A DNA stretch of 64,000 bases from Candidatus Omnitrophota bacterium. Lineage in GTDB: Bacteria; Omnitrophota; Gorgyraeia; JAHJTE01. The notes beneath the pieces are model-generated. The model did not search any database. It was not told where the DNA came from and worked only from the letters and a program-made list of their open reading frames with translations. Shown piece after piece: positions 1-64,000 of the stretch. The position numbers were made by a program, and so were the translations under genes. The stretch spans positions 385,332 through 449,331 of the forward strand of contig JAHJTE010000001.1 in the NCBI GenBank assembly GCA_018830005.1, read 5' to 3'. Every line of letters begins with the position of its first letter. Within the stretch, counting starts at the first letter, position 1.

Positions 1-99
1 CAGAAAATATAGCAAAATTCATTTTTAATAAATTAAAGGCCAAGATTAATAAGCGCACAAGGAAGCTCATAAAGGTAACTGTCTGGGAAACTGAAAGTA

Positions 100-786
100 A
101 TGAAGCCTCTTATCAGGAATAAGAAACAGAAGGCAATTGTTCTTTTATCGGGTGGCCTTGATTCAGCAACTACACTTTTTCTTGCTAAGAGTAAAGGATA
201 TCGAATTAGCGCCCTTATATTTGACTACGGCCAAAGACATAAAAAGGAAATTAATTGCGCCAAGACATTGGCAAAAGTAGCTGGTTGTGATTATCATATT
301 ATTAAGCTATCTTTGCCGTCATTGGGTTCAAGTCTTTTAAATAGAAATATTAATATTCCAAAAGCGCGCAAGGAAAGAAGCGGCATTCCTTCTACTTATG
401 TCCCGGCAAGAAATCTAATATTTCTAAGCATTGCTGCCTCTTATGCCGAGAGCATGAGAGCAGATACTATTTTTATTGGTGCAAATGCAGTGGATTTCTC
501 TGGATATCCTGATTGCCGGCCGCGATTTTACTCACAATTAAGAAAGGTAATAAAAATTGGCACAAAAGCAGGCGTTGAAGGAAAGGCATTAAGGATATTA
601 ACGCCTTTAATTAATAAAACGAAAAAAGAGATTATAAAATTAGGTGCCAAACTTGGTGTCCCATATGCCTTGACATGGTCTTGTTATGAGGGCGGGAAGG
701 TACCTTGTGCAAGCTGTGAAAGTTGCCTCTTGCGCAAGAAAGGTTTTCAAGAAGCCAAGCTGAATGATCCCTCTAGCAAGAGTTAA
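100..786 (+). CDS. queC: 7-cyano-7-deazaguanine synthase QueC
   Basis: N-terminal PP-loop 'LLSGGLDSAT'. C-terminal Cys cluster 'CYEGGKVPCASCESC', typical of the QueC Zn site. Length 228 aa. Followed by queE and queF in an operon. Confidence 0.88.
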   Translation: MKPLIRNKKQKAIVLLSGGLDSATTLFLAKSKGYRISALIFDYGQRHKKEINCAKTLAKVAGCDYHIIKLSLPSLGSSLLNRNINIPKARKERSGIPSTYVPARNLIFLSIAASYAESMRADTIFIGANAVDFSGYPDCRPRFYSQLRKVIKIGTKAGVEGKALRILTPLINKTKKEIIKLGAKLGVPYALTWSCYEGGKVPCASCESCLLRKKGFQEAKLNDPSSKS

Positions 787-788
787 AA

Positions 789-1469
789 ATGAAAGACGAT
801 ATTATTGCTAAAATCAGCGAAATCTTTACAAGTGTTCAAGGCGAAGGCCCTTATTTAGGAAGCCGCCAGACATTCATTAGATTTTATGGGTGTAATTTAT
901 CCTGTCGCTTCTGTGATACCGAAAATTATCACTTTTTACAATATTCTACATCTGAGATATTAGAGGAAATAATGTCTAAGCCTCATTGTGATTTCTTAAG
1001 CATTACTGGCGGCGAACCCTTGTTACAGGTAATATTTTTACAAGAACTTCTGCCAAGGTTAAAGAAAGAAAGCTTCAAGATCTATTTAGAAACCAACGGG
1101 ACTAAGACTGATGAACTTATCTCAGTGATAGATTTTATTAATATTATCTCTATGGATTTTAAATTACCTTCCAGTACAGGTCAAAAAAGTTATTTTAGAG
1201 AACATGAGCAGTTTTTAAAAGCTGCTAGAAAGAAAGAGGTGTTTGTTAAGGCAGTAATTACGGATTCAACCCTTATTTCAGATTTAAAGACAGCGGTTGA
1301 AATTATTAAAGGCGTAGATAGAGGAATCCTTTTTGTTTTGCAGCCGGATACAAATCAGTTAAGTCATAATCTGTTTCAGAAAATAGAGACTTATCGCGCC
1401 TTTGCTTGCGAACATCTAGAAAATGTACGTATAATACCCCAGGTGCATAGATTAGTAGGATTAAGGTGA
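789..1469 (+). CDS. queE: 7-carboxy-7-deazaguanine synthase QueE (radical SAM)
   Basis: Radical-SAM cluster motif 'CNLSCRFCDT'. Length 226 aa. Lies between queC and queF. Confidence 0.85.
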   Translation: MKDDIIAKISEIFTSVQGEGPYLGSRQTFIRFYGCNLSCRFCDTENYHFLQYSTSEILEEIMSKPHCDFLSITGGEPLLQVIFLQELLPRLKKESFKIYLETNGTKTDELISVIDFINIISMDFKLPSSTGQKSYFREHEQFLKAARKKEVFVKAVITDSTLISDLKTAVEIIKGVDRGILFVLQPDTNQLSHNLFQKIETYRAFACEHLENVRIIPQVHRLVGLR

Positions 1470-1473
1470 TTAG

Positions 1474-1887
1474 ATGAGAGGGAAGAAAATAAAAAAGTCC
1501 TTGAAGTCTTCTTATGAAGGCCGACAGAAAGAAATAAGGCTTCTTCAAACCCCCAATATTGAAGTTTGGAAAAATAAATATCCTGATAAAGATTACACTG
1601 TAAAAATAGAAACCAGCGAATTTACCTGTATTTGCCCTAAGACTGGTTTGCCTGATTTTGCCACCATAACTATCGAATACAAGCCGGATAAATTCTGTCT
1701 GGAATTGAAATCGTTTAAGATGTATTTGACATTTTTTCGCCAGATTGGTATATTTCATGAGCATGTGATAAATAAGATTTTTGACGATTTATTAGCAGCC
1801 TGTCGACCAAAAGAGATGACGATTATCATGGTTTTTAATGCCCGGGGCGGGATTACTACAACTGTTAAACGGGAGTATAAGCCGTGA
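1474..1887 (+). CDS. queF: NADPH-dependent 7-cyano-7-deazaguanine reductase QueF (type I)
   Basis: Motif 'EFTCICPKTGLPDFATI', the QueF catalytic Cys region. Length 137 aa. Confidence 0.85.
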   Translation: MRGKKIKKSLKSSYEGRQKEIRLLQTPNIEVWKNKYPDKDYTVKIETSEFTCICPKTGLPDFATITIEYKPDKFCLELKSFKMYLTFFRQIGIFHEHVINKIFDDLLAACRPKEMTIIMVFNARGGITTTVKREYKP

Positions 1888-2723
1888 GAATTATTGATAG
1901 TAGGAAGATTAAAGAAGCTGTTAGTGATTTAGCAATAAAGGCAAATATAAATTTGCGGCCCGATGTATTAGACGCTCTCAAAAAAAGATTTAAATCTGAG
2001 AGAAAGAAAGAAGCGCGTTGCGCTTTAGGCTATATTATTGACAATGCCAGGATTGCTAAAAAAGAACATCTTGCAATCTGTCAGGATACAGGCCTGCCTG
2101 TAGTCTTCATAGATTTGGGAGATCAAGTCCACGTTAGGGGGAACCTTAATAACGCAGTCCAGGCTGGAATCAGCGATGGCTATAGAAAAGCGCGTCTGCG
2201 TCAATCTGTTATTTTAGACCCTTTAAGGCAGAGTATTAAAACTGATTTTGTGCCTGCGTTAGTCAATGTGCGAATCCTGAAGGGAAAGCGCATGGGCCTG
2301 GCAGTATTACCTAAAGGATTTGGCTGTGAAAATAAAGCTGCTTGTTTTATGTTTAATCCCACAACCGATATAGAAAATATTATTGATTGGATTATAGACG
2401 TAACTAAACGCGCAGGTCCTGATGCCTGCCCACCCTATGTTTTAGGCGTAGGTATTGGAGGTACTGCTGATGAAGCAGCGCGCCTGGCAAAACATGCACT
2501 TTTGCGGCCCATCAATAAGAAAAATCAAGATAAATTCCTATCTAGGTTAGAAAAAAAGCTCTTAGATAAGATAAACCGCAGCGGAATTGGCGCTTTTGGC
2601 TTGGGAGGTAATACGACTGCACTAGGAGTTAATATAGAAACAGCACCTACTCATATTGCGGGCTTGCCGGTTGCGGTTAATGTCAGCTGTCATGCCTTAA
2701 GAAGCGCCAGGAAAATTTTATAA
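1884..2723 (+). CDS. Fe-S hydro-lyase, class I fumarate/tartrate hydratase alpha subunit
   Basis: 279 aa with Cys residues spaced as in the FumA N-terminal / TtdA family. Start overlaps the queF stop. A beta subunit follows. Confidence 0.7.
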   Translation: MRIIDSRKIKEAVSDLAIKANINLRPDVLDALKKRFKSERKKEARCALGYIIDNARIAKKEHLAICQDTGLPVVFIDLGDQVHVRGNLNNAVQAGISDGYRKARLRQSVILDPLRQSIKTDFVPALVNVRILKGKRMGLAVLPKGFGCENKAACFMFNPTTDIENIIDWIIDVTKRAGPDACPPYVLGVGIGGTADEAARLAKHALLRPINKKNQDKFLSRLEKKLLDKINRSGIGAFGLGGNTTALGVNIETAPTHIAGLPVAVNVSCHALRSARKIL

Positions 2724-2726
2724 ATT

Positions 2727-3266
2727 ATGAAAAAGATTACGCTACCTTTTGATAGTAAAACGCTGACTCATCTTGAGGCAGGAGAAGAATTGTCTCTGAG
2801 CGGTATTATTTATACTGCAAGAGACCAGGCGCACAAAAGATTAGTGGCATTATTAAAGAAGAGAAAGAAATTGCCTATTGATTTGAAAACCTCGGTTATT
2901 TATTATTGTGGACCTAATCCAGGCAAAGGAAAATTTGCGCTTGGTGCCTGTGGTCCGACAACGAGTAGCAGGATGGATAAATTGACTCTACCGCTTTTGA
3001 AATCAGGATTGAAGGCTGTAATCGGCAAAGGTAGACGCTCAGAGGAAGTTCGTAGAGGCCTTAAAAAGACTAATGGTGTGTATCTGCTTGCGCCATCAGG
3101 ATGTGGTGCGTTATTAGCTAAAAAGGTAAGAAATGCAAAGGTAGTGGCTTTTTCTGATTTGAAGTCAGAGGCAATATTTAAACTTAAGGTGTGCGATTTT
3201 CCGGTGATTGTGGGCATAAATAGTCATGGAAAAGATATATACGATAGGAAGGAATTACAATGTTAA
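2727..3266 (+). CDS. Fe-S hydro-lyase, class I fumarate/tartrate hydratase beta subunit
   Basis: 179 aa, FumA C-terminal / TtdB-like. Forms a two-gene arrangement with the preceding alpha subunit. Confidence 0.7.
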   Translation: MKKITLPFDSKTLTHLEAGEELSLSGIIYTARDQAHKRLVALLKKRKKLPIDLKTSVIYYCGPNPGKGKFALGACGPTTSSRMDKLTLPLLKSGLKAVIGKGRRSEEVRRGLKKTNGVYLLAPSGCGALLAKKVRNAKVVAFSDLKSEAIFKLKVCDFPVIVGINSHGKDIYDRKELQC

Positions 3267-3973
3267 GAGAAAATAATCGTGGGTTGAAAAATTTAAGAAA
3301 GATTACAATTCAGCGTAATTATTCAAAATATGCTGAAGGCTCTTGTCTTATTGAACTAGGAAATACACGTCTAGTCTGTACTGTAAGTGTTGATAATACT
3401 GTTCCGCCTTTTTTAAGAGATACAGGTACGGGTTGGGTCACAGCCGAATACGGCATGTTACCGCGTTCTTGTAACGTGCGTTTGAGCCGAGATAAAATGT
3501 CGGGCCGGACTTACGAGATTCAGAGGCTCATCGGTAGATCTTTACGAGCTGTCATAGATATGAATAGGCTGGGAGAGAGGACGTTACGCATTGATTGCGA
3601 TGTAATACAGGCTGATGGCGGTACGCGAACCGCAGCCATTAGCGGTGCTTTTGTTGCTTTAGTTGATGCCTTAGATGGCCTGAAAAGACAGGGCGTATTT
3701 CGCAAATTACCAATAAAGGATTATTTAGCAGCAACGAGCGTGGGCAAGATTGGCAGCGATATATTGTTGGATTTAAGCTATGAAGAGGACTCGAAGGCAG
3801 ATGTAGACATGAACGTAGTTATGACCGGAAGTGGTGAATTTGTTGAAGTGCAGGCAACTGGTGAGAATTCATCCTTCAGCCGCAAAGAAATAGATGCCTT
3901 TTTGCAGCTTGCTAAAGAAGGCATTGATGAGATAATCCAGATTCAGAAGAAGACCTTAGCTAATGTTATCTAA
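3260..3973 (+). CDS. rph: ribonuclease PH
   Basis: 237 aa with RNase PH family signatures such as 'CTVSVDN' and 'DCDVIQADGGTRTAAI'. Confidence 0.88.
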   Translation: MLRENNRGLKNLRKITIQRNYSKYAEGSCLIELGNTRLVCTVSVDNTVPPFLRDTGTGWVTAEYGMLPRSCNVRLSRDKMSGRTYEIQRLIGRSLRAVIDMNRLGERTLRIDCDVIQADGGTRTAAISGAFVALVDALDGLKRQGVFRKLPIKDYLAATSVGKIGSDILLDLSYEEDSKADVDMNVVMTGSGEFVEVQATGENSSFSRKEIDAFLQLAKEGIDEIIQIQKKTLANVI

Positions 3974-4583
3974 GTTGGAGTTACTAGTAGCAACGCGCAA
4001 CAGGAAAAAGTTTAGAGAGATAAAGCAATTGCTTAAGCCTAGTCGCTTTAGACTTAGCTCTTTGGCAGATTTTGCGAATCTTCCCAAGGTTAAAGAGACG
4101 GGAAAAAGCTTTAAGGAGAATGCCGAGAAAAAAGCACGTCAGATTTCTCGTTTAACCTCTAGGCTGACATTGGGTGAAGATTCTGGTCTATGCGTTAATG
4201 CCCTGGGTGGGGCTCCCGGGATTTATTCCTCGCGCTTTGCAGGATTACATAAGTCTGACGAAGACAACAATAATAAATTATTAAGAAAACTAGACTGTTT
4301 GCCACTTTCGGAGAGAAAGGCGCACTATGTATGCGCTATTGCCTTAGCCTATAAAGGAAAGATATTGGCAAGCTTCGAAGGTAGGTGTCATGGCCTTATT
4401 GGGTTTAAGAAGAGGGGTTCATCTGGTTTTGGTTATGACCCTGTATTTATAATTCCTCATCGTAATAAGACATTTGCTCAGCTTGGCCTAAAGGTAAAAC
4501 ACACGATGAGTCATCGCAGAAAGGCAATCAGAAAATTAAAAGCATTTTTAAGGAAGGCCGAAGATATCCTTAAAAGGTTTTAA
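3963..4583 (+). CDS. rdgB: non-canonical purine NTP pyrophosphatase (RdgB/Ham1 family)
   Basis: 206 aa with 'ATRNRKK' and 'FGYDPVF' Ham1 motifs. The classic rph-rdgB pair. Confidence 0.85.
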   Translation: MLSKLELLVATRNRKKFREIKQLLKPSRFRLSSLADFANLPKVKETGKSFKENAEKKARQISRLTSRLTLGEDSGLCVNALGGAPGIYSSRFAGLHKSDEDNNNKLLRKLDCLPLSERKAHYVCAIALAYKGKILASFEGRCHGLIGFKKRGSSGFGYDPVFIIPHRNKTFAQLGLKVKHTMSHRRKAIRKLKAFLRKAEDILKRF

Positions 4584-7079
4584 GATATCTAGTTGGAGTT
4601 TTTTCGGCATAATCTTATATTCGGGTTGTTTTAAACTGCCACTTACTTTCACAACAAGATATTTGTTTATTTCGGCAAAAATATTCGTTATTAGTTTTCT
4701 TAGATCTGCCGAGTGTTCAATATATTCTTCGCTGAATTCACAATAGACGTCAAAATTAAGCATTCCATCAAAACCTAACCAGCCTTCTGCAGCTAGATTC
4801 ATTTGCGGACTTGCAAGAGTTAAATCTTGCGTAGAGATACGCTTATCAGCAATCCTGAATGTGGCCTCACCCTCATTAAAATTAATGCGGGAAAACTCCG
4901 GAAGTAGCAAAATCTCCCCTAGGCCTTTAAGTAATTTTAACTCCCAGATCTTGCCTTCTTTTATATTAAGTTCACCCTCACCGGATAAGGTTTCAATTAT
5001 TGGCCTTTTTGCATTTAGTATAGCTTTGGCTGAAAGTATGCCGCTGATATCTTTATCTTTAAAGGCCGTATCGCTTTTTAGTTTTGCAAGATCAACATTT
5101 TGGATATCAACGTCCAAATCTAACTGGAAGGTCTCAGGTAGAATTTCGCCTTTACCTTTAAGTTTAAAGTTCCCTCCATAGAGATTACCAAAAAATGAAA
5201 GCTTCTTTATTATGTTATTTGTTTGTTTATAGCTCAGTTGTAACTTATCTAGGTTAAGTCTAGCAACCTTTAGTGATTCGGATTCAGCATTTAAAGTTAA
5301 GGCCCAGTCCGTAAAGCTAAGAAGGGGGCCTTGAATTTGTGTCTCTAGATTAATATTTCCTTTTGGCCCAAGTTGTTTCAGCGTTTCCTCGAATTGTGGT
5401 AGCCAGTGTATGAGGTTGGAGGTCTCTAATTTTATTTTCGTATTTAAACTAATTCTCGATTCCTCTCCTTCGCTAAAATACACAACACCGTCTGCAATTA
5501 AGGTTGAGTCAAAAGAGCTTATACTTAAGTTTTCGATTTCTGCATTTTCTTTGTTTAAGGAGACTTGCGTGCGTAGATTTAGAAGCGGCGAAGACACATT
5601 AAATTTTAGTTTCGGCGCATTGAAGTCTTCAACAACCCCTGAGGTATTAAAATCCTGATTGTAAATAGAAAAGTTAATATCCTTCCAATTCAGGGCTGTT
5701 TCATTCAGGATAAGACTCCCATTTATATTTGAGATTTCGTTTTTTAAAGCCCTTAGTTTTAAATTCAGATCAAACAGCTCTGCATTAACAGTAAATTTTT
5801 TATTCTCAAGTTTAGCAGGTTGCCCCATTGTTGCTTCCAGATGAGCCCTCAGGTTTAGTTTTCCGGAAATTTCCTCTATTGTTTTTAAGGTTTCCTCGGG
5901 AAGAAAAATACTTAATTCTTCTGTATCTAATTTTTCAGAATAGACGTCCAATGTTAAAGGTGAGGCTCCAGCATTCTTCTGAAGCGGCATTAAAGGAATT
6001 TTTGCTGTTGCCTTTAGCTTATTTTCCTGCCAGAGACCTTCAAATTCTTCTAATGATGCATAATTATCTTTGATGCTAAATTTTGCCCTAATCTTCTTCA
6101 GGGAATTAAGGAATTTTAAGCCATTTATTTCTGTATCTCGGAACTCGACATCTCCGGATAAAGATGAAATATTTGGATTTTCAAACGCTGATTCTATTGA
6201 GGAGTTTAAAGATAGCTTTAGTTTTCCCCTAGAGGATATATCAAGGCTATCAACATCAAAATTTTCTATTTGTGCATCGCTTGAAATAGTGAGAGTTTTA
6301 CTGGAGAGGGAGTAATCTAGATTTGCTTTCATGTTTTCCAGGTTAAAACTTTTGATATTTGTGTTAGGCATATTGAAATATCGCCAGATATCTGCCAGCT
6401 CGATATCCTTTGTCTCAGTTTTGATTGTAATTGCTTGCTCTTTGAGATTTATTTCTCCTTCAGCAAAGATTCTGCCTTCGCTAGTTAAATTACTTCCAAC
6501 ATCTGAGCTTAATCTAAAGACGATATTCTCTAGATTGCCAGGATTTATATCGAGGTTGAAGTTTCTAAATTCTTTGTTTATACTAGGTGTAATAGCATTA
6601 TCTTGAACGAAGACCTTACCGGATATAACCTTAATTTTTGACAATACAAGCGGCAGTTTAGATTTACCCTCAGTCGTCCCTTTCTTTAGGAATTCCTGTA
6701 TGTTCCAAGTTTCTTTATCGCCTCTTTGGAGCTTGATAGATGGTCCGTTAATGTATAAGGTGGGGATAATTATGCGTTTTCCTTCTAGTGAGGGGAAAAG
6801 CATTATATTGAAGCGGACTTGCTCTACGGTAATAGGTCCATCTTTTGGTTCCTGGCCTTCTTCAAATAAAGAGATATCTTCTATAACAACCCCTTTTAAT
6901 ATTTCATAGGAGATACTCTTGATTCTTATTTTAAGATTAGTGTGTTTTATGACTGAATCTTCGATGAGAACTTTTAAGGTCTTAGGAACATAAGTATCTT
7001 TTAAGTAGAAGTAGCCTAGAATAAGGAGGGTAAATATAACTAGACTTACAAGGAGAGAGATAATTAGAACTTTTTTCAT
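4548..7079 (-). CDS. AsmA/TamB-like large membrane-anchored protein
   Basis: 843 aa with an N-terminal transmembrane segment and a long, repetitive beta-rich body, AsmA-like. The many + strand ORFs inside it are antisense artefacts. Confidence 0.5.
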   Translation of the reverse strand: MKKVLIISLLVSLVIFTLLILGYFYLKDTYVPKTLKVLIEDSVIKHTNLKIRIKSISYEILKGVVIEDISLFEEGQEPKDGPITVEQVRFNIMLFPSLEGKRIIIPTLYINGPSIKLQRGDKETWNIQEFLKKGTTEGKSKLPLVLSKIKVISGKVFVQDNAITPSINKEFRNFNLDINPGNLENIVFRLSSDVGSNLTSEGRIFAEGEINLKEQAITIKTETKDIELADIWRYFNMPNTNIKSFNLENMKANLDYSLSSKTLTISSDAQIENFDVDSLDISSRGKLKLSLNSSIESAFENPNISSLSGDVEFRDTEINGLKFLNSLKKIRAKFSIKDNYASLEEFEGLWQENKLKATAKIPLMPLQKNAGASPLTLDVYSEKLDTEELSIFLPEETLKTIEEISGKLNLRAHLEATMGQPAKLENKKFTVNAELFDLNLKLRALKNEISNINGSLILNETALNWKDINFSIYNQDFNTSGVVEDFNAPKLKFNVSSPLLNLRTQVSLNKENAEIENLSISSFDSTLIADGVVYFSEGEESRISLNTKIKLETSNLIHWLPQFEETLKQLGPKGNINLETQIQGPLLSFTDWALTLNAESESLKVARLNLDKLQLSYKQTNNIIKKLSFFGNLYGGNFKLKGKGEILPETFQLDLDVDIQNVDLAKLKSDTAFKDKDISGILSAKAILNAKRPIIETLSGEGELNIKEGKIWELKLLKGLGEILLLPEFSRINFNEGEATFRIADKRISTQDLTLASPQMNLAAEGWLGFDGMLNFDVYCEFSEEYIEHSADLRKLITNIFAEINKYLVVKVSGSLKQPEYKIMPKKLQLDILKPFKDIFGLP

Positions 7080-7202
7080 AAGTGCGTAGAAATAAAAGGA
7101 TTAAATGTAATTCCAACAAATTATAACTAATCAATCAGGCTAAAGCAAGCCTTTTCTAATAAGTTGAAAAGAAAAAAATTGCATGTTATAATAATGGCCT
7201 TA

Positions 7203-7277
7203 CGGGGCGTGGCTCAGTTTGGCTAGAGCGCCTGCTTTGGGAGCAGGAAGTCACAGGTTCAAGTCCTGTCGCCCCGA
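7203..7277 (+). tRNA. tRNA-Pro (anticodon UGG)
   Basis: Cloverleaf read by eye: acceptor CGGGGCG/CGCCCCG, D arm GCTC..GAGC, anticodon stem CCTGC/GCAGG with loop TTTGGGA, T arm ACAGG-TTCAAGT-CCTGT, discriminator A. C1-G72 is typical of tRNA-Pro. Confidence 0.85.
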
Positions 7278-7359
7278 TTAGAATATAATGTTATTTATTA
7301 GATGGTTGGAAAACTGATTCAATAGCTGACCTCTAATAAATAAGTTCTTTAAACTGTGG

Positions 7360-7667
7360 GCGCCCGTAGCTCAATAGGATAGAGCATCTGCCTTTCAAGT
7401 GACCCCGAGCGTAAGCGCGGGATAAACATGGGAGCCTTCATAGGGAAATGAACCTGTGGAGTGGACGTCGCTAATTCGGTAGATACCCTATTTTTTTTGG
7501 GGTAATACCGAGCTATCCTTAAGTAATGGGGAAAGTGTAGAGACTTTACACGGCGAGGCTGAGATGCCTAAGATAAAGTCCGGCCAGCAAGCTCGAAAAG
7601 AGTGGTCAAGGAAACTTGATGCTGGATGCTAAGCAGAGGGTTGCCCGTTCGATTCGGGCCGGGCGCA
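7360..7667 (+). tRNA. tRNA-Arg (anticodon UCU) interrupted by a group I intron in the anticodon loop
   Basis: 5' exon GCGCCCG-TA-GCTCAATAGGATAGAGC-A-TCTGC-CTT (to 7394). 3' exon CTAA-GCAGA-GGGTT-GCCCG-TTCGATT-CGGGC-CGGGCGC-A (7629-7667), followed by an encoded CCA. The spliced product closely resembles E. coli argU tRNA-Arg(UCU). Confidence 0.7.
7395..7628 (+). ncRNA. group I intron (about 234 nt), inserted between anticodon positions 34 and 35
   Basis: Contains a GGGAAA (P3/P4-like) element, a P7 pairing AGACT...AAGTC, and 'GTGTAGAGACT', which matches the Azoarcus/Anabaena tRNA intron P7 region. The intron ends in G (omega-G) and the 5' exon ends in U. The exact splice coordinates are uncertain by a few nt. 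Confidence 0.6.
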
Positions 7668-7682
7668 CCATATTTTAGAAAA

Positions 7683-8786
7683 ATGAGAATAATAGTTAAG
7701 ATTCTGGTAATTTTTCTGATAATCTTCGTCCTGCTTCTTGTTTCTTCTTATTTAATCTTAAGTATTCGCGGCAGGGAGATAATCGAACAGCAGTTGTCAA
7801 AGACAATTGATGCCCCAGTAAGCTTAGAAAATATCTCTTTGGGTTTTCCTGATACAATTAAGATTGAAAATTTAGAAATAAAAGACTTCTTAAAAACTAG
7901 TTTAAAGCTTAAACTAAATCCTTTAGGCTTATTCAGCGGCAAAGTAATACTAAACAACATTACCATTGATAAGCCGCAATTAGTTTTAAGGAGAGAAAAT
8001 GATGGCTCCTTAAAGATCCCTTTTAAGCGACAAGCAGGTACTGCCAGCCCAAAACAATTACCCATTATTTTAGGCTTAGATATACGCGATGGACATGTTT
8101 TTTTTATTGATAGCTCGCAAGATGATTACCGTCTCAATATTTACGACTTAGATGTTAAAGTACATAAGAGATCAATAGATTTGAAGCCGATATTTAATTT
8201 TGATGTTTCTGCCCAACTTGGTGAGAAGGCAAAGAACGGTAAAAATTTTGCTTCGGAAGGCTGGATAGATTTTTTCAAGAAAGACATGCAGGGCAATTTG
8301 GAAATTAAAGATTTTTATACTGACGACATTTTGCCGATTTATAATCGCTTATTAGGTAAGAACATTTCAGGGGCTACATTAGATTTTCAGGCAAAAATGA
8401 ACGCAGAGGATAATGATCTTAAGATTGATTGTCATCTGCTATTATCTGGAATCAAGACTCAAGAAGAGTCTGGGGCAGAAGGTAAAAATCATAAAGATAT
8501 TTTAGTTTTTTCCGAGCTGCTTGATATATTCTCAAACCCCGAAGGTAAGATTGAATTAGATTTTGTTATCCATACTAAATTGGATAATCCTAGATTTGAT
8601 AAGGTTGATTTTGGGGCAAGTCTCCTTAAGGCCGCAGCAAAAAATATCTTATCCAAACCCCAGGAAGAGATCACCTCCAGCGTAGAAGAGATAGGTAAGG
8701 ATATAAAAGATTGGGGAAAAGAGAAAGGGAAAGAACTTCTTAAAACAGAGGGCCTTAAGGATATAATTGATATATTCGGCAAATAA
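7683..8786 (+). CDS. AsmA-family N-terminal-domain membrane protein
   Basis: Start moved from the track's 7626, which overlaps the tRNA 3' exon, to the ATG at 7683 (MRIIVKILVIFL, a transmembrane segment). The AsmA-like N-terminal region resembles the 4548-7079 protein. Confidence 0.5.
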   Translation: MRIIVKILVIFLIIFVLLLVSSYLILSIRGREIIEQQLSKTIDAPVSLENISLGFPDTIKIENLEIKDFLKTSLKLKLNPLGLFSGKVILNNITIDKPQLVLRRENDGSLKIPFKRQAGTASPKQLPIILGLDIRDGHVFFIDSSQDDYRLNIYDLDVKVHKRSIDLKPIFNFDVSAQLGEKAKNGKNFASEGWIDFFKKDMQGNLEIKDFYTDDILPIYNRLLGKNISGATLDFQAKMNAEDNDLKIDCHLLLSGIKTQEESGAEGKNHKDILVFSELLDIFSNPEGKIELDFVIHTKLDNPRFDKVDFGASLLKAAAKNILSKPQEEITSSVEEIGKDIKDWGKEKGKELLKTEGLKDIIDIFGK

Positions 8787-8793
8787 GATAAAT

Positions 8794-8871
8794 GGTGGGT
8801 GTAGCTCAGCTGGATAGAGCACTTGATTGTGGTTCAAGTGGTCGCGGGTTCAAATCCCGTCACCCACCCCA
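8794..8871 (+). tRNA. tRNA-His (anticodon GUG), with G-1 and an encoded CCA
   Basis: G-1 plus acceptor GTGGGTG/CACCCAC, anticodon loop TTGTGGT, T arm GCGGG-TTCAAAT-CCCGT, discriminator C73, then CCA. Confidence 0.9.
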
Positions 8872-9217
8872 GCTTCATAACTCATTGTGAAACAATGAGT
8901 TACATCAATAACCCGACAGACATTGATTACCGGGGCGCTTTATCTCCTAGGGTTTACGATGGTTAGGGCGTTAGAAGTTTGTACCCGTCAGTAAAATACT
9001 CATTTCCACTCTCCGTGTAGTAGGCCTCTCTAAATCAGCGAGAATATCCGCATATTTGGCCAATTCCTCTCTTAGTTTATGTTGGCTAGTTTATGCGATA
9101 TTCGTCGATTTTCTTAAGATTTTATTTTTCAAAATGAGCATAAACTAAACTCGCGGAAAAATAAACAAGAGAGGTTTGCTCAAGTTGTTGTAAATTAGTT
9201 CCAATCTCTTAAGGGGG
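8866..9217 (+). repeat. R1: conserved ~350-bp structured repeat, copy 1, abutting the tRNA-His 3' end
   Basis: About 85-90% identical to copies at 10748-11098 and 13571-13920. It begins with the shared junction 'CCCCAGCTTCATAACTCATTG'. A compensatory hairpin sits near its 5' end and a nested imperfect palindrome (CCTCTCTTAGTTTAT...ATAAACAAGAGAGG) lies inside. Confidence 0.8.
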
Positions 9218-9232
9218 AGCCACTACTTATAG

Positions 9233-9270
9233 CCCCTTGTAACAAAATAAGTTGCAAGGGGTTATTATTT
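9233..9270 (+). terminator. terminator-like hairpin after R1
   Basis: Stem CCCCTTG...CAAGGGG followed by the T-rich 'TTATTATTT'. Confidence 0.4.
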
Positions 9271-9332
9271 GCGTATAATAATATCGATGAAGAAAATATA
9301 GTTTATTTATTTTGAGTAAAGGAGGAAATTTT

Positions 9333-10574
9333 ATGGCGACAGATTTTAAGTCAAAACAATTTGCTGCTGGAAGTTGTTACTCTTATATTTTGAGTTCAAA
9401 TTCACAAGCTTTAATTGTCGACCCGCATATAAGTTTATTAGAGGAATATAAGAAATACTTGGATAAGAATAAACTTAGGCTTAAGTTTGTAGTTGATACG
9501 CATACTCATGCGGACCATTTCTCTTTAGCTGCGATACTAAAAGATAAGTTTAATGCGTCTGTATTGATGCATGAAAAGGCCATATCAGAAGTAGCAGATA
9601 AAAGACTTAAAGATGGCGATGAGGTTGTCCTTGGTCAAAAACATTTTAAAGTCTTGTATGCACCAGGGCATACTGACGATACTATCAGTATTCATGGGGA
9701 AGGTATGGTGTTTACAGCTGATGTGCTTTTGATAGGAAGCGTAGGTAGGACAGATTTCCAAAATGGTTCTCACGAATCTATGTTTGATACTTTACAAAGA
9801 CTAAAGAACCTTCCGAATGAAACAATAGTATTTCCTGCTCATGATTATAACGGAAGAAAGTCTTCTACAATAGTTAAAGAAAAGACAACAAATCCTTTTA
9901 TGAAGGAGAGTAGTAAAGATGCATTTATTCAGAATGCCCGTTCTAAAAAGCTACCCAAACCTTTTAATATTGATAACATTATTCGGGTAAATCAAAAAGG
10001 CCAAGCTAAAACTTTAGAGATAATTGCACCCAAAGTTGCACAGGAGATTATAGCTAAGGACTCAAATGTTAAATTATTAGATGTGCGCTCAGCTTTAGAA
10101 TATAATGAAGTCCATATCAATCACTCTATGAATGTTCCAATAGATATGATTAGTTCTAAAATAAAGGATTTGAGTGAATCTGCTCAGGCATATATAGTTT
10201 TGTGCCACACAGGGAATCGTTCTCCCATGGCAGCGGATATGTTACTGCAGTCAGGTATTCGTTCGGTAAAGGTGATGTCAGGGGGAATGACACGTTGGCA
10301 GAAGGAAAGGCTTCCTGTTGTAAAGGGAGAAGGTGGTATTTCATTAGAGCGGCAAGTCAGAATAATTGCTGGGGTATTGGTATTGTTTGGAATAATAATG
10401 GCTCAGTTTGTGAATAATGCTTTTATTTGGATTGCAGTCTGGGTTTGTTGTGGACTTATTTTTGCTGGATTGACAAACAATTGTCTTATGGGTATGATAC
10501 TGATGAAATTGCCCTATAATAAGAAAATGTATAAAGCTAAATTAGGAGGTGGAACCTGTTCAATTAGTCAGTAG
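9333..10574 (+). CDS. MBL-fold metallo-hydrolase (persulfide dioxygenase-like) fused to a rhodanese domain and a DUF2892/YgaP-like membrane tail
   Basis: 'HTHADH' metallo-beta-lactamase motif. Rhodanese active-site 'CHTGNRS'. Two C-terminal transmembrane helices. Start chosen at the ATG at 9333, preceded by AAGGAGG. Cargo of cassette 1. Confidence 0.7.
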   Translation: MATDFKSKQFAAGSCYSYILSSNSQALIVDPHISLLEEYKKYLDKNKLRLKFVVDTHTHADHFSLAAILKDKFNASVLMHEKAISEVADKRLKDGDEVVLGQKHFKVLYAPGHTDDTISIHGEGMVFTADVLLIGSVGRTDFQNGSHESMFDTLQRLKNLPNETIVFPAHDYNGRKSSTIVKEKTTNPFMKESSKDAFIQNARSKKLPKPFNIDNIIRVNQKGQAKTLEIIAPKVAQEIIAKDSNVKLLDVRSALEYNEVHINHSMNVPIDMISSKIKDLSESAQAYIVLCHTGNRSPMAADMLLQSGIRSVKVMSGGMTRWQKERLPVVKGEGGISLERQVRIIAGVLVLFGIIMAQFVNNAFIWIAVWVCCGLIFAGLTNNCLMGMILMKLPYNKKMYKAKLGGGTCSISQ

Positions 10575-10687
10575 TTTTATAGGCGTGTTAAACCTTCCAT
10601 TTACTTTTTAGCACTAAAGATAGTCGCATTATCTAATAACTTTTCGGTTTCTTCGCTTAAACACCACTCCTTAAACTCCTCCAAAAA

Positions 10688-10747
10688 GTTGCGAATGTCG
10701 TCCAATAGGGGAGAGTTTTTCCTCGCTGAGTATAACTCCCTCAGGTA
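10688..10747 (+). repeat. T element: ~60-bp cassette-tail motif, copy 1
   Basis: 'GTTGCGAATGTCGTCCAATAGGGGAGAGTTTTTCCTCGCTGAGTATAACTCCCTCAGGTACC'. Variants occur at 12418-12451, 13509-13570 and 14853-14980. Confidence 0.75.
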
Positions 10748-11098
10748 CCCCAGCTTCATAACTCATTGCAGCGCAATGATTTACATCAACGCCCCGACGG
10801 ACATCGATCGCCGGGGCGCTTTATCTCCTAGGGTTTACGATGGTTAGGGCGTTAGCAGTTTGTTCTCGTAGGTAAAATAATCATTTCCACTCTCTGTGTA
10901 GTAGGCCTCTCTAAATCAGCCAGAATATCCGCATATTTGCCCAATTCCTCTCTTAGTTTATGGGCGCTAGTTTATGCGATATTCGTCGATTTTCTTAAGA
11001 TTTTATTTTTCAAAATGAGCATAAACTAAACTCGCGGAAAAATAAACAAGAGAGGTTTGCTCAAGTTGTCGTAAATTAGTTCGAATCTCTTAAGGGGA
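10748..11098 (+). repeat. R2: structured repeat, copy 2
   Basis: Aligns base-for-base with R1 and R3. Its 5' hairpin reads CATTGC-AGC-GCAATG. Confidence 0.8.
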
Positions 11099-11112
11099 GA
11101 AAATTCCACTAG

Positions 11113-11150
11113 CCCTCTGCAAATTAAAAACTTGCGGAGGGTTTTTGTTT
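11113..11150 (+). terminator. rho-independent terminator-like hairpin after R2
   Basis: CCCTCTGCAA...TTGCGGAGGG followed by TTTTTGTTT. Confidence 0.5.
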
Positions 11151-11225
11151 GAGGTAGAATATAGCACTATAAAGAGAATTGCAATTAACGAAAGTTAGAT
11201 AAAGAGAACAAATGCGAGGTGTTAT

Positions 11226-11864
11226 ATGTCATCAGAAAAAAACAAGGTAATAAACCCCGTAATTGAAGCCATAAACAAGAGGTTGTCTGTCAGGTCTTAT
11301 GAGCCAAAACCAATTGCGAGAAATGTCATCAGTACGATCATCGAGGCTGGCAATCAGGCACCTTTTATGTCGGAGAAGCATGGGAAGCCTGAAGACCTTA
11401 TTCAGCCTTGGCGGTTTGTTGTTGTGGAAGATTCAGAGTTTAAGCAAAAACTAGTTCAGGCTACCGAACCTATCAGGTCAAGGTTCATCGAAGGCATGAA
11501 GGAGACTGTGCCTGAAATGCACAAGCAGGTAATGAAGTTCTACAAGGAGATAGGCGAACCCAAAGATATGGTTTATTATTCTGCACCTGTCATCCTCTTT
11601 GTCATAGGCCCAGCGGGATCTGATATAAGTTGCGCGCTTGCCTGTGAAAACATCATGATTGCCGCAACCTCTTTTGGTCTGGGAAGCTGTTATGTGGGAT
11701 TCGGCGCAATGGTCACAGACGATGCTGATATCGTAGAAGCCCTTGAGCTAACGGAGGATGAACGAATCTTCGGGCCTATCGTGCTTGGCTATCCAAAAAG
11801 CTATTCCAGTGCACCGGATACTATACGGCCGAATAAAAAAGAACCCAGGATTAAATGGATCTAG
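11226..11864 (+). CDS. nitroreductase-family protein (cassette 2 cargo)
   Basis: 212 aa with an NADH oxidase/nitroreductase-like pattern ('RLSVRSYEPKPI...'). Noticeably higher GC than the flanks. Confidence 0.6.
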   Translation: MSSEKNKVINPVIEAINKRLSVRSYEPKPIARNVISTIIEAGNQAPFMSEKHGKPEDLIQPWRFVVVEDSEFKQKLVQATEPIRSRFIEGMKETVPEMHKQVMKFYKEIGEPKDMVYYSAPVILFVIGPAGSDISCALACENIMIAATSFGLGSCYVGFGAMVTDDADIVEALELTEDERIFGPIVLGYPKSYSSAPDTIRPNKKEPRIKWI

Positions 11865-11960
11865 AAGTCACAGGTATGTTGAAAAAGGGCACAAAAAGGG
11901 AAATGTAGTCATAACCGTGGAACCCGCCCCCAAAGTAAAGGAGCAGTTTAGGAGGGAGAT

Positions 11961-12320
11961 ATGAAGAGATTTATACTCTATTTAGTAAGATGGCAACTAA
12001 GCACTCCTATACTTTGGTTAGTCTTAAGAAATTTAGGTGCAGGATTATGGCAAACTGTAGTAGCTAATTTGATTGGTGGTAGCATATTCTTTTGGGTGGA
12101 TAGATTTATCTTTACTTCTAAAGCCGTAGAGATGTGGCATTTTAAAGAAAGTGGGAGTTGTGATAATTGCGGTAAAGAAACAAGCCTATGGAGATTAGTA
12201 TTGGCTCCCAATTATGATAAGAGAAATTCGGAACCTGTATTCTTTTGTATGGAATGTTCCAAGAAGAGAACGGATGAACTGAGAATCAAAGGAATAAAAA
12301 TTAGAGGTAAGAGTAAATAA
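11961..12320 (+). CDS. hypothetical membrane protein with a C-terminal zinc-ribbon (CxxC...CxxC)
   Basis: 119 aa with two N-terminal transmembrane helices and 'CDNCGKE...CMECSKK'. Confidence 0.45.
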   Translation: MKRFILYLVRWQLSTPILWLVLRNLGAGLWQTVVANLIGGSIFFWVDRFIFTSKAVEMWHFKESGSCDNCGKETSLWRLVLAPNYDKRNSEPVFFCMECSKKRTDELRIKGIKIRGKSK

Positions 12321-12417
12321 ACAATTGTGCCCAACTTGTGCCCCAATGTAAAGGAGCAGCTTAGCCAATAAAAACCAGCTCTTTTGACAGCTTTCCAGCC
12401 TCTTCTGACCGTAAAAA

Positions 12418-12451
12418 GTTGCGAAAGTCGTCCAATAGGGGGAGTTTGACT
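12418..12451 (+). repeat. T element, copy 2, without an R repeat
   Basis: 'GTTGCGAAAGTCGTCCAATAGGGGGAGTTTGAC', followed directly by a terminator hairpin. Confidence 0.6.
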
Positions 12452-12458
12452 TTCCAAA

Positions 12459-12492
12459 CCTCTGTGATACAATGTGTTGCAGAGGTTTTTTG
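12459..12492 (+). terminator. rho-independent terminator
   Basis: CCTCTG-tgatacaatgtgttg-CAGAGG followed by TTTTTTG. Confidence 0.5.
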
Positions 12493-12524
12493 TTGGATAA
12501 ATAAATTATAAAAAGGAAAGAAAT

Positions 12525-13424
12525 GTGAAGCAACACAGAATTTTTAGGTTATCACTTTTAATAATGCTCTTGCTGGGTGGGCTCGGGCTTTCGCCTGTCC
12601 TTGCGCAGATCGATCCTCAGCAGAATGTTGAGACAGTCAAAATAGCGATCTCTACTGACGGCACAGCGATCAATTATTGCGAGCATGGGCAAGAGGATCC
12701 GACACTCGTATTCGTCCACGGATGGAGTTGTGACGCGAGCTACTGGAGAGAACAGGTTGAGTATTTCAAGAAGAAGTATCACATGGTTCTGATTGATCTG
12801 GCTGGGCATGGTCGTTCTGGGAGCGAACGTGAAAACTACACTATGGAAGCTTTTGGTCATGATGTTAAGGCTGTCGTCGAGAGTATCGGAGCAGAGAAGG
12901 TAATCTTGATCGGTCATTCCATGGGTGCCCTTGTAATCGCAAAGGCGGCCCGCTTGATGCCAGAGAAAGCTATTGGATTGGTCGCGGTTGATGACCTTCA
13001 GAACGTGGAGTATCCTCTGGGGGAAGAACAGTTCAGGGAGATGACTGCACCATTCAAAGAAGATTTCAAACAGGGTGTCAGAGATTTCGTTATAGGTATG
13101 TTGCGTTCTGACAACTCGCCGGTCAATGAATGGGTGATCTCTGATATGTCTTTGGCTAATCCCAAGGTTGCGCTCAGTGCAATAAACGAGTCATTAGGCG
13201 AGTATCTGGTAGGTGATGTGGCCAAGTTGTTTGATGAATTGGACATTCCAGTTATAGCTGTGAACGCCGACCTTTGGCCAACAGATGTCGAAGCGAACAG
13301 ACGGCACATAAAGGACTTTGAATTAATCGAGTTGGACGGACTGGATCATTTTCTGATGCTTAAAGCACCTGAGCGTTTCAACCCAGCGCTTGAGCAAGCT
13401 ATTAAAATGATACTTAAGAAATAA
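12525..13424 (+). CDS. secreted alpha/beta-hydrolase (cassette 3 cargo)
   Basis: Signal peptide. 'HGWSCDASYW' and 'GHSMG' nucleophile elbow. 299 aa. GC clearly higher than the genomic background. Confidence 0.7.
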   Translation: MKQHRIFRLSLLIMLLLGGLGLSPVLAQIDPQQNVETVKIAISTDGTAINYCEHGQEDPTLVFVHGWSCDASYWREQVEYFKKKYHMVLIDLAGHGRSGSERENYTMEAFGHDVKAVVESIGAEKVILIGHSMGALVIAKAARLMPEKAIGLVAVDDLQNVEYPLGEEQFREMTAPFKEDFKQGVRDFVIGMLRSDNSPVNEWVISDMSLANPKVALSAINESLGEYLVGDVAKLFDELDIPVIAVNADLWPTDVEANRRHIKDFELIELDGLDHFLMLKAPERFNPALEQAIKMILKK

Positions 13425-13508
13425 ATGAAGATGGTAGTATTAGGTTTTGAGATGTAAAATCATCTCCTCTTCGTCCGTAATGCACCAGCCCCTAAACTCA
13501 TCCAAAAA

Positions 13509-13570
13509 GTTGCGAATGTCGTCCAATAGGGGAGAGTTTTTCCTCGCTGAGTATAACTCCCTTCAGGTAC
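13509..13570 (+). repeat. T element, copy 3
   Basis: Nearly identical to T copy 1. Confidence 0.75.
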
Positions 13571-13920
13571 CCCAGCTTCATAACTCATTGTAGCACAATG
13601 ATTTACATTAACGCACCGGCGGATATCGATCGCCGGGGCGCTTTATCTCCTAGGGTTTGCGACAGTTAGGGCATTGCTTATTCCTTATCATTGCCGCAGT
13701 TATCTTTTTTACTCTCTGCTTACTAGGCCTCTCTAAATCAGCCAGAATATCCGCATATTTGGCCAATTCCTCTCTTAGTTTATGGACGCTAGTTTATGCT
13801 ATATTCGTTGATATAATAGAGTTTTTATCTTTAAAAATAAGCCATAAACTAAACGCGAGGGAAAATAAACAAGAGAGGCTTGCTCAAGTTGCCGTAAATT
13901 AGTTCGAATCTCTTAGGGGG
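13571..13920 (+). repeat. R3: structured repeat, copy 3
   Basis: Aligns with R1 and R2. Its 5' hairpin reads CATTGT-AGC-ACAATG. Confidence 0.8.
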
Positions 13921-13997
13921 AGTTGCTATCCTAACTCACAGTGATATAATATATTGCAGTGGGTTTTTGTTTTAGTTGAATATCAAAAGGAGAAGAG

Positions 13998-14780
13998 ATG
14001 AAGAGGAGAATATTTATTGATACTGTTATTGCGCTTCTTATTATTGTTTTTGTTGGATTTGCGTGTTTTCTAACAGAGCCTTTAGTTTCAGGTGCTGCAT
14101 TAAATGAAGAATGGAGTGTTTACCGCGATGCTTCAAATCGTTTTGAGTTTTCATATCCTGTAAGTTTCGGCATTCCGAGAAAGGACATAAGGACAGATAT
14201 GCCTGATGGTGATTCAGGGGAGATGATTTTATTTCCTGAATTCTCTCATGGATTGTGTAATGGTAAGATTATATTAGGCGGCGACCTCGAACTTAGATCT
14301 GGCAGGGTATGGGTAGGCATGCAGGCCTTAGGTGGATTATATGACCCTATAGCAGTTGGTGGATTTATAGATATGTTTCCTATTGCTATTCAAGAGAGAT
14401 TGCGTAGCCAAGCAGAAAATCTTACAATTTCAAACTTTTGTAGCGAATTATCGAAATCAAAACATATCTCAATCGATGACTCTGTTTTAAATAATGTTAC
14501 CCCTGAACAGAAACAAGTAATAATTGGATTGGACTCTCACGGAAACCTAAATCCTAAGGTAATTACTTGTAACGTATTGGGCGATACGATTATTTTTCAT
14601 AAAGAAGCCGTGTTTGAGTCTGGACTGGTCAGTAGTCTTCGGCAGATATATGGGGTAATCCGCTTCCTAAAAGGCCCTTTTAGTTCTGTGCAATTTATCC
14701 GGATTACACGCGACCCCCCAGATGAGGAATTGCTTGAGACAATGGCGAAGATAGTTCAGTCTTTCAAAGTGTTACATTGA
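13998..14780 (+). CDS. hypothetical membrane-anchored/secreted protein (cassette 4 cargo)
   Basis: 260 aa with an N-terminal transmembrane segment. No recognisable motifs. Confidence 0.45.
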   Translation: MKRRIFIDTVIALLIIVFVGFACFLTEPLVSGAALNEEWSVYRDASNRFEFSYPVSFGIPRKDIRTDMPDGDSGEMILFPEFSHGLCNGKIILGGDLELRSGRVWVGMQALGGLYDPIAVGGFIDMFPIAIQERLRSQAENLTISNFCSELSKSKHISIDDSVLNNVTPEQKQVIIGLDSHGNLNPKVITCNVLGDTIIFHKEAVFESGLVSSLRQIYGVIRFLKGPFSSVQFIRITRDPPDEELLETMAKIVQSFKVLH

Positions 14781-14852
14781 GCTTAGTTAAGTTTATATTA
14801 ACAATTACTTGAGACTCGGATTATGGATGTTGTTTTTTTCTGAGTCCAACCA

Positions 14853-14980
14853 GTTGCGAAAATCGTCCAATAGGGGGAATCCTATTTGAGATAATCAAAT
14901 TAGCTCTTTTTGACGGTATAAGGCCTAAACCAAGCAGAGAGTTTTCCCTCGCTGAGTATAACTCCCTTCAGGTACCCCAG
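14853..14980 (+). repeat. T element, copy 4, a long variant with a ~60-bp insertion, ending 'GGTACCCCAG'
   Basis: Both halves of the T motif are present, separated by unique sequence. It is not followed by an R repeat; the array ends here. Confidence 0.6.
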
Positions 14981-15279
14981 TAATTTCATTCTCTTAGCAT
15001 AATGGGAGAGTTTCAAGGCTATTGATCGGATACGGTCAATAGCCTTTTCTATCTGGCGCTGTGTCAAAGAGTTAGGGCATTATATTTATTGGCACTATAT
15101 CGAATTTTTCCGCACCATAAGCTGTTTATAAAGCCTCTCTGGATCAAGCCATTTTATTGCAAAAATAGGCATAATCCTCTCTTATATAATGCGTTCTATA
15201 TAATGAAAATATCGGCAATATTCGAGGGGTTTTCGAGCTTCACGAGGCCATTATATACGGGGAGAGAGGTTTTCTATCG

Positions 15280-16890
15280 TTACGCGGTAGGGTTTTTTAG
15301 CAGCTTCTGCCACATTTCGTTTTGTTTTTCCCAATTTAACTCTCGGCAGATTTTGTTGATCTTGTATTCGGGGATTAATGAGATGTTCTTATTGTCGGAA
15401 AGAAGGATTTCTTCTTGAATGTTTGGCGCAAGCATTAGCGCGTTCATGATTAAGTAGATTTTAACATCGCCTAAGTTAAGCCACTCAGCCATTTGTTTTA
15501 AGTCTTTCACTCGGTCGCTAGCGATTACGTCTTGTATTTGATGCGCTAAGATTAACCTTTGTCGTAGCAGTGGTTCGTTCTTAATATTTATCTGATTAGG
15601 AGGAACCGGCAGGTTTTTGAGTTCCTTGAGTTCTACCTTATATTGACGTTTCTTATTGTCTTTTAGCAAAACGATTTCAAGTATGCCTTTGTTACCATCG
15701 AAACTCGCCTCTTTAAGGACTGTTTTTATAATCGCAATTTTATCCTGCAAGCTAAAGGTATCCCATACTTTCTCGTCGAGCTTCGGCAGAGGAGTCAAGG
15801 TTTTGAGCAATTCGATGATTTTCTGTTCAATCTTCTGCGCGCTCAGTAAGCGGGTAGGACAGGTTTTGTAGCCGCGCTTACTGGCACTCATACAAAGGTA
15901 GTAGTGATACTTGTATTTGTTGGCTTTGATATTGTAGGAGAAGTACATCGCGCAGTTGCAAGCTTTACAGCGTAGGAGTCCGGTAAGCAACCCTACATGT
16001 TTAGTCTTTTTGGTCATTTTCCAGTCAGGCCTGTTTTCTGCAAGTATGCTTTGTGCTTTCTGGAAGGTTTCTTTCGAAATAATCGCTTCATGTTCTCCCG
16101 GATATAACTCGGCCTGGTATGAAACCTTGCCGGCGTAAAGCACATTTCTTAAGATTAGCTGAATACCGTTGCTTGTAAACTGAATCCCACCGAATTTTCT
16201 GCCTTTTTCAGATGTATGCTGTTTAGTTGTGTATCCAAGGTCATTCATAGATATCGTTACTGACAAAAGTGAGCGCTTCTCAATATATAGGTTAAAGATT
16301 TTGCGTATAAGCTTGGCTTCCTTCGGGTTAATTACGAGCTTATGTTTTTTCTTATCGATGCTATAGCCTAAAGATGGTCTTCCTCCGATCCATTTGCCTT
16401 TTCTCTTAGCAGCGCCCATCTTGTCGCGGGTTCTTTCGCTGATTATTTCGCGTTCAAACTGCGCAAAAGAGAGGAGGATATTAAGCGTAAGCCTGCCCAT
16501 CGAGTTTTGCGTATTAAAGTGCTGTGTTACTGATACGAAAGTGGCACCATGTTTTTCAAATACAGACAGGAGCTCTGCAAAATCAAGAAGTGAGCGTGAT
16601 AGGCGATCAACCTTATAGACTACTACGCAATTAATTTTATTGGCTTTGATGTCAGTAAGAAGCCTTTGAAGTGCAGGTCTGTCTGTATTGGCACCGGTGA
16701 ATCCACCGTCATCGTAGTATTCTGGCGAAGCTACCCAGCCTTCGTTTTTCTGGCTGGCAATGTAGCTTTCACAGGACTCGCGCTGGGCATCCAAGGTAGT
16801 AAAGTCACGCTCAAGTCCATCGCTGACCGATTTGCGCGTATAAATAGCGCAATTAATAATCTGTTTCTCTTTAGGTTCTATGGTTTTCAT
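15280..16890 (-). CDS. large serine recombinase (resolvase catalytic domain, recombinase domain, zinc beta-ribbon)
   Basis: 'IYTRKSVSD' catalytic Ser region, 'VDRLSRS' and 'FEREIISERT' resolvase motifs. The C-terminal Cys cluster 'CKACNC...YYLCMSASKRGYKTCP' matches the zinc ribbon of large serine integrases. 536 aa. Confidence 0.85.
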   Translation of the reverse strand: MKTIEPKEKQIINCAIYTRKSVSDGLERDFTTLDAQRESCESYIASQKNEGWVASPEYYDDGGFTGANTDRPALQRLLTDIKANKINCVVVYKVDRLSRSLLDFAELLSVFEKHGATFVSVTQHFNTQNSMGRLTLNILLSFAQFEREIISERTRDKMGAAKRKGKWIGGRPSLGYSIDKKKHKLVINPKEAKLIRKIFNLYIEKRSLLSVTISMNDLGYTTKQHTSEKGRKFGGIQFTSNGIQLILRNVLYAGKVSYQAELYPGEHEAIISKETFQKAQSILAENRPDWKMTKKTKHVGLLTGLLRCKACNCAMYFSYNIKANKYKYHYYLCMSASKRGYKTCPTRLLSAQKIEQKIIELLKTLTPLPKLDEKVWDTFSLQDKIAIIKTVLKEASFDGNKGILEIVLLKDNKKRQYKVELKELKNLPVPPNQINIKNEPLLRQRLILAHQIQDVIASDRVKDLKQMAEWLNLGDVKIYLIMNALMLAPNIQEEILLSDNKNISLIPEYKINKICRELNWEKQNEMWQKLLKNPTA

Positions 16891-17363
16891 AAATTAAAAA
16901 AATTATAGCCGTTCCAATGCACTCCGGTTATTTCTTCAGCTATGGTGGTAAGATGCTTATATATCTTCCCGTTATATTCAAAGCCATTATCAAGCACCTT
17001 GACCTGGATATTTTTGCCTTTATATTTCTTGATGATAACACTTCCTGGAATAGGAAGGCGTCGGTCTCTTCCAAGGCTTTTCTTTCTTGCCTGCGTTTCA
17101 AGGCTTATCTTCGGTCTAATCGACTTATTATTAACAGGATCATAAAGTTTTATAAGTTCTCTAAGCCTATTTTCCGCTTTTTGCGATAAGCTGCCATATT
17201 TAAGCTCCTGCAGGCCGTAGGCAATCCTTCTTATTAGGTAGATTTTATTGTCCGAAGTCGCCTTTTGGCCATTAAATAGCTCTTCGTATTTCTTTTGGAG
17301 CTTAGGAATGGTCTTCTTTTTGAGATCCGCAATTTTGGTTTCTAACGTCTCTTTCATTGGCAC
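16887..17363 (-). CDS. DUF2924-like protein, the usual partner of large serine recombinases
   Basis: 158 aa. Start overlaps the recombinase stop. The 'KIYLIRRIAYGLQE' pattern resembles the DUF2924 family (from memory). Confidence 0.5.
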   Translation of the reverse strand: MPMKETLETKIADLKKKTIPKLQKKYEELFNGQKATSDNKIYLIRRIAYGLQELKYGSLSQKAENRLRELIKLYDPVNNKSIRPKISLETQARKKSLGRDRRLPIPGSVIIKKYKGKNIQVKVLDNGFEYNGKIYKHLTTIAEEITGVHWNGYNFFNL

Positions 17364-17431
17364 ATTTTCCTCAGGTTACATAGGGCCATACAATTTGCGA
17401 TATAGCAAGGGGAAAGAGAGGTATTTTTTGG

Positions 17432-17460
17432 TTGTCAAAACAGACGCAGAGTTGTATAAT
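17432..17460 (+). promoter_or_regulatory. sigma70-like promoter (TTGTCA-N17-TATAAT)
   Basis: Near-consensus -35 and -10 hexamers with a 17-nt spacer, about 45 nt upstream of the excisionase-like gene. Confidence 0.5.
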
Positions 17461-17504
17461 AAATCACATCTTGCCACATTTTATACTATCCCAGGAGTTG
17501 AAAA

Positions 17505-17675
17505 GTGGAAACTCTCACCGTAGAAGAACTAGCTAAATATCTAAAACTCCACCAATATACAATCCGCCGCCTTGCACGAACTGGAAAAATTCCATCTTTT
17601 AAAGCTGGAGGACAGTGGAGGTTTCGTAAGGATGAAATCTATAAATGGTCTATTTCAAATAGGGAGCATAAATGA
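17505..17675 (+). CDS. excisionase-family helix-turn-helix DNA-binding protein (Xis/AlpA-like)
   Basis: 56 aa, GTG start after GGAG. 'LTVEELAKYLKLHQYTIRRLARTGKIPSFKAGGQWRFRKDEI' matches the excisionase-type HTH. Its stop overlaps the next gene's start (ATGA). Confidence 0.6.
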   Translation: METLTVEELAKYLKLHQYTIRRLARTGKIPSFKAGGQWRFRKDEIYKWSISNREHK

Positions 17676-20600
17676 GCACTCAATTTATCACAAATCAGGA
17701 TAGGCTTCTTTCAGATGTCGTAAATAATATCTTGCCTTCCTCAAAAAATCTATATTTTTTAATTGGATATTTCTATTTCTCTGGCTTTGAAGAAGTCTAC
17801 AAGAATGTCAAAGACAAAGAAATCAAGATATTAGTAGGTTTAGAGATAGAGCATGACATTACCAATAAAATCAGAGAATTTGAAATCATTCAAGAAGTGA
17901 ATACTTCAGGCGGTAAAATAAAAGATAGTTATTTTAAGTCTTTAGTTAAGCTATTTAATGATACAGATTTTTTCGATTCACATGTAAAACAAGAAGCCTT
18001 TAAGATATTTTTAGATAAAATTAAGGACGGCTCGTTAGAGATTAGAAAGACTCGTCAGCCTAATCACGCCAAGCTCTACATATTTGAAAATCAAGAGAAG
18101 TTTAGTCAAGGTGGAGATTATCCTGGTACAGTTATTACTGGATCTAGCAACTTTACTAGGTCTGGTTTCAAGGGGCGGTTTGAGATAAATGTTGTTTCAA
18201 GAGATGCTCGTAATTTCAGTGAAGCTTATAAGATTTTTCAAGATTTGTGGAAAAATTCTGTAGTGATAGTTGATAAAGAAAATATTGAAGATTTTTTCAG
18301 CAATGTAATAGATAATATTTGGTTAGATAGAATTCCTAGACCATTTTTAGTTTACGTGCGTGTATTAGAAGAATATTTTCTCGAATATAATAGGGATTTT
18401 GTAAGGTTGCCCGCTGAGATTACAAGGGGTAGATACATTAATCTCAAATATCAAATTGATGCAATAAAGCGCGCTTTGGATGTGCTGAAGAGGCACAACG
18501 GCGTAATTATTGCTGACGTAGTAGGCTTAGGCAAGAGTATTATTGCTTCTGCGGCTGCTCACAATCTGAATCTAAAAAGTATTGTTATTGTCCCTCCTCA
18601 CCTAAAAGCCCAATGGGATGACTATCGTTATGATTTTGAATTTAATGCCAAGGTTTACAGCTCTGGTAAAATAGAGCAAGCGTTAAAAGAAAATATTCAA
18701 GAGGAGGAGCAGCTCGTCATTGTTGATGAGGCCCATAAATATAGAAACGAATTAACTAGGGATTACGCAAGTTTACATAAATTATGTCAGCGTAATAAAG
18801 TAATGCTTCTATCAGCTACCCCGTTTAACAATCGGCCTCAGGACGTATTTTCAATGGTTAAATTATTTCAAATACCCACGAGATCGACTATTCAGACTGT
18901 AGATAATCTTTCGTTCCAATTTAAAAAACTTGTTTCGGAATTCCAAAAGATTAAACAAGATCAGCAAGGCAAAAAAGTAAGCAACAAGGTGATCGCCTCT
19001 CGCGTAAAAGAGGTAGCTAATGGGATCAGGGACATATTGTCGCCTTTGGTGATTAGACGGTCCAGATTAGATTTAGACGCCATAGAAGAATATAAAGAAG
19101 ATTTAAAGCGTCAAAAGATTCAATTTCCTAAAGTTAATCCACCTGAGATTCTTGATTATGAATTAGAGGATCTAAGTGATATTTATATAGATACTCTTGA
19201 TACTATATGCCCTGAAGATGAAAATGCAGGATTTATTGGAGCTAGGTACAAGCCGACCAGTTATATTAAGGATTTTGATAAATATAAGGATAGAATCGCA
19301 AAAGAAATGGGAGTTGATGAGAATTTATTACGTCAAACTCAAGTAAACTTAGCGAAGTTTATGAAGCGTTTATTGGTCCGTAGATTCGAGAGTTCAGTAT
19401 ATGCATTTCAGAAGACCCTTGATTCATTAATTCGTAATTCGGAACTTATGCGCGATTGGTATGATAAATTAGGTAAGATTCCAATATACAAAAAGGGTAA
19501 TCTACCAGATGTAGATATACTTCAGGAATCTGTCGGAGAAGATTTAGATGAAGAGTTAAGAGAAGCCACGCTTGAAGAGGAGTTAAAAGAACATATAGAA
19601 AAAGGCCTGTGGCTCATAGATAAAAAGGAGCTTAGAAAACAATTTATAGAGGATATTAATAGTGATATTAAGATGCTTAAAGAAGTTAGGGAGGAATGGT
19701 TTGAAGAAGGATTTCCGAAAGACCCTAAGCTCGAACACCTAAAAGAAATTTTACTAGAAAAGTTGAAATCAGAACCTGATAGAAAAATAGTTATTTTTAC
19801 TGAGTTTGCGGATACAGCTGGACATTTATACAAAAACCTTAAAGAAACTCTAAGGGTTTTTAAGTATTCTGCTCAAGACGCAAGTGAGAAAAACAAAAGG
19901 ATAATTAAAGAAAATTTTGATGCCGGCTACCGAGTTCAGGTAAATGATTATGATGTATTGATTGCTACTGATGCAATTTCAGAAGGGTTTAATCTGCACA
20001 GGGCAGGAATTGTTTTTAACTACGATATTCCTTATAATCCAACTAGGGTTATTCAAAGAGTAGGCCGCATAAATCGTATTAATAAAAAGGTATTTGATGA
20101 GCTGTTTATCTATAACTACTTTCCTACTGTAACTGGAGAGGAAGCAACAAGGATAAAACAAGTTTCTACTTTAAAGATCGCAATGGTACATGCACTTTTT
20201 GGAGAGGATACTAAAATACTTACTAAAGATGAGGAACTTCAAAGATACTTTGCTGATAAATTTGAGGAAACTTTAAGGAATGAAGAAGAGCTTTCACCAG
20301 AAGCTAAACATGAGAATTTCATCAAGAAATTACGTATTTCTGAACCACGCGTGATTGAAGAGGCTTTAAATTTACCACGGCGTTCTCGTGTTAAAAGAAC
20401 GGTTAAAAAGGATAAAAAAGGTGTAATTATCTTTGGCAAGAAAGGTGAAGAGCATGCTTTTAAATATGGAAATAAACAAGTTGAGTCAGTTTCTTTAAGT
20501 ATTCCTCAGGCTTTGGAATTATTCAAAGCAAAGGCTGAAGAGAAAGGCGAGAAAACTGGTAAATCTTTCGATGAAATTTATGAAAATGTTAGAATAAAAC

Positions 20601-20914
20601 TATTTTCTAAAAGAACTGAAGTCGCTAAAGATAGAGGAAAAAGAGATACTATTGATAAAGTGAATGTTTTGAAAAACAAGCTTCCTAAGGTAAAAGATTA
20701 TTTAGAAGATTTGTTGTATGTTGTGAATGATTTGGATGCTTTGCCGGATAGATATGAGAAATTAATAAGGGCAGTTGATTCAAAAAGCTTAGAGGAAGAT
20801 TTTAAGATTTTACAGAAAGAAGTGCCTCATAAATATCTTATCCAAATTATTGATAGAGAGCAGCGTATTGAAGAAGGCAAAGAGACCTTAATTTTATCAG
20901 AGGAATTAATTTAA
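17672..20914 (+). CDS. PLD-family nuclease domain fused to an SNF2-family (DEAH) helicase
   Basis: N-terminal HKD motif 'NHAKLYIF...GSSNFTRSG'. Helicase motif I 'DVVGLGKSIIA', motif II 'VIVDEAHKYRN', motif VI 'QRVGRINRI'. 1080 aa. Confidence 0.8.
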   Translation: MSTQFITNQDRLLSDVVNNILPSSKNLYFLIGYFYFSGFEEVYKNVKDKEIKILVGLEIEHDITNKIREFEIIQEVNTSGGKIKDSYFKSLVKLFNDTDFFDSHVKQEAFKIFLDKIKDGSLEIRKTRQPNHAKLYIFENQEKFSQGGDYPGTVITGSSNFTRSGFKGRFEINVVSRDARNFSEAYKIFQDLWKNSVVIVDKENIEDFFSNVIDNIWLDRIPRPFLVYVRVLEEYFLEYNRDFVRLPAEITRGRYINLKYQIDAIKRALDVLKRHNGVIIADVVGLGKSIIASAAAHNLNLKSIVIVPPHLKAQWDDYRYDFEFNAKVYSSGKIEQALKENIQEEEQLVIVDEAHKYRNELTRDYASLHKLCQRNKVMLLSATPFNNRPQDVFSMVKLFQIPTRSTIQTVDNLSFQFKKLVSEFQKIKQDQQGKKVSNKVIASRVKEVANGIRDILSPLVIRRSRLDLDAIEEYKEDLKRQKIQFPKVNPPEILDYELEDLSDIYIDTLDTICPEDENAGFIGARYKPTSYIKDFDKYKDRIAKEMGVDENLLRQTQVNLAKFMKRLLVRRFESSVYAFQKTLDSLIRNSELMRDWYDKLGKIPIYKKGNLPDVDILQESVGEDLDEELREATLEEELKEHIEKGLWLIDKKELRKQFIEDINSDIKMLKEVREEWFEEGFPKDPKLEHLKEILLEKLKSEPDRKIVIFTEFADTAGHLYKNLKETLRVFKYSAQDASEKNKRIIKENFDAGYRVQVNDYDVLIATDAISEGFNLHRAGIVFNYDIPYNPTRVIQRVGRINRINKKVFDELFIYNYFPTVTGEEATRIKQVSTLKIAMVHALFGEDTKILTKDEELQRYFADKFEETLRNEEELSPEAKHENFIKKLRISEPRVIEEALNLPRRSRVKRTVKKDKKGVIIFGKKGEEHAFKYGNKQVESVSLSIPQALELFKAKAEEKGEKTGKSFDEIYENVRIKLFSKRTEVAKDRGKRDTIDKVNVLKNKLPKVKDYLEDLLYVVNDLDALPDRYEKLIRAVDSKSLEEDFKILQKEVPHKYLIQIIDREQRIEEGKETLILSEELI

Positions 20915-20918
20915 TTTT

Positions 20919-23900
20919 ATGGATTTTAAAGTTACTTATGAACGAGAGAAATATCTAGATTTTTTCCAAAATCAATTCCTGCCTGAAGATTTTGAAAGTT
21001 GCGATGAGAGTATCGAATCTCAATTTAAACCCCAGCATATAAGCAAAGTCACCAAGATTGGTCAAGTTCCATCCCTCGATTTAAATATATACGAAATTAA
21101 GCATCATTCTGAGAATGATCCTCGCGTTTCACTTTCAAGAGATTCCTTTCGCATACTGGCACAATACGGGGTAAGAAGAGCACTAGCAATCTTTACGTCT
21201 TCAAGTTCATCTAATTATCGTTTATCTCTTATTACTATTGATTTAAAATTGGAAGGTAGGCGAGTTCAAAAGGAATATTCTAATCCCCGCCGATACTCTT
21301 TCTTTTTAGGTCCTGATACAAAAACACACACTCCAGAAGAGTATCTTATGAAACAGGGTCGAATAAAAAATTTTGAAGATTTAAAGAACCGTTTCTCAAT
21401 CGAGGTAGTAAATAAAGATTTCTACATGAAAATCGCGATTCTTTTTACTCAACTGGCTGGCGGTAAGCGCAAAATTGGACGTAAATCAATTGACGCTGGT
21501 AGAGGCCTATTGGACTTGCCTGGAACTAGTGATGATACTTTAGACAAAGAGTTTACTGTGAGGCTTATTGGTAGACTTGTTTTTTGCTGGTTTTTAAAGA
21601 GAAAACAGTCAGATAGGAATATTTCCCTTTTACCCGAAGAACTTCTTTCAGTAAATGCAGTTTTGAAAAATAAAGGCTATTACCATGGTATCCTGGAACC
21701 TTTATTTTTTGAAGTGCTTAATACTCCGGCAAAAGATCGCGATAAGAAATATCAAGAATCGACATGGTCACAAATTCCCTTCTTAAACGGTGGTCTTTTT
21801 ACACCGCATCATCATGATTTTTATGATCCGGGGCTTCTAGGGATTTCAAAGTATATAAACGTCCTCAAAATTCCTGACCATTGGATAAAAGAGTTATTTG
21901 ATGTTTTTGAAACTTATAACTTTACTATAGACGAAAATACTTCTGTTGATGTGGAGCTTTCCATTGAACCTGAAATGCTCGGACGTATCTTTGAAAATTT
22001 GCTTGCAGAGATTAATCCGGAAACCGGTGAGACAGCACGTAAGGCAACCGGCAGTTATTATACTCCACGACCCATTGTTGAATATATGGTGAGCGAGAGT
22101 TTAAAACAGTATCTTTTAACTAAGACAAAGCTTGAAGAAAATAAAATCACGCGTTTGCTTACCTATGAGGACGTTGAATTGAAGCTTACCAGCTCAGAGA
22201 AAGAATCTATCCTTAATGCTCTTGATGTTATTAAAATCATTGATCCTGCTTGCGGTAGTGGCGCTTTTCCAATGGGGATATTACAGAAGATGCTTGTTAT
22301 TCTCCAAAAGATTGATCCAGAATCTGAATGGTGGCTCGATAAAATGCTTTCGCGTATCGGCAACAAAACTTTAGAGAGAAAATTAAAAGTAGAAAATGTT
22401 AGCTATATTCATAAGTTAGGCATAATTCAAAACGCTATTTTTGGTGTAGATATCCAACCGATAGCTGTAGAGATTTCGAAGTTGAGGTTTTTCTTGTCGC
22501 TTATTGTAGACGAAACAGTAAATGATTCAAAGAAAAACCGTGGCATAGAGCCATTGCCTAATCTTGAGTTTAAATTTGTTTGCACTAATAGCTTGATAGG
22601 GCTTCCTAAAAAAGGTACCCAGCAGACACTTTTCGAAGCTGATGAAGATATTAAATCATTAAGGGATCTTAGAGACGGATATTTAAGAAGCTATGGCAGC
22701 GAGAAGAGGAAAGTAGAGAAAAGATTCCTTGAGCTACAAAGAAAAATGGCAAAGCATGCTTTAGGTTGGGCTCTTTTTGGGGGGGAAAAATCACAGACAA
22801 TGAAGCTATCACAGTGGAATCCATTCTCAGAAGAACCTTGCTCATGGTTTGATCCAGATTGGATGTTTGGGATAAAGGATGGATTTGATATTGTGATTGC
22901 CAATCCCCCATACATTAAAGAGTATGTTAACAGAAATGCATTCAAGGGATTTAGAAGCTCGCTTTATTATCAAGGCAAAATGGATATTTGGTATATGTTT
23001 GTTTGTAAGAGTTTAGACATAACAAGAGACGGCACAGGTTTAGTTACTTTTATCGCACAAAATAATTGGGTCACTAGTTATGGCGCCTCAAAGATGAGGA
23101 ATAAAGTTATAAAAGATGCTCAAATTTTGAACTTGATTGATTTTGGTGCTTTTAAGATATTCGAGTCTGGCATACAAACTATGGTTATGGTGTTTAGGAA
23201 AAATACTGATTTGGATAGTTACTCATTTGATTACAGGCGACTTCTTGGGAATGATCTTGAATTCGATGATGCTATTTTTCTTATTAATAAGGAAGATAAT
23301 CCTAAGTCAGAATACTTAACTCCTACGATTACAAGGATCAATTTTATAGATAAAACATTAACATTCAGCAGTTCTGATATTGAACCGATACTTGAAAAAT
23401 TATCATTAAAAGCAAATTTTCGATTTAACGATAAGGAAGTTGCAAACGGCATACACCATCATCACGATCGCGTGAATAAAAACCGCGAGGAAATTTTAGG
23501 TGGTCAATATAAGGTTGGGGATGGAATTTTCGTTCTAAGCAACGAAGAAAAGGAGCGAATTTCATTCACAAAAAAAGAGTTAGGCTTAATAAAGCCTTCC
23601 TATACCACAAAAGAATTGCTACGATGGTATGGAAATTCTACAAATAAAGAATGGGTTATCTACACGGATTCGAGTTTTAAAAATAAGAAACAAATTGAGA
23701 ATTATTTGAATATTAAAAGACATCTTGATCGTTTTAGGAAAGTTATTACTTCAGACAATAAGCCCTACGGTCTTCATAGAGCTCGAGATGAATATTTTTT
23801 TAGAGGAGAGAAAATTATAGCTGCAAGGAAATGTGCAAGGCCGACTTTCACCTATGTCGATTTTGATAGTTATGTTTCTGCAACATTTTATGTGATCAAA

Positions 23901-24239
23901 ACTGAAAGAGTTGACCAGCAATTTCTAACAGGTCTTTTAAATTCTAAACTGATTACTTTCTGGCTAAGACACAGAGGAAAAATGCAAGGCACTAATTATC
24001 AGATTGACAAGGAACCTATTATTAATCTCCCCATTTTGAAAGCCGATAAAAACGGTCAAAATGCAATCCGAAATATTGTTGCCAAAATCATCGATATTTT
24101 AAAATCAAAAGGCAGCAATGAGAAACAAGCCAAAGTCAAAGAATACGAACGCCAAATCGACCAGATGGTTTATAAGCTTTATGGTTTAACATCAGAAGAA
24201 ATGAAAATTGTAGAAGGACAATATGATAAAAAGAATTAA
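20919..24239 (+). CDS. Eco57I/PglX/MmeI-type gamma-class N6-adenine DNA methyltransferase (~1100 aa)
   Basis: 'GSYYTPRPIVEYMV' (motif X), 'IIDPACGSGAFP' (motif I) and 'VIANPPYIKEY' (motif IV), with a long C-terminal target-recognition region. The N-terminus has a possible D..ExK pattern ('SLDLNIYEIKH'). Confidence 0.8.
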   Translation: MDFKVTYEREKYLDFFQNQFLPEDFESCDESIESQFKPQHISKVTKIGQVPSLDLNIYEIKHHSENDPRVSLSRDSFRILAQYGVRRALAIFTSSSSSNYRLSLITIDLKLEGRRVQKEYSNPRRYSFFLGPDTKTHTPEEYLMKQGRIKNFEDLKNRFSIEVVNKDFYMKIAILFTQLAGGKRKIGRKSIDAGRGLLDLPGTSDDTLDKEFTVRLIGRLVFCWFLKRKQSDRNISLLPEELLSVNAVLKNKGYYHGILEPLFFEVLNTPAKDRDKKYQESTWSQIPFLNGGLFTPHHHDFYDPGLLGISKYINVLKIPDHWIKELFDVFETYNFTIDENTSVDVELSIEPEMLGRIFENLLAEINPETGETARKATGSYYTPRPIVEYMVSESLKQYLLTKTKLEENKITRLLTYEDVELKLTSSEKESILNALDVIKIIDPACGSGAFPMGILQKMLVILQKIDPESEWWLDKMLSRIGNKTLERKLKVENVSYIHKLGIIQNAIFGVDIQPIAVEISKLRFFLSLIVDETVNDSKKNRGIEPLPNLEFKFVCTNSLIGLPKKGTQQTLFEADEDIKSLRDLRDGYLRSYGSEKRKVEKRFLELQRKMAKHALGWALFGGEKSQTMKLSQWNPFSEEPCSWFDPDWMFGIKDGFDIVIANPPYIKEYVNRNAFKGFRSSLYYQGKMDIWYMFVCKSLDITRDGTGLVTFIAQNNWVTSYGASKMRNKVIKDAQILNLIDFGAFKIFESGIQTMVMVFRKNTDLDSYSFDYRRLLGNDLEFDDAIFLINKEDNPKSEYLTPTITRINFIDKTLTFSSSDIEPILEKLSLKANFRFNDKEVANGIHHHHDRVNKNREEILGGQYKVGDGIFVLSNEEKERISFTKKELGLIKPSYTTKELLRWYGNSTNKEWVIYTDSSFKNKKQIENYLNIKRHLDRFRKVITSDNKPYGLHRARDEYFFRGEKIIAARKCARPTFTYVDFDSYVSATFYVIKTERVDQQFLTGLLNSKLITFWLRHRGKMQGTNYQIDKEPIINLPILKADKNGQNAIRNIVAKIIDILKSKGSNEKQAKVKEYERQIDQMVYKLYGLTSEEMKIVEGQYDKKN

Positions 24240-26631
24240 AAAAATTAAAGGGGTTGGAAGATTTTTGAATGTCGGGCATACCGAGCTTGGCCGGCTGACC
24301 TTAATTTACGGCCCTAATTGTTACGGAAAATCAACCCTCGCCGACATTTTTCGTTCCATAGCGAATCAAAATCCGGAAGTTTTATTAAATAGACAATCAA
24401 TAATAAGGGACGGCAACCCAATTACCCAAGAGGTGTGTTTTAGTATCAAAAATGGTACAGATAAAACGGAACAAGATATTTCTTGTCTTAACCAAAGATG
24501 GAATACGAGCAATTTTAATTGCTCAATAGAAGTTTTTGACTCTCGCTTTATCGAGGACAATGTTTTTACAGGATTAACAATCTCAAGGTCTAATAAAGAA
24601 AATCTGACAAATTTACTAATAGGCGAGAAAAGTGTCGAGATTGGCAAACAAATAGATTCTTTAAAGAATAAATCACTCCGCGAAACGACAAAAACTATCG
24701 GCGAACTTGGAGATTTACTCAAAAGAAGTTTGGGAACTTTAGATTTAGGAATAAGCCTTGAAGACTTTATATCAGTCGAGAAGCCGGATGATATTGAAGC
24801 AACTAAAGCTGAATTAACTATGCTCCAGGGGAATCTGAAGAAATTTAGAAAATCAATTTCGGAAAAGAATAAAATTCTTGAACTCGATGAGCCGATAATA
24901 CTTTCTCTTGAAAATCCCGAACCGACAATCAAAATTCTAAAAGATTCGCTGGGAAAAGGCTTTGATGATATAAATGATACTGCATATAAGCGGATGCGAG
25001 AACATATAGAACAACACTTTAATTCCCATGATGGCGAAGAAGAAGAATGGATTGAAAAAGGAGTAAATGCCTATCTTAAACAAAATAAAGATGCAACCAT
25101 CTTAAATTGCCCGTTTTGTAGTCAATCTTTGGTTACAGTTGTTGATCTCATTGAGACATACAAAACAGTATTCAGCGAAGAATATGGAAGCTTTTGTAAT
25201 GAAGCTTTCAGAATACTGAATGATAAACATCAAGAATTCAATAAGCTTATTAGCGCTGTTAAATTAGTAGAAAATTCAGTAAATAAAAATTTGGCAAGTT
25301 GCCACCGCTGGCAGGATTACTTTACAGACGAGACTCAAAAACTCATTGAACAAATAGATAATCTTAGCAACAAAGCGAATAAATCCAATTGCAATCTTGT
25401 AGGCTTGATGGAAGAAGTTATTGGTAAATTTGGAGAACTTATCGCTGAAAAAAAGAAGAAACCTTTTGTTTGTATCAAGGAATACCCCGCCAGCGATAAA
25501 TTACTAATCGTTTATCAGCAGTTTGGAGAAATAATAAATCAATACAATGAATCTGTAAAATTACTTCTTAGGGAAATAAATACCCTTAAAACAAGGAGTC
25601 AGAACGACCAATTAATAAAGGAATCAGAGAAGTTGGGCAATAAGATAATAGATTTGAATATAAAAGTAAAAAGATACGAATTATCGGCCGATATAGATAA
25701 GGTACAACTCTTAAGAGGAAAGAAAGATAAAACAGAAAAGGAAATTAAAAAATTGCAGGAAGAACTAGAACGAGAAAATAAAGAATTTATTGAGCAATAC
25801 TTCCAGGATGCAACACAAATTTTTAATAGATTAGGCTCTATTGATTTTGAAATTCAAACAACTTATCGACGTTGGGGAGGTCAGCCGGTATATGAACCGA
25901 CAATAAAATTTGCAAATGAGGAAATTACTTTTGATCGGTTACCATTTATATTTAGTGATGCAGACAGGAGGGCTTTGGCATTTTCAATTTTCATTTCAAA
26001 ACTCAGAAAGAAAAGCGAGGCTGAATTAAAAAACACCATTGTTTTCTTAGACGACCCAATAACTAGCTTTGACGACAATAGGATTTCACAGACCTTTATA
26101 GAGATCAAGAATCTTACGACGTCTTCCCGCCAATTGATTATAGCTGCGCACCACAGCAGATTTTTACTTGATACTTACGAGAAACTGAGAAGTCTTCCGA
26201 ATTTGGATTTAAAATTTATTGAAATCAAAAGAGATGGTTTTGGTACTGTCTTCGGGTTGGTTAGTGATCCTAAAACTAGATTAGATCCCCATGCTCAAGA
26301 AATAGAGAAGATGGAAAGATTTATTAACGGCGATTCTGATGTAAACGCGTCGGACGTGCGCAGATCATTAAGACCGATACTACAAAAAGAGCTAGAGTGG
26401 AGGTTCAGAAAAAATTTAAAAGGAGTATCTGTTGAGGGGCTTGGCGATATTGTTACCAAACTAAAAGAAGGAAATTCAATAAATGAAGAGATGGCAAGAA
26501 AGATTTATGACTTTAATGACGTACTTAAAGACGACCATCATGGAGCAGTTTTAGATATGGACGAAGATACAAGGAATTTATCTAAAAACATCATTAAATT
26601 TATCTTTGAAGAACTAAACCCGGTAGTGTAG
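24223..26631 (+). CDS. ABC/SMC-like ATPase with a long coiled-coil insert (AAA_13/RloC-like)
   Basis: Walker A 'GPNCYGKST' at the N-terminus. Walker B/D-loop 'VFLDDPITSFDD' and H-loop 'AAHHS' about 600 aa downstream, with coiled-coil sequence between. 802 aa. Confidence 0.65.
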   Translation: MIKRIKKIKGVGRFLNVGHTELGRLTLIYGPNCYGKSTLADIFRSIANQNPEVLLNRQSIIRDGNPITQEVCFSIKNGTDKTEQDISCLNQRWNTSNFNCSIEVFDSRFIEDNVFTGLTISRSNKENLTNLLIGEKSVEIGKQIDSLKNKSLRETTKTIGELGDLLKRSLGTLDLGISLEDFISVEKPDDIEATKAELTMLQGNLKKFRKSISEKNKILELDEPIILSLENPEPTIKILKDSLGKGFDDINDTAYKRMREHIEQHFNSHDGEEEEWIEKGVNAYLKQNKDATILNCPFCSQSLVTVVDLIETYKTVFSEEYGSFCNEAFRILNDKHQEFNKLISAVKLVENSVNKNLASCHRWQDYFTDETQKLIEQIDNLSNKANKSNCNLVGLMEEVIGKFGELIAEKKKKPFVCIKEYPASDKLLIVYQQFGEIINQYNESVKLLLREINTLKTRSQNDQLIKESEKLGNKIIDLNIKVKRYELSADIDKVQLLRGKKDKTEKEIKKLQEELERENKEFIEQYFQDATQIFNRLGSIDFEIQTTYRRWGGQPVYEPTIKFANEEITFDRLPFIFSDADRRALAFSIFISKLRKKSEAELKNTIVFLDDPITSFDDNRISQTFIEIKNLTTSSRQLIIAAHHSRFLLDTYEKLRSLPNLDLKFIEIKRDGFGTVFGLVSDPKTRLDPHAQEIEKMERFINGDSDVNASDVRRSLRPILQKELEWRFRKNLKGVSVEGLGDIVTKLKEGNSINEEMARKIYDFNDVLKDDHHGAVLDMDEDTRNLSKNIIKFIFEELNPVV

Positions 26632-26727
26632 TAGTGAGTCCGGGGAAATTCCGGTGACACATACCTAATTTATTTAAGCCTGGTCGCGATTATATAGCCG
26701 GCAGATAAGTGAGGAGATATTAAATAA

Positions 26728-27411
26728 ATGATTAAGCTATCACGTTCAAAGTTAGAGTTATTTCTCGACTGCCCACGTTGCTTCTGGTTGAATATCAATA
26801 AGAAAATAAAGCGCCCACCATCATTTCCTTATACAATAAACTCTGCTATAGATGCTCTTTTAAAGCAAGAATTTGATGTCCATCGTGAAAACGGTACTGC
26901 CCATTACCTTATAAAGAAATATAATATAGACGCCATCCCTTATAAATGTAAAGAAATCAATGCCTGGCGACATAACTTCACTGGCATTCAGTTTCAGCAT
27001 AAGCCAACAGATTTCTTGGTTTTTGGCGCAGTTGATGATGTCTGGATAAATTCTCAAGAAGAATTAATAGTGGTTGATTATAAAGCCACTGGTGCAAAAG
27101 AATACAAAATTTATGACAGCTACAAGCGACAGTTGGAAATTTACCAATGGTTGCTTCAGCAGAACGGCTACAAAGTTTCAAAGACAGGTTATTTTCTCTT
27201 TGCCAAGGTAAATAAGGATGGCGGCTTTAAAGAAGGTAAGCTTTCTTTTGATTTATTTATCGAGCCACAGGAAGGTGATCGCTCTTGGGTAGAAAGCGCA
27301 ATTATTAATGCCCGTAAGGCCATAGATAATGATATACCGGTAGCAAGCGAAAACTGCATTTATTGTCAATTTATCAAAAACGGAGGATATTTATGTCTAA
27401 AGGAAAAGTAA
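26728..27411 (+). CDS. Cas4-like PD-(D/E)XK nuclease with a 4-Cys cluster
   Basis: N-terminal 'CPRCFW', core 'VVDYKATG...LEIYQWL' (D, E-x-K/QxxxY), C-terminal 'CIYCQF...YLC'. This is the Cas4/AddB-type Fe-S nuclease arrangement. Confidence 0.65.
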   Translation: MIKLSRSKLELFLDCPRCFWLNINKKIKRPPSFPYTINSAIDALLKQEFDVHRENGTAHYLIKKYNIDAIPYKCKEINAWRHNFTGIQFQHKPTDFLVFGAVDDVWINSQEELIVVDYKATGAKEYKIYDSYKRQLEIYQWLLQQNGYKVSKTGYFLFAKVNKDGGFKEGKLSFDLFIEPQEGDRSWVESAIINARKAIDNDIPVASENCIYCQFIKNGGYLCLKEK

Positions 27412-27668
27412 CAAAGGTTTCTGATGGGGATACTTTTAAAATTAGGGGAGGAAAAGCAATCCGCCTTGCAAATGTAAAAGCGCCTGAAATGGGAGCCAAG
27501 GGTGGCGCAAAGGCAAGAAATGAACTACAGGATATGATTGGAAACAAGACTATTAGTTATGATACAGTTGGAAAATCATATGGTAGAGATGTCGCAAAAG
27601 TTAAAATAGCTGGTAAGTCAGTAAACCAGGCGATGAGAAACAAAGGATATACAAACAGAGGCAAGTAG
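27393..27668 (+). CDS. staphylococcal-nuclease (SNase/thermonuclease)-like small nuclease
   Basis: 91 aa, start at the ATG after GGAGG. 'GDTFKIRGGKAIRLANVKAPE...YGRDVAKV' matches the SNase Ca-binding/catalytic region. Overlaps the preceding gene's end. Confidence 0.55.
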   Translation: MSKGKVTKVSDGDTFKIRGGKAIRLANVKAPEMGAKGGAKARNELQDMIGNKTISYDTVGKSYGRDVAKVKIAGKSVNQAMRNKGYTNRGK

Positions 27669-27826
27669 ATTTTCCTTGATTCTTCTATGATTTTAGTATA
27701 TAATTTTTATAGATAGCAAAAATAGATTGCTGAAAATATAGGTCTTAATAGGCCTGGAACCAAAAGCGCTAAAAAGCGCGTAACTTATGGAGCCAGGTCT
27801 TTTGTATTTTAAGGGGAGTACAAAAG

Positions 27827-27883
27827 GGAATCCTCCGGAAAATTGTTAAATAACAATTTCCCCTACCAAAAAGGAGGATTCCT
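27827..27883 (+). promoter_or_regulatory. RBS-sequestering hairpin in the 5' leader of the ParB-methyltransferase gene
   Basis: Perfect 10-nt inverted repeat GGAATCCTCC...GGAGGATTCC. The second arm contains the Shine-Dalgarno GGAGG, 6 nt before ATG 27884. An inner palindrome AAATTGTTAAATAACAATTT is also present. Confidence 0.5.
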
Positions 27884-29146
27884 ATGGAAATCCGTAAAAT
27901 TCCTATCTCTCAAGTTAAACCCCATCCAGACAATCCACGTGTTCCTCTCACGTCCCAGCATTCAGAATATAGGCAAATCAAAAAGAGCCTGAAAAAATTT
28001 GGGCTTGTGCTGCCTCTTGTTTGTAGCTCGCGGACGAATTATATACTTGGAGGTAATCAACGATACAGCGTATTGCTTACCGAGGGCGTAAAAGAAGTTA
28101 ACGTTGTTTTTGTTGATTTAGACCCTCAACGCGAAAAAGAGCTGATGATTGCGTTAAACGGAATTTATGGACTGTGGGATTATCCTAAATTAGCCGACAT
28201 TCTTCGGGACTTTGGACAACTTCCTGATTTTGATTTTGAGTCAATTGGTTTCACTGTACCTGATTTATCAAATATTTTAGATAATCATCTACCGCTACAG
28301 GATGATACTTTTGACTTTGATGCTGCGCTCGAATCAACTAAAGAGCCGGTTACAAAAAAAGGCGATGTCATTTCATTGGGCATGCATCATCGACTAATGT
28401 GTGGTGATGCGACAAGTGAAGAAGATATGTGTATGCTTCTCGGCGATACGAGGGTTGATTTGCTGGATATCGATTGGCCATACAATGTTAATTACATGGG
28501 AGGAAACTGTCCTCGTGTTGATACCCGACCTAAAAAATCCCGCCGATGGAGCAAGATTTATTCGGATAATCTTCCTCAGTCTGAATATGAAGTTTTTATG
28601 CGCAAGGTTCTCACGAATATAAAACTAAACCTTAAACCAGGTGGAGTTTTTTACCAGTGGCAAGCCCATCGTCAGCTCGGACCACTTTATCAGATTTTGA
28701 TAGATCTCGATTTTCATGTTTCATGTCTTATCTGCTGGAAAAAACAGTCCGCACCCATTTCTTATGCGGATTATTCGTTTCAGACGGAACAGGCTGTCTA
28801 TGGTTGGCTCAAAGGAGAAAGTCATTATTTTGCGGGAAAACCTGGAGCATCAAATTTGTGGGAAATTAAACGCGACTCCACGAAACTTTACGAACACCCT
28901 TGCCAGAAACCAGTAAGTTTAGCCCAGAAAGCAATAAAAAATTCTACGCGCCTCAATGACGTAGTGTTGGATGTTTTTCTGGGATCGGGTTCGGTTTTGA
29001 TAGCTGCCGAATCTCTTAGCCGCAGGTGTTTTGCGATGGAGCTCGATCCTAAATATTGCGACGTGATAGTAAAAAGGTACATAAATTTTGTTGGTAAAAG
29101 TAAAGTTTCTTCGGAAATATTGAATAAATACTGCGAGGAGGTTTAA
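27884..29146 (+). CDS. ParB-like nuclease N-terminal domain fused to a DNA methyltransferase (phage-type)
   Basis: N-terminal ParB/Srx fold ('KPHPDNPR'). Methyltransferase motifs 'DIDWPYN' (DPPY-like) and 'VLDVFLGSGSVLIAAE' (FxGxG). 420 aa. Confidence 0.7.
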   Translation: MEIRKIPISQVKPHPDNPRVPLTSQHSEYRQIKKSLKKFGLVLPLVCSSRTNYILGGNQRYSVLLTEGVKEVNVVFVDLDPQREKELMIALNGIYGLWDYPKLADILRDFGQLPDFDFESIGFTVPDLSNILDNHLPLQDDTFDFDAALESTKEPVTKKGDVISLGMHHRLMCGDATSEEDMCMLLGDTRVDLLDIDWPYNVNYMGGNCPRVDTRPKKSRRWSKIYSDNLPQSEYEVFMRKVLTNIKLNLKPGGVFYQWQAHRQLGPLYQILIDLDFHVSCLICWKKQSAPISYADYSFQTEQAVYGWLKGESHYFAGKPGASNLWEIKRDSTKLYEHPCQKPVSLAQKAIKNSTRLNDVVLDVFLGSGSVLIAAESLSRRCFAMELDPKYCDVIVKRYINFVGKSKVSSEILNKYCEEV

Positions 29147-29147
29147 A

Positions 29148-29840
29148 ATGGAAAATAAAAATCCAAAATCCGATAGAGAAGGAATTTCGTCAATTACATT
29201 GCTTCAGAAAATAAAATCAGGTGAAATTAGCCCCAAGATGTTAAGTAAAGAAGAACGCCAGGCATGTGTAAGTGTTCTTACTCTGCAGGAAGGATTTACC
29301 ATTGCCCAGATAGCGCAACTTATGTGCTGCTGCGAAAAAACAATTCAACGCGACCTCGCGGAAATAAGAAAGAAAAACTCTCTCGGCCCAAGTCTTGAGT
29401 TAGCAAAAGAGATAATAGGAGGATTTATCGTAAAGGCACAAGTTCACACGTCTCAGCTTATGCGTTTTGCCAGGAGCGGCGAAGGTTCCCTTGGTGAAAG
29501 AGTACAGGCAGAATTTTGTGCTTGGAGAGTCCGTAGGGAACTTATGGAAAAGCTCCAGACATTGGGATACTTACCATTGGTTGCCCAACGGGTCGAGGGA
29601 GAAATCTTCCATTATTGCGAAGACATAGATGGGGAAAAGGGTCTTTTGGAACTAAAGAAATCCTTGGATACTATTGAGACGACGGCTAAAGAAACCGGAA
29701 CACTTGATACCGAGACTCAGGAAAAGATACGTCAAATCAGAGCAAAAATCGAAAAAGCAGAGTTGGAATCGGAAGTAGATAACTTAAATAAAAAACAGGA
29801 TAATAATTTAGGAGAGCAAAATGAATCCGACACTAAATAA
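29148..29840 (+). CDS. putative terminase small subunit / HTH DNA-binding protein
   Basis: 230 aa with an HTH-like region 'FTIAQIAQLMCCCEKTIQRDLAEI'. Sits immediately upstream of and overlapping the terminase large subunit. Assigned by position only. Confidence 0.4.
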   Translation: MENKNPKSDREGISSITLLQKIKSGEISPKMLSKEERQACVSVLTLQEGFTIAQIAQLMCCCEKTIQRDLAEIRKKNSLGPSLELAKEIIGGFIVKAQVHTSQLMRFARSGEGSLGERVQAEFCAWRVRRELMEKLQTLGYLPLVAQRVEGEIFHYCEDIDGEKGLLELKKSLDTIETTAKETGTLDTETQEKIRQIRAKIEKAELESEVDNLNKKQDNNLGEQNESDTK

Positions 29841-31380
29841 AGCTAGAAACGCAATTTCCGAATTAAGAAGGATACAGGCAGAAAAATCAGTATTTTCTTT
29901 TGCCAAGACCTATATGTTGCATCATTTAAGCTACCCTTTATCACTCGCGCATTTGGAGAACTTCGAGCTGTTGCTTAATGCTACCAACAAGAGAGGTGAA
30001 AAAATTGCTATTGCAGCGCCAAGATGGTTCGGTAAGTCAACTCTAGCAACTCTTATATATGTAGTTTACTGTATTTGTTTTAAAAAAGAGAGGTTCATCA
30101 TTGTTATTTCCGAGACCTCCAGCCAGGCAGATCATCTTCTCGAAAATATTAAAAAAGAATTAGCCGAAAACGAGCTCCTCATGATTGATTTTCCGGAGAT
30201 TTTTGAGCATCGCGGCAGGCCTAGACCGCCTCGTTGGACGCAGGACCAGATTGAAACCAGAAACGGGATAAAAATACTTGCCTTGGGAACGCAGCAGCGG
30301 ATAACCGGTAGAAAGTACGGCAAATACCGTCCGAGTTTAATTATTCTGGATGATATTGAAAGCGCAAATAAAATTTATTCTGCGGAAAGTGCCGAGAAGA
30401 TGAACGATTGGTTCAATAAAAGCATACTCAAAGCTGGCGATGAACATACGAATTTCTTATTTATAGGGACAGTGCATCACCCGTGCTGTTTTTTTGCAGC
30501 ATATATTAAGCCGCCTATATGGCACGTCAAGAAATATAAGGCAATAATCAGCGAACCGAAGCATCCCGAACTCTGGAGCAAGTGTTTCAATATAAAGAAT
30601 AGCCGGGACGATTTCAAAGGGAAAAGGGGGTTGGATGCGGCTCGCGATTATTATATGAGTCAAAAAGCTCTTATGGATGAAGGGGTGGAGCTTCTTTGGC
30701 CTGCCAGGTGGAAGACTTTTGACATAATGAATATGAGGGATGATGATCAGGTTAGCTTTAGCGCTGAATTTCAGAATGAGCCAATTGACATAAAAACAGC
30801 ATTACTCAGGATAGATTTAGCCGAATATTGGAATAGACATTTTAAATCGCTTGAGGAGTTTCTTCATTATGTAGCAGACAACGTTGATTTCTATCTCGCC
30901 TGCGATCCATGCACAGGACTTGACGTTACAAGGGGAGACTATAGCGCTATTATTGTGATTGCGCGCGACAGAAGAGATGGCGTTTTGTATGTAATAATAG
31001 CCGACATTGAGCGTAGAGATATGGATAAAACTATAGCAGATATATTGGCTTACGCCAGGAGGTTTAGCTTTTCTATGGTTGGTGTAGAGGCAAATGGTTT
31101 TCAAGAGCTAGGGGTAAAATTACTTGAAGAGCAGGCTAGAAAAGAAGGAATTTATTTGCCTGTGGAAAGAATCAAGAATACAGGTGACAAATATAAAAGA
31201 ATACATACCTTAGCGCCACTTCTTAAGAACAGATCTCTACATTTGAATGAGGAACACAAAATCTTATTGGAACAAATGCAATTTTTTCCTCATGCCAAAC
31301 ATGATGATGCTCCCGATGCTTTGGAAATGTGCGTAAGATTGGCGGAAGAGCCGGGGCAAGTCCAAGTGGCTATACTATAG
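29821..31380 (+). CDS. phage terminase large subunit (ATPase plus RNaseH-like nuclease)
   Basis: Terminase Walker A 'AAPRWFGKST', Walker B 'LIILDDIES', and C-terminal nuclease acidic motifs 'YLACDPCTGLD' and 'HAKHDDAPDALEM'. Confidence 0.75.
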   Translation: MNPTLNKARNAISELRRIQAEKSVFSFAKTYMLHHLSYPLSLAHLENFELLLNATNKRGEKIAIAAPRWFGKSTLATLIYVVYCICFKKERFIIVISETSSQADHLLENIKKELAENELLMIDFPEIFEHRGRPRPPRWTQDQIETRNGIKILALGTQQRITGRKYGKYRPSLIILDDIESANKIYSAESAEKMNDWFNKSILKAGDEHTNFLFIGTVHHPCCFFAAYIKPPIWHVKKYKAIISEPKHPELWSKCFNIKNSRDDFKGKRGLDAARDYYMSQKALMDEGVELLWPARWKTFDIMNMRDDDQVSFSAEFQNEPIDIKTALLRIDLAEYWNRHFKSLEEFLHYVADNVDFYLACDPCTGLDVTRGDYSAIIVIARDRRDGVLYVIIADIERRDMDKTIADILAYARRFSFSMVGVEANGFQELGVKLLEEQARKEGIYLPVERIKNTGDKYKRIHTLAPLLKNRSLHLNEEHKILLEQMQFFPHAKHDDAPDALEMCVRLAEEPGQVQVAIL

Positions 31381-31412
31381 AGGTGGAATATCTATAAACG
31401 GGGAGGAGTGTA

Positions 31413-31634
31413 TTATTTAACGAAGAAATCGATACTCTTTTTGTAAATTTTTGCGAATTCTTTCAATTGAATAATGTCTACTCTGCGTTGACCAGCCTCT
31501 ATTTTTGAAACATAAGATTGCGTCCTGCCTAGCAATTTCGCAACATCTTCCTGCCTAAGGCCTCTTTCTTTGCGAGCTTTTATCAATTTGTTTACTAGCG
31601 CCTTGTGACCTTCTGAATAAATAGTTTTGTCCAT
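31413..31634 (-). CDS. XRE-family HTH transcriptional regulator
   Basis: 73 aa. 'RGLRQEDVAKLLGRTQSYVSKIEAGQR' is the canonical Cro/C1-type HTH. Confidence 0.8.
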   Translation of the reverse strand: MDKTIYSEGHKALVNKLIKARKERGLRQEDVAKLLGRTQSYVSKIEAGQRRVDIIQLKEFAKIYKKSIDFFVK

Positions 31635-31722
31635 ATGATTTGACTTCCTTCAACAATATGGTATATTACGTATTGGAATATGCCAAAATGGAATAATAAT
31701 AGACGAGGACAATAAGGATAGA

Positions 31723-32751
31723 ATGAATAAGGAAATTAATGCTGATGTGGAGTCAGGGGCTTCGAAAAGACTCCGTTTTGACGTTAAAACCCTTGAGCGC
31801 TACGAATTCGTTAACTATATAATCGAATATTTAAAGAATAATATTGGCGTTACAATAGAATCTCCAAACTACTCTAACCATCTTGCCTTTTATAAGGGCT
31901 CTATCCACGTTAAAAACAAACAATTACCTGCTACGATAGTAGGTTATGGTGGCTCAGGCACAGACTTAAGGGATTTACCTACACCCCTGCAAACAGAGCT
32001 ATTGCCTTTGGTATTTGAGTATTGGAATAAGATATCTGCTGGTAACAACGCCGTACCGCTTCTAATATTGGGGCATTCCTTTGATGAGGTATTTTTAAGA
32101 AAAATCCGCCTGCTTAAAATAGCTGTTCCGGATATCCGTTTGATACAGTTTATTAATGTTTACCGTTTTGAGTCTCTTCAAGAGCGCTTTAGGCGCTTAA
32201 AGGAGCATTTCGAAGGTAGCCTTACTAAAACTCTGAAGATAAAGAATGAAGTAATGGATTTTCAGGCAGCAGTAATGGTGTATCTTAAAAACGGCGGGAA
32301 ATTAGGAAGTTATAGCTACGATGTTCTTGATTGCGAAGTGCCTGCAGGTGAGGGGACAAAAAAGTCTGAGGTAATCGATATTCTTGCCCTTGAACGTAAA
32401 CGCAAGTGGCTTACGGTTATAGAGCTTAAATACGAGAAATTATTAAACGCACGCCTACAAAGCGTAATCTTCCAAGGGCTTGATTACTGTAATTGGGTTG
32501 AGGATCATAAAAGGGGTTTAGCAATGCTTTTTCCGGAGCATGCCATTGACGTGCGCCGAAGAACCAGGCTTATTTTAATCAACGGCCCTGAGAAGTTTCC
32601 AGAATTCCATGAAAAATTCGCTAAAGCATGCAATCTCCAGGACCGATACCAGGAAATCGAGCTTTACTTTATAAACGATCGTGTGCCGCTTCAATTTAGC
32701 CAGTTTGCTAAGCTATCGAAACCACAAGGAAAACCACAAGGAAAACGTTGA
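31723..32751 (+). CDS. hypothetical protein with a PD-(D/E)XK-like core; C-terminal tandem KPQG repeat
   Basis: 'VIDILALER...VIELKYEK' fits D...E-x-K. The 3' end carries a duplicated 12-nt unit (ACCACAAGGAAA x2). Confidence 0.4.
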   Translation: MNKEINADVESGASKRLRFDVKTLERYEFVNYIIEYLKNNIGVTIESPNYSNHLAFYKGSIHVKNKQLPATIVGYGGSGTDLRDLPTPLQTELLPLVFEYWNKISAGNNAVPLLILGHSFDEVFLRKIRLLKIAVPDIRLIQFINVYRFESLQERFRRLKEHFEGSLTKTLKIKNEVMDFQAAVMVYLKNGGKLGSYSYDVLDCEVPAGEGTKKSEVIDILALERKRKWLTVIELKYEKLLNARLQSVIFQGLDYCNWVEDHKRGLAMLFPEHAIDVRRRTRLILINGPEKFPEFHEKFAKACNLQDRYQEIELYFINDRVPLQFSQFAKLSKPQGKPQGKR

Positions 32752-32836
32752 CAAAGATTTATAAAGGGTATATATTAATAATGGTTTTAGAAAGTAGGGT
32801 CCTGAGTTGAAGGGGGAACCTGGACATTAAAAAAGT

Positions 32837-32876
32837 AAAACCTTTGCCCGGAAAAAAGGCAAAGGTTTTTTGTTTT
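32837..32876 (+). terminator. rho-independent terminator
   Basis: AAAACCTTTGCC-cggaaaaaa-GGCAAAGGTTTT followed by TTGTTTT. Confidence 0.6.
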
Positions 32877-32898
32877 ATAGGGGTTAAGGAGAAAAGAT

Positions 32899-33426
32899 AT
32901 GAAACATCCTTTTCATAAGAAAATTGGGGATTTAATCAATAATACAGTCTTTCCAGATTGCAAAATAATAAAAGACCCTGCCTGTGGTGGCGATCAGCAT
33001 ATACCGTTATTTTGTTCAGAAAAGCGCTCAAGAGAAACAGAATATTGCAATGTCGACCTCTTGATAACCGTTGATAATAAGATTAAGGTTATTATAGAAA
33101 TTGAAGAGGCTAATATTAAGCCCACGCAGATCTGTGGTAAATTCCTTACCTCGGCCTTATCGAAATATTTCATTCATGAATCTGAAAATAACAGCCTTGT
33201 TAGAATGGCAGATTCGGTCTTGTTTATCCAGATATTAGACACATTGAAGTTGAAAATAGATAAGACAGCGAAAACAAAGCAATGGGAGCAGATCAAAAAG
33301 TCTATCCAAAATATAATTTCTTTCAAGGAAAGCAGTATTAGCCAATACGAAATATTTTATGGGAATAAAGAAAAATTCGATGAGAAAAGATTAGTAGATT
33401 GCATCTCGGGATTTTTAAAACGATAG
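32899..33426 (+). CDS. hypothetical protein
   Basis: 175 aa ORF preceded by AGGAGA. No recognisable motif. Confidence 0.4.
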   Translation: MKHPFHKKIGDLINNTVFPDCKIIKDPACGGDQHIPLFCSEKRSRETEYCNVDLLITVDNKIKVIIEIEEANIKPTQICGKFLTSALSKYFIHESENNSLVRMADSVLFIQILDTLKLKIDKTAKTKQWEQIKKSIQNIISFKESSISQYEIFYGNKEKFDEKRLVDCISGFLKR

Positions 33427-33433
33427 GAGAAAA

Positions 33434-34036
33434 ATGACTATTAGAGAGCGATATGAAGATTTAAAGAAAAAAGTAGTTAAGCGTAGAGAAGAATTTGAAA
33501 CTTTTATCAATATGCTTGAAAAGGAAACTAGTTGGCTCACCAGCCCTGCAAGCACAAGGTTTCATTTAAATAAAGAAGGCGGGCTTTTGGAGCATAGCGT
33601 GGGCGTTACTGAAACACTTCTAAAATTACGTGAAACTCTCGCTCCTCAGTTATCTGAAGAATCCTGTGTTATTGTAGGGTTATTTCACGATGTCGGTAAA
33701 ATTGGTATGCCTGGTAAGCCAAGATACTTAAAGAATGACAATGAATGGGAAGTAAAGAATAGAGATAAGACTTATAAAGTCAATCCCAAAGAAGTATATA
33801 TGAACTTGGCGGCGCGCAGCCTGTACTTAATTGCAAAATATATTCCTTTATCCGATTCAGAAGCCCAGGCTATTTTGTATCATGACGGACAGTATGTCGA
33901 AGCCAATAAAGAAGTAGCGCACCGCGAAACGCCTTTGACTCTATTGGTGCATTTTGCCGATTGTTGGACTGCTCATGTATACGAAGAAAGGTATAGTATT
34001 CAGGAGGATACAAATTACTATGACAAAAAGGACTAA
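33434..34036 (+). CDS. HD-domain phosphohydrolase
   Basis: 'GLFHDVGKIG' HD motif and a later 'HFADCWTAH'. 200 aa. Confidence 0.65.
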   Translation: MTIRERYEDLKKKVVKRREEFETFINMLEKETSWLTSPASTRFHLNKEGGLLEHSVGVTETLLKLRETLAPQLSEESCVIVGLFHDVGKIGMPGKPRYLKNDNEWEVKNRDKTYKVNPKEVYMNLAARSLYLIAKYIPLSDSEAQAILYHDGQYVEANKEVAHRETPLTLLVHFADCWTAHVYEERYSIQEDTNYYDKKD

Positions 34037-34793
34037 AATCAATATACTTTTAACTAATGATGACGGCATTTATTCTGAAGGAATTCGAGCTCTTTACGAA
34101 TCGCTTAAAACAATAGGAAGAGTTACTATTGTTGCCCCCGATGCAGAAAGAAGCGCTGTAGGGCATGCGATTACGCTTTCCGATCCTTTAAGAGTTAAAA
34201 AAGTCAACAGAGGCGGTAAGTTCTTGGGCTATGCTACCACCGGCACTCCTGCTGATTGCGTAAAGCTTGCAATTAGGGCCTTATTAAAGAAAAAACCGGA
34301 TTTGATTGTTTCGGGGATTAATCTAGGGCCAAATGTAGGCTATAGCGTGCTTTATTCGGGGACAGTTTCAGGGGCAACAGAAGGAGCGATTCTAGGGATA
34401 CCGTCCTTTGCAATTTCCCTTGCCACTTTTACTAATCCTAATTACAGTTTTGCCGCTAAATTTGCCAAAAAACTCGCTAAACAGATCATTCAGAATAAGG
34501 GTTTGCCTAAAGGCACGCTTTTAAATGTCAATATACCGGCCGTAAACCAGAAATACATTAAGGGTGTTCGAATCGTCAAGCAGAGTGAAAAGGCGATCGA
34601 AGAGCGTTTTGATAAGAGGGAAGATCCTCGTAAGCGTATCTATTATTGGCTTACAGGCGAGGTTATTAAATCAGATAAAAAAGAGGATGCTGATATCGAA
34701 ACCATCCGCAGTAACTACATTTCCATTACCCCCATTCATTGCGATATGACCAATTACGATTTCCTAAAAGAACTTAAGAACTGGAAGTTTTAG
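34020..34793 (+). CDS. surE: 5'/3'-nucleotidase SurE
   Basis: 'ILLTNDDGIYSEGIRAL...VVAPDAERSAVGHAIT' is the SurE signature. Start moved to the internal ATG at 34020 (MTKRTKINILLTNDDG). Confidence 0.85.
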   Translation: MTKRTKINILLTNDDGIYSEGIRALYESLKTIGRVTIVAPDAERSAVGHAITLSDPLRVKKVNRGGKFLGYATTGTPADCVKLAIRALLKKKPDLIVSGINLGPNVGYSVLYSGTVSGATEGAILGIPSFAISLATFTNPNYSFAAKFAKKLAKQIIQNKGLPKGTLLNVNIPAVNQKYIKGVRIVKQSEKAIEERFDKREDPRKRIYYWLTGEVIKSDKKEDADIETIRSNYISITPIHCDMTNYDFLKELKNWKF

Positions 34794-34821
34794 CTGTATA
34801 CAGAGAGTTTTTCTGCCGCGC

Positions 34822-35017
34822 TATATTTCTGGGCCTCCTCATGGGAGTCACCTCTCAAATTTACCAATAGCTGTGTACGGAGAGGTCGTCCCCTTGTGGG
34901 ATATTACTGCCCCTCCTCATGGGAGTCACCTCTCAAATTTCATAAAAGCTGCGTCTAAAGAGGTCATCCCCTTGTGAAATATTTCTGCCCGGTCCGAGAG
35001 GAAATACCTCTTACTGG
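34822..35017 (+). repeat. tandem array of ~78-bp hairpin-forming repeats (2.5 copies)
   Basis: Units 34822-34899, 34900-34978 and a partial 34979-35017. Each contains CCTCATGGGAGTCACCTCTC...GAGAGGTC...CCCCTTGTG (stem ACCTCTC/GAGAGGT). Confidence 0.7.
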
Positions 35018-35122
35018 TATCTCGGAAGAACACATTTTATCTTGATTTTTGCAACAAGAAAACTATAATAGAATGAGTTAAATACGGATAATTTTTTAAG
35101 CTTTAAGCAAGGGATCAATATT

Positions 35123-35518
35123 ATGTTAGGATATTTAATTTTATTATTTACCGTAGTTCCAATTGTAGAGCTGGCGCTTTTGATTAAGGTTGGCCAATAC
35201 CTTGGCGTTGGTTATACACTTTTAATTGTTATTATTACAGGAGTGGTTGGGGCGTATTTGGCAAAACTGCAAGGGCTTCTTACTCTGCGCAGGATACAAG
35301 AAGAGGTAAATCAGGGTAGGATGCCGGCAGATAAATTGTTTGATGGTGTTTTGATTTTATGTAGTGGAATATTACTTTTAACCCCTGGGCTTATAACTGA
35401 TCTGACTGGCTTTCTGGGGTTGATTCCATTCACGCGAAATTTGTTTAAACAATGGCTTAAACGCAAAATTAAGGATATTATTAGCCAGGGAAGGGTTATT
35501 AGGATTTATCGTAATTGA
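35123..35518 (+). CDS. fxsA: FxsA-family inner-membrane protein
   Basis: 'VPIVELALLIKVGQYLG...GVVGAYLAKLQG' is typical of FxsA. 131 aa. Confidence 0.75.
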   Translation: MLGYLILLFTVVPIVELALLIKVGQYLGVGYTLLIVIITGVVGAYLAKLQGLLTLRRIQEEVNQGRMPADKLFDGVLILCSGILLLTPGLITDLTGFLGLIPFTRNLFKQWLKRKIKDIISQGRVIRIYRN

Positions 35519-35528
35519 TCTCTTTAAT

Positions 35529-36920
35529 TTATCTTCTAGATTTGGAAGGTAAAATTTTTAATTGTTTTCGATACTTGACTATGGTACGGCGGGAGACTGA
35601 AATTCCTTCTTGTTTGAGGTCTTTGGAGATTTTTTGATCGGCTAAAGGCTTCTCTTTATTTTCGTTTTCTATCAGGTCTTTTATTTTTGATTTTATTGTC
35701 TTGGATGAGAAAAACACGCCATTCTCTTGCTTAACTCCAGAATTTAGAAAATTTCGCACCTCAAAGATGCCGTATGCCGTCTGAAGATACTTGTTAGCGA
35801 TGGCTCTGCTTACTGTGGATTTATGTTTTCCAATCCTTTTGGCAATTTGCTCTAGAGTCATGGGTTTAAAATTAGCTGCGCCCTTATCAAAAAAATCCTT
35901 CTGAGCATAAACTACGTCTTCTATCACCTTTTGAACCGTCTCCTTGCGTTTATGAACTGCATTAATTAAAACCCTAGCTGCTTTAAGCCTTTCTTTTAAA
36001 TATTCTTTGGCGTCTTGAGGGGTATCTTTTCGCTTTATCATCTGTTTATATTTATCGTTAAGGGTAATGTGAGGCAATTCCCAATCATTCATTATGACCT
36101 CATATCCATCTTTACTTTTTCTTACAACTGCATCCGGTTTAAGATAATTGGTTTTTTCGTTGTTGAAAGCACGCCCGGGTTTGGGGTCTAAGGCGGCTAT
36201 TTCTTTCATAGCCTCTTTGATTTTTTCAACCGAAATTTTGAGTTTTTTGGCAATATACTTATATCTTTTCTTCTCTAGGAAAGGTAGATACTTATCTGCG
36301 ATTTGTCCTGCTAGTGAGTTTTCTTGGCCCTTGGCTTTTATTTGTATTAAAAGACATTCTCTTAAGTTTCTTGAGCCTACGCCAATAGGGTCAAAGGTTT
36401 GTATCAAAAATAATACTTTTTCGATTCTTTTGCCAATGGTGCTCGTCAAGGAGCCGCCTTCAGCGGAAGAGGTAATTGTATTCGCAGATTCAGCTATGTC
36501 TTCTAAAGAACACCGCAGATACCCGTCAGCATCTATATTTCCTATGATTAACTCTCCGATTTTCTGATCGAGCTTAGCATCAGTGAGTAACCGAAGTTGT
36601 CTTAAGAGATGATCAGCAAGTGTGGTAGGTCTAGTTATAAGGCTTTCTAAATAATTTTTCTTTTCTTCCTCATTATCTTGAAATTTTTCTTTAGACTTGG
36701 AAAATGAATCCGCACTTTCTAAATCCAATAAAGGATTTTCTTCGGCCTGCTGTTTTACAAATTCCTGTAGTTTGACCAGAGGTAACTGCAACAGGTTTAT
36801 AGACAGCCTCATCTGAGGAGTAAGTCTCAATTTATAGGTTAATTTATTGATGGGTTTTAGTTGTAGAGGCATATCTTTCTTTTTAATTAATGATTTAGTG
36901 GTAATCTGTATTATACTCAA
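35529..36920 (-). CDS. rpoN: RNA polymerase sigma-54 factor RpoN
   Basis: N-terminal Gln/Leu-rich region ('LQLPLVKLQEFVKQQAEENPLLD'). C-terminal RpoN box 'RRTIVKYRKQLKI' and HTH. 463 aa. Confidence 0.88.
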   Translation of the reverse strand: MSIIQITTKSLIKKKDMPLQLKPINKLTYKLRLTPQMRLSINLLQLPLVKLQEFVKQQAEENPLLDLESADSFSKSKEKFQDNEEEKKNYLESLITRPTTLADHLLRQLRLLTDAKLDQKIGELIIGNIDADGYLRCSLEDIAESANTITSSAEGGSLTSTIGKRIEKVLFLIQTFDPIGVGSRNLRECLLIQIKAKGQENSLAGQIADKYLPFLEKKRYKYIAKKLKISVEKIKEAMKEIAALDPKPGRAFNNEKTNYLKPDAVVRKSKDGYEVIMNDWELPHITLNDKYKQMIKRKDTPQDAKEYLKERLKAARVLINAVHKRKETVQKVIEDVVYAQKDFFDKGAANFKPMTLEQIAKRIGKHKSTVSRAIANKYLQTAYGIFEVRNFLNSGVKQENGVFFSSKTIKSKIKDLIENENKEKPLADQKISKDLKQEGISVSRRTIVKYRKQLKILPSKSRR

Positions 36921-37166
36921 AATTCTTAATTTGGCAAGTCTCGTTAGATATTTTCTTTTTATAAACCACTTTAGAAAGGGTAATATTTTCTAACGGGATA
37001 AATTAATTAAAGAATTTTAAAAAGAATTAATTTGAAAATATGGTCAGAAGAGGTTTAACAAAATTGTGTTTAACAAAATATTGTAGTAAGTACCACGCTA
37101 AATTTTATTTGACAAAAGTGACCAGATGTGGCAAAATAATTTCTCTGTAAGATAGGGCGAAAAGCT

Positions 37167-37712
37167 ATGTTGGATATAAAAATAGGACTTAAGATAAGAA
37201 GTATAAGAAATTCCAAAAGAACTACTCTTCAGGAATTAGCTAATATAACAAAACTAACCACGAGCTTCATCTCGCAGGTTGAAAGAGGTATTGCATCACC
37301 ATCTGTGGATTCTTTAAGAAAGATTGCTCAGGCTTTAGGTGTAAGTGCTGGACAATTCTTTGAAGAGGAGCTGAAAGAATTTACCTTTATTAGAAAGAAT
37401 AAGGCGCCAAAAGTAATAGACAAAGAGACAAAATCTTCATACGAGACATTAGTCTCTGATCTTTTAGGCGTAACGATGAAGCCGCTAATTATTAGGCTAC
37501 AGAAAGGCGGCGAGCTCAAAAAACAATTACTTCTTGAAGAAGGTGATGTATTCATAATGGTGATGGGAGGAAATGTAGAGCTCGTCTTTGATAAAGAGAA
37601 GTTTGTTTTAAATAAAGGGGATAGCTTCTATTGCAAGGGTCAAAATAGACCTCAGAAAATAATAAATGCTGGCAGTAAAGAAGCGACCCTTCTATGGGTT
37701 AAGAGCAAATAG
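37167..37712 (+). CDS. XRE-family HTH plus cupin-domain transcriptional regulator
   Basis: N-terminal HTH 'TLQELANITKLTTSFISQVERG'. The C-terminal beta-rich part has a cupin-like pattern. Confidence 0.65.
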   Translation: MLDIKIGLKIRSIRNSKRTTLQELANITKLTTSFISQVERGIASPSVDSLRKIAQALGVSAGQFFEEELKEFTFIRKNKAPKVIDKETKSSYETLVSDLLGVTMKPLIIRLQKGGELKKQLLLEEGDVFIMVMGGNVELVFDKEKFVLNKGDSFYCKGQNRPQKIINAGSKEATLLWVKSK

Positions 37713-37818
37713 GTCTTTTTAACAAAAAAGGCCTATTTTTTTGACATATGTTATACATTGATGTTGAATGTCATAAGTAAGATATAATGAGATAATACCT
37801 TGCAATATAAGGAGTTAG

Positions 37819-39657
37819 ATGGGAGCAAACATAAAAGATTTACCTAATGAGCGATTATTTATCAGCTCAGAGGTATTAAAGGCAGTTAATATAACCTATC
37901 GGCAGCTTTCTTATTGGGAGCTTAAAGGTATAATTAAGCCCACCTACCAAAAATTAGGTACTCGAGACTTTAAGCGCTATACCCAACAAGATATAGATAC
38001 TCTTGGGAGAGTTAAGGGTCTTTTAGACGAAGGTTATGCCCTTCCTGCAACTGATACTTTAAAGGAAATCGCCAGGAGAAAAGAAGCGGAGGAGAGCATC
38101 AAACACAAATTAGAATTTGAAAAAACTATTTCATCTATTTCTTCCCGATTTATCAGTGTTTCTAATATTGACGAGGTCATTAATGCTTCACTTGCTGATA
38201 TTGGTAGATTAAGCGGAGCCAACCGCAGTTATCTTTTTCTTTTTAAAGAAGACGGACTGACAACGATGGACAACACCCATGAGTGGTGTGCTGAGGGTGT
38301 GAGTCCTCAGATAGATAACCTCCAAAATCTTCCTTCAGATATGGTTCTATGGTGGATGAAGAAACTTCGTAATGGAGAAGTTATCCATATAAAAGATGTT
38401 TCAAAATTGCCTTCCGAGGCAAAAGCTGAAAAGGAAATACTGGAAGGACAGGATATCAAATCGCTTCTGGTATTACCATTAAGTATCGCAGGAAAGCTTG
38501 CTGGGTTTATAGGTTTTGACAACGTTGTGAGAACTGGAGAATGGAATAATGAGGATTTGGCTCTACTGCGTATTTCTTCGGAGATTATTGGAAATGCCCT
38601 TGAGCGCAAGAAGGCAGAGGAAAAAATTAGATTGTTCTCTGACGCCGTTGTAGGAGCTATTGATGCAATAGCAATAACTGATATGAAAGGCATTATCTCT
38701 TACGTTAATCCCGCCAAGGAAGAGACGTATGGATACAAGAGAGGAGAGCTTATAGGAAAGCATGTTTCTATTTTTAATCCAAAGCCAGAGATGTTTAAAG
38801 AAACACTGTTAAATTTGATGAAAACAGGTAACTGGCATGGAGAAGTTTTACAACAAAAGAAAAACAAAGAGATATTCCCAGCTCTGTTATCACTTTCAAT
38901 AATACGGGATGAAAAAGGAAAGGAAATAGGAATGATGGGTGTTGTCAGAGATATCACCGAACGCAAGAAGGTGGAGAAGAAGCAAGTACTAAGGTTTGAA
39001 ATTTTAAAAATCTTCCATCAACACGGCTCACTAAAAAACATGCATGAAAGAGCAATCTCTTTAATAAAAGAATATTTGGATTGCGAAGTAGTTGCCCTAA
39101 GACTAAAAAAGGATGAGGATTATCCTTATTTTATTAATAATGGTTTCCCTGAGGAATTTATAAAGTCGGAAAATTATCTTTGTATTTATGATGAAAAGGG
39201 AAATTGCTTAAGGGATTCCAGAGGTAAACTTGTTTTAGCCTGTATGTGCGGGATTGTCATTAATGCTAAGTTCAATCAAGATAAACCATTCTTTACTAAG
39301 AACGGCAGTTTCTGGACTAATAGCACAAGCGATCTTTTAGCATCTACAAATGAAAAGGAAAGAGGGGCCACTACCCGCAATGTATGTAATCAATATGGCT
39401 ATGAATCTGTTGCATTAATACCAATTAAATCAAGTGGCGATAATTTAGGGCTATTACACATCACCGATAAAAGACGAAATCTTTTCTCGGCTGACAATAT
39501 AAACTTTCTTGAGGAATTAGGACATATAATTGGCATGATGGTAGAATGCAAATGGACAGAGGAGACACTGCTAAAGTCAGAAGATAGGTATCGCAAGCTT
39601 CTTAAAAACTCTGATAAGGAACTGGTTAAATTTATTCAGAGTAAGGAAGTATCTTAG
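37819..39657 (+). CDS. MerR-type HTH, GAF, PAS, GAF sensory protein with no output kinase domain
   Basis: N-terminal MerR-like 'VNITYRQLSYWELKGII'. GAF-like blocks and a central PAS ('IAITDMKGIISYVNPAKEETYGYKRGELIGKH'). 612 aa. Confidence 0.6.
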   Translation: MGANIKDLPNERLFISSEVLKAVNITYRQLSYWELKGIIKPTYQKLGTRDFKRYTQQDIDTLGRVKGLLDEGYALPATDTLKEIARRKEAEESIKHKLEFEKTISSISSRFISVSNIDEVINASLADIGRLSGANRSYLFLFKEDGLTTMDNTHEWCAEGVSPQIDNLQNLPSDMVLWWMKKLRNGEVIHIKDVSKLPSEAKAEKEILEGQDIKSLLVLPLSIAGKLAGFIGFDNVVRTGEWNNEDLALLRISSEIIGNALERKKAEEKIRLFSDAVVGAIDAIAITDMKGIISYVNPAKEETYGYKRGELIGKHVSIFNPKPEMFKETLLNLMKTGNWHGEVLQQKKNKEIFPALLSLSIIRDEKGKEIGMMGVVRDITERKKVEKKQVLRFEILKIFHQHGSLKNMHERAISLIKEYLDCEVVALRLKKDEDYPYFINNGFPEEFIKSENYLCIYDEKGNCLRDSRGKLVLACMCGIVINAKFNQDKPFFTKNGSFWTNSTSDLLASTNEKERGATTRNVCNQYGYESVALIPIKSSGDNLGLLHITDKRRNLFSADNINFLEELGHIIGMMVECKWTEETLLKSEDRYRKLLKNSDKELVKFIQSKEVS

Positions 39658-39761
39658 TTGTAATTAGAAAAGACGTCATCGAGCGCAAAAACGCAGAGAA
39701 AACTGAGAAAAACGCTTTAAGGCAACATCGAATAAGGATTAAAATATAGAAAGGGTCGGTT

Positions 39762-40122
39762 GTGAGTAGCTCTATCACAGAAAAAATTAAAGAACACAGA
39801 AGATTCCCACGCATAAAAGATAATATTTTTGTCTCTTTTTCAGTTTAAGGGTAATGACAAAACATTTGAGGCAATTACTCAAGATATAAGCCAAAGTGGG
39901 CTAATGTTTAGGAGCTTTAATTTTATACCAAATGGCAGAAAATTAAGACTTGAAATATATCAGCCTCTAAATTATAATAAAGATACCTCTTTTGCTATCC
40001 CGGCAGAGGCTCAAGCAGACTGGATCAAGCAGGCCCGAGAGAATAATGAGAATTTTATTGGCGTAAAAATTACAAAGATGAATGAAAAGCATCAAGACAG
40101 TCTTGCTTTTCTATATAAATGA
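39762..40122 (+). pseudogene. PilZ-domain protein with an apparent -1/+1 frameshift in a T5 run
   Basis: One frame gives 'EHRRFPRIKDNIFVSFSV*' (RxxxR motif). The adjacent frame, the track's ORF 39829-40122 with a TTG start, gives 'FKGNDKTFEAITQDISQSGLMF' (DxSxxG). Together they form a complete PilZ c-di-GMP-binding site, split at 'CTCTTTTTCAG' (39834-39844). Confidence 0.5.
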
Positions 40123-40229
40123 TAGCTTAAAAAAGCAAGGCTAATTTTTTTGCTATGTTTTTTAAGTATTACTTAAAATAAATTAAGTATTACTTTATTT
40201 TTTAAGATATGTAAATAACAGAAGACTGT

Positions 40230-40586
40230 TTGATGTCAAATTCTAAAATAATTAAGAAATCCGGCTTTGATAAAAATAGTGGTTTTATATTTTATAGACT
40301 ACAAAACAGCAATAATGAAGAATTAAAAGAGTCAATTATCAATAATATAAGTGTTAATGGATTAAGCTTTAAAACTCCTGAGCCGATAACGCCGGGGGTT
40401 ATTTTAGAGTGCGAAATATACAAGCCAAGAGGTGATAAAAAAGATATAATTGTCTCTATTTGTGCCCAAGCTAAGGTGGTTAACGTAAAGAAGATTGGCT
40501 ATAGTGATGAATTTGCCAACAATAGATACAGAGTGGAATTGAAATTTTTAAAAAAGATACACAGTTTTAGCCCAGGTATAAATTAA
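40230..40586 (+). CDS. PilZ-like small protein (degenerate)
   Basis: 'NISVNGLSF' resembles the (D/N)xSxxG motif; the RxxxR motif is not obvious. 118 aa. Confidence 0.4.
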   Translation: MMSNSKIIKKSGFDKNSGFIFYRLQNSNNEELKESIINNISVNGLSFKTPEPITPGVILECEIYKPRGDKKDIIVSICAQAKVVNVKKIGYSDEFANNRYRVELKFLKKIHSFSPGIN

Positions 40587-40638
40587 CGATATCTGGGCAT
40601 TTTTATTTTTAGCACGTTAACAGGATAATAAAGGATTT

Positions 40639-41454
40639 GTGGTGAAGAAAAGGGGTAGAAGAAAAATAGAAGAAGGTAATCATAGAACGAGTTTTCTTAA
40701 ATCAGTTGAAAGGACGCTTGATGTCTTGGAATTTTTAAGTAAAAGCCGCTCAATTGGAATCACAGAGTTAGCTGATATTATAAAAATTGGAAGGAGTACT
40801 GCCCACCGCATTTTGTCTACCTTAGAAAAAAAAGGCTTTGCTGTCCAGGATCCTGAGACCGGAAAATATGCACTTGGGCATATGGTTTTTCAGCTAGCGA
40901 AGTCAGTTATTCATATGATAGAACCGGTAAAATATGTTAGGCCTTACTTAAGAGAACTTTGTGAAAAAATAGGAGAAAATATTGCCTTTGGCGTTATTAC
41001 CCCGGCAAAAGATAGAACCTTGATTTTAGCAGAAGAGATAGCTGACAAAGCTGTGATAGCAAGGCCAATTCTTTTTCAACGTTTCCCAATATATGTTTGT
41101 CCTTGCGGCAAGGCATATCTTCTTACATTAAACGATAAGCAGCTAAAAACTGCATTGTCCAAAAATGGCTTAATAAGATTTACTGAATATACACTTACTT
41201 CTTTACTTGGTTTGAAGAAGCATCTTGAGCGATTTCGCAAGAAAGGATATACCGTAAGTCAGAATGAATTTTCAATTGGGCTTTCTGCAATGGCTTCAGG
41301 TTTATGTGATGCAGAGAATAAATTTGCAGGAGGAATCATGATTGTAGGCCCAGCATTTAGATTTACCAATAGAAACATTAAACAATGGGGAGAGCTTTTA
41401 TTGCAGACAACTGCAAAGTTAAGTTTAGAATTTAAGGCAAAGGGCATCGTGTAA
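40639..41454 (+). CDS. IclR-family transcriptional regulator
   Basis: N-terminal wHTH ('LDVLEFLSKSRSIGITELADIIKIGRSTAHRILSTL') plus a C-terminal IclR effector domain. 271 aa. Confidence 0.75.
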   Translation: MVKKRGRRKIEEGNHRTSFLKSVERTLDVLEFLSKSRSIGITELADIIKIGRSTAHRILSTLEKKGFAVQDPETGKYALGHMVFQLAKSVIHMIEPVKYVRPYLRELCEKIGENIAFGVITPAKDRTLILAEEIADKAVIARPILFQRFPIYVCPCGKAYLLTLNDKQLKTALSKNGLIRFTEYTLTSLLGLKKHLERFRKKGYTVSQNEFSIGLSAMASGLCDAENKFAGGIMIVGPAFRFTNRNIKQWGELLLQTTAKLSLEFKAKGIV

Positions 41455-41513
41455 TTTTTTTAAATTGTAATGTGGAAAATCATTCCGCATATAAGAATTA
41501 TCAAGGTTAGAAA

Positions 41514-41726
41514 GTGAAAAGTGAAGCAGAATTAACATTACTGGTATTAGAGTGTTATTTAAAATATGGGCCATCTTTATCGATTAAGGACCTATATATA
41601 AGAACTAAGGTTTCAGAGAATAAAATAAAATACATTTTATCGGCTTTAGAAAAAAGAGGATATTTAACAAAAGCTAAAAATACCAAGGAATATATATTAA
41701 GTAAAAAAATCGCAATGTTGATATAA
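41514..41726 (+). CDS. small winged-helix-like hypothetical protein
   Basis: 70 aa. 'KIKYILSALEKRGYLTK' resembles a MarR/wHTH recognition helix. Weak. Confidence 0.3.
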   Translation: MKSEAELTLLVLECYLKYGPSLSIKDLYIRTKVSENKIKYILSALEKRGYLTKAKNTKEYILSKKIAMLI

Positions 41727-41756
41727 CTTTCTGCAATAAAGAGGGTTAAATAGGTA

Positions 41757-42998
41757 ATGGAAGAAGTTAAATTGTTGAATAATAATATTGAATCTGACAA
41801 GAGTAATATTACTGAGAATAGAGAGGCAAAAGAAAATCTTAAACAACACCAATTTATGGCAGAATCTAAGCATGGGGCCATCTTTTTTAAAAACACCGAA
41901 AGCCAATATATCCTTATTAACAATAAATTCTTAGAGATTTTGGGACTGTTTCAAGAGCAAGTTATTGGAAAAGATGATTATGAAATCCTACCAGATAAAA
42001 AAGAGGCTAAGAAAAACATTAAAGGCGACCAATTTGTTTTTAAGACAGGCAAACCAAGAGAAGTTACTAAACGCGTCATTGACACAAAGCGAAAAGAATG
42101 CTGGTTTCACACTATAAAACTTCCACAGTTTGATGAGCAAGGAAATATTGTTGGTCTAGTTGGCATTATCCGTGACATCACTGAGCGCAAAAAGACAGAG
42201 CAGGCACACGCAAAAATTGTAGAGGCGGAGAAGAAAAGGGCGGAAGAGTTAAGGAATGCTTATTCAGAACTACAAGAAAGTAGAGATGAGTTGGTTCGTT
42301 CTGACAAACTCGCCTATACTGGCCGGATAGCTGCCAGTATTGCTCACGAGATAAGAAACCCTTTGACTAATGTGACTATGTCTGCTCAACAAATAAAGCG
42401 AGTTATTAAGCCAAAACACCTTAGAAATAAACATATTGAGATTATTGAAAGAAATGTAGAAAGGATTAATTACTTAATTACGGAACTCTTAAATTGTGCT
42501 CGACCACCAAAACTTAATATACAGCCTTGCAATATACATAAACTGTTAAAAAGAGTCTTAAGTACGCTAATGCCTAAGATTAGTTCACAAAAGATAAAAA
42601 TAGTCAAAAAATTTACCTTTAGGCCAACCAAAATAAAAGTAGACAAGGAACAAATCGAACGTGTCTTCTCAAACCTAATCTTGAATGCTATTGAAGCTAT
42701 GCCTAAGGGAGGTAAATCGACTATTATTACAGAATTTAATGAAGACCTTTTTGTAGTAAAGATTCAAGATACAGGTCGAGGCATTCCTGAAAAGGATATT
42801 ATCAAGATATTTGACCCTTTCTTTAGTTCCAAGTCTACTGGAGTTGGCTTAGGATTAACTTTATGCTATGGGATTATTGTTAGTCACGGTGGCAGTATAG
42901 AGGTAAATAGTAAGCCACGTCAGGGAACTATCTTCACAGTCTCTTTGCCAGTTAAGGAGAACTCGACACACACACAGAGAGAATATACCCGTACTTAA
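41757..42998 (+). CDS. PAS-domain sensor histidine kinase
   Basis: PAS region, then H-box 'AASIAHEIRNPLT', N-box 'LNAIEAM', G1 'IQDTGRGIP', G2 'GVGLGLT'. Confidence 0.8.
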   Translation: MEEVKLLNNNIESDKSNITENREAKENLKQHQFMAESKHGAIFFKNTESQYILINNKFLEILGLFQEQVIGKDDYEILPDKKEAKKNIKGDQFVFKTGKPREVTKRVIDTKRKECWFHTIKLPQFDEQGNIVGLVGIIRDITERKKTEQAHAKIVEAEKKRAEELRNAYSELQESRDELVRSDKLAYTGRIAASIAHEIRNPLTNVTMSAQQIKRVIKPKHLRNKHIEIIERNVERINYLITELLNCARPPKLNIQPCNIHKLLKRVLSTLMPKISSQKIKIVKKFTFRPTKIKVDKEQIERVFSNLILNAIEAMPKGGKSTIITEFNEDLFVVKIQDTGRGIPEKDIIKIFDPFFSSKSTGVGLGLTLCYGIIVSHGGSIEVNSKPRQGTIFTVSLPVKENSTHTQREYTRT

Positions 42999-43024
42999 CA
43001 TGAAAAAATAGAAAAGGGAAGCTT

Positions 43025-43651
43025 GTGGCTGAGATAAAATATGATATTAGAAAAGGAATAGATATATACAGAGCAATTTATACTTCTCGCTTACAGAGCT
43101 GGATTTCTGAAGGTAAGATAAAGCAAGGAGAGGTTCTGGTTTGGCGAAGTGGACTTTCAGGTTGGCGCAGGCCCGAGGAACTCGATGAGCTTATACCATT
43201 TTTTGAAAAATGGGAAAAACGCCAGTTAAAAAAACTAAAAAGAAAAAAGCAGACAACCCAACCCTCAGCTTATAATGGGCAGATAAAGAATATTTTGATA
43301 GTAGATGATGAACAGGATATGTGCTCTCTTTTACAAGATGCCTTAAGCCAGAGAGATTTTAATGTAGCGGTTGCCAATACAAAAAAAGAGGCAATAAATT
43401 CTATTAGAAAAAAAGCGCCGGACTTGGTTCTTTTAGATTTAAAATTGCCTGATGCCAATGGAATAAAACTTTTATCCCGAATTAAAAAAATCCATCCCAA
43501 GACAGCAGTAGATATAATCTCTGCCTATGGGTCTGAAGAAAGTAAAGAAGAGGCAAAAGAAAGAGGAGCCCATAGTTTTATTGATAAGCCATTTACTGAG
43601 AGAGAGGTATTAAGGAGTATAAGACAATTAAATGGGGGAAGAAAGCATTAG
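43025..43651 (+). CDS. response regulator (REC domain with an ~85-aa N-terminal extension)
   Basis: 'ILIVDDEQD...LVLLDLKLPDANG...IISAYGS' receiver signature. 208 aa. Confidence 0.7.
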   Translation: MAEIKYDIRKGIDIYRAIYTSRLQSWISEGKIKQGEVLVWRSGLSGWRRPEELDELIPFFEKWEKRQLKKLKRKKQTTQPSAYNGQIKNILIVDDEQDMCSLLQDALSQRDFNVAVANTKKEAINSIRKKAPDLVLLDLKLPDANGIKLLSRIKKIHPKTAVDIISAYGSEESKEEAKERGAHSFIDKPFTEREVLRSIRQLNGGRKH

Positions 43652-45062
43652 CATGGAAACCATTCTAGTTATAGATGATAATAAGGACTTATGTTTTAAC
43701 CTTTCAACTATTTTAAAGGATGAAGGTTACAATGTATTTGCTGCAGAAGATGGGAAAGGAGCTCTTAAAGCAATTGAGAGAAATTCCCCTAATTTAGTTT
43801 TACTGGATATCAGACTTCCTGAAATGGGCGGGATGGAGATTTTAGAGAAGGCCAAAAAAATTGATAAGGATTTAATCATAATTATGCTTACTGCCTATGC
43901 AGATGTAAAAGATGCAGTAAGAGCAATGAAGTTAGGGGCGTACGATTATATTACTAAACCTTTTGATAACGAAGAACTAATTCTAATAATTAAAAGAGCT
44001 TTGCAAACCCAACATTTGAGCAAGGAAGTAGAGAGTTTAAGAAAAAGACTCGGTGAGAAGACAGATATAAAAGAAGTAATGGGAGAAAGTCCCCAGATAA
44101 AACAGGTTTTAAAACAGGTTGAGATTATTGCCCCTACAAATATGACGGTTATCTTGCAGGGTGAGAGTGGTACAGGTAAGGAACTCATTGCTAATATGAT
44201 TCATCGAAATAGCTTACGAAAAGATAAGATCTTTATTGCCATAGACTGTGGTGCAATTCCAGAGACATTGGTTGAGAGTGAATTATTCGGTTATGAAAAA
44301 GGGGCTTTTACTGGAGCAGATGATAGGAAGGAAGGTAAATTTGAGCAGGTAAATGGAGGGACCTTATTTTTGGATGAGATTACTAATTTACCTAACTCTT
44401 CCCAGGCAAAACTCCTGCGTGTAATTCAAGAAAGAAAATTGCAGCGCTTAGGAGGGAAAAAGGATATAAAAGTAGATGTAAGAATTATTGTTGCCACAAA
44501 CATTAATCTTTCTGAAGCTGTAAGGACAGGCGAATTAAGAGATGACCTTTTTCACAGAATAAATGAATTTCAAATCAGCCTTCCTTTGCTTTGCGAAAGA
44601 AAAGATGATATTCCTGTATTGGCTAAGTTTTTCCTGAATGAGGCTAATTGCGACCTCAATAAAAAAATAGAAGGAATATCTAGCGAAGCCATGAGGTTTC
44701 TTTTCGATTACCATTGGCCAGGAAATGTAAGAGAGTTAAAGAATACCGTTAGAAAAGCTGTGCTTTTATGCGATGATACTAATATCGGTCCTGCACATAT
44801 TTCCCTAAATGATGTCAGCATACCTAAAAATGAAGGTTTAAGCGTATTTAATCTTAAGCGAGATCTAGAGGAAGGCTCATCACTTCGTAAGATAACTAAA
44901 AATGCGACAAAACGGATAGAGCAGGAAGCAATTAAGCAAGCATTGGTTGAAGCCGGTGGCAATAAAACCAAGGCTGCCAAAATTCTTAAGATAGATCGTA
45001 TGAGCCTCTATTCGAAGATAAGAGAGTTCCAACTGGATGGAGAAGTGGTGAGTAAAAAATAA
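43632..45062 (+). CDS. sigma-54-dependent Fis-family response regulator (NtrC-like: REC, AAA+, HTH)
   Basis: REC ('VIDDNKD...LLDIRLPEMGG'). σ54 activator motifs 'GESGTGKE' and 'GAFTGA', and 'ESELFGYEKGAFTGA'. C-terminal Fis-type HTH. 476 aa. Confidence 0.88.
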   Translation: MGEESISMETILVIDDNKDLCFNLSTILKDEGYNVFAAEDGKGALKAIERNSPNLVLLDIRLPEMGGMEILEKAKKIDKDLIIIMLTAYADVKDAVRAMKLGAYDYITKPFDNEELILIIKRALQTQHLSKEVESLRKRLGEKTDIKEVMGESPQIKQVLKQVEIIAPTNMTVILQGESGTGKELIANMIHRNSLRKDKIFIAIDCGAIPETLVESELFGYEKGAFTGADDRKEGKFEQVNGGTLFLDEITNLPNSSQAKLLRVIQERKLQRLGGKKDIKVDVRIIVATNINLSEAVRTGELRDDLFHRINEFQISLPLLCERKDDIPVLAKFFLNEANCDLNKKIEGISSEAMRFLFDYHWPGNVRELKNTVRKAVLLCDDTNIGPAHISLNDVSIPKNEGLSVFNLKRDLEEGSSLRKITKNATKRIEQEAIKQALVEAGGNKTKAAKILKIDRMSLYSKIREFQLDGEVVSKK

Positions 45063-45435
45063 CTCCCCGTTATCTTAATAGCCTGCGTTTTGTTAATAAT
45101 CCGTGAACCCCGTTAGAAAGTTTGGAAGGAACTTCGAGCTTATCCTAAACTCATCTACTTTTCTCCCCCTCTACCTTTCGGAGGGAACTTTCTTTGTAAC
45201 GGGGTGAATATCTATGGATTGTAGAGTAAATTCTACAATATTGTATAGCCAACCTTACAATCTTTAAATTTTGCATATATATAGCTTTTTCCTACCAAAA
45301 ACTCCTTAAAGTTATTTCCCTAACCTATTGTAGTTAAATAAGAAAAAAATTTTTAGAATTTTTTTATTCAGGTCATATATGGCACAGTTGTTGCTTATTT
45401 ATATTAGGTAGAGATAAAATAAAAAAGGCAAAACT

Positions 45436-45831
45436 ATGAACCGAAGGGAAAATCAATTTAAAACTCGCTTATCTAAATCAAAAAAGATACTCCTTGTTGA
45501 TGATGAAAAGGATCTGTGCTCGATTATGAAAGAGATTATCAGAGATGCTGGCCACAGATTCCTCTGGGCTACTACAGTCATTGAGGGTCTGAAGAAATTC
45601 AAGAAATCAAGAGATCTGGATATGGTGATAGTTGACTTAAAATTAGGCCACGATAATGGCTTAACGTTTATAAGAAAGGCAATAGCAATTAACAACAAAG
45701 TAAAATTTGCAATGATATCTGCATATGGCAATCCTGAAGTAAAAGACAAAGCGAGGCAGTTAGGCGTAAGTCGTTTTTTAGATAAGCCATTGAGGTTAGA
45801 AGGATTATTAGAAATAATCAAGCAAAATTAG
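45436..45831 (+). CDS. single-domain response regulator (REC)
   Basis: 'ILLVDDEKD...MVIVDLKLGHDNG...ISAYG'. 131 aa. Confidence 0.7.
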   Translation: MNRRENQFKTRLSKSKKILLVDDEKDLCSIMKEIIRDAGHRFLWATTVIEGLKKFKKSRDLDMVIVDLKLGHDNGLTFIRKAIAINNKVKFAMISAYGNPEVKDKARQLGVSRFLDKPLRLEGLLEIIKQN

Positions 45832-46014
45832 GGTGTAAGAAAAGGAAACTGGATAATGTTTGAGACCCAAAATTATATACTTAAGGATATTATCTTTGCA
45901 GGTGTAGTTCTGTCTTTGGCTTTGGGCTTTGGTTTAGGTTTAAAGGGTAAGGCCGAAGATTTCTTAGGTAAGATTTTCAAGAAATAAATCTAAAAACGGA
46001 GGAGGTGAATTAAC

Positions 46015-46221
46015 ATGGCAGTAGAAAAAGCGATTGGTTCTTCCAGCTTGGTCGAAGTAGTTGACCGTATCCTGGACAAGGGCGTGGTAGTTGACGCTTG
46101 GGTAAGAGTCTCTTTAGTTGGTATAGAGATTCTCGCGATTGAAGCTAGAGTAGTAGTGGCATCAGTCGAGACTTACCTGAAGTATGCTGAGGCAATTGGT
46201 CTAACCGCAACAGCAGCCTAA
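46015..46221 (+). CDS. gvpA: gas vesicle structural protein GvpA
   Basis: 68 aa. '[51 protein letters not shown]' is the canonical GvpA sequence. Confidence 0.92.
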
Positions 46222-46330
46222 AGGATAAGATCAAGAGGGGTTCTTGCCGGGTCATCCTTGAGTCCAATGAGGACAAAAAGCATGGTTCGCCAAGGAATTC
46301 CTTCCTTCTAAAAGAGGAGTAATTTTAAAA

Positions 46331-47110
46331 ATGCCAGAAATCTTAGATTTAAAGAATGCCGCGGAAAATGCCATTTTTTCATATGAGACGAGGATCGAAA
46401 GCGTAAGGGCCATTTTTGATACTACACATCAGATCCTTGACGACTTCCAGGAGACTTTTCTTGACAATAAAGAAGAGGGGCGAAAAATCAATACCGAGCT
46501 GCGTGATATCCTCGCTCACAACGAACATTTAAGAAAAAAAGACTTTGATAGTATGACGCAGGGTATCTTATCAGCCCAGGAAGAACGGGAAGCGGAAGTA
46601 AAAAACTTATTGAAAGGTTATCTTAATCAACAAAGGGAAATGGCGCGCATCCTAAGAGAAAATCTGGCTAAATTTAAAGATGCCCTTGCCAAAGGTGATG
46701 TCCAAAGGGTCAAAGAATTCCAGGAGATGACTAAAGAGGTTCTTGCTAATCAGGATGCCAGAAAAGAAGAGGTTTCCTCCAAGCTAAAAGAATTTCAGAA
46801 AGAACAGCAAGAGATGGCAGAAAGGCTTAAAGCGCTTTTAGCCAAAGGAAGGAGCTTGAGGATAAGGGACCTTAAGGAAATGCTTCAGGGATTCAGGGCC
46901 CAACATAAAGGACGCCTGGCGCATCAGATAGAAAGAAGACAAGAGGTAAATAAAATACTTGGGCGAAAAATAGATAAAACAACCGAGGCAATTCACCCCG
47001 TTAGAAAAAGTGTGGATGCCGATAAAAAGACGAAAATTTATAACGGGGTTAATATAGATATAAAAAGAGATAGTCACGTAGAGGAAAAAGCAGAAACACT
47101 CAATAAATAA
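46331..47110 (+). CDS. GvpC-like coiled-coil protein, paralog 1
   Basis: The N-terminus 'AENAIFSYETRIESVRAIFDTTHQILDDFQ' is homologous to the N-terminus of the 47130 protein. K/E-rich heptad-like repeats ('KEFQ...') run through the rest. 259 aa. Confidence 0.5.
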   Translation: MPEILDLKNAAENAIFSYETRIESVRAIFDTTHQILDDFQETFLDNKEEGRKINTELRDILAHNEHLRKKDFDSMTQGILSAQEEREAEVKNLLKGYLNQQREMARILRENLAKFKDALAKGDVQRVKEFQEMTKEVLANQDARKEEVSSKLKEFQKEQQEMAERLKALLAKGRSLRIRDLKEMLQGFRAQHKGRLAHQIERRQEVNKILGRKIDKTTEAIHPVRKSVDADKKTKIYNGVNIDIKRDSHVEEKAETLNK

Positions 47111-47129
47111 CAAAAAGGAGGGGGTAAAA

Positions 47130-47828
47130 ATGGGAATAGCGGATAGCATGAAGGGTATTACCGAAAACATCATCGGTTCCTATGATGTGCGAGTGAAGGG
47201 GTTGAAAGATCTGGTTAGCGATACCCATAAAACTATTAAGGGTTTTACCGCTGACAGGAAAGAGATGGGTGAGGAACAAGCCAAGAATTTGGCTGATTTT
47301 GTTAATGATTTAACAAAGAGTGTAGGAGGCATGCTCAAAGGGTTTCAGGCTAGCCACAAAGATATGAGTGAGGATCAAGCTAAGAACTTAGCAGCTTTTG
47401 TTAAGTCCATAGCGAAGGATGTAGCCGCGCAATTAAAAGGTTTCCATGTAGATCGAGAAAAAATGTCAGAGGAGCTTAAAGAGTCTCTTGTAAAAGCAGT
47501 AAAGGAAATTGAGAGCTATATTCAAAAGAGATTAAAGGAATTCGATTCGGCTCATACTGAGATGTCCGACGCCTTAAAAAAGAGCCTGGCAAAATATGTC
47601 GGTGATATAGCCAGCGATGTCAAGAAACTTTTAGGCGAGTATGGCTCGGATATGGCAAAGGCAAAAGCGGCATGGCAGGGAATGGCCGGCTCTTTAGCTA
47701 AATCCAGAAAAGGCGGAGTGATGTCCAGGATTGAAGCCGGAGAGAAAGTAACTACGGTTGAGGAGGCTGTTGAGAAGAAAGGTAAAAAGAAGGGCGGAAA
47801 GAAAAGAGGAAGAAAGAAGAACAAATAA
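47130..47828 (+). CDS. GvpC-like protein with four tandem 33-residue repeats and a basic K/G-rich tail
   Basis: Repeats begin at KGFTADRKEM..., KGFQASHKDM..., KGFHVDREKM... and KEFDSAHTEM..., each 33 aa. 33-residue repeats are the hallmark of cyanobacterial GvpC. C-terminal 'KKGKKKGGKKRGRKKNK'. Confidence 0.6.
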   Translation: MGIADSMKGITENIIGSYDVRVKGLKDLVSDTHKTIKGFTADRKEMGEEQAKNLADFVNDLTKSVGGMLKGFQASHKDMSEDQAKNLAAFVKSIAKDVAAQLKGFHVDREKMSEELKESLVKAVKEIESYIQKRLKEFDSAHTEMSDALKKSLAKYVGDIASDVKKLLGEYGSDMAKAKAAWQGMAGSLAKSRKGGVMSRIEAGEKVTTVEEAVEKKGKKKGGKKRGRKKNK

Positions 47829-47846
47829 ACCTACCCCCCTGATAAG

Positions 47847-47935
47847 ACCTTTCCTTTTCCCGCTCAACAAGCTTTTATTTAGCGGGATCCCGCTCTGCGG
47901 GAAAAGGATTAGGAAGGTCTATCCCGCTGGATAAC
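47847..47935 (+). repeat. intergenic repeat element with nested CCCGCT/AGCGGG palindromes, copy 1
   Basis: 'CCTTTCCTTTTCCCGCTCAACAAGCTTTTATTTAGCGGGATCCCGCTCTGCGGGAAAAGGATTAGGAAGGTCTATCC'. Copies also at 50118-50205 and a partial at 51203-51250. Confidence 0.7.
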
Positions 47936-47985
47936 GTGAATCGCAAAGGGTTAAGGAGGTGTGATATCGGAGGAGGGATGAGTTT

Positions 47986-48309
47986 ATGAGTGAGATAAAA
48001 TGCGCTTTTTGTAAGGGAAAAGGTAAAGATCCTTTCAACCTGCTATCTAAGCTGGCCGCCTGTCAGGTATGCGGCGGTACAGGGAAGGTTAAGGTTGATG
48101 AGCCGATGATTAAATGCGCCTTTTGTAAGGCTACCGGTATTCATCCCCATAGCCGAGTTACTTGCTCTGCCTGTAACGGAAAAGGCAGCGTTACATGCCG
48201 AGGGGCTAAAGAGGAATGCCCTAATTGTGAAGGCACCGGTTATAAGGTAGACGGAAACCTCCCCTGCAGCTTATGCGGTGGTAAGGGGGTTATCCATAAG
48301 GGAGGCTAG
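47986..48309 (+). CDS. DnaJ-type zinc-finger (CxxCxGxG repeat) protein, stand-alone
   Basis: Six CxxC(x)G(x)G units ('CAFCKGKG', 'CQVCGGTG', 'CAFCKATG', 'CSACNGKG', 'CPNCEGTG', 'CSLCGGKG'). 107 aa. Confidence 0.6.
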   Translation: MSEIKCAFCKGKGKDPFNLLSKLAACQVCGGTGKVKVDEPMIKCAFCKATGIHPHSRVTCSACNGKGSVTCRGAKEECPNCEGTGYKVDGNLPCSLCGGKGVIHKGG

Positions 48310-48312
48310 GGC

Positions 48313-48657
48313 ATGGACAATATATCAGGCGATATGAAGTCTCTTTGTGAAGATATCGCTACGTCCCATGGAGACAGAAAGAGAAGCATAAAAGATTTAA
48401 AGGAACAAGCGATGGCCATCAGAGATAACGCCAGGAAGTTCGTAGGCCACTGCAGAAAAGTTCATAAGGAAATGGCCGAAGGTTTAACGAAAGGGCTTAG
48501 CGAGGATAGAAAAGAGCTGATCGGAAATGTGTTTTCTTTAAGGGAAGATTTTAGAAAGAAGGAAAAAGAGATCCGCGCCGATTTGTCCGAGGCAAGCAGA
48601 ATCTGGAATAAGATGAATAAAACTTTAGAATCCAAGAAAAGAGGTGAAATAAAATGA
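48313..48657 (+). CDS. small coiled-coil protein, short paralog of the GvpC-like family
   Basis: 'DIATSHGDRKRSIKDLKEQ' parallels 'VSDTHKTIKGF' and 'FDTTHQILDDF' in the two upstream proteins. 114 aa. Confidence 0.4.
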   Translation: MDNISGDMKSLCEDIATSHGDRKRSIKDLKEQAMAIRDNARKFVGHCRKVHKEMAEGLTKGLSEDRKELIGNVFSLREDFRKKEKEIRADLSEASRIWNKMNKTLESKKRGEIK

Positions 48658-49628
48658 TTGATGAGATGACTACAGTATTAGAGCCAAGTCCTTTGTCAGA
48701 TTTTGTGGAGACAAAGTACATCAAGGGTATCACCAATAGGGCCCTTGCCTATATAAAGGCGGATTTTCCGGTCCATTTTAGAGGGATATCCGGTTCCGGC
48801 AAGACCACGTTGGCTATGCACATAGCCAGTAAGATTAAAAGGCCGGTGGTTATGATTCACGGAGATGAAGAATTCACTACTTCTGATTTGGTAGGCGGCG
48901 AGTATGGCTATCGAGTTAGAAAGGTCGTAGACCGATTTATCTCAAGGGTATTAAAAACAGAAGAGGATATGGTAAAACGCTGGGTTGACAACCGCTTGAC
49001 CGTTGCCTGTAAATACGGATTTACTTTAATCTATGATGAATTCACCCGTTCTCGACCTGAAGCGAATAACATCCTTCTTTCAATCTTACAAGAGAAGATG
49101 ATGGATCTGCCTGTGGGAAGAGGCGGAGAGGAACCGTATTTGAGGGTTGACCCGGAGTTTAACGCTATCTTTACCTCTAACCCCGAAGAATATGCCGGTG
49201 TCCATAGGAGCCAGGATGCTTTAAGGGACAGGATGATTACCATGGACCTGGATTACTTTGACTATGAGACAGAGGTGGCCATTACTAAGGCAAAGTCTAA
49301 ACTCTCAAAACAACATGCTGAGATAATAGTCAATATCGTAAGGGGCTTAAGAGAGTCAGGAAAGTGTGAGTTTGCTCCCACTGTTCGCGGCTGTATTATG
49401 ATTGCCAAGACCCTTAAAGTCCAAGGCATTACCCCTATAAGAAGCGCCAATGGGGCTTTTACGCAGATGTGTCAGGATATATTGGCTTCTGAGACAAGCA
49501 GGGTCGGCTCAAAGACTAATCAGGACAGGGTAAAAGGAATAGTTAAAGAACTTGTCAAGAAAGAAGTCGGCACCGGGGAGACTATTAGTGTTAACAAGGA
49601 GACAGAGAAAGAGGCCGTTATTGCTTAG
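48654..49628 (+). CDS. gvpN: gas vesicle AAA+ ATPase GvpN
   Basis: Walker A 'GISGSGKTTLA', Walker B 'FTLIYDEFTRS', and about 320 aa of MoxR-like AAA+ fold, as in GvpN. Confidence 0.85.
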   Translation: MIDEMTTVLEPSPLSDFVETKYIKGITNRALAYIKADFPVHFRGISGSGKTTLAMHIASKIKRPVVMIHGDEEFTTSDLVGGEYGYRVRKVVDRFISRVLKTEEDMVKRWVDNRLTVACKYGFTLIYDEFTRSRPEANNILLSILQEKMMDLPVGRGGEEPYLRVDPEFNAIFTSNPEEYAGVHRSQDALRDRMITMDLDYFDYETEVAITKAKSKLSKQHAEIIVNIVRGLRESGKCEFAPTVRGCIMIAKTLKVQGITPIRSANGAFTQMCQDILASETSRVGSKTNQDRVKGIVKELVKKEVGTGETISVNKETEKEAVIA

Positions 49629-49639
49629 GGAGGTGGAAA

Positions 49640-49807
49640 GTGCCGCTTTTACGAGTTTTCTCGAAGATTGATGATAAAAATAAGATTACGATACCTCGCG
49701 GTATCCGTAAGGAGCTTAATATTAAGCCGGGCGATAGGTTAGAATTAACGCTTGGCGGAATAAATAAGGCAAGGAAATTGCTTGTCTCAAAATTAAGAGG
49801 GAGATAG
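49640..49807 (+). CDS. AbrB/MazE (SpoVT-AbrB) family DNA-binding protein
   Basis: 55 aa, GTG start after GGAGGTGG. 'KITIPRGIRKELNIKPGDRLEL' is the swapped-hairpin AbrB signature. Absent from the ORF track because it is under 60 aa. Confidence 0.55.
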   Translation: MPLLRVFSKIDDKNKITIPRGIRKELNIKPGDRLELTLGGINKARKLLVSKLRGR

Positions 49808-49811
49808 GCCA

Positions 49812-50117
49812 ATGAAAGGGATACAGCAAGTAACAAGCATTAAAGAGGTAAAAAGCATGCATTCTGTAGGCGCCAGGTCAATTCCTAAAGCGCAAAGGTC
49901 TGCCTATCTGGACTTGTACATAAATAGAAGAGAGAAAGATAGGCTTGAGAAAGAAATCTTTGTATTGGACAAAAGAAGAAACACCGCCAAAAGACTTTTA
50001 GACTCTATCAATAAGCGGATTGAAAAGTTGCAAGCTGAGACACACGGAGAACAGAAAATTAAGACTTATAGAAATATCCCCACAAAACCCCTGAAAACGC
50101 TGTCTATACAATATTAG
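49812..50117 (+). CDS. hypothetical basic protein
   Basis: 101 aa ORF with an RBS (GGGAGATAGG). No recognisable motif. Confidence 0.35.
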   Translation: MKGIQQVTSIKEVKSMHSVGARSIPKAQRSAYLDLYINRREKDRLEKEIFVLDKRRNTAKRLLDSINKRIEKLQAETHGEQKIKTYRNIPTKPLKTLSIQY

Positions 50118-50205
50118 GCCCTTTCTTTTCTCGCTCAACAAGCTTTTATTTAGCGGGATCCCGCTCTGCGGGAAAAGGATTAGGAAGGCCTATCTTTGTA
50201 GGATT
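50118..50205 (+). repeat. intergenic palindrome element, copy 2
   Basis: Near-identical to 47847-47935. Lies immediately upstream of the second DnaJ-zinc-finger gene. Confidence 0.7.
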
Positions 50206-50235
50206 AGTGGGCGGCAAAAAAAGGTGGCTTAAAGC

Positions 50236-50616
50236 ATGTATTGGAAGACATTTGACTGGAAGAGCCAAAAGGTTGGTCGAAAAGGCGAGGTCCTTAACAA
50301 GACGAGCTATAAATGCGGATTTTGTAAAGGAACGGGACTTATGCCCTCTAAAAAAAGCACACGATGCCCTGCCTGTTTAGGTGCCGGAACTGTAAAGGTT
50401 TCGTCACCAGCGGTTATTTGCGCCTATTGTAGTGGAGAGGGGCGCTCGCTCTTGAACAGAGATCTTACCTGTCTTATTTGTAAAGGGAAAGGCGTGGTAA
50501 GCATAAGCAGTAAAGATATCGAATCCTGCCCGGCCTGTAAGGGCAGGGGTAGAGAAAAAGGAGTGGATCTGTCCTGCTTGATGTGTAAAGGGAAGGGGAT
50601 TGTTCCAAAGAAATAA
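50236..50616 (+). CDS. DnaJ-type zinc-finger (CxxCxGxG repeat) protein, paralog 2
   Basis: 'CGFCKGTG', 'CPACLGAG', 'CAYCSGEG', 'CLICKGKG', 'CPACKGRG', 'CLMCKGKG'. 126 aa. Confidence 0.6.
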   Translation: MYWKTFDWKSQKVGRKGEVLNKTSYKCGFCKGTGLMPSKKSTRCPACLGAGTVKVSSPAVICAYCSGEGRSLLNRDLTCLICKGKGVVSISSKDIESCPACKGRGREKGVDLSCLMCKGKGIVPKK

Positions 50617-50683
50617 TTTTATCGTACTTATATTATATTGATAGATGAGTTTACATAATTACATGTTAGAGGGAGGAATATAG

Positions 50684-51202
50684 ATGGCAAGAGAAAAGAA
50701 AAAAAAGGAAGAAGAAATAGGTTTTGATTTTGGCATTGGTGGTTTATTTAAAGGCATTGAGAAGTTGGTTGACCTTGCGGCAGATTTAAAAGAAGCAGGC
50801 GGTGAAATCAAAAAAGAGGGTGAGATAGACCTAAGCCATCTTAAAGAAGGTATGAAGGGAGTTTTTGGTTTTTCTATAAAGACTGCTGTGGGAGGCAAGC
50901 CTATAGTCGAACCATTTGGTAATATTAAGAAGACCCCTAAAGGACCTACGGTTGACGAGGAAAGGGAACCGATTACTGATCTCTTTGATGAAAAAGAAGA
51001 GATTAGGATTTATGCAGAGATGCCTGGAATAAACCAAGAGGATGTAAAATTGGATTTAAAAGGCGATATCTTGGATATTTCCGCTCAGACAGGCGATAGA
51101 AAATACCACAAGGAGATTCTGCTTCCGGCAAAGGTTAAGACCGAGACTATCACCTCCAGCTATAAAAACGGTATTTTAGAAATAAGCATAAAGAAATGTT
51201 AA
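50684..51202 (+). CDS. Hsp20/alpha-crystallin family small heat-shock protein (GvpH-like position)
   Basis: C-terminal alpha-crystallin domain 'IRIYAEMPGINQEDVKLDLKGDILDISAQ...GILEISIKK'. Confidence 0.7.
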   Translation: MAREKKKKEEEIGFDFGIGGLFKGIEKLVDLAADLKEAGGEIKKEGEIDLSHLKEGMKGVFGFSIKTAVGGKPIVEPFGNIKKTPKGPTVDEEREPITDLFDEKEEIRIYAEMPGINQEDVKLDLKGDILDISAQTGDRKYHKEILLPAKVKTETITSSYKNGILEISIKKC

Positions 51203-51260
51203 GGCCCTTCCTTATAAGGATTAGGAAGGCCTATCCTTGTAGGATAAGAAGAAATGCTAA

Positions 51261-52199
51261 ATGGCATTAGTCGGATTAAGGGAAGATGCGTTAAAATTAA
51301 TTCTATTTGGTGGGAAGGGTGGTGTAGGAAAGACGACCTGTGCCTCAAGCACAGGTCTTTATTTAGCCAAACATTTTAAAACATTACTCTTTTCTACAGA
51401 TCCGGCGCATTCACTCTCTGATAGTTTAGGGCAGAAAATCGGCGATGAAATAAAAGAAGTTAAAGGTATAAAGAACTTAAGCGCTCTTGAACTAAGCGCG
51501 GAAAAGGCTCTTTCTAAATTTAAGGTTGAATACGAAGATGAGATAAAGAAAATATTGGATACCTCTACGTATTTAGACCAAGAAGACATTGATTCCATCT
51601 TTGCTTTGCCCATTCCAGGAATGGATGAGGTGATGGGTTTTAAGACCATAGTCGACTTAATAGAAGAAGCGAAATTTGATAAATACATTGTAGATACAGC
51701 ACCTACAGGTCATGCATTGCGACTTTTGACTCTACCAGAACTATTCGATGACTGGATTAAAGTTATGGCAAAGATGAGATGGAAGTATAGGTATATGGTT
51801 GAGACATTTGCGGGAAAATATAAACCTGATGAAGGTGATGATTTCCTATTAAGTATGAAAAAGACAGTGAAGAGAATAGAAAATCTTCTTAAGGATCAAA
51901 GTAGGTGTGAATTTATAGCAGTTACCATTCCAGAGGATATGGCGATTTCAGAGACAGAGAGATTGTTAAATAATTTGAGTCGCTATGGCATAAGGGTAAG
52001 GCAATTAGTAATAAATAATGTAATAGAGTCAAGAGATTGCAAGTTTTGCAGAGAAAGGAGAAAAGAGCAGGAAAAATATATAAGCCAGATAAGAAGAAAA
52101 TTTGGTAATCTAAAGATATCGATTACTCCATTGCAGCCTAAAGAAGTCAAGGGCATAGATGCTTTGAATAATTTTTCCCGCTTACTAACTCCTCTATAA
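51261..52199 (+). CDS. ArsA/GET3-family P-loop ATPase
   Basis: Deviant Walker A 'GGKGGVGKTT' and 'DTAPTGHALRLL' (the A-loop/switch II region of ArsA/Get3). 312 aa, single domain. Confidence 0.7.
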   Translation: MALVGLREDALKLILFGGKGGVGKTTCASSTGLYLAKHFKTLLFSTDPAHSLSDSLGQKIGDEIKEVKGIKNLSALELSAEKALSKFKVEYEDEIKKILDTSTYLDQEDIDSIFALPIPGMDEVMGFKTIVDLIEEAKFDKYIVDTAPTGHALRLLTLPELFDDWIKVMAKMRWKYRYMVETFAGKYKPDEGDDFLLSMKKTVKRIENLLKDQSRCEFIAVTIPEDMAISETERLLNNLSRYGIRVRQLVINNVIESRDCKFCRERRKEQEKYISQIRRKFGNLKISITPLQPKEVKGIDALNNFSRLLTPL

Positions 52200-52262
52200 G
52201 AGGCGGGATTCCGCCTTATATTAAATGATTGGCGGGAAAGGAATTTTCATTTCAGTAATATA

Positions 52263-54398
52263 ATGAAGAAAAACAATAATTCAATAATACTAAAAGTTAA
52301 AGAGGCCCTATCTAAAGATGTAGGTAGGGCAATTGCCAGGATCGACCCTGAGGATATAAAAATTTTAGGTATAGAAGTAGGTGAGATCATAGAGATTAAA
52401 GGCAAAAGAAAAACCCCTGCGAAAGTGATGCCTTGTTATGCTGAGGATAGAAGAAAAAAGATTATTCAGATGGATGGAATCTTAAGAGAAAATTCTAAAA
52501 TAGGATTAGATGAAAAGGTCAAGGTTCACAAAACTGACTTTAGGCCCGCCAGCAAAATTACACTTTCTTCTTTAACTATCTCGGGGTTGCTTCAAAGAGA
52601 AAAAGATACCAAATATATTGGTTCCCTTATCGAAGGATTACCTGTAACTTCTGGTGATAAAGTAAGAGCGAGATTATTTGGCACCAGAACCTCTGATTTT
52701 AAGGTAGAAGATACAATCCCTGACGGAGTTGTATTAATTAGCCCTACTACCTTAATAAGGATGAAGGCAAAAGGAGTTAAGGAAGAGAAGGCCAAAGTCT
52801 CTTATGAAGATATAGGTGGACTTGGTACCCAAATTCAAAGAATCAGAGAAATGATTGAATTACCCCTAAAATATCCTGAAGTTTTTGAGAGATTGGGTAT
52901 CGAGGCACCCAAAGGTGTCTTCTTGTATGGACCACCGGGAACCGGAAAGACTCTAATAGCTCGGGCAGTGGCTAATGAGACCGATGCCTATTTTACTCAT
53001 ATTTCAGGTCCACAAATTATGGGGAAGTTCTACGGAGAATCTGAAGGAAGATTAAGAGAAATATTTGAAGACGCGCAAGCCCACGCCCCTGCCATAATTT
53101 TTATTGATGAGATAGATGCAATCGCCCCTAAGAGAGAAGATATGGGCGGCGAGAAACAGGTTGAGAGGCGCGTTGTGGCGCAGCTTCTCTCGTTGCTCGA
53201 CGGATTAGAGTCCAGAGGCCAAATTATAGTCATAGGTGCGACAAATATACCTAATACTATAGACCCTGCCTTGAGAAGGCCCGGTAGATTCGATAGAGAA
53301 ATTTCAATTCCCATACCTGATAAGAACGGAAGATTAGAGATCCTCGAGATATACACGCGAGGTATGCCTTTAGCAGAAGACGTCAGCTTAGAAAAATTGG
53401 CTGAGATTACTCATGGTTTTGTGGGAGCCGACTTAGAGGCCCTGGCACGAGAAGCCGCGATGAGCGCTTTAAGAAAGATTTTACCCAAGATAGACTTCGA
53501 AATGGCAGAAATTCCTTATGAGACGTTGATGAAATTAGAAGTGACGATGGATAATTTTAGGGATGCCATGAAAGAAGTCGAGCCTTCGGCCATACGCGAA
53601 GTCTTTGTCGAGGTTCCGGATGTAAAATGGAGTGATATTGGTGGTTTGGAGAATATAAAAGAAGAGCTGAAAGAAGCGGTTGAATGGCCGCTGAAATATT
53701 CCGATGTTTTCAAAAAAGCCAATACAAATCCGCTTAAAGGAATACTTCTTTATGGAGTTCCCGGCACAGGAAAGACGCTCCTTGGGAAGGCAATCGCTAC
53801 TGAAAGCGGGGTTAACTTCATCTCAGTAAAAGGCCCTTCTTTGATATCCAAGTATGTAGGAGAAAGCGAAAAGGCTATCCGCGAGGTTTTTAAGATAGCG
53901 AAACAGGCTTCACCTACAATTCTATTTTTTGATGAGATAGATAGCCTTGTTCCCAGAAGAGGTTCAAGCAGTACAGATGCCCACGTAACAGAGAGAGTAA
54001 TAAGCCAGTTCTTAACTGAGATGGATGGGATTGAGGAACTTAAGGGGGTGGTGGTTTTAGCTGCGACTAATAGATTAGATTTAGTTGACCCAGCGATGCT
54101 ACGAAGTGGCAGATTTGACCTTTTACTTGAGCTGCCTTCACCAGATGAAAAAACCAGAGAAGAGATATTTAAAATACATACTAAAAATAAACCACTGGAT
54201 AAGGATATTGATTTGAAAGAATTTGCTAAAGTGGCCAAAGATAGGGTGGGTGCTGATATTGAGTTTATCTGTCGAAAGGCTTCTATGTTTGCGATAAGAG
54301 AATTTATAGAGAATCCGGAAAATAAAAAAGATGGGCCAATTATTAAGAAGAAACATTTTGAAGAGGCTATCAAAATAGTAAGCAACCAGAAAAAATAA
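52263..54398 (+). CDS. CDC48/VCP-like double-AAA+ ATPase
   Basis: N-domain, then two AAA modules each with 'GPPGTGKT' or 'GVPGTGKT' Walker A, 'IIFIDEIDA' / 'ILFFDEIDS' Walker B, and SRH regions. 711 aa. Confidence 0.85.
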
Positions 54399-54409
54399 GG
54401 AGGTTTAAA

Positions 54410-54568
54410 ATGGTAAAGATTATTGAGAAGATTAAGAATTTCTTTTGTGGTAAATTTGTATGCAAAGTTAAAAAGCCTGCCCAGCCGGCAGGCGGGGAAG
54501 AGCCTCAGCCCAAGGCTGATCAGCCTGAGGCTGATAAGACAGAGCAAAAGCCCCAAGAGCAGAAATAA
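54410..54568 (+). CDS. small protein (52 aa) with a PQ/E-rich acidic tail
   Basis: Strong RBS AAGGAGG 7 nt upstream. 'MVKIIEKIKNFFCGKFVCKVKKPAQPAGGEEPQPKADQPEADKTEQKPQEQK'. Absent from the ORF track (under 60 aa). Confidence 0.4.
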   Translation: MVKIIEKIKNFFCGKFVCKVKKPAQPAGGEEPQPKADQPEADKTEQKPQEQK

Positions 54569-54810
54569 TAGATTGAGCTTCTTTTTTTCTTCTTCGTTGT
54601 TTTCTCTTCCCCCGAATGTAGAAACTTCATAGAAGTTTTTACTTCGGGGTCCCGAATCCATTCGACAAGCTCAGGATTCGCACTGAGCAAAGTCGAAGTA
54701 CGAAGTGACACTTCGTAGAATAACTTCATTCGGGATTTGCCGCATAAGTTGCCTTAGGGGAGAGGCCTGCCAAGCCTCCTCTTAAGGCAAAAAGGTATGT
54801 TATGGGAAAG

Positions 54811-55851
54811 ATGGGTAAATATATTTATGGAATTATCCCTCGCCATTGCTCGGGACAGGTAAATTGCATTGCAGAAAAGTCTTTTGACTCGTTTCTAGCT
54901 AATAGCAGCGAGGAAGTTTGTACTGTTTCATTTCAAGATATAGCTGCAGTAGTAACTGACTCTGAGATAGTCGATTATACCCGTTTGCTTAAGGATGCGG
55001 TAGCCAGATACTTGATTAAGCATCAGCAGGTAATCGAAAAGCTTATGGAAAACTTTACGATTATTCCGATGCGATTAGGAACTTTTGCCAGTGATGAAGA
55101 CGAGGTGAGATATATTTTGGCTAAAGCCTATCCGAGGGTTAAAGACATATTTAATAAGATATCTGATAAGATAGAAATTGATGTAGCAGCTACATGGAGC
55201 GATTTTAATTCCATTCTTAAAGAGATTGGTGAGGAGAAAGAGATTAAGGAGATTAAAGAAAGGCTTTCAGCTAATCCTAAGGGCGTAACTCTAGACGAGC
55301 AGATGAAAATAGGGGTTATGGTTAAGAAGACACTGGATAAAAAAAGAGAAAAATACGCTGGACAGATACAAAAAGCTCTAACGCCTGTTAGCCAAGATTT
55401 CAAAGCGCATGGCCTTATGGATGATAAGATGGTGGTAAATTCTGCCTTTTTAATAAATAAGCATGAGTATGAAGATTTTGAAAGAATCATTGAAGAGCTA
55501 AATACTGAATTTCATGATGAGTTAAATTTTAGATGTGTAGGTCCACTTCCACCCTATAGCTTTTATACGCTTGAGGTAAAGAAGATGCAATTTAAAGAAT
55601 TAGATTGGGCGAGAAAGAGACTCGGACTTGTAAATGACTTTGTAACCAAAAGTGAAATAAAAAAGGCTCATCAGGCAAAGGCGTTTGCTTTGCATCCGGA
55701 TATGAATCCAAATGTCCCTGGCATAGAGAGAGAATTTGATGATGCCACCAAAGCCTATAAAACTTTATGGGAATATTGTCAGGGAGATAGTTGTTCTTTT
55801 AATGAAGATGAATTCAGGAAGAATGCAATTTTAGTAAAGGTGAGGGAGTGA
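54811..55851 (+). CDS. gas vesicle protein GvpF/GvpL family, paralog 1
   Basis: N-terminal 'GKYIYGIIP' and the overall GvpF/L pattern ('LKHQQVIEKLMENFTIIPMRLGT', C-terminal 'FRCVGPLPPYSF'). Has an extra C-terminal ~90 aa. Confidence 0.75.
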   Translation: MGKYIYGIIPRHCSGQVNCIAEKSFDSFLANSSEEVCTVSFQDIAAVVTDSEIVDYTRLLKDAVARYLIKHQQVIEKLMENFTIIPMRLGTFASDEDEVRYILAKAYPRVKDIFNKISDKIEIDVAATWSDFNSILKEIGEEKEIKEIKERLSANPKGVTLDEQMKIGVMVKKTLDKKREKYAGQIQKALTPVSQDFKAHGLMDDKMVVNSAFLINKHEYEDFERIIEELNTEFHDELNFRCVGPLPPYSFYTLEVKKMQFKELDWARKRLGLVNDFVTKSEIKKAHQAKAFALHPDMNPNVPGIEREFDDATKAYKTLWEYCQGDSCSFNEDEFRKNAILVKVRE

Positions 55852-55923
55852 TAGTTCAACAGGCTCTGGATCTTTTAAAGGATGCTGAACGAAGTCGAAG
55901 CAGGCAAAATCGAAGAGATTGAC

Positions 55924-56694
55924 ATGGAAAAGGAAGGTAAATATATCTATTGTATAATTGGCACAAAGCAAGAGAGAAACTTTGGGCCTATAGGGATTGG
56001 TGGAAGAGGAGATGATGTTTTGACTTTCGGCCATAACGACCTGAGTATGGTTGTGAGCAGCCACGCTATAACTAAATTTGTTGTTAACCGGGAGAATATG
56101 CTTGCCCATGAAAGGGTGATTGAGGAAGTGATGAAGGAATTTGACAGCGTGCTTCCGGTCAGGTTCGGGACTATTGCTTCAAACGCCGATGAGATAAGGA
56201 ATCTCCTGGGCAGAAGATACAGAGAATTGAAGAACGCGTTACGGGATTTGGACCACAAAGTAGAATTGGGCGTTAAAGGCGTATGGAAGAATATGGAGAT
56301 TATTTTCCAAGAAATCACCCAAGAAAATAAAGGAATCAGGAAGGCAAAAGAGGAAATTCAGAAGGATACTAATAGAAAAAACATCCAGGCTAAAATGGAT
56401 GTAGGTAAGATGGTGGAGAAGGCCTTGGAAAAGAAGAAAGAGAAAGAGGCGGAAAGAATCGTAGATGCATTGCGAAGAACAGCCTCTGACTATAAATTTA
56501 ATAAGACAATTGGCGATGAGATGTTTGTGAACGCCGCCTTTTTGGTAGATAAAGGCAGGGAAAAAGAGTTTGATAATATAATGGATGACTTAAGCGATGA
56601 GCATAAGGAGAGAGTGAAATTTATGTATACGGGGCCTTTGCCCGTATTTAACTTTGTCAATATTGTCATCTATCCTGAGGAGTGGGAGAAGTAG
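55924..56694 (+). CDS. gas vesicle protein GvpF/GvpL family, paralog 2
   Basis: 'GKYIYCIIG...LTFGHNDLSMVVS...MLAHERVIEEVMKEFDSVLPVRFGT...YTGPLPVFNF'. Start set at the internal M (MEKEGKYIY). Confidence 0.8.
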   Translation: MEKEGKYIYCIIGTKQERNFGPIGIGGRGDDVLTFGHNDLSMVVSSHAITKFVVNRENMLAHERVIEEVMKEFDSVLPVRFGTIASNADEIRNLLGRRYRELKNALRDLDHKVELGVKGVWKNMEIIFQEITQENKGIRKAKEEIQKDTNRKNIQAKMDVGKMVEKALEKKKEKEAERIVDALRRTASDYKFNKTIGDEMFVNAAFLVDKGREKEFDNIMDDLSDEHKERVKFMYTGPLPVFNFVNIVIYPEEWEK

Positions 56695-56697
56695 TTA

Positions 56698-57465
56698 ATG
56701 CAGACAGCTACAAAAGAAGGTAAATATATTTATTGCATAATAAAAGCAGGTGAACATAAAACTTTTGGTCCATTGGGGATTGGTGGAAGAGGAGACGAAT
56801 TACATACAATTTGTTTTGACGATATAGCAGCCATGGTTAGCAATTCTCCGACAATAAGCTATTCAGTTTCAAGGGAGAATATGCTTGCCCATGAGAAGGC
56901 GATAGAGGAGATAATGAAGAAGCATACGGTTTTGCCGGTCCGATTCTGCACGATCGCCCAGGATGAAGATAAGGTAAAAAAGATATTAGAAAAAGAGCAT
57001 GATAAATTTGCCGAGTTATTAAAAAGTATCGAAGGTAAAAAAGAGCTCGGACTAAGAGCGATATTTAAGGAAGATGTTATATATAAGGAGATAGCGGAAA
57101 AATACGAAGATATTAAGAAACTTAAAAAAGCGCTATCGTCTGAGCCTCCGGCAAAAACCTACTATCTGCGCGTGGAAGTTGGCAGGAAGGTTGAGGCTGC
57201 CTTGGAAAAAGAGAGAGATATCTATAAAGAGGAGATTTTAAATACGCTTTCACCGCTGAGCCAGGATATGAAGGTCAATGCTTCCTATGGCGAGCTGATG
57301 ATTATAAGCGCCGCCTTCCTGGTAGAAAATAGCAGAGAAGCGGAATTTGACCAAAACGTTCAGGCCCTTGCGGACAAATCTGGCGATAAAATGAAATTTA
57401 AATATACAGGCACGTTGCCGCCGTTTAATTTTGTGAATTTAGTGATCGAAACAGGGAAATACTAA
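56698..57465 (+). CDS. gas vesicle protein GvpF/GvpL family, paralog 3
   Basis: 'GKYIYCIIK...MLAHEKAIEEIMKKHTVLPVRFCT...YTGTLPPFNF'. Confidence 0.8.
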   Translation: MQTATKEGKYIYCIIKAGEHKTFGPLGIGGRGDELHTICFDDIAAMVSNSPTISYSVSRENMLAHEKAIEEIMKKHTVLPVRFCTIAQDEDKVKKILEKEHDKFAELLKSIEGKKELGLRAIFKEDVIYKEIAEKYEDIKKLKKALSSEPPAKTYYLRVEVGRKVEAALEKERDIYKEEILNTLSPLSQDMKVNASYGELMIISAAFLVENSREAEFDQNVQALADKSGDKMKFKYTGTLPPFNFVNLVIETGKY

Positions 57466-57466
57466 A

Positions 57467-57703
57467 GTGTTTTTAATTGATGATATTTTACTTGCACCAT
57501 TAAATGGTATAATCTGGCTGGGTAAAAAGATTAATGAAGTGGCAGAGAAGGAATTTTCTGATGAAGGGCTCATAAAAGAGAGACTCATGGAAATACAGCT
57601 TAAATTTGAGCTGGACCAGATCAGCGAAAAGGAATATAACAAACAAGAAGCGGAACTTTTGGCGCGATTGGATGCTATTAGAAAGGCAAAAGAGGAGGCG
57701 TAA
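57467..57703 (+). CDS. gvpG: gas vesicle protein GvpG
   Basis: 'MFLIDDILLAPLNGIIWLGKKINEVAEKEF...EKEYNKQEAELLARLD' matches the GvpG family. 78 aa. Confidence 0.8.
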   Translation: MFLIDDILLAPLNGIIWLGKKINEVAEKEFSDEGLIKERLMEIQLKFELDQISEKEYNKQEAELLARLDAIRKAKEEA

Positions 57704-57704
57704 G

Positions 57705-57968
57705 ATGGCTATTATAGATAATACCAGAAATGCGGTTGTTAAGTTTTTAAAAGAGACCCTTAATGTAAAAGATGCGAAGGTGATTAAGGCGATAAAGGTT
57801 CCTGAGGGTTGGGAAGCTGAGGCAGAAGTATATGAGGAGAGTTCATTTATAAAGTCCCTTGGACTTCCAACTAGGGTACAGGATAGGAATATCTACGCTG
57901 TTAAACTGAACGATACTTTAGAAGTCTTATCCTACGAACGCAAAGGGCAAGCAAGGTTAACCGAGTAA
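57705..57968 (+). CDS. small gas-vesicle-cluster accessory protein (GvpW/GvpO-like position), 87 aa
   Basis: Start set at the ATG after GGAGG, avoiding overlap with gvpG. Conserved position between gvpG and the next gvpF/L. Family assignment is uncertain. Confidence 0.4.
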   Translation: MAIIDNTRNAVVKFLKETLNVKDAKVIKAIKVPEGWEAEAEVYEESSFIKSLGLPTRVQDRNIYAVKLNDTLEVLSYERKGQARLTE

Positions 57969-57988
57969 TCTATTAAGGTGCAAAAAAT

Positions 57989-58855
57989 ATGGAAGTAGGA
58001 GAGAAAGGCCTTATTTATTTATATTGTGTTGCAGGAAAAGTGCCAAAACTAAAAGAAGTAGAGAATTTAGTTGATAGCCTTTATTTTGTTTATCACCGGG
58101 GTCTTTATGCAATAATCAGCAAAGTCAAAGAAAGGGAATTTAGTGAAGAGAATCTGAAGAAGAATTTGGCTGATTTAGAGTGGATTAAGGCAAAAGCAAG
58201 TATTCATGAAAAGATAATAGAAGGAGTTATGACAAAATCTAGCGTAATTCCTTTTAAGTTTGCAACTTTATTTAATACTATGGACAACCTTAAAATAATG
58301 CTTGATGAGCATGCCGAAAAGCTTAGCACGAATTTAAAGAACTTAGCTGACAAAGAGGAATGGGGGGTTAAGATTTACTGTGATATAGAAAAGTTAAAGG
58401 AAAATTTCATTCGGGAAGATAAAGAGATTTTAAACATAGATAAAGAAATCAATGGTTCGACTACGCTCACCATTGACCCTGAGCGAAGTCGAAGGGCCAA
58501 TTCTGTTGGGCCGGGTAAGGCATATCTTTTAAAGAAGAAAAAGGAAGAGTTGATAAAGGATAAAATAAATAACAGGATTAATAAATATAGCCAAGATAGT
58601 TTTCAGATACTAAAGAAGCTTTGCGTTGATGTGCGGATAAACAGGCTGTTGCCGAAAGAAGTGAGCGAAAGAAAAGAGGATATGATTTTAAATTCAGCCT
58701 TTTTAGTTGATAAAAGTAATGTTGCAAAATTTGCTAAGGTGATAAATATTCTCAAGAAACAATATGAGCAGCAAGGTCTTAATTTTGATTGCACAGGCCC
58801 CTGGCCGCCTTACAATTTCTGTGGTCTCTTAAAAGAAAAGATACACAATGGATAG
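57989..58855 (+). CDS. gas vesicle protein GvpF/GvpL family, paralog 4
   Basis: 'GLIYLYCVAG...IHEKIIEGVMTKSSVIPFKFATLF...CTGPWPPYNF'. Confidence 0.75.
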   Translation: MEVGEKGLIYLYCVAGKVPKLKEVENLVDSLYFVYHRGLYAIISKVKEREFSEENLKKNLADLEWIKAKASIHEKIIEGVMTKSSVIPFKFATLFNTMDNLKIMLDEHAEKLSTNLKNLADKEEWGVKIYCDIEKLKENFIREDKEILNIDKEINGSTTLTIDPERSRRANSVGPGKAYLLKKKKEELIKDKINNRINKYSQDSFQILKKLCVDVRINRLLPKEVSERKEDMILNSAFLVDKSNVAKFAKVINILKKQYEQQGLNFDCTGPWPPYNFCGLLKEKIHNG

Positions 58856-59099
58856 ACAAATTAAAACCCTGCAGGATAAAAATAGTTATTTGGATTTTCG
58901 TAAACAGGAAAGGGTCACGCTTTTAGAAATCCTGGATAGGGCTTTAGATAAAGGCGTAGTTATCTCAGGGGATATAGTTATTTCGGTAGCTGATGTAGAC
59001 CTTGTATATTTAGGATTAAAGGTCCTGCTTAGCTCAGTAGAGACGATGGAGCGATTAAGGGGTGCTCCTATGGCTGGTGCACAAGAGGAGCCAACTTAA
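58848..59099 (+). CDS. gvpJ: GvpA/GvpJ-family protein (GvpJ-like)
   Basis: 'LLEILDRALDKGVVISGDIVISVADVDLVYLGLKVLLSSVETMERL', the GvpA-fold core. 83 aa. Confidence 0.8.
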   Translation: MDRQIKTLQDKNSYLDFRKQERVTLLEILDRALDKGVVISGDIVISVADVDLVYLGLKVLLSSVETMERLRGAPMAGAQEEPT

Positions 59100-59101
59100 G
59101 G

Positions 59102-59983
59102 ATGAAAATATATGCCTATGGCATAATAGATTCTAATCCAGAAGAGATAGTTCTTCCTATACCTTTTAAGGAAGGGACTAATAGCGGGATGGACGAATCC
59201 TTAAGGGAGTTAGGCGAGGCCCCTGTCTATAATATCCCTTATCGTGATATCGCAGTAATAGTAAGTGAACTTAATGAGGAGGCGAAAGAAATAACCGATA
59301 CCTATATTTTAGAACACGAAAGAATTGTAGAAAGATTGATGGAAGGCTTCACAGTTTTACCAATGAGATTTTTAACAGTCTTCAATACCAAGAAGGACCT
59401 TCTTTCTATGGCAGAATTCTACTATGAAGATTTTAAAGACAATTTGGCAAGACTGCATAACAAAGTAGAATTCGGTATGAAAGTCATCTGGCCAGCAGAT
59501 ACCATAAAGCAGAGGATAGTTGATGTTTATCATAAAACTAAACATAATCCAGAAAGGATAGGCCTTCCCGATCTTCTTAAGGAAGGGCCTAATGTATCTA
59601 TATCTACAGAGTCTCCCGCAAAAACTTTTGTAAAAGAGAAGTTCCAGGAGCATATAATAGAAAAGGAATTTCAAGAGGAAGCCAATAGGTGCATTCAAGT
59701 GGTGGACGACTATTTTAACAGAATCGCTTGCGAAAAGAAGCTCAAGAGACTACAAACCGAGAATCTCCTTTTAAATTCCAGTTATCTGGTTGAGAAACAA
59801 AGACAAAATGATTTTAAGCAGGCATTTGAACAATTAAAGAATACACCCGGCGACCTTAAATTCTTGTTTAGTGGGCCCTGGCCTTGTTATAATTTTGTTA
59901 CTTTGACTAAAAAGCCTTCCTCGGTTGATTATTTTAATACTGAAGATATGTTAGGTAGATTACTTAAAACACAGGATTTGTAA
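59102..59983 (+). CDS. gas vesicle protein GvpF/GvpL family, paralog 5
   Basis: 'KIYAYGIID...ILEHERIVERLMEGFTVLPMRFLTVF...FSGPWPCYNF'. Confidence 0.75.
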   Translation: MKIYAYGIIDSNPEEIVLPIPFKEGTNSGMDESLRELGEAPVYNIPYRDIAVIVSELNEEAKEITDTYILEHERIVERLMEGFTVLPMRFLTVFNTKKDLLSMAEFYYEDFKDNLARLHNKVEFGMKVIWPADTIKQRIVDVYHKTKHNPERIGLPDLLKEGPNVSISTESPAKTFVKEKFQEHIIEKEFQEEANRCIQVVDDYFNRIACEKKLKRLQTENLLLNSSYLVEKQRQNDFKQAFEQLKNTPGDLKFLFSGPWPCYNFVTLTKKPSSVDYFNTEDMLGRLLKTQDL

Positions 59984-59984
59984 T

Positions 59985-60326
59985 ATGACAATGGAGAGAA
60001 TAATTGAAACAGATTCTGAAAGTGCGTTTATCGAAGAGATAGAGAAAGTTCAAGATGTGCTTCCTAAAAGGATTGATGCTAATTCTAAAAATGTAGAGAA
60101 GGGATTGGCAAAATTAGTCCTTACGCTTGTAGAATTAATTAGGAAGTTGCTTGAAAAACAGGCAATGAGAAGAATAGAAGGCGGTTCTCTTAGTGAGGAA
60201 GAAATCGAAGGAATCGGTGAGACGTTGATGAAGTTAGAAAATAAGATGAAAGAGCTAAAAGAGATTTTCGGACTTAAAGATGAAGAGTTAAATCTAAACT
60301 TGGGCCCATTAGGAGATCTGATGTAA
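59985..60326 (+). CDS. gvpK: gas vesicle protein GvpK
   Basis: 'GLAKLVLTLVELIRKLLEKQAMRRIEGGSLSEEEIEGIGETLMKLE' matches the GvpK family. 113 aa. Confidence 0.8.
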   Translation: MTMERIIETDSESAFIEEIEKVQDVLPKRIDANSKNVEKGLAKLVLTLVELIRKLLEKQAMRRIEGGSLSEEEIEGIGETLMKLENKMKELKEIFGLKDEELNLNLGPLGDLM

Positions 60327-60403
60327 ATGAGGCCATGACTTATGGAGCGAAGCGACATAAGTCATAAGGCCGAATTTATCCCGAGCGAAGCGAGGGATCT
60401 CAA

Positions 60404-60679
60404 ATGAGAGTCGATATGCATAAAGAAGAAACCAAAATAAGCTGTTTAGCATTTCAAAGACAGGAAGCGATAATTAGAGATTTTACAGATAAAATCAATG
60501 CGGTAAAAGTAGTACAGGAGAAAGCACGATTTGCCGAAGAGATACGGAAGGAAGTTGATGTGCTTCTTTCCTGCGCCGGTTATAAAAAAGAAAGTTTAGA
60601 TTGTAAGAACTGTCATTTCATTGCGAATTTGCGTAAAAAGACGGCGGATATAATTATAAAAGTGAAAAAACTAGCGTAA
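60404..60679 (+). CDS. hypothetical small Cys-containing protein in the gvp cluster
   Basis: 91 aa containing 'CAGYKKESLDCKNCHF'. No family recognised. Confidence 0.35.
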   Translation: MRVDMHKEETKISCLAFQRQEAIIRDFTDKINAVKVVQEKARFAEEIRKEVDVLLSCAGYKKESLDCKNCHFIANLRKKTADIIIKVKKLA

Positions 60680-60698
60680 AACGAAAGGAGAATAAGTT

Positions 60699-60998
60699 AT
60701 GGCTACTCCAAAGATGATGCATGCTACCGAGGCTACTAATCTCGCGGATATCTTAGAGAGGGTGTTGGATAAAGGCATAGTAATTGCCGGAGATATTAAG
60801 ATTCAACTTGCAGACATTGACCTTCTCAATATTAAGATAAGGCTCTTGGTTGCCTCTGTAGATAAGGCTATGGAGATGGGTATAAATTGGTGGCAACAGG
60901 ATTCTTACTTATCTTCAAAAGCAAAAGAAGAAGAGATTGGGAAAGAGAATAAAACCTTGAGGAAAAGATTAGAGCGCTTAGAAGCCAAGGTAAAATAA
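60699..60998 (+). CDS. GvpA/GvpJ/GvpM-family protein, third GvpA-fold paralog
   Basis: 'LADILERVLDKGIVIAGDIKIQLADIDLLNIKIRLLVASVDKAMEMGINWW'. 99 aa. Confidence 0.75.
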   Translation: MATPKMMHATEATNLADILERVLDKGIVIAGDIKIQLADIDLLNIKIRLLVASVDKAMEMGINWWQQDSYLSSKAKEEEIGKENKTLRKRLERLEAKVK

Positions 60999-61011
60999 AA
61001 GAAACTGGCAT

Positions 61012-61692
61012 ATGAGAACTCTTATCTATGTTCCTATTATACATACAAGCGCAGATCTCGGCTCTTTAGCCAAGGCTGTAGCTAAGCGAGGTATTGCTGA
61101 TTTAGGGCAAGAGCTTTGGAAAGAGCATAGAAAGACAGTGGATGGATTTTGGGATTGCCTATCAGTTTATTTCTTTCTTTTAGATGTACGTGGAATGAAA
61201 ATATATCAGGATGGAATGGTAGCAGAAGGTGAGGTGGGTGAGAAAATAGTTGAAGAAGGCCTAAAATCAGGAAGTAAAAATTATGAGATAGTTTCAAAGC
61301 TCCTTAAAAAGGGAGCTTTTTTAATTAAGACAGAAGATTTTGAACTCGTTAAGAAAGAGCGCGATAGGTTAGTTGTCATAACGCAGGCCAAGTCTATATT
61401 TAAGAAATTAATCGCAGTTATAAAATATAAATTAACCAAAAATAAGCTTTTAAGCAAAAGAGATAAATTTATTGCCAAAAGAATCGATGAAACCTTAGCT
61501 CATGGTGAAAAAGGCATTCTTTTTATTGGTGCTTTTCACAATATCAAGAAAAGATTACCCAAGAATATTCTCATTAGGGAAATAAAAGATACGGAAAAGG
61601 TTAAAGAATATCAGAAGTTACTTCCTTTCTACAATAAGCATAAACAGCGATTTGAAGAATTAGGCAGATACCTTATTTCTCCAATAAGTTAA
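61012..61692 (+). CDS. hypothetical protein
   Basis: 226 aa ORF immediately downstream of the gvp genes. No motif recognised. Confidence 0.35.
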   Translation: MRTLIYVPIIHTSADLGSLAKAVAKRGIADLGQELWKEHRKTVDGFWDCLSVYFFLLDVRGMKIYQDGMVAEGEVGEKIVEEGLKSGSKNYEIVSKLLKKGAFLIKTEDFELVKKERDRLVVITQAKSIFKKLIAVIKYKLTKNKLLSKRDKFIAKRIDETLAHGEKGILFIGAFHNIKKRLPKNILIREIKDTEKVKEYQKLLPFYNKHKQRFEELGRYLISPIS

Positions 61693-61693
61693 A

Positions 61694-62353
61694 ATGGAGG
61701 GGCAAATGAGAAAAATAAATTTAAATTCATTAGTTAGACCCAAGTTCCTTTGGATCAGCATTATTGTTCTTTTATTAGTTACGAGCACTATATTTTATAT
61801 CCTTGAAGAAAAGCAAAAGGCACTAAGAGTATTGACACAAAAACAATTAGCCAAAACTGTTGAAGAAAAAGATATAATCCAGAGAGATCTTAGAGAGACA
61901 AGCAAAGCAAAAAGAAGAGTAGAAGAAGAGTTGAAAGAAAAAAAATACCAAATTAAACTTACTTTAGATAGACTGGAAAAAGAGATAAATGTTAGGCGTC
62001 AAGCAGAAGGTCAGTTGATTGTAGTTTTAAGAGAAAAATGGGCTTTACAGGATGAGTTGAGTAAATTTACTAGGAAGCCAAAGACTATTGGGTTAGAAAG
62101 AATTATTGTCAGTGCTGCACCTGTATTAGTTGGGAAAGTCTTAGCAGTGGAAAAAGAGCATAGATTTGTTGTAGTAAATTTAGGTAAAGAGAATAATATA
62201 AAGTTAGGTGATATTTTATCAGTTTATCGAAAAGGTGAATTCATTGGGAGGGTGCAGATAGAAAAGGTAAAAGAAGAAATTTCTACAGCGAGTATTTTAC
62301 CCGAGTGGCAGGATCTAGAATTTAAAGAAAATGATGAGGTAAGAAAAATATGA
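61694..62353 (+). CDS. membrane-anchored coiled-coil protein with a C-terminal beta-rich domain
   Basis: N-terminal transmembrane segment, a coiled-coil centre, and C-terminal 'VLVGKVLAVEKEHRFVVVNLGKENNIKLGDILSVYRKGEFIGRVQIEKV' (FlgA/SAF-like pattern). Confidence 0.4.
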   Translation: MEGQMRKINLNSLVRPKFLWISIIVLLLVTSTIFYILEEKQKALRVLTQKQLAKTVEEKDIIQRDLRETSKAKRRVEEELKEKKYQIKLTLDRLEKEINVRRQAEGQLIVVLREKWALQDELSKFTRKPKTIGLERIIVSAAPVLVGKVLAVEKEHRFVVVNLGKENNIKLGDILSVYRKGEFIGRVQIEKVKEEISTASILPEWQDLEFKENDEVRKI

Positions 62354-62376
62354 GATGAAAGTTAAGGAGGAAGGCG

Positions 62377-63738
62377 ATGAAGACAATTTTTAAATCACAA
62401 GCTGCCATTAGTCCTTTTTGGATAATCTTATTATTTGGCTTTGCACTTATTAATCAGGCTATAGCGCAGGAGCCGCCAGAAAAATCTCTACTCACAGCAA
62501 CTAAAGAAGTTAAAGATAGTACAAGAATAGTAATTTCAACTTCTGGCCCTGTTAAATTTACTTCTTATTGGCTAGACAATCCGTATAGAGTGGTAATTAA
62601 ATTTCAATCAAAGAATGTTATAAGTAAAATAGACAATGAAGTCCTTTTGAATTTAGGCATAATAAAGAAGATTAGCAGCAGTTATTTTGGTAGAGGACAA
62701 AATAGACCTCTTAAATCATTAACCTTTGAGCTCAATCAGAAGGTACCATATAGAATATGGCAAGAATATGATGCTATTCTATTAGTTATTCAAGCACCTT
62801 TAGAGACATCTAAATTTTTACCGGGCGAAAAAGAACTTTTTATAGGAAATGAAGTTAGTGATGTAATGATTAAAAGATTAGAGGCAATGGATATGGCACT
62901 TACGCAAGTAGTGGGAGGGCAAGGACTTTTAGAAGTTTCTGAGGCAGAGATTGCCAAAGATGCTAGAGGAGAGATTGATGAAGCTAAAATAGAGACCACA
63001 TTGTCTAAGACTAAAGCTCTTTCAGTAGCAAATTATCTTGGGGTAAGAAAAAGTATGATGGGTATAGTAGCATGGTTTACAGGATTAGTTTTAGTTTCAG
63101 GCTTAGGATTTCTAGTCTGGCGTAGGTTTAAATCAAGTAAGGATAAAGAGCACAATAAACTTGAGTCAGAATTGCAAGAGAAAAATAAACGACTAGAGCA
63201 GGAAGAAATTATTCGTAAGGCAATGGCAAAAGCAGCGTTAGAAAAGGAAAAAGAAATTCAACAGCTTAAGAATTCCTTCGGATCAGTAAAAGATGAACTT
63301 ATTAAAAAGAAACTGGTGAAGAGGGAAATGTCTCCTGAGGAAAAAGAAAGGCCCTGGGTTCGCGGGAAATCACAAGAAAGACGCGCCTCTGCTCATTTGT
63401 CTCTAACAAAAGATTTTAATAAGACTATAATTTTAAGAATCGAATCTCAAAATTTACCACAGAGCATAAAATCTTTTGCCAAAGATATTAGTTCGGGAGG
63501 GTTATGCTTCGAGACAACAAAAGAGTTCGAGGAAAAAGGGCCAATTAATTTTAGGTTATTTTTTTATGGAGATCAGATTCCTATGATAAAGATCCAAGCA
63601 CACATTAGATGGAAAAAGAAAGAGGACTCAATTAATTATTACGGGGTCAACTTTGATTTGATAGAGGAGAAGGATAAGTTAGAGTTAGAACATTATATTG
63701 ATAGCAAACTAGGTAAGGCTACGATCTCTGAACTATAA
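62377..63738 (+). CDS. AMIN domain, transmembrane coiled-coil and C-terminal PilZ-domain protein
   Basis: Signal peptide. AMIN-like 'TRIVISTSGPVKFTSYWLDNPYRVVIKF'. Transmembrane segment 'IVAWFTGLVLVSGLGFLVW' and a coiled coil. C-terminal PilZ 'DISSGGLCFE'. 453 aa. Confidence 0.55.
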   Translation: MKTIFKSQAAISPFWIILLFGFALINQAIAQEPPEKSLLTATKEVKDSTRIVISTSGPVKFTSYWLDNPYRVVIKFQSKNVISKIDNEVLLNLGIIKKISSSYFGRGQNRPLKSLTFELNQKVPYRIWQEYDAILLVIQAPLETSKFLPGEKELFIGNEVSDVMIKRLEAMDMALTQVVGGQGLLEVSEAEIAKDARGEIDEAKIETTLSKTKALSVANYLGVRKSMMGIVAWFTGLVLVSGLGFLVWRRFKSSKDKEHNKLESELQEKNKRLEQEEIIRKAMAKAALEKEKEIQQLKNSFGSVKDELIKKKLVKREMSPEEKERPWVRGKSQERRASAHLSLTKDFNKTIILRIESQNLPQSIKSFAKDISSGGLCFETTKEFEEKGPINFRLFFYGDQIPMIKIQAHIRWKKKEDSINYYGVNFDLIEEKDKLELEHYIDSKLGKATISEL

Positions 63739-63757
63739 AGATTTACAAAAGCGTTTG

Positions 63758-64000
63758 ATGCAAAGCGTAGAAAGTAGAATCCGTGCATTACTAGCCCAGC
63801 AACTCGATACCTCAATAGAGAAAATTACGCCTGAGGCATCATTTGTAGATGATTTAGGTATAGAGTCTTTAGAAACTATCCAAATCGTAATGGCACTTGA
63901 GGAAGAGTTTAATATTGAAATTCCTGATGAAGACTCTGAACAGATGAGCAAGGTTAGGGATTTAGTTGAATATCTAGTGCACAAATTAAATAATAGTAAT
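63758..64000 (+). CDS. acpP: acyl carrier protein, 3'-truncated by the window edge
   Basis: 'FVDDLGIESLETIQIVMALEEEFNIEIPDE' is the ACP phosphopantetheine-attachment signature (Ser in DLGIESL). No stop codon before the window ends. Confidence 0.7.
   Translation, partial: MQSVESRIRALLAQQLDTSIEKITPEASFVDDLGIESLETIQIVMALEEEFNIEIPDEDSEQMSKVRDLVEYLVHKLNNSN

Follow-up and report, generated by a model that had tools for sequence, protein, structure and literature searches.

Positions 7360-7670 of the window (the whole 64,000-nucleotide stretch of DNA that was analysed, 37.9% G+C) most probably encode a tRNA-Arg(UCU) precursor in which a 234-nucleotide, endonuclease-free group I intron with an IC3-like core separates U34 from C35. 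We give this reading a probability of about 0.88. The preliminary description of this DNA had proposed exactly these coordinates and an insert of about 234 nucleotides. The gene is divided as follows.

7360-7394, forward strand: exon 1 of tRNA-Arg(UCU), 35 nucleotides, GCGCCCGUAGCUCAAUAGGAUAGAGCAUCUGCCUU, ending CUGCCUU. It carries the acceptor 5' strand, the D arm, the 5' strand of the anticodon stem, and loop bases C32, U33 and U34.
7395-7628, forward strand: group I intron, 234 nucleotides, starting UCAAG and ending AUG, with G7628 as omega-G.
7629-7670, forward strand: exon 2 of tRNA-Arg(UCU), 42 nucleotides, starting CUAAGCAGA and ending GGGCGCACCA. It carries C35, U36, A37 and A38, the 3' strand of the anticodon stem, the variable loop, the T arm, the acceptor 3' strand, A73 and an encoded CCA.

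When the two exons are joined, ARAGORN calls the resulting 77-nucleotide RNA tRNA-Arg(tct), with a regular cloverleaf and the encoded CCA, which agrees with the earlier assembly of a tRNA-Arg(UCU) from two halves. Searched against E. coli genomes, the spliced RNA matches annotated tRNA-Arg genes best, at 75-79% identity. We enumerated all eight placements of the junction within the 7-nucleotide anticodon loop, and CUU/CUAA (k=3) is the only one that combines a U at the end of the 5' exon (U-1) with omega-G. The insertion between positions 34 and 35, an exon 1 that ends in U (U7394) and an intron that ends in G (G7628) had all been proposed before and are all seen here. The same junction is the sole valid one in 22 of the 23 family members described below. 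The only member with two valid junctions is a split tRNA-Arg from an Anaerolineae bin (L055), which could be cut after U33 or U34 because its intron ends in GG and both placements satisfy U-1 and omega-G.

It is extremely improbable that the boundaries lie elsewhere, that the host is another tRNA such as tRNA-Ser(GCU) or tRNA-Lys(UUU), or that a protein endonuclease removes the insert. The ambiguity of L055 could be read this way, as could the result of ARAGORN in its intron mode, which found the correct outer ends of the gene but misplaced the intron and called tRNA-Ile(gat), a call superseded by the junction enumeration. However, CUU/CUAA alone has both terminal features in the window, the U.G wobble of P1 is invariant, and the spliced RNA matches annotated tRNA-Arg genes. 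In addition, inspection of the sequence by eye revealed no bulge-helix-bulge motif. In the unspliced 64 kb, the interrupted gene is called neither by ARAGORN nor by the Rfam tRNA model, and the only tRNA genes found by these tools are its neighbours, tRNA-Pro (7203-7277) and tRNA-His (8795-8871).

The intron is likewise passed over by Rfam when the 64 kb are searched at the gathering threshold, where tRNA-Pro and tRNA-His are the only matches and Intron_gpI does not appear. A search with 421 nucleotides gives Intron_gpI (RF00028) a score of 18 bits (E=0.026), below the gathering cut-off of 50 bits, and the alignment places J3/4-P4 (AAUUCGG), J6/7-P7 (GUAGAGACU) and J8/7-P7' (AAGAUAAAGUC) in register. 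The preliminary description had named a missing Intron_gpI hit as an observation that would speak against it; the hit is indeed missing at the gathering threshold but present as this 18-bit match. According to Williams 2020, none of the Rfam group I seeds is bacterial (bioRxiv 10.1101/2020.01.27.920355). The low score reflects the weakness of the Rfam model for bacterial tRNA introns, not the absence of an intron.

A profile tailored to the family performs very differently from the Rfam model. Built from 22 relatives without the window sequence, it matches 7388-7634 end to end (nhmmer, 113 bits, E=9.6e-35), and this is its sole match within the 64 kb. The window is still recovered at E=3.3e-24 when the nearest relative (L085) is also withheld. 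The intron folds at -88.2 kcal/mol (z=-3.96 against shuffles), and the window sequence on its own yields the helices of the model. Together, the leave-one-out match and the fold z-score place the intron beyond chance. The family profile also matches classical seeds, with scores of 43.5 bits for Leu.3Ug, 33.9 bits for Arg.5Ug and 25.4 bits for Azoarcus Ile2.5Ug. The earlier assignment to group I is upheld by U-1, omega-G, the family profile and the covariation described next, and the core is IC3-like.

The secondary structure model, P1 to P9, was drawn on an alignment of 23 split tRNA-Arg(UCU) sequences that includes the window. Its elements in the window are the following.

7392-7396 / 7430-7434, forward strand: P1, in which C32, U33 and U34 and the intron bases U+1 and C+2 pair with the guide GGGAG.
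7404-7421, forward strand: extra hairpin in L1, CCCGAGC GUAA GCGCGGG, found in the MFE fold and an insertion in the alignment.
7430-7434, forward strand: internal guide sequence GGGAG, the 3' strand of P1; GGAGCC is invariant in the family and lies directly before P2.
7436-7444 / 7453-7461, forward strand: P2, CUUCAUAGG / CCUGUGGAG, 9 base pairs, loop GAAAUGAA.
7466-7470 / 7551-7555, forward strand: P3, CGUCG / CGGCG, compensatory changes in 5 of 5 pairs and 100% of cells paired.
7476-7481 / 7506-7511, forward strand: P4, UCGGUA / UACCGA, 99.3% paired and nearly invariant.
7485-7488 / 7500-7503, forward strand: P5, ACCC / GGGU, 4 base pairs with an 11-nucleotide U-rich loop, inside P4.
7512-7514 / 7534-7536, forward strand: P6, GCU / AGU, with a short P6a stub at 7515-7533 (19 nucleotides).
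7542-7547 / 7575-7580, forward strand: P7, GACUUU / AAAGUC, preceded by J6/7 GUAGA; the expected guanosine-binding helix.
7556-7559 / 7566-7569, forward strand: P8, AGGC UGAGAU GCCU, compensatory changes in 3 of 4 pairs and 100% of cells paired.
7570-7580, forward strand: J8/7 AAGAU and the P7 3' strand AAAGUC; AAGAUA.AGUCC is invariant in the alignment.
7584-7588 / 7621-7625, forward strand: P9, CCAGC / GCUGG, 99% paired with 3 compensatory pairs.
Within P9 (7584-7628), forward strand: P9a, CUC GAAAA GAG, recovered by RNAalifold.
7605-7610 / 7615-7620, forward strand: P9b, GUCAAG GAAA CUUGAU, compensatory changes in 6 of 6 pairs.
After P9, forward strand: AUG ending in omega-G at 7628; omega-G is invariant in the alignment.

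Strong evidence for this model comes from covariation. Through P9b, standard pairs fill 92.9% of cells, compared with 33-43% after a shift of the 3' strands by one to three columns. Changes on both sides occur in 32 of the 53 pairs, and none of 500 shuffles matches the observed values. Nearly all pairs of P2, P3, P8 and P9b are compensatory, and P4 and P7 are almost invariant. RNAalifold, run free of the model, recovers P2, P3, P4, P5, P6, P6a, P8, P9, P9a and P9b. The conserved core comprises P3-P4-P5-P6 together with P7-P8, includes the P3/P7 pseudoknot, and is supported by covariation. The window copy has lost none of the core helices and keeps all bases that are invariant in the family.

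At the 5' splice site, the splice follows U7394, which forms a wobble with G7432, and the exon pairs of P1 are C-G, U-A and U.G in all 23 sequences. The extra L1 hairpin is specific to the window among its closest relatives and is missing from the nearest one, and the 33-nucleotide L1 insertion could slow the formation of P1. The nucleotides UGG at 7429-7431 can pair with CUA of the 3' exon to give a putative P10. We discarded a second candidate for the guide, GGAG at 7458-7461, because these bases close the 3' strand of P2, which covaries, and all relatives have GGAGCC immediately ahead of P2. That stem shows compensatory changes in eight of its nine pairs and is paired in 99% of cells, and RNAalifold agrees. 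The GGGAAA element (7442-7447) that had been assigned to P3/P4 is actually the end of the P2 5' strand and the start of L2. The sequence motif GUGUAGAGACU of the preliminary description was located at 7535-7545, and the P7 pairing it had proposed is the one between GACUUU and AAAGUC listed above.

Four P7 pairs are invariant, and pair 396/426 of the alignment is U-A in the window and its nearest relative and A-U in the other 21 sequences. The outer pair of P3 is a C-A mismatch in the window, a feature common to the same relative, and P5 is poorly aligned, with 54% of cells paired. With respect to subgroup IC3, GUAGAGACU at J6/7-P7 and a GAAA loop on P9b (22 of 23 sequences) are present, and L2 has no tetraloop.

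Group I introns splice by a well-established pathway. We infer that the window RNA is catalytically competent and would take the same chemical steps in the same order. The intron would fold into P1-P9, and the guide GGGAG (7430-7434) would pair with C32-U33-U34 and with U+1 and C+2 of the intron, presenting U7394.G7432. Free (exogenous) guanosine held in P7 would then attack after U7394 (U34), and the 3' exon would dock through P10, UGG with CUA. Finally, omega-G7628 would take the guanosine site and the exons would be ligated, giving the loop CUUCUAA. The anticodon stem UCUGC/GCAGA would keep the two exons together, and work by Zaug et al. from 1993 reportedly found that this stem matters for the Anabaena tRNA-Leu intron, which occupies the same position.

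We regard it as highly improbable that the ribozyme is inefficient alone and that in the cell it needs help from a host protein, for instance a chaperone or a maturase-like factor. Self-splicing is established for the classical small tRNA introns of the IC3 class, the GAAA tetraloop on P9b is conserved, and the genes next to the tRNA include no candidate for a cofactor. The case for a protein draws on L2, which in the window is not a GNRA tetraloop, in contrast to the GAAA-capped P2 of the Azoarcus seed, so that one stabilising contact may be missing. It also draws on the reliance of many group I introns on proteins in vivo (review PMC3984707).

Relatives were collected by scanning species-representative genomes for GTAGAGACT, a gap of 10-40 nucleotides and AAGATAWAGTC, which gave at least 120 loci. 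Among the 120 loci listed, 22 are tRNA-Arg(UCU) genes with the break after nucleotide 34, and about a third received no tRNA class. The family profile adds 11 loci that splice to tRNA-Arg(tct) and were not picked up at the ARAGORN step. Thus, at least 33 split tRNA-Arg(UCU) genes exist in public genomes among the 120 loci listed. Their hosts include Arenicellales and other Gammaproteobacteria, Acidobacteriota, Chitinophagales, Nitrospiraceae, Omnitrophota and Chloroflexota (Anaerolineae and Ca. Promineifilaceae). Bacillaceae are also represented, cultured ones included: Neobacillus, Fredinandcohnia, Bacillus gaemokensis, a B. cereus strain and Alkalicoccobacillus.

The nearest relative among the matches listed (L085) comes from a Candidatus Omnitrophota bin. 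Its intron is 78% identical, and its locus has the layout of the window, with a split tRNA-Arg, about 1.2 kb and then tRNA-His. These two introns are the most divergent: the family profile scores the window at 113 bits and the relative at 124 bits, and the rest at 155-206 bits. The window intron is a divergent member of a well-defined family found at this one site across many bacterial phyla.

The core pattern used in the scan also picks out group I introns in other tRNA genes, namely Asp-GUC, Asn-GUU, Tyr-GUA, Thr, Met/fMet, Leu-UAA and Arg-CCU. Among the matches listed, these loci are mostly from Patescibacteria and Saccharibacteria bins, and the types agree with the Williams seed alignment (bioRxiv 10.1101/2020.01.27.920355).

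The suggestion in the preliminary description that tRNA-Arg(UCU) might be a new host for this intron class does not hold. In Williams 2020, 5,292 group I-split tRNA genes were mapped and the number of types rose from 4 to 21, and the seed alignment contains Rba190.Arg.3Ug, a tRNA-Arg with an intron after loop bases CUU (bioRxiv 10.1101/2020.01.27.920355). Since the seed shows U34 alone, we infer an anticodon of UCU, not UCG, for this exemplar. Neither host nor position is new, because the Arg.3Ug type is the type found here, and the public genomes hold the split genes counted above. A 2014 review of bacterial group I introns (PMC3984707) does not list a tRNA-Arg(UCU) host. Our search of the literature on group I introns in tRNA-Arg(UCU) matched organelle papers and found no experimental or splicing work.

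By site, the window intron has every feature that defines the Arg.3Ug type: a tRNA-Arg host, insertion after loop base 3, U-1 and omega-G. In the seed alignment, Rba190.Arg.3Ug likewise has a tRNA-Arg host, the CUU/ site, U-1, omega-G and a P1 that pairs CUU+N with GGAG. A shared intron lineage is not part of the type definition, and the exemplar scores 33.5 bits against the family profile, no better than the Leu, Ser, Thr and Met types, compared with 113 bits for the window. This suggests that at least two intron lineages may use the tRNA-Arg U34/C35 site. The two introns also differ at J3/4-P4, which is UAAUUCGGUA in the window, UAUAUCGGUG in most relatives and AAAUUCGGGG in Rba190.Arg.3Ug, and at J8/7, which is AAGAUA in the window and AAGGGA in the exemplar. 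In addition, the window family has a 9-base-pair P2 stem with a loop of 8-10 nucleotides, whereas P2 of the exemplar is a GAAA-capped stem.

Nine of the split tRNA-Arg(UCU) loci among the matches listed have longer introns, of about 600-646 nucleotides, with an insertion in P6a. In most of these insertions there is an ORF of about 140-165 codons, and these ORFs have conserved motifs in common. Two ORFs were scanned, and both match the PD-(D/E)XK family PF11645, with E=6.5e-40 at L001 (3303-3961) and E=2.4e-32 at L084; ORFs of the same family are found in the long introns of L001, L037, L042, L069, L070, L072 and L084. Against the PDB, the L001 ORF has a single, weak match (E=0.56), to 2OST, the structure of I-Ssp6803I. 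At L098 (3123-3775) the intron instead carries a LAGLIDADG ORF (PF14528, E=6.7e-6), and at L064 (5299-5908) the ORF runs antisense, contains the HNH-like motif CANCHRIRH and has no Pfam match. The homing-endonuclease genes in P6a of the longer members indicate that the family has spread by homing. The window intron has no endonuclease ORF, since 234 nucleotides leave no room for such a gene; even when no start codon is required, the longest run without a stop is 57 codons.

These observations are compatible with a broader scenario that we hold only tentatively, at somewhat less than even odds. Introns of the window type would form a lineage apart from the Arg.3Ug exemplar that colonised U34/C35 independently and was spread across phyla by retargeted endonucleases. 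These enzymes, I-Ssp6803I-like PD-(D/E)XK proteins and occasionally LAGLIDADG proteins, would have been redirected to the tRNA-Arg anticodon region. The window intron would be an endonuclease-less survivor in an Omnitrophota-like organism that has no other tRNA-Arg(UCU) gene, and if so it gates the decoding of the most used Arg codon of its host.

In the ORFs of the window, AGA is the commonest Arg codon (38.6% of Arg codons, 20 per 1000 codons), and thus splicing probably matters. ARAGORN finds no second tRNA-Arg within the 64 kb, and it is plausible that splicing is essential for AGA decoding. Since the tRNA-Arg search covered 64 kb of the genome, AGA might be read by another tRNA-Arg(UCU) gene elsewhere, with 7360-7670 being a tRNA pseudogene that carries a decayed, non-splicing intron. 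The low scores of the window and its nearest relative against the family profile, the C-A mismatch at the outer P3 pair and the weak P5 are in keeping with such decay. However, the core helices and family-invariant bases are all intact, as are both exons with their encoded CCA, and AGA is the most used Arg codon. Moreover, the nearest relative, a different species, has the same C-A mismatch, which is therefore conserved and not a sign of fresh decay. We consider a decayed intron very unlikely and retain the reading of a functional precursor. Four further features surround the gene.

4548-7079, reverse strand: an 843-amino-acid ORF directly upstream of the tRNA cluster, with no Pfam match at E<=0.001.
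7164-7192, forward strand: promoter-like site, TTGAAA, a 17-nucleotide spacer and TATAAT, with TG (11 of 12 consensus positions, pattern match only).
7626-8786, forward strand: public gene call of 386 amino acids (10367-11527 in L121), AsmA/DUF748/YhdP-like, between tRNA-Arg and tRNA-His, with a start that falls inside the tRNA 3' exon.
8740-8767, forward strand: promoter-like site (10 of 12 match) just upstream of tRNA-His.

The site at 7164-7192 lies upstream of tRNA-Pro and may drive a Pro-Arg transcript. Since no terminator-like site was found after tRNA-Arg, one transcript may cover the tRNAs and the AsmA-like gene. The true start of that ORF is likely the ATG at 7686, which would give a protein of 366 amino acids. 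An exact match to this shorter protein was looked for and not found, whereas RNase PH placed the window on a 552-kb metagenome contig, k141_343398 of ENA ERZ27247117. The nearest relative has equal spacing between tRNA-Arg and tRNA-His, with weak protein similarity across this interval.

The split gene is overlooked by tRNAscan-type tools, by ARAGORN in its default mode and by Rfam at the gathering threshold, and such genomes therefore seem to be without tRNA-Arg(UCU). This apparent absence distorts estimates of tRNA completeness for metagenome bins. Gene callers also stretch the neighbouring ORF into a tRNA exon, as at 7626-8786. The window contributes a divergent, endonuclease-less member, whose host seems to be an Omnitrophota-like organism, to a widespread family of introns catalogued by bioinformatics only. 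Its main value lies in annotation and as a candidate for the first splicing test of the tRNA-Arg(UCU) intron type, in a tRNA for the most used Arg codon here.

Among better-known systems, the tRNA-fMet intron of Synechocystis, with its PD-(D/E)XK endonuclease I-Ssp6803I (PDB 2OST), resembles the long relatives of the window intron, which likewise carry PF11645. Unlike that system, the PF11645 ORFs of the relatives sit in tRNA-Arg(UCU) introns, and the window intron is ORF-less. The introns of Azoarcus tRNA-Ile(CAU) (Ile2.5Ug) and alpha-proteobacterial tRNA-Arg(CCU) (Arg.5Ug) resemble the window intron in three respects: the core is IC3, P9 carries a GAAA tetraloop, and the exon part of P1 is short (3 base pairs). 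However, they are inserted after position 36, whereas the window intron is inserted after position 34, and they have a GAAA tetraloop in L2 where the window has an 8-nucleotide loop. The extra L1 hairpin belongs to the window. The tRNA-Leu(UAA) intron of cyanobacteria and plastids (Leu.3Ug, Anabaena type) differs in its host tRNA and in the peripheries of P2, P5 and P9. Its self-splicing is proven experimentally, whereas the window intron is known from its sequence. Like the window intron, it lies between U34 and base 35, has a small IC3-type core with GUAGAGACU, is usually ORF-less, and resides in a tRNA for common codons.

Follow-up and report, generated by a model that had tools for sequence, protein, structure and literature searches.

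Cargo units with serine-recombinase element arms stacked at a tRNA-His gene of an uncultured Omnitrophota bacterium

How did a row of unrelated genes, set off from each other by conserved repeats, come to stand between a tRNA-His gene and a large serine recombinase (LSR) gene in an uncultured Omnitrophota bacterium? The sequence analysed comprises 64,000 nt of Candidatus Omnitrophota bacterium (GCA_018830005.1, contig JAHJTE010000001.1, positions 385,332-449,331, forward strand; GTDB lineage Bacteria; Omnitrophota; Gorgyraeia; JAHJTE01). This whole stretch is called the window below, and coordinates are window positions; loci of related genomes carry L numbers. The initial annotation had read the array as integron logic of an undescribed kind, and had named tandem SCC-like integrations at one att site, or mobile units with a structured RNA, as alternatives. 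Our results are fitted best by the tandem integrations, the units here being recombinase-less derivatives.

Architecture of the array

The repeats and cargo units which had been described 3' of tRNA-His are all present, with some corrections (Table 1). The array consists of three copies of one repeat (R1, R2, R3), three full copies and one truncated copy of another (T), and five unrelated cargo genes. R1-R3 are about 347 bp each with a mutual identity of 81-92%; in BLASTN, R2 matches R1 at 92% over 351 nt and R3 at 87% over 441 nt including T. The three ~350-bp repeats reported earlier are thus real, but a fourth, diverged copy (R4) had been missed; it directly follows the last T and reaches the recombinase stop codon. 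The junction said to be common to the R copies, CCCCAGCTTCATAA, was found at all three of R1-R3. T has two halves: the first (GTTGCGAA..AATAGGGG) does occur in the four copies claimed for a ~60-bp tail, while the second (GAGAGTTTT..GGTACCCCAG) occurs in three only, the copy at 12413-12444 being truncated. Junction alignments place ACCCCAG (8866-8872), the last bases of tRNA-His plus one, as a core at every T|R junction. BLASTN located no further R or T copies beyond the array within the 64-kb window.

Table 1. Features of the array and of the neighbouring recombinase island
Feature	Coordinates	Strand	Basis or remark
tRNA-His(GTG)	8795..8871	+	ARAGORN and Rfam; anchor of array
R1, a-type left arm	8873..9219	+	BLASTN, alignments
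Cargo 1: metallo-beta-lactamase + rhodanese + YgaP-like TM fusion	9312..10574	+	Pfam; called start 9333
T, right arm of unit 1, short form	10631..10753	+	end = GGTACCCCAG
R2, a-type	10754..11099	+	A-type 9-mers at 10954, 10968, 11020
Cargo 2a: nitroreductase	11226-11864	+	Pfam; GC 0.454
Cargo 2b: Zn-ribbon membrane protein	11961-12320	+	GC 0.344
Truncated T, first half only	12413..12444	+	end GGGGGAG, joined straight to next cargo's leader
Cargo 3: secreted alpha/beta hydrolase	12525..13424	+	Pfam; GC 0.468
T, right arm, short form	13452..13575	+	junction alignments
R3, a-type	13576..13922	+	A-type 9-mers at 13776, 13790, 13843
Cargo 4: 260-aa protein, N-terminal TM segment, no family match	13998..14780	+	Pfam
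T, long (ancestral) form	14845..14980	+	end = GGTACCCCAG; homologous to T in L007, L018, L004
R4, b-type left arm of resident recombinase element	14981..15279	+	diverged R copy
Large serine recombinase (LSR), 536 aa	15280..16890	-	Pfam, PDB relatives
DUF2924 protein, partial match to RAMA DNA-binding domain	16887..17363	-	Pfam
Small excisionase-type HTH ORF, 55 aa, VETLTVEELAKYLK…	17506..17673	+	read from sequence
Rest of recombinase island	17672..33426	+	Pfam; right boundary not defined

The array is unlikely to be an assembly error, since the longest exact run common to two units (104 nt) is shorter than the k=141 given in the contig name (k141_343398), and contigs of a second sample (SRR6514730) are 100% identical over the covered parts.

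Each cargo block contains one or two genes in the same orientation as the tRNA. Pfam bore out the earlier cargo annotations (metallo-beta-lactamase with rhodanese and YgaP-TM, nitroreductase, alpha/beta hydrolase) and gave no family match for two of the five proteins. An elevated GC content, claimed for the cargo relative to the flanks, holds for the nitroreductase and hydrolase genes, but not for the other three (0.344-0.390 against 0.379 for the window). No remnants of recombinase, DUF2924 or excisionase genes were detected by tblastn in the window units (E > 1). Three cargo starts have sigma-70 consensus matches about 30-60 nt before them (9252-9279 for cargo 1, 12446-12473 for cargo 3, 13923-13950 for cargo 4), in a scan which was at chance level as a whole (18 matches, 16.1 expected). 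Because of their position just upstream, these matches suggest that three of the four blocks may have a promoter of their own.

The recombinase and the two arms of its element

The 536-aa protein carries the Resolvase (PF00239), Recombinase (PF07508) and Zn_ribbon_recom (PF13408) domains of a large serine recombinase. Its sequence matches in PDB are the TP901-1, SPbeta SprA/YokA, A118 and phiC31 integrases, and homologues are present in other Omnitrophota. Its earlier description as accompanied by DUF2924 and excisionase-type partners agrees with the Pfam domains and with our reading of the HTH ORF. A DUF2924 gene lies beside the recombinase in every locus whose sequence extends upstream of the recombinase gene, and an HTH_17 gene in L013 occupies the position equivalent to that of the excisionase-type ORF. 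As had been stated, IntI is absent: no tyrosine recombinase family appeared among the 30 window ORFs scanned by Pfam or in the precomputed Pfam lists of related loci. The rest of the island codes for a PLD-SNF2 helicase, an Eco57I-type methylase, AAA_13, a PD-(D/E)XK nuclease, a ParB-N6/N4 methylase, an HTH protein, a large-terminase-like protein and two unknowns. No conjugation genes were seen in it, terminase-like and defence genes being there instead, and no T copy was found at its far end.

In all relatives examined, one of them at a tRNA-Glu gene, R separates the tRNA from the recombinase gene, and it adjoins the recombinase in the window, L011, L013, L015, L017, L018, L020 and L026. A complete miniature element in L018 reads R, recombinase, DUF2924, T, and its terminal T is homologous to that of the window; R and T can therefore be identified as the left and right element ends. 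Judged by sequence, R is the ~300-350-bp left arm of a serine-recombinase element, not a cassette-specific recombination site, and T is the right arm of the same kind of element, an assignment under which the integron logic proposed at first is not supported.

R1 has hairpin 1, a terminator hairpin (~8912-8935) and a 202-nt 5' part with CCAATTCCTCTCTTA at its end; the 9-mer TAGTTTATG stands at 9073 and 9087, with an inverted copy at 9139, and the tail ends in GGGGAG. R4 has its terminator hairpin at 15015-15046 and the 9-mer TATATAATG at 15183 and 15197, inverted at 15249. The suggested covariation check on R was positive, with compensatory changes at 11 of the 13 terminator-hairpin pairs among the 18 copies compared. 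The structured RNA proposed for these units comes down to this covarying intrinsic terminator, since Rfam has no other match in the repeat array apart from the tRNA. The three 9-mers keep a fixed spacing and switch jointly among TATATAATG, TAGTTTATG, TATAWACAG and TATTTAATG. They are probably binding sites for a protein; the DUF2924 sequences, compared across loci, do not follow the 9-mer type. These co-changing sites, with at least four variants at fixed spacing, constitute a natural series for finding the binding protein and studying DNA-specificity switching.

By their 5' parts the R copies split into two clades, each of constant length (202 nt in one, 204-205 nt in the other). All four pairings of 5' type (a or b) with 9-mer type (A or B) occur, the switch point being the conserved block CCAATTCCTCTCTTA, so exchange inside R does take place. 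R1-R3 are 79-92% identical to R of other genomes (L004, L005, L007), against 65-68% to the window's own R4; their sequences point to an outside origin.

T measures ~120-135 bp in the window and ~120-270 bp overall, is conserved within a genome and takes diverse forms between genomes; no attC-type core was seen in it by eye. The copy next to R4 has 59 extra bases which are common to T copies in other genomes, and its form is therefore regarded as ancestral. The truncated copy may have arisen by deletion of the second half of T together with an R at the GGGGAG microhomology.

R and T had also been considered as possible ordinary dispersed repeats of the REP/MITE type. They are not, as the window holds no other copies, the R 21-mer has a single match in the 365-kb contig of L004, and all its matches in GTDB genomes and JGI metagenomes lie beside tRNA-His or beside a T, the reading of the window's own 552-kb contig covering ~75 kb.

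Related loci

In L011 and L015 the sequence runs tRNA-His…ACCCCAG|TAATATC…, then through R4-type sequence into the recombinase, with no units between; L017, L020 and L024 have the same adjacency of tRNA-His and recombinase. In the window, ACCCCAG and TAATTTC exactly flank the stretch that starts with R1 and ends with the last T. Since five relatives join tRNA-His directly to R4-type sequence and recombinase, the window array can be placed with precision as an insertion at the tRNA-His/R4 point.

Other loci are occupied differently. In L013 and L014 (two separate assemblies, recombinase 84% identical to that of the window), the order is tRNA-His|R|Rrf2-Fer4-prismane-cupin|T|R|T|R|Na/H exchanger|T|R|recombinase, with an "empty" R-T unit of 376 bp in L013. 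L018 contains full elements in tandem (tRNA-His|R|recombinase|DUF2924|T|R|…|second recombinase). L026 has a 66%-identical recombinase at tRNA-Glu(CTC) and the same plan of R: hairpin, terminator and a 9-5-9-43-9 module. L010 is a second array in the window's own genome, ~50 kb downstream and beside a paralogous recombinase of 86% identity. It includes five T copies between co-oriented, mostly single ORFs, only one R, and, directly after a T, a 35-codon remnant of the 3' end of an unrelated serine recombinase gene (74% identity, E 3e-12). Further T- and R-bounded units occur in L007 and L005. These relatives agree with the earlier view of discrete cargo modules bounded by conserved sequences and tied to large serine recombinases. 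Cargo at the tRNA-His locus is completely different between related genomes, contrary to the uniform content that would have spoken against exchange, and no cargo common to different arrays was found.

Origin of the array

The locus has what is expected of tandem elements: a defined insertion site with a core at each unit boundary, ends common to an autonomous element, and variable occupancy and content. We consider it fairly probable that the array grew as derivatives of a serine-recombinase element, themselves without a recombinase, accumulated in tandem at a tRNA attachment site. The CCA end of tRNA-His would then be an integration hot spot. Elements of a family with LSR and DUF2924, sometimes with an excisionase, would enter at the last tRNA bases (…ACCCCA), the left arm R making good the displaced sequence with a tRNA trailer hairpin and an intrinsic terminator, and the right arm T closing with a copy of the terminal ACCCCA(G). 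R would thereby illustrate how an element landing on the last tRNA bases can restore trailer and terminator. The resident element (R4, recombinase, DUF2924, excisionase, defence genes) would at first have sat straight against the tRNA, and three R/T-armed units, none of which codes for a recombinase, would have entered later between the tRNA and R4. The presence of four cargo blocks in three units may be due to fusion of two cassettes via internal deletion.

We infer that the units are related to the LSR element but non-autonomous, and that an LSR moves them in trans. The presumed route is recombination at the ACCCCA(G) core, with the T|R junction of a circle as one partner and the end of the tRNA as the other, and the newest unit would be the one beside the tRNA. 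Individual units may thus be mobile, but the assembled contigs yielded neither circles nor other excised forms, no variation of cassette order between strains and not one cassette in two contexts. Canonical serine integrases act on attP and attB and do not recombine attP with attL or attR; for insertion to recur at a tRNA end already occupied, either the site logic would have to be unusual or T would have to mimic the tRNA end. Shuffle tests without anchoring gave no significant similarity between T and the 3' end of tRNA-His outside the shared ACCCCA (p 0.03-0.86). If single units are mobile, the recombinase with the T/R arms would make a compact natural cassette-stacking system, of interest for DNA assembly with serine integrases.

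An integron-like gene-capture platform is an unlikely alternative which nevertheless accounts for several observations. Here a resident, vertically inherited serine recombinase would capture, excise and reshuffle single ORF-plus-T cassettes, T being the analogue of attC and the tRNA end or R that of attI; in function the whole would parallel the integron, with its evolutionary origin in a different recombinase superfamily, a relation we likewise regard as improbable. Like an integron, the locus has small units, mostly of one gene each, arrayed in one direction, with a repeat at the unit 3' end and a site-specific recombinase adjacent. The cargo genes of every array point in one direction, the window units are compact and free of gene debris, and L010 has its run of five T copies with one R. 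The recombinase-DUF2924 pair looks sedentary, being found at one chromosomal locus across genomes although recombinase identity among them is only 56-88%. However, complete elements stack in tandem in L018 and a relative occupies another tRNA in L026, so that the recombinase module behaves as a mobile element and not as a fixed platform. In addition, there is no IntI, no cassette is common to arrays or found in two positions, an attC-like conserved fold or core sites are not established for T, and a promoter-like match precedes three of the four cargo blocks.

Less probable still is that the array is inert debris. In that case full-length islands would have integrated serially at tRNA-His, deletions would have spared only their arms and a few of the cargo genes, and the small units would never have been self-mobile. 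The tandem complete elements of L018, the recombinase remnant right after a T in L010 and the truncated T, which attests internal deletions, are in line with this reading. Random decay is unlikely to leave clean compact units repeatedly, though: three window units keep both arms intact with an R 5' part of exactly 202 nt and have no remnants of element genes, and L013 has its "empty" R-T unit.

Homologous recombination, as a single RecA-dependent crossover of an incoming R with a resident R or as unequal crossing-over between R copies, is very improbable: the copies are long (300-350 bp) and similar (81-92%, exact shared runs up to 104 nt) and exchange inside R occurs, but units without R at the left end (L005, L007, most of L010) still lie precisely at the ACCCCA junction, and the resident b-type R4 stays with the recombinase while a foreign a-type R lies beside the tRNA, so that the crossover would have been at the tRNA end, not inside R. 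That the length and similarity of R could yield the same architecture is a point to be set against tandem build-up.

Tandem build-up of recombinase-less units makes the array resemble SCC, CIME and tycheposon arrays, or mobile-element accretion at tRNA genes, more than an integron. Element accretion at tRNA genes is of a known kind; new here are the stacked miniature recombinase-less units with long, well-kept arms. In the SCC composite islands of staphylococci, SCCmec is accompanied by ccr-less pseudo-SCC elements at a site in rlmH, with repeats of ~15-20 bp. Common to both systems are large serine recombinases, one attachment site at the 3' end of a conserved gene, and tandem cargo elements between short direct site repeats, some without a recombinase. 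The differences are the target (the tRNA CCA end here, rlmH in SCC), the long arms (R ~350 bp, T ~120-270 bp, against ~15-20 bp), the small units (1-3 kb, one to three genes) and the Omnitrophota host. CIME/IME accretion beside ICEs, e.g., ICESt1/ICESt3 of Streptococcus thermophilus, also involves recombinase-less units which retain both attachment arms, share their site with an autonomous element standing in tandem and are presumably mobilised in trans, but it relies on tyrosine integrases and conjugation, and no conjugation genes were seen here.

Tycheposons of Prochlorococcus are cargo elements stacked at tRNA genes, like the units of this array, with a partial tRNA copy between neighbours; newcomers push older elements inward, and degenerate remnants make variable islands (10.1101/2020.12.28.424599). 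Our locus would add a candidate-phylum example of such island growth at tRNA genes, linked to a serine recombinase. [quoted passage not shown] In contrast, the stacked units here have neither recombinase nor replication genes, and what is repeated as an arm is more than a partial tRNA, namely a 350-bp module containing a terminator and the 9-mer triple. Every associated enzyme here is a serine recombinase, and two unrelated LSR lineages (23% identity) abut T junctions.

The array at tRNA-His

The array following tRNA-His is built of left arm repeats (R) and tail repeats (T), and each stretch of cargo between R and T forms a unit. Five cargo genes, all in the same orientation, code for an MBL-rhodanese-YgaP fusion, a nitroreductase, a Zn-ribbon membrane protein, an alpha/beta hydrolase and a 260-aa protein without a family match. 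A sigma-70 consensus match lies just 5' of three of the four cargo blocks. The array ends with the gene of a large serine recombinase (LSR; 536 aa; Resolvase, Recombinase and Zn_ribbon_recom domains), followed by a DUF2924 gene and a 55-aa excisionase-type HTH ORF. R2 is 92% identical to R1 over 351 nt and 87% identical to R3 over 441 nt, T included (BLASTN).

Features of the array at tRNA-His (window positions)
Feature	Position	Remark
tRNA-His(GTG)	8795-8871	ARAGORN and Rfam
R1	8873-9219	repeat of ~347 bp
R2	10754-11099	repeat of ~347 bp
R3	13576-13922	repeat of ~347 bp
R4, diverged R copy	14981-15279	after the last T, reaching the recombinase stop codon
T, complete copies (n=3)	10631-10753, 13452-13575, 14845-14980	
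T, truncated copy (n=1)	12413-12444	
Small HTH excisionase-type ORF	17506-17673	

The initial annotation described this array correctly, with R, T, cargo and recombinase all present, apart from three corrections. It overlooked the diverged R4. The four T tails it listed do exist, but each complete tail consists of two halves, one copy is truncated, and the long last copy is ancestral in form rather than lengthened by an insertion. Cargo was said to exceed the flanks in GC content; this holds for the nitroreductase (0.454) and the hydrolase (0.468, versus 0.379 for the window) and for no other cargo gene. The possibility that R and T are dispersed repeats was also checked, and within the 64-kb window no copies were found outside the array.

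The window originates from a 552-kb metagenome contig (ENA ERZ27247117 k141_343398), and its recombinase is annotated as Candidatus Omnitrophica in NCBI. Chimeric assembly is argued against by three observations: the longest exact run common to two units (104 nt) is shorter than the k of 141 in the contig name; a second sample, SRR6514730, yielded contigs that match both tRNA-His with the beginning of R1 and the nitroreductase/Zn-ribbon unit at 100% identity; and two independent assemblies of a relative (L013 from ENA, L014 from JGI) recovered a comparable array. Exact-protein look-ups in the other sample revealed no alternative cassette neighbours, the matches being short 100%-identical contigs that end at the repeats.

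For comparison, public genomes and metagenomes were scanned with the invariant 21-mer of R, and contigs encoding recombinase homologues were looked up. The gene run QueC/QueF, fumarase, RNase PH, Ham1, DUF748 and tRNA-His recurs in many Omnitrophota assemblies, and a homologous recombinase-DUF2924 pair sits at it, with recombinases 88% to 56% identical to the enzyme of the window. In two of these loci (L011, L015) the site is empty: tRNA-His ends in ACCCCAG, which is followed by TAATATC and R4-type sequence leading into the recombinase. In L017, L020 and L024, tRNA-His and the recombinase adjoin in the same way. In the window, everything from R1 through the last T is placed exactly between ACCCCAG and TAATTTC. 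Therefore, the array has been inserted at the 3'-terminal bases of the tRNA, and R4 is a part of the resident recombinase element.

Anatomy of the R and T repeats

Comparison of 18 R copies from 11 sources (the window and ten related loci) has revealed one plan common to all of them. A hairpin located directly after the tRNA or T end is followed by a second hairpin and a run of thymines; compensatory changes in 11 of 13 pairs characterise the second hairpin, which is an intrinsic terminator. An element that lands on the final base of a tRNA needs to bring a trailer and a terminator for that tRNA, and we infer that the first part of R provides them. The conserved 5' part has a constant length of 202 nt in the a-type clade (which includes R1-R3) and 204-205 nt in the b-type clade (which includes R4). 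It is followed by the block CCAATTCCTCTCTTA and, finally, by three 9-mers, two of them direct and 14 bp apart (start to start), the third inverted and located 43-44 bp further on.

The three 9-mers match one another within each copy, while their sequence differs between copies. TATATAATG (B-type) is present in window R4, L004, L005, L007, L011, L015 and three L013 copies; TAGTTTATG (A-type) in window R1-R3, L010 and, read by eye, the second R of L018; TATAWACAG in one L013 copy and TATTTAATG in L017. L026 has a near-B variant (read by eye). Since the 9-mers change together at fixed spacing, they point to a putative sequence-specific binding protein for which they would be the sites. DUF2924 partly matches the RAMA DNA-binding domain (PMC11342252). 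As a candidate for this role it was rejected, since the DUF2924 proteins of L013 (B-type) and L017 (D-type) are almost identical (alignment A5) and do not co-vary with the 9-mers.

Both repeats were treated as non-coding. The stop codon of a minus-strand ORF in R, ending in …REELAKYADILADLERP…, is kept in a-type copies and absent from b-type ones, and a 52-aa minus-strand ORF extending across T (10601-10759) is frameshifted in the 13440-13590 copy. A permissive Rfam scan of the window region and five related loci assigned neither R nor T to a known RNA family, returning only tRNAs and an unrelated group I intron.

MAFFT aligns T along the tRNA, and some T copies resemble the T-loop and acceptor end. 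T was nevertheless rejected as a decayed tRNA-His copy, as local alignments without the terminal ACCCCA are no better than shuffles (p 0.03-0.86); of the likeness, only the shared ACCCCA core is solid. Another idea, in which the tail of R and the first T half represent one recombination site (S) flanking every cargo, was abandoned because the two do not resemble each other significantly (p 0.02-0.33). For the only junction with S alone, the truncated T at 12413-12444, the best explanation is a deletion at a GGGGAG microhomology that fused two units.

Related arrays and complete recombinase elements

The array assembled as L013 and L014 has the order tRNA-His, R, cargo (Rrf2, ferredoxin, prismane, cupin), T, R, T, R, Na/H exchanger, T, R, recombinase; one of its units is an "empty" R-T repeat of 376 bp. 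A second array (L010) is located in the same genome as the window, ~50 kb beyond the first array and ~1.6-11 kb past the right end of the window (bases 1-11675 of contig k141_343398). In it, five T copies (GAGAGGTTTCCCCTC…GAGAGGGACCCCA) lie between co-oriented ORFs (208 aa; 45 aa and an MS channel; 176 and 224 aa; 117 aa), followed by one R, a deaminase and, at the contig end, a paralogous serine recombinase (86% identical). No tRNA anchor was found for this array within 11.7 kb.

Three of the long T copies of L010 (ending near 4136, 7808 and 9209) hold a near-consensus promoter (TTGATA, 17 nt, TATAAT). These promoter-like sites, at ~4190-4230, ~7860-7900 and ~9260-9300, are directed into the terminal T hairpin, and this part of T may be transcribed as a small RNA.

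Further units are present in L007 and L005. Cargo turnover across the recurring arrays is complete. Cargo common to two arrays would have been a sign of cassette exchange, but a tblastx comparison of six arrays gave matches in R and T only, and no two arrays have cargo in common.

Complete elements have R and T as their arms. L018 has the order tRNA-His, R, recombinase, DUF2924, T, R and, further on, a second recombinase; its first element (~2.6 kb) has R at the start, the recombinase inside and a T homologous to that of the window at the end. In L026, a 66%-identical recombinase is located at tRNA-Glu(CTC), with the R plan between the tRNA and the recombinase stop codon. Hence R moves together with the recombinase rather than belonging to the tRNA-His locus.

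A second, unrelated serine recombinase lineage uses T junctions too. In L004, a 482-aa LSR (23% identical to that of the window) abuts a T junction. The final eight codons of its gene, with the stop codon (1603-1630), lie inside T, across the ACCCCA junction, so the C-terminus of this LSR would differ between the integrated and excised states. A 35-codon remnant of the 3' end of an L004-type LSR gene directly follows one T of L010. No tyrosine recombinase was found in Pfam scans of window ORFs or in precomputed Pfam lists of related loci.

The recombinase-DUF2924 operon of the window is flanked by direct repeats GGGGAGAGAGGTTTT and GGGGAAAGAGAGGTATTTT (15262-15276 and 17410-17428). A similar motif, AAGAGAGGTTT, occurs after the 9-mer module of R1-R3 and at the start of the second T half; these could be chance matches or a further site.

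Origin of the units and the resident island

The units of the window carry both arms of a serine recombinase element and no recombinase; tblastn found no remnants of recombinase, DUF2924 or excisionase inside them. From this arrangement of sequences we conclude that they are probably non-autonomous relatives of the LSR element. R1-R3 are 79-92% identical to R of L004, L005 and L007 and 65-68% to R4 of the window itself, and therefore are not local duplications of R4. Each 5' type (a, b) is found with each 9-mer type (A, B), the switch lying at the CCAATTCCTCTCTTA block, which means that exchange inside R occurs too.

The sequences themselves show the architecture, the point of insertion, the nature of R and T as arms, and recurring arrays whose cargo turns over completely. 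The units probably accumulated through recombination at the ACCCCA(G) core, the newest one adjoining the tRNA; single units would be mobile, and the serine recombinase would act on them in trans. Canonical serine integrases are not known to recombine attP with attL, which counts against this mechanism. So do the lack of significant likeness between T and the tRNA end past ACCCCA and the failure to find a T at the far end of the recombinase island. Homologous recombination between R copies could yield the same layout, but units without R still sit at ACCCCA junctions. The array is not an integron, since it has no IntI and no established attC and its recombinase module behaves as a mobile element; that the recombinase captures genes in the manner of an integron is unlikely.

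The known cases closest to this array are SCC composite islands (serine recombinase, one site, tandem units, some of them without a recombinase), tycheposon arrays at tRNA genes and CIME/IME accretion beside ICEs. In the literature, we found no paper joining Omnitrophota and a serine recombinase and no description of serine recombinase cassette arrays at tRNA genes. We rate the kind of array, tandem build-up at an attachment site, as already known and this form of it as new.

In the relatives, the recombinase-DUF2924 pair is followed by defence genes that differ between assemblies and then by a conserved ParB-methylase/terminase-like module. The defence-type cluster of the window (17672-27411) encodes a PLD-nuclease/SNF2 helicase fusion (1080 aa), an Eco57I/TaqI_C-type methylase (1106 aa), an AAA_13 ATPase (802 aa) and a PD-(D/E)XK nuclease. 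Its position is occupied by type I RM and CBASS-like SMODS/patatin genes in L013 and by a Dnd-associated/SMC-like set in L015. On the far side, the module at 27884-33426, also present in L011, L015, L018 and L024, codes for a ParB_N-N6/N4 methylase, an HTH protein, a Terminase_6C-domain protein and unknowns. The resident island may be a degraded prophage or phage satellite; IMG/VR scans with the T and R patterns gave no match that would indicate phage origin.

Upstream of the array (7362-7626), only the 5' half of tRNA-Arg(TCT) is recognisable (7360-7394, 91% identical to the full L004 gene), separated from the DUF748 gene by ~230 nt of unassigned sequence. ARAGORN finds no tRNA there, and Rfam gives a weak YrlA-like match (25.5 bits). 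A complete tRNA-Arg is located near tRNA-Pro in L004, L008, L015, L020 and L024. The group I intron (RF00028, 55.4 bits, exceeding the gathering score) lies at 19996-20182 of L013, between the DUF748 gene and a TPR gene.

Follow-up and report, generated by a model that had tools for sequence, protein, structure and literature searches.

A tRNA-His-linked repeat of Candidatus Omnitrophota as a probable attachment-site arm of serine recombinase-driven gene cassettes

Large serine recombinases (LSRs), whose attP normally measures about 50 bp, act on double-stranded DNA, whereas the integron integrase acts on a folded single strand. To our knowledge, arm-type sites are undescribed for LSRs, and a literature search found no description of them. 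Among the systems closest to the locus considered here are the SCCmec composite islands, in which the LSRs CcrAB and CcrC are associated with insertion at the 3' end of rlmH (PMC11470126, PMC6222049). The tycheposons of Prochlorococcus integrate at tRNA genes, a minority of them with large serine recombinases, and newcomers push older elements inward, leaving partial tRNA copies and degenerate remnants behind (bioRxiv 10.1101/2020.12.28.424599).

The window analysed here is a stretch of 64,000 nucleotides from a Candidatus Omnitrophota bacterium (GCA_018830005.1, contig JAHJTE010000001.1), in which a repeat, R, recurs behind a tRNA-His gene. Rather than encoding an RNA, R most likely forms the conserved end of mobile gene cassettes. 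On balance, we think it probable that LSR-driven integrative elements, and the recombinase-less cassettes derived from them, have in R the tRNA-proximal arm of their attachment site (P' side, about 350 bp).

Organisation of the array behind tRNA-His

The three R copies of the initial annotation are genuine, sharing 75-88% identity across 300 nt, which rises to 93-95% in the last 80 nt. It had overlooked a fourth, diverged copy adjoining the LSR gene (R4), and also a conserved sequence flanking R2, R3 and R4 on the left, the L end, that finishes in the ACCCCAG of the tRNA. The array is composed as follows.

8795..8871, forward strand: tRNA-His (GTG), the presumed integration target (ARAGORN, Rfam)
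8873..9216, forward strand: R1, type A arm
9229..9279, forward strand: hairpin and T-run overlapping a sigma-70-like promoter, TTGCAA-16-TATAAT
9312-10574: first cargo gene, metallo-beta-lactamase fold plus rhodanese, behind the preceding module
10631..10753, forward strand: L end of unit 1 (24-nt L motif 10688-10711, ACCCCAG core 10747-10753)
10754..11097, forward strand: R2, type A arm
11111..11160, forward strand: hairpin and T-run overlapping TTGCGG-17-TAGAAT
11226-11864 and 11961-12320: nitroreductase gene and 119-aa ORF, behind the preceding module
12403..12498, forward strand: L motif fused to a terminator/promoter module (TTGACT-16-TACAAT), without core and without R
12525-13424: alpha/beta hydrolase gene, behind the preceding module
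13452..13575, forward strand: L end of unit 2 (L motif 13509-13532, ACCCCAG core 13569-13575)
13576..13920, forward strand: R3, type A arm
13923..13975, forward strand: hairpin and T-run overlapping TTGCTA-16-TATAAT
13998-14780: 260-aa ORF, behind the preceding module
14838..14980, forward strand: L end of unit 3 (L motif 14853-14876, ACCCCAG core 14974-14980)
14981..15269, forward strand: R4, type B arm of the recombinase-carrying element
15280..16890, reverse strand: large serine recombinase, 536 aa, with Resolvase, Recombinase and Zn_ribbon_recom domains
15283-15570, reverse strand: ParB-like helix-turn-helix (HTH) domain of the LSR, codons 441-536
16887..17363, reverse strand: DUF2924 protein, the conserved upstream partner of the recombinase

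Every R copy with an intact left end begins directly 3' of ACCCCAG, whether this belongs to the CCA end of tRNA-His or closes the preceding unit. R1 is joined to the tRNA, where the core (8866-8872) contains the CCA end, and R2, R3 and R4 are joined to L ends, with ACCCCAG identical at all four junctions; the L end of unit 1 also includes a degenerate copy of the tRNA-His T-arm and acceptor. The order is tRNA / R-cargo-L / R-cargo-L / R-cargo-L / R4-LSR element, consistent with units inserting directly behind the CCA end and stacking into an array.

The R family numbers 49 copies at 43 loci, the genome records being Omnitrophota MAGs; of the 41 distinct junctions listed, 15 have R directly against the tRNA-His 3' end. 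R consists of an inverted repeat close to the junction, a further hairpin followed by a T-run, conserved blocks and a palindrome of 9-mers. Types A and B have diverged past recognition in their first 100 nt and keep the identical blocks GTTAGGGC, GCCTCTCT and CCTCTCTTA, 113-114 nt apart; the spacing in R4 (blocks at 15071 and 15133) is 113 nt, against 114 nt in R1-R3. In R1 the blocks lie at 8962-8969 (GTTAGGGC) and 9024-9031 (GCCTCTCT), with a conserved tail at 9176-9216. Since arms of both types occur behind the same left partners, the break in homology marks the crossover point. Several copies are truncated by a different repeat element, and one L-end subtype closes in a hairpin whose stem is conserved and whose loop varies.

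The hairpin with T-run that had been noted after each R was recovered, at -22.6, -18.2 and -11.2 kcal/mol for R1, R2 and R3, respectively. Together with the overlapping promoter it would form a single module, terminator plus cargo promoter, and each cassette would thereby be transcriptionally insulated.

Two hairpins at the start of R

The hairpins at the 5' end of R1-R3 (8878-8902, 10759-10783 and 13581-13605) are present, folding at -10.9, -6.9 and -5.2 kcal/mol (z = -5.3, -3.7 and -3.5), and R4 has its own.

14989-15010, forward strand: hairpin 1 of R4 (TTCTCT...GGGAGAG)

The compensatory base changes initially claimed for this hairpin proved thin, one double change standing among R1-R3. 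Because CATTGT-GAA-ACAATG pairs in R1 too, R1 and R3 share a loop-closing T-A pair; the C-G pair at this position is found only in R2, hence the single double change, and the outer C-G pair is lost in both R2 and R3 (GAG to GAT). Nine type A copies, drawn from public assemblies as well as from the window, have an 11-pair stem in which six pairs are invariant, one shows a double change (in one sequence) and three depart only through broken cells, eight in total. Type B hairpin 1 likewise has one double change in 32 copies. The hairpin lies at the same distance from the junction in both non-homologous types. The first 35 bp or so of R, this inverted repeat included, would be where the P' half-site of the recombinase is located.

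The genuine covariation in R sits in a different hairpin, hairpin 2, which had been overlooked.

10790-10826, forward strand: hairpin 2 and T-run of R2
13612-13648, forward strand: hairpin 2 and T-run of R3
15015-15056, forward strand: hairpin 2 and T-run of R4

In R1 it has decayed (about 8911-8945). Its stem of 13 pairs is 97% paired across 32 type B copies, and nine of the pairs show double changes; 0 of 500 shuffles attain any of these measures, and slid controls are 38-47% paired. Many of the pairs are G.U, on the forward strand only, and TTTTTATCT comes next. The structure reads as an intrinsic terminator in the sense of the tRNA, a role that covariation shows for type B and that is presumed for the type A copies R1-R3. 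Such a GC-rich hairpin would stop transcription entering from the tRNA gene or the preceding unit.

Iteron palindromes and the recombinase C-terminal domain

The palindromes of about 110 bp reported in R1-R3 are likewise real (9066-9174, 10947-11055 and 13769-13878). That of R1 is made of TAGTTTATG twice, followed by CATAAACTA and ATAAACAAG inverted, and R4 carries a counterpart.

15176-15269, forward strand: R4 iteron palindrome, TATATAATG twice, then CATTATATA and AGAGAGG

Each palindrome comprises two direct 9-mers and one or two inverted ones around an AT-rich spacer of about 45 bp with a conserved ATATCGnCnATATT, at constant spacing (14 nt separate the direct 9-mers, and the inverted one lies 66-67 nt away) and at a constant distance from the crossover. 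The direct 9-mers are identical to each other in 38 of 43 copies, and the inverted 9-mer is of matching type in 26 of the 33 copies possessing one. Base pairing cannot explain agreement between two direct copies, and by its sequence the palindrome behaves as a set of repeated sites and not as a stem.

In at least 12 loci the LSR gene, with DUF2924 ahead of it, converges on a type B R, its stop codon lying 97-102 nt past the first iteron block; one type A copy, at locus L033, has a decayed LSR 3' end behind it. The iteron type co-varies with the C-terminal HTH domain of this recombinase, to which it is physically linked. Over residues 1-440, identity between iteron groups equals that within groups, whereas over residues 441-536 it is about 0.8 within groups but drops to 0.44-0.66 between them. 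The helices GDVKIYLIMN, SHVRICQITG and NHQRLNQMMN are paired with TATAATG, TTTAATG and GTTTATG, respectively; two more loci with the KIYLIMN helix both carry TATATAATG, and the arm of a distant LSR (P0049, helix SPARVSQLMSLN) is laid out in the same way but has other iterons, GTTTAAnCG. The domain-family profile matches ParB of PDB 4umk across its HTH (E = 0.007), and 11 of 40 members match Pfam HTH_ParB (best 7.5e-6) and six of 40 Sigma70_r4. The 9-bp iterons would be bound by this ParB-like domain, tethering the enzyme to cognate arms and setting which cassettes a given recombinase acts on. Iterons and domain nonetheless fall inside one contiguous divergence block of about 400 bp, so their co-variation could be mere linkage after exchange of the block, and independent lineages are few (about 12 of T1, three to four of T2, one of T3 and one distant).

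The nature of R and its closest relatives

In its main reading, the initial annotation saw in R a possible discrete structured RNA of about 350-400 nt ending at the terminator-like hairpin, its hairpins and palindrome being selected RNA helices. The R1 fold does beat shuffles (z = -5.5 on the forward strand, -2.8 on the reverse) and each R is trailed by a hairpin and T-run, but a good fold score is expected of any DNA palindrome. The covariation of hairpin 2, with G.U pairs on the forward strand, implies that at least the first 80 nt or so of R are read as RNA; the same hairpin and T-run, however, would end forward transcripts about 75 nt into R, ahead of the body. An Rfam search returned no match at gathering or relaxed thresholds, RNAalifold gave next to no shared structure for either strand of the R body (-2 to -5 kcal/mol, covariation near zero), no consistent promoter lies upstream of the body, and the mutual co-variation of direct iterons is inexplicable by pairing, which makes this reading quite unlikely. 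The alternative of an attC-like site was right in that R bounds cassette-like units and starts exactly at the recombination junction. Single co-oriented genes per cassette are integron-like, and the equidistant hairpins of types A and B and the hairpin-ended L subtype would suit an integron attC or CTX-type site, where one folded DNA strand is the substrate. Yet the only recombinase conserved beside R is an LSR, of the duplex-acting class and not an integron integrase, the array has no tyrosine integrase next to it, hairpin 1 conserves sequence and not pairing, and R is 3-6 times the length of attC, with no R''/R' core pair found; we regard this as the least probable of the explanations.

Direct and inverted iterons around an AT-rich spacer also look origin- or centromere-like and the co-varying domain resembles a ParB HTH, so that the palindrome might, without relation to recombination, be a replication or transfer origin or a partition site of the excised circular cassette, served by a protein in trans. 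This is unlikely, given that Rep, relaxase and ParA genes are absent beside the LSR-DUF2924 pair in the loci examined, that the iteron-tracking domain is fused to the recombinase itself, and that the palindrome keeps its distance from the crossover. R might finally be functionless, a leftover (for example the 3' flank of a recombinase gene since lost) that is copied whenever a unit integrates in tandem, and look conserved only through the youth of its copies. The pseudogene tail behind one type A copy, the decay of hairpin 2 in R1 and the truncations would agree with this; very improbable as we hold it, it would have to accommodate identical blocks at constant spacing despite the divergence of the two types, copies spanning many MAGs and habitats, a covarying hairpin 2, and iteron types held in common by otherwise different arms.

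The reading of R as an LSR arm has points against it as well. The copy beside the real tRNA, R1, has the weakest hairpin 2 (z = -0.3), and its iterons and those of R2 and R3 are T3, whereas the resident recombinase is T1. Dyad symmetry at the junction is modest for one L type with type B (14-16 of 30) and not above chance for type A. The C-terminal domain of the window's LSR has no Pfam match of its own, its model is of low confidence (pLDDT 64) with no fold match, and in two distant LSRs that possess this domain the stop codon has no such arm beside it. Neither recombination nor an excision circle nor an empty site was seen, and the cargo genes of the window were found only in the same array. 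For classical LSRs, moreover, sites of about 50 bp suffice and attL x attP is not recombined, which leaves the growth of an array by an LSR unaccounted for.

R is probably the attachment-site arm of a cassette array akin to SCC elements or tycheposons, in which HTH-iteron binding and recombination are predicted. With SCCmec the array has in common LSR-driven insertion for which a conserved gene offers its 3' end, tandem arrays that include recombinase-less units with core repeats as boundaries, and defence and accessory cargo alongside (PMC11470126, PMC6222049). It differs in its target, the CCA end of tRNA-His, in its Omnitrophota hosts, in having a single LSR with a DUF2924 partner in place of Ccr pairs, in the ParB-like C-terminal HTH of this recombinase, and in the 350-bp arm (terminator plus iteron palindrome) and 120-170-bp L end of each unit. 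The tRNA target and successive integrations recall tycheposons and tRNA islands; tycheposons, however, use mostly tyrosine recombinases and carry replication modules, whereas R units are cassettes of one to three genes with long conserved non-coding ends and without replication genes. Like integron cassettes, these are co-oriented, mostly single-gene units with a structured repeat between them, stacked beside a recombinase gene. Unlike in integrons, that gene encodes a serine enzyme and not IntI and occupies the distal end, the insertion point being the tRNA, each cassette has its own terminator/promoter, and the inter-cassette L, core and R together span about 470-500 bp with several separate inverted repeats.

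The proposed role of the iterons resembles that of the arm-type sites of lambda-family tyrosine integrases and the accessory sites of Tn3/gamma-delta res, further repeats that bind the recombinase away from the crossover through a distinct DNA-binding domain or subunit, and the iteron palindrome is possibly a new arm-site feature. As in ParB-parS, an HTH that aligns with the parS-binding HTH of ParB (4umk) is matched by presumed sites that include inverted copies, but the LSR domain comes without the ParB N-terminal domain and without ParA, and the sites are 9-mers in a direct-plus-inverted arrangement in place of the 16-bp parS palindrome.

The tRNA-His array and the left junction of R

In the window, a tRNA-His gene is followed by three recombinase-less units and one element encoding a large serine recombinase (LSR); one to three cargo genes, all on the plus strand, separate the copies of the roughly 350-bp repeat R.

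8795-8871, tRNA-His(GTG), first feature, ahead of the repeats
8873-9216, R1, ~345 nt
10754-11097, R2, ~345 nt
12403-12498, 24-nt L motif joined straight to a terminator/promoter module (12446-12498), without core or R
13576-13920, R3, ~345 nt
14981-15269, R4, a diverged fourth copy, after a third L end
15280-16890, minus strand, LSR gene (536 aa), its 3' end directly after R4
17672-27668, defence island, the cargo of the recombinase element: PLD-nuclease/SNF2-helicase fusion (1080 aa), Eco57I-like methyltransferase (1106 aa), AAA_13 protein (802 aa), PD-(D/E)XK protein and a small nuclease-like ORF

R1-R3 (type A) share 75-88% identity over 300 nt, rising to 93-95% in the last 80 nt. R4 (type B) has in common with them only the short blocks GTTAGGGC, GCCTCTCT and CCTCTCTTA, which keep the same spacing (114 nt vs 113). 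About 120 nt of conserved sequence, the L end, precedes R2 and R3 and finishes in ACCCCAG, the same seven bases (CCA plus G) that close the tRNA in front of R1. The LSR is accompanied by a DUF2924 partner gene, with the defence island beyond. The initial annotation of the repeats had overlooked the L ends, R4 and this adjoining LSR-DUF2924 pair.

A gapped pattern made from the blocks common to R1-R4, for which zero chance matches are expected in the window, matched 32 metagenome stretches and 11 genome stretches; of the 11 genome records, nine belong to Candidatus Omnitrophota MAGs and two bear the label uncultured Planctomycetales. All R copies with an intact left end begin directly after ACCCCA(G/A), except one copy, in L024, which adjoins unrelated sequence instead. 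The left neighbour is a tRNA-His 3' end in 15 of the 41 distinct junctions listed and otherwise one of several kinds of L end; ACCCCAG is common to the tRNA-His end and at least five kinds of L end, and homology breaks sharply there. Since two unrelated versions of the opening 100 nt of R (types A and B) occur behind the same set of left partners, ACCCCAG goes beyond a mere shared motif, and by this comparison R starts at a recombination junction, the CCA end of tRNA-His.

Judged by gene order, R is also the arm adjoining the LSR gene; such a neighbour and a sharp homology break at a common core are both features of an LSR attachment site (the P' arm of attP, or attL). In at least 12 loci the LSR gene is convergent on a type B arm, its stop codon lying 97-102 nt past the first iteron block of the R palindrome, and on the minus strand of L033 (3734-4096) a decayed recombinase 3' end (...LDWQK*NEM*QKLLKDPTA*) lies past a type A R. 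For these reasons the recombinase-less units appear to derive from LSR elements. The interval from tRNA-His to LSR varies in content among L005, L008, L014 and L030: it is empty in L005, holds two genes in L008 and includes arsenic-resistance genes among others in L030. Relatives of the window cargo genes were absent from the other R loci, and a search of other contexts returned the same array only. Searches for circle junctions or empty sites of the window cassettes found none, no L-like end or second core that could mark the right end of the recombinase element turned up between 17 and 35 kb, and blastn of R against phage and plasmid collections, with a 19-mer scan of viral contigs, gave nothing.

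The L ends copy the last ~25 nt of a tRNA-His (10721-10753, 13542-13575 and 14947-14980 in the window; also L008, L006, L028, L029 and L033). Their acceptor arm reads CAGGTACCCCA and that of the resident tRNA-His CACCCACCCCA, which suggests either an origin of the cassettes in hosts carrying a different tRNA-His allele or a target mimic of the element's own. A conserved 24-mer, GTTGCGAAnnTCGTCCAATAGGGG, lies near the right end of each unit (10688-10711, 12418-12441, 13509-13532 and 14853-14876; L033 547-568) and reads PLLDD(I/F)RN(F/W) on the minus strand, followed by diverged tails. The 'PLLDDFRNF' stretch was rejected as coding, having no usable start codon and a type A/B spacing 1 nt apart; six-frame translation of R and L shows stops and a frame shift between copies.

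Other repeats were noted along the way. Two tandem 78-nt units (...CTCTCAAATTTnCCAATAGCTGTnnACnGAGAGGnCnTCCCCTTGTG...ATATTACTGCCC) occupy an intergenic position after a SurE-like gene (34823-34978), and the same unit, which looks like a dispersed Omnitrophota repeat element, occurs in L002, L004, L011, L013, L015, L016, L022, L024, L025, L030, L032, L039 and L042. It comes after many R copies, or truncates R directly past the second iteron, and has the motifs CCAATAG and CAGAGAGG..TTCCCCT in common with L ends. Unrelated to R are an 82-nt pair with an internal GC hairpin (47842-47923 and 50113-50194; 93% identity at a distance of 2271 nt) and two 46-47-nt repeats spaced by 783 nt (55970-56136 and 56753-56919).

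Hairpins of R and their reading as RNA

The 5' inverted repeat (hairpin 1) of R1-R3 is present at 8878-8902, 10759-10783 and 13581-13605. From apparently compensatory changes in this stem, R had been proposed to be a structured ncRNA or an attC-like site. Redrawn as CATTGT-GAA-ACAATG, R1 has a T-A pair in common with R3, the C-G pair being found in R2 only, and the outer C-G pair is missing in R2 and R3. When the window copies were compared with six further type A copies from public assemblies, six pairs of the 11-pair stem were invariant, one was doubly changed, in one sequence, and three varied by mismatch alone; the balance over the nine copies is thus one double change against 8 mismatched cells, and the whole-structure measures are matched by about 26 of 500 shuffles. 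This covariance check over more copies, which the initial annotation had itself put forward, came out near the uncompensated variation that it had named as contrary to its view. The type A hairpin is real, its sequence kept more than its pairing, and the argument from compensatory 5'-hairpin changes to an ncRNA is largely not upheld.

The real covariation within R belongs to hairpin 2. In type B its 13-pair stem is 97% paired, with nine pairs doubly changed; none of 500 shuffles reaches any of the measures, and slid controls pair at 38-47%. The frequent G.U pairs on the plus strand would be A.C mismatches on the opposite strand, and TTTTTATCT lies directly after the stem. On this evidence type B R holds a covariation-supported intrinsic terminator with the same orientation as the tRNA gene, termination itself being predicted. 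Type A hairpin 2 is weaker, with a conserved A.C mismatch and then CTTTATCT, and that of R1 has decayed (z = -0.3).

The hairpin and T-run described shortly after each R are likewise present, folding at -22.6, -18.2 and -11.2 kcal/mol. These post-R hairpins overlap sigma-70-like boxes (TTGCAA-16-TATAAT, TTGCGG-17-TAGAAT and TTGCTA-16-TATAAT) and are read as a putative terminator fused to a cargo promoter. The stretch at 12403-12498 looks like a deletion between the GGGGGAG closing the L motif and the GGGGGAG closing R.

The R body, from GTTAGGGC to CCTCTCTTA, has conserved blocks and no conserved reading frame, and RNAalifold on both strands gave it -2 to -5 kcal/mol with a covariation term of 0 to 0.1; the consensus RNA fold of 31 copies reached -2.8 kcal/mol. 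A search of the whole window against Rfam 15 at gathering thresholds returned two tRNAs only, and relaxed matches were all far under threshold. The proposal of a discrete structured ncRNA accordingly finds neither a described family for R nor a covariation-supported fold over the element. An integron attC site, which recombines as a folded single strand in an array beside an IntI-type tyrosine integrase with attI and Pc, was rejected on two grounds: the neighbour of R is an LSR with DUF2924, no integrase-family ORF lying between tRNA and LSR, and attC is a single imperfect palindrome of about 55-140 bp carrying inverse core and core sites (RYYYAAC ... GTTRRRY), whereas R is ~350 bp with three separate inverted repeats. 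GTTAGGGC is similar to GTTRRRY, but it is without an inverted partner. More generally, and as a caution for genome annotation, good in silico folding of a hairpin or palindrome at a cassette boundary does not by itself make it an RNA gene.

Hairpin 1 may instead belong to the recombination site. Its sequences in types A and B are unrelated, and in both the inverted repeat sits at about +8 to +35; among 32 type B copies the 6-pair stem is near-invariant, with a single double change, in L038. Where one L-end subtype, Lc, meets type B, the junctions have imperfect dyad symmetry (14-16/30) about a constant centre (+1), one base right of ACCCCAG, and the Lc end closes with a hairpin made from the CCCTC/GAGGG motif, as in the junction-side repeat. 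Type A junctions have 9-13/30 dyad matches, no better than what shuffled type B gives (about 10.9). A serine-recombinase attP, in which imperfect dyad symmetry spans about +/-25 bp on either side of the central dinucleotide, would be expected to resemble the Lc/type B dyad; the signal is modest and is missing in type A. With that qualification, hairpin 1 would form part of the recombinase P' half-site.

One L-end subtype (in L012, L015, L016, L021, L025, L030, L035 and L039; the window L ends are without it) has TTGnnn-16/17-TATAAT at a constant ~85 to 56 nt to the left of the junction and facing it, and then an acceptor/T-arm-like minihelix closing in CCA (GGTTTCCCCTCG-loop-CGAGAGGGACCCCA, -15 kcal/mol). 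This promoter and minihelix, followed by hairpin 1 and the hairpin-2 terminator, predict an RNA of ~125 nt across the recombination junction.

Iterons and the recombinase C-terminal domain

The ~110-bp palindrome previously described in each R is present at 9066-9174, 10947-11055 and 13769-13878. It runs CCTCTCT-TA[7-mer]-nnnGC-TA[7-mer], an AT-rich spacer with ATATCGnCnATATT, an inverted copy at +66/67 and AGAGAGG, with two inverted copies in R1-R3. The 7-mer comes in three types, TATAATG (T1), TTTAATG (T2) and GTTTATG (T3). In 38 of 43 distinct arms the two direct copies match exactly; 33 arms have an inverted copy, and its type agrees with theirs in 26. Because direct repeats that change together are unexplainable by base pairing, the palindrome is best explained as an array of putative sites, or iterons, for one protein. 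The 9-mers were also considered as -10 boxes and rejected on inspection of the sequence, there being no consistent -35 and TAnnnT being lost in T2 and T3.

The candidate reader of these iterons is the LSR itself. Resolvase, Recombinase and zinc-ribbon domains are found in the window protein, whose gene adjoins R. In an alignment of eleven LSRs beside arms of known iteron type, identity through residue 440, which takes in the catalytic, recombinase, zinc-ribbon and coiled-coil regions, is the same between iteron groups as within them. Over residues 441-536 it is 0.44-0.66 between groups and ~0.8 within, and it is lowest over a helix-turn-helix (HTH)-like stretch, where helix WLNLGDVKIYLIMN goes with T1, WLNLSHVRICQITG with T2 and WLNLNHQRLNQMMN with T3 iterons. 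T1 was predicted from the helix in two further loci, and both turned out T1. Collectively these alignments indicate that iteron type changes in step with a ParB-like HTH domain carried by the LSR. Linkage alone could also produce the correlation, since iterons and C-terminal domain lie within one contiguous ~400-bp divergence block, and independent lineages are few. Within the window, R1-R3 have T3 iterons and the resident LSR is T1; the T3-bearing repeats may be stranded, or may have been brought by another recombinase.

Assignment of the domain as ParB-like is made through its relatives and their profile. A profile search of 1.84 billion representatives found 682 relatives (E <= 0.001), many of them stand-alone proteins of ~125 aa (P0007-P0156); a word-indexed protein search had yielded only 6 fragments. 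Eleven of 40 relatives match Pfam HTH_ParB (PF17762) and six Sigma70_r4, and the family profile matches the parS-binding HTH of ParB (PDB 4umk) at E = 0.007. Searched directly in Pfam and PDB sequences, the window domain had no match, and its AlphaFold model, from 7 sequences, reached a pLDDT of only 64 and had no Foldseek match.

Beyond the R family, the distant LSR P0049 keeps the arm order (tRNA-like end, TCTCTC/GAGAGA hairpin, GC hairpin with T-run, iterons, LSR stop), with iterons (GTTTAAnCG) and helix both unlike those of the R family. At two other distant LSRs carrying the domain the arm beside the stop codon is absent, so having the domain does not always entail this arrangement. In a further distant relative (L053 and L054 4636-5700) two DUF2924-LSR pairs stand in tandem, and in L054 an IS200-type Y1 transposase gene is inserted within the R-like arm.

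A candidate mechanism and its relation to known systems

Large serine recombinases are prized for genome engineering, having short sites and needing no accessory DNA. In the arrangement proposed here, the usual LSR domains would bind the core, hairpin 1 included, and the extra HTH would bind the iterons; such tethering would mark cognate arms and may set specificity or direction. R-cargo-L cassettes would be moved in trans and stacked beside the tRNA. Taken in full, this would amount to a serine-recombinase counterpart of the integron, in which an exchangeable ParB-like HTH reads matching iterons ~200-290 bp from the crossover, the iteron 'address' picks promoter-equipped cassettes stacked behind tRNA-His, and the L-end promoter of one subfamily may yield a ~125-nt tRNA-minihelix-like RNA across the junction. 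We put this forward tentatively, with doubt outweighing confidence. If true, it would be the first arm-site-dependent serine integrase. A natural LSR subfamily in which a separate, exchangeable DNA-binding module is paired with corresponding arm sites would reveal a new means of controlling specificity or directionality, and integron-like stacking of single-gene, self-promoted cassettes would have arisen with a serine recombinase, in the little-studied uncultivated phylum Omnitrophota.

In the literature searched, no description was found of a long arm with iterons matched to an extra serine-recombinase domain. The window system is neither an integron nor a ParB system: IntI is absent and R does not have the features of attC, while the N-terminal ParB/Srx (CTP-binding) domain of the ParB family is absent, the domain here being the C-terminus of a serine recombinase, and no ParA partner occurs in the loci examined. 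Closest to the whole array are SCCmec-type composite islands and tycheposon-like tRNA accretion (PMC11470126; bioRxiv 10.1101/2020.12.28.424599), with which it shares site-specific insertion targeting the 3' end of a single conserved gene, and arrays of core-bounded units, some of them recombinase-less.
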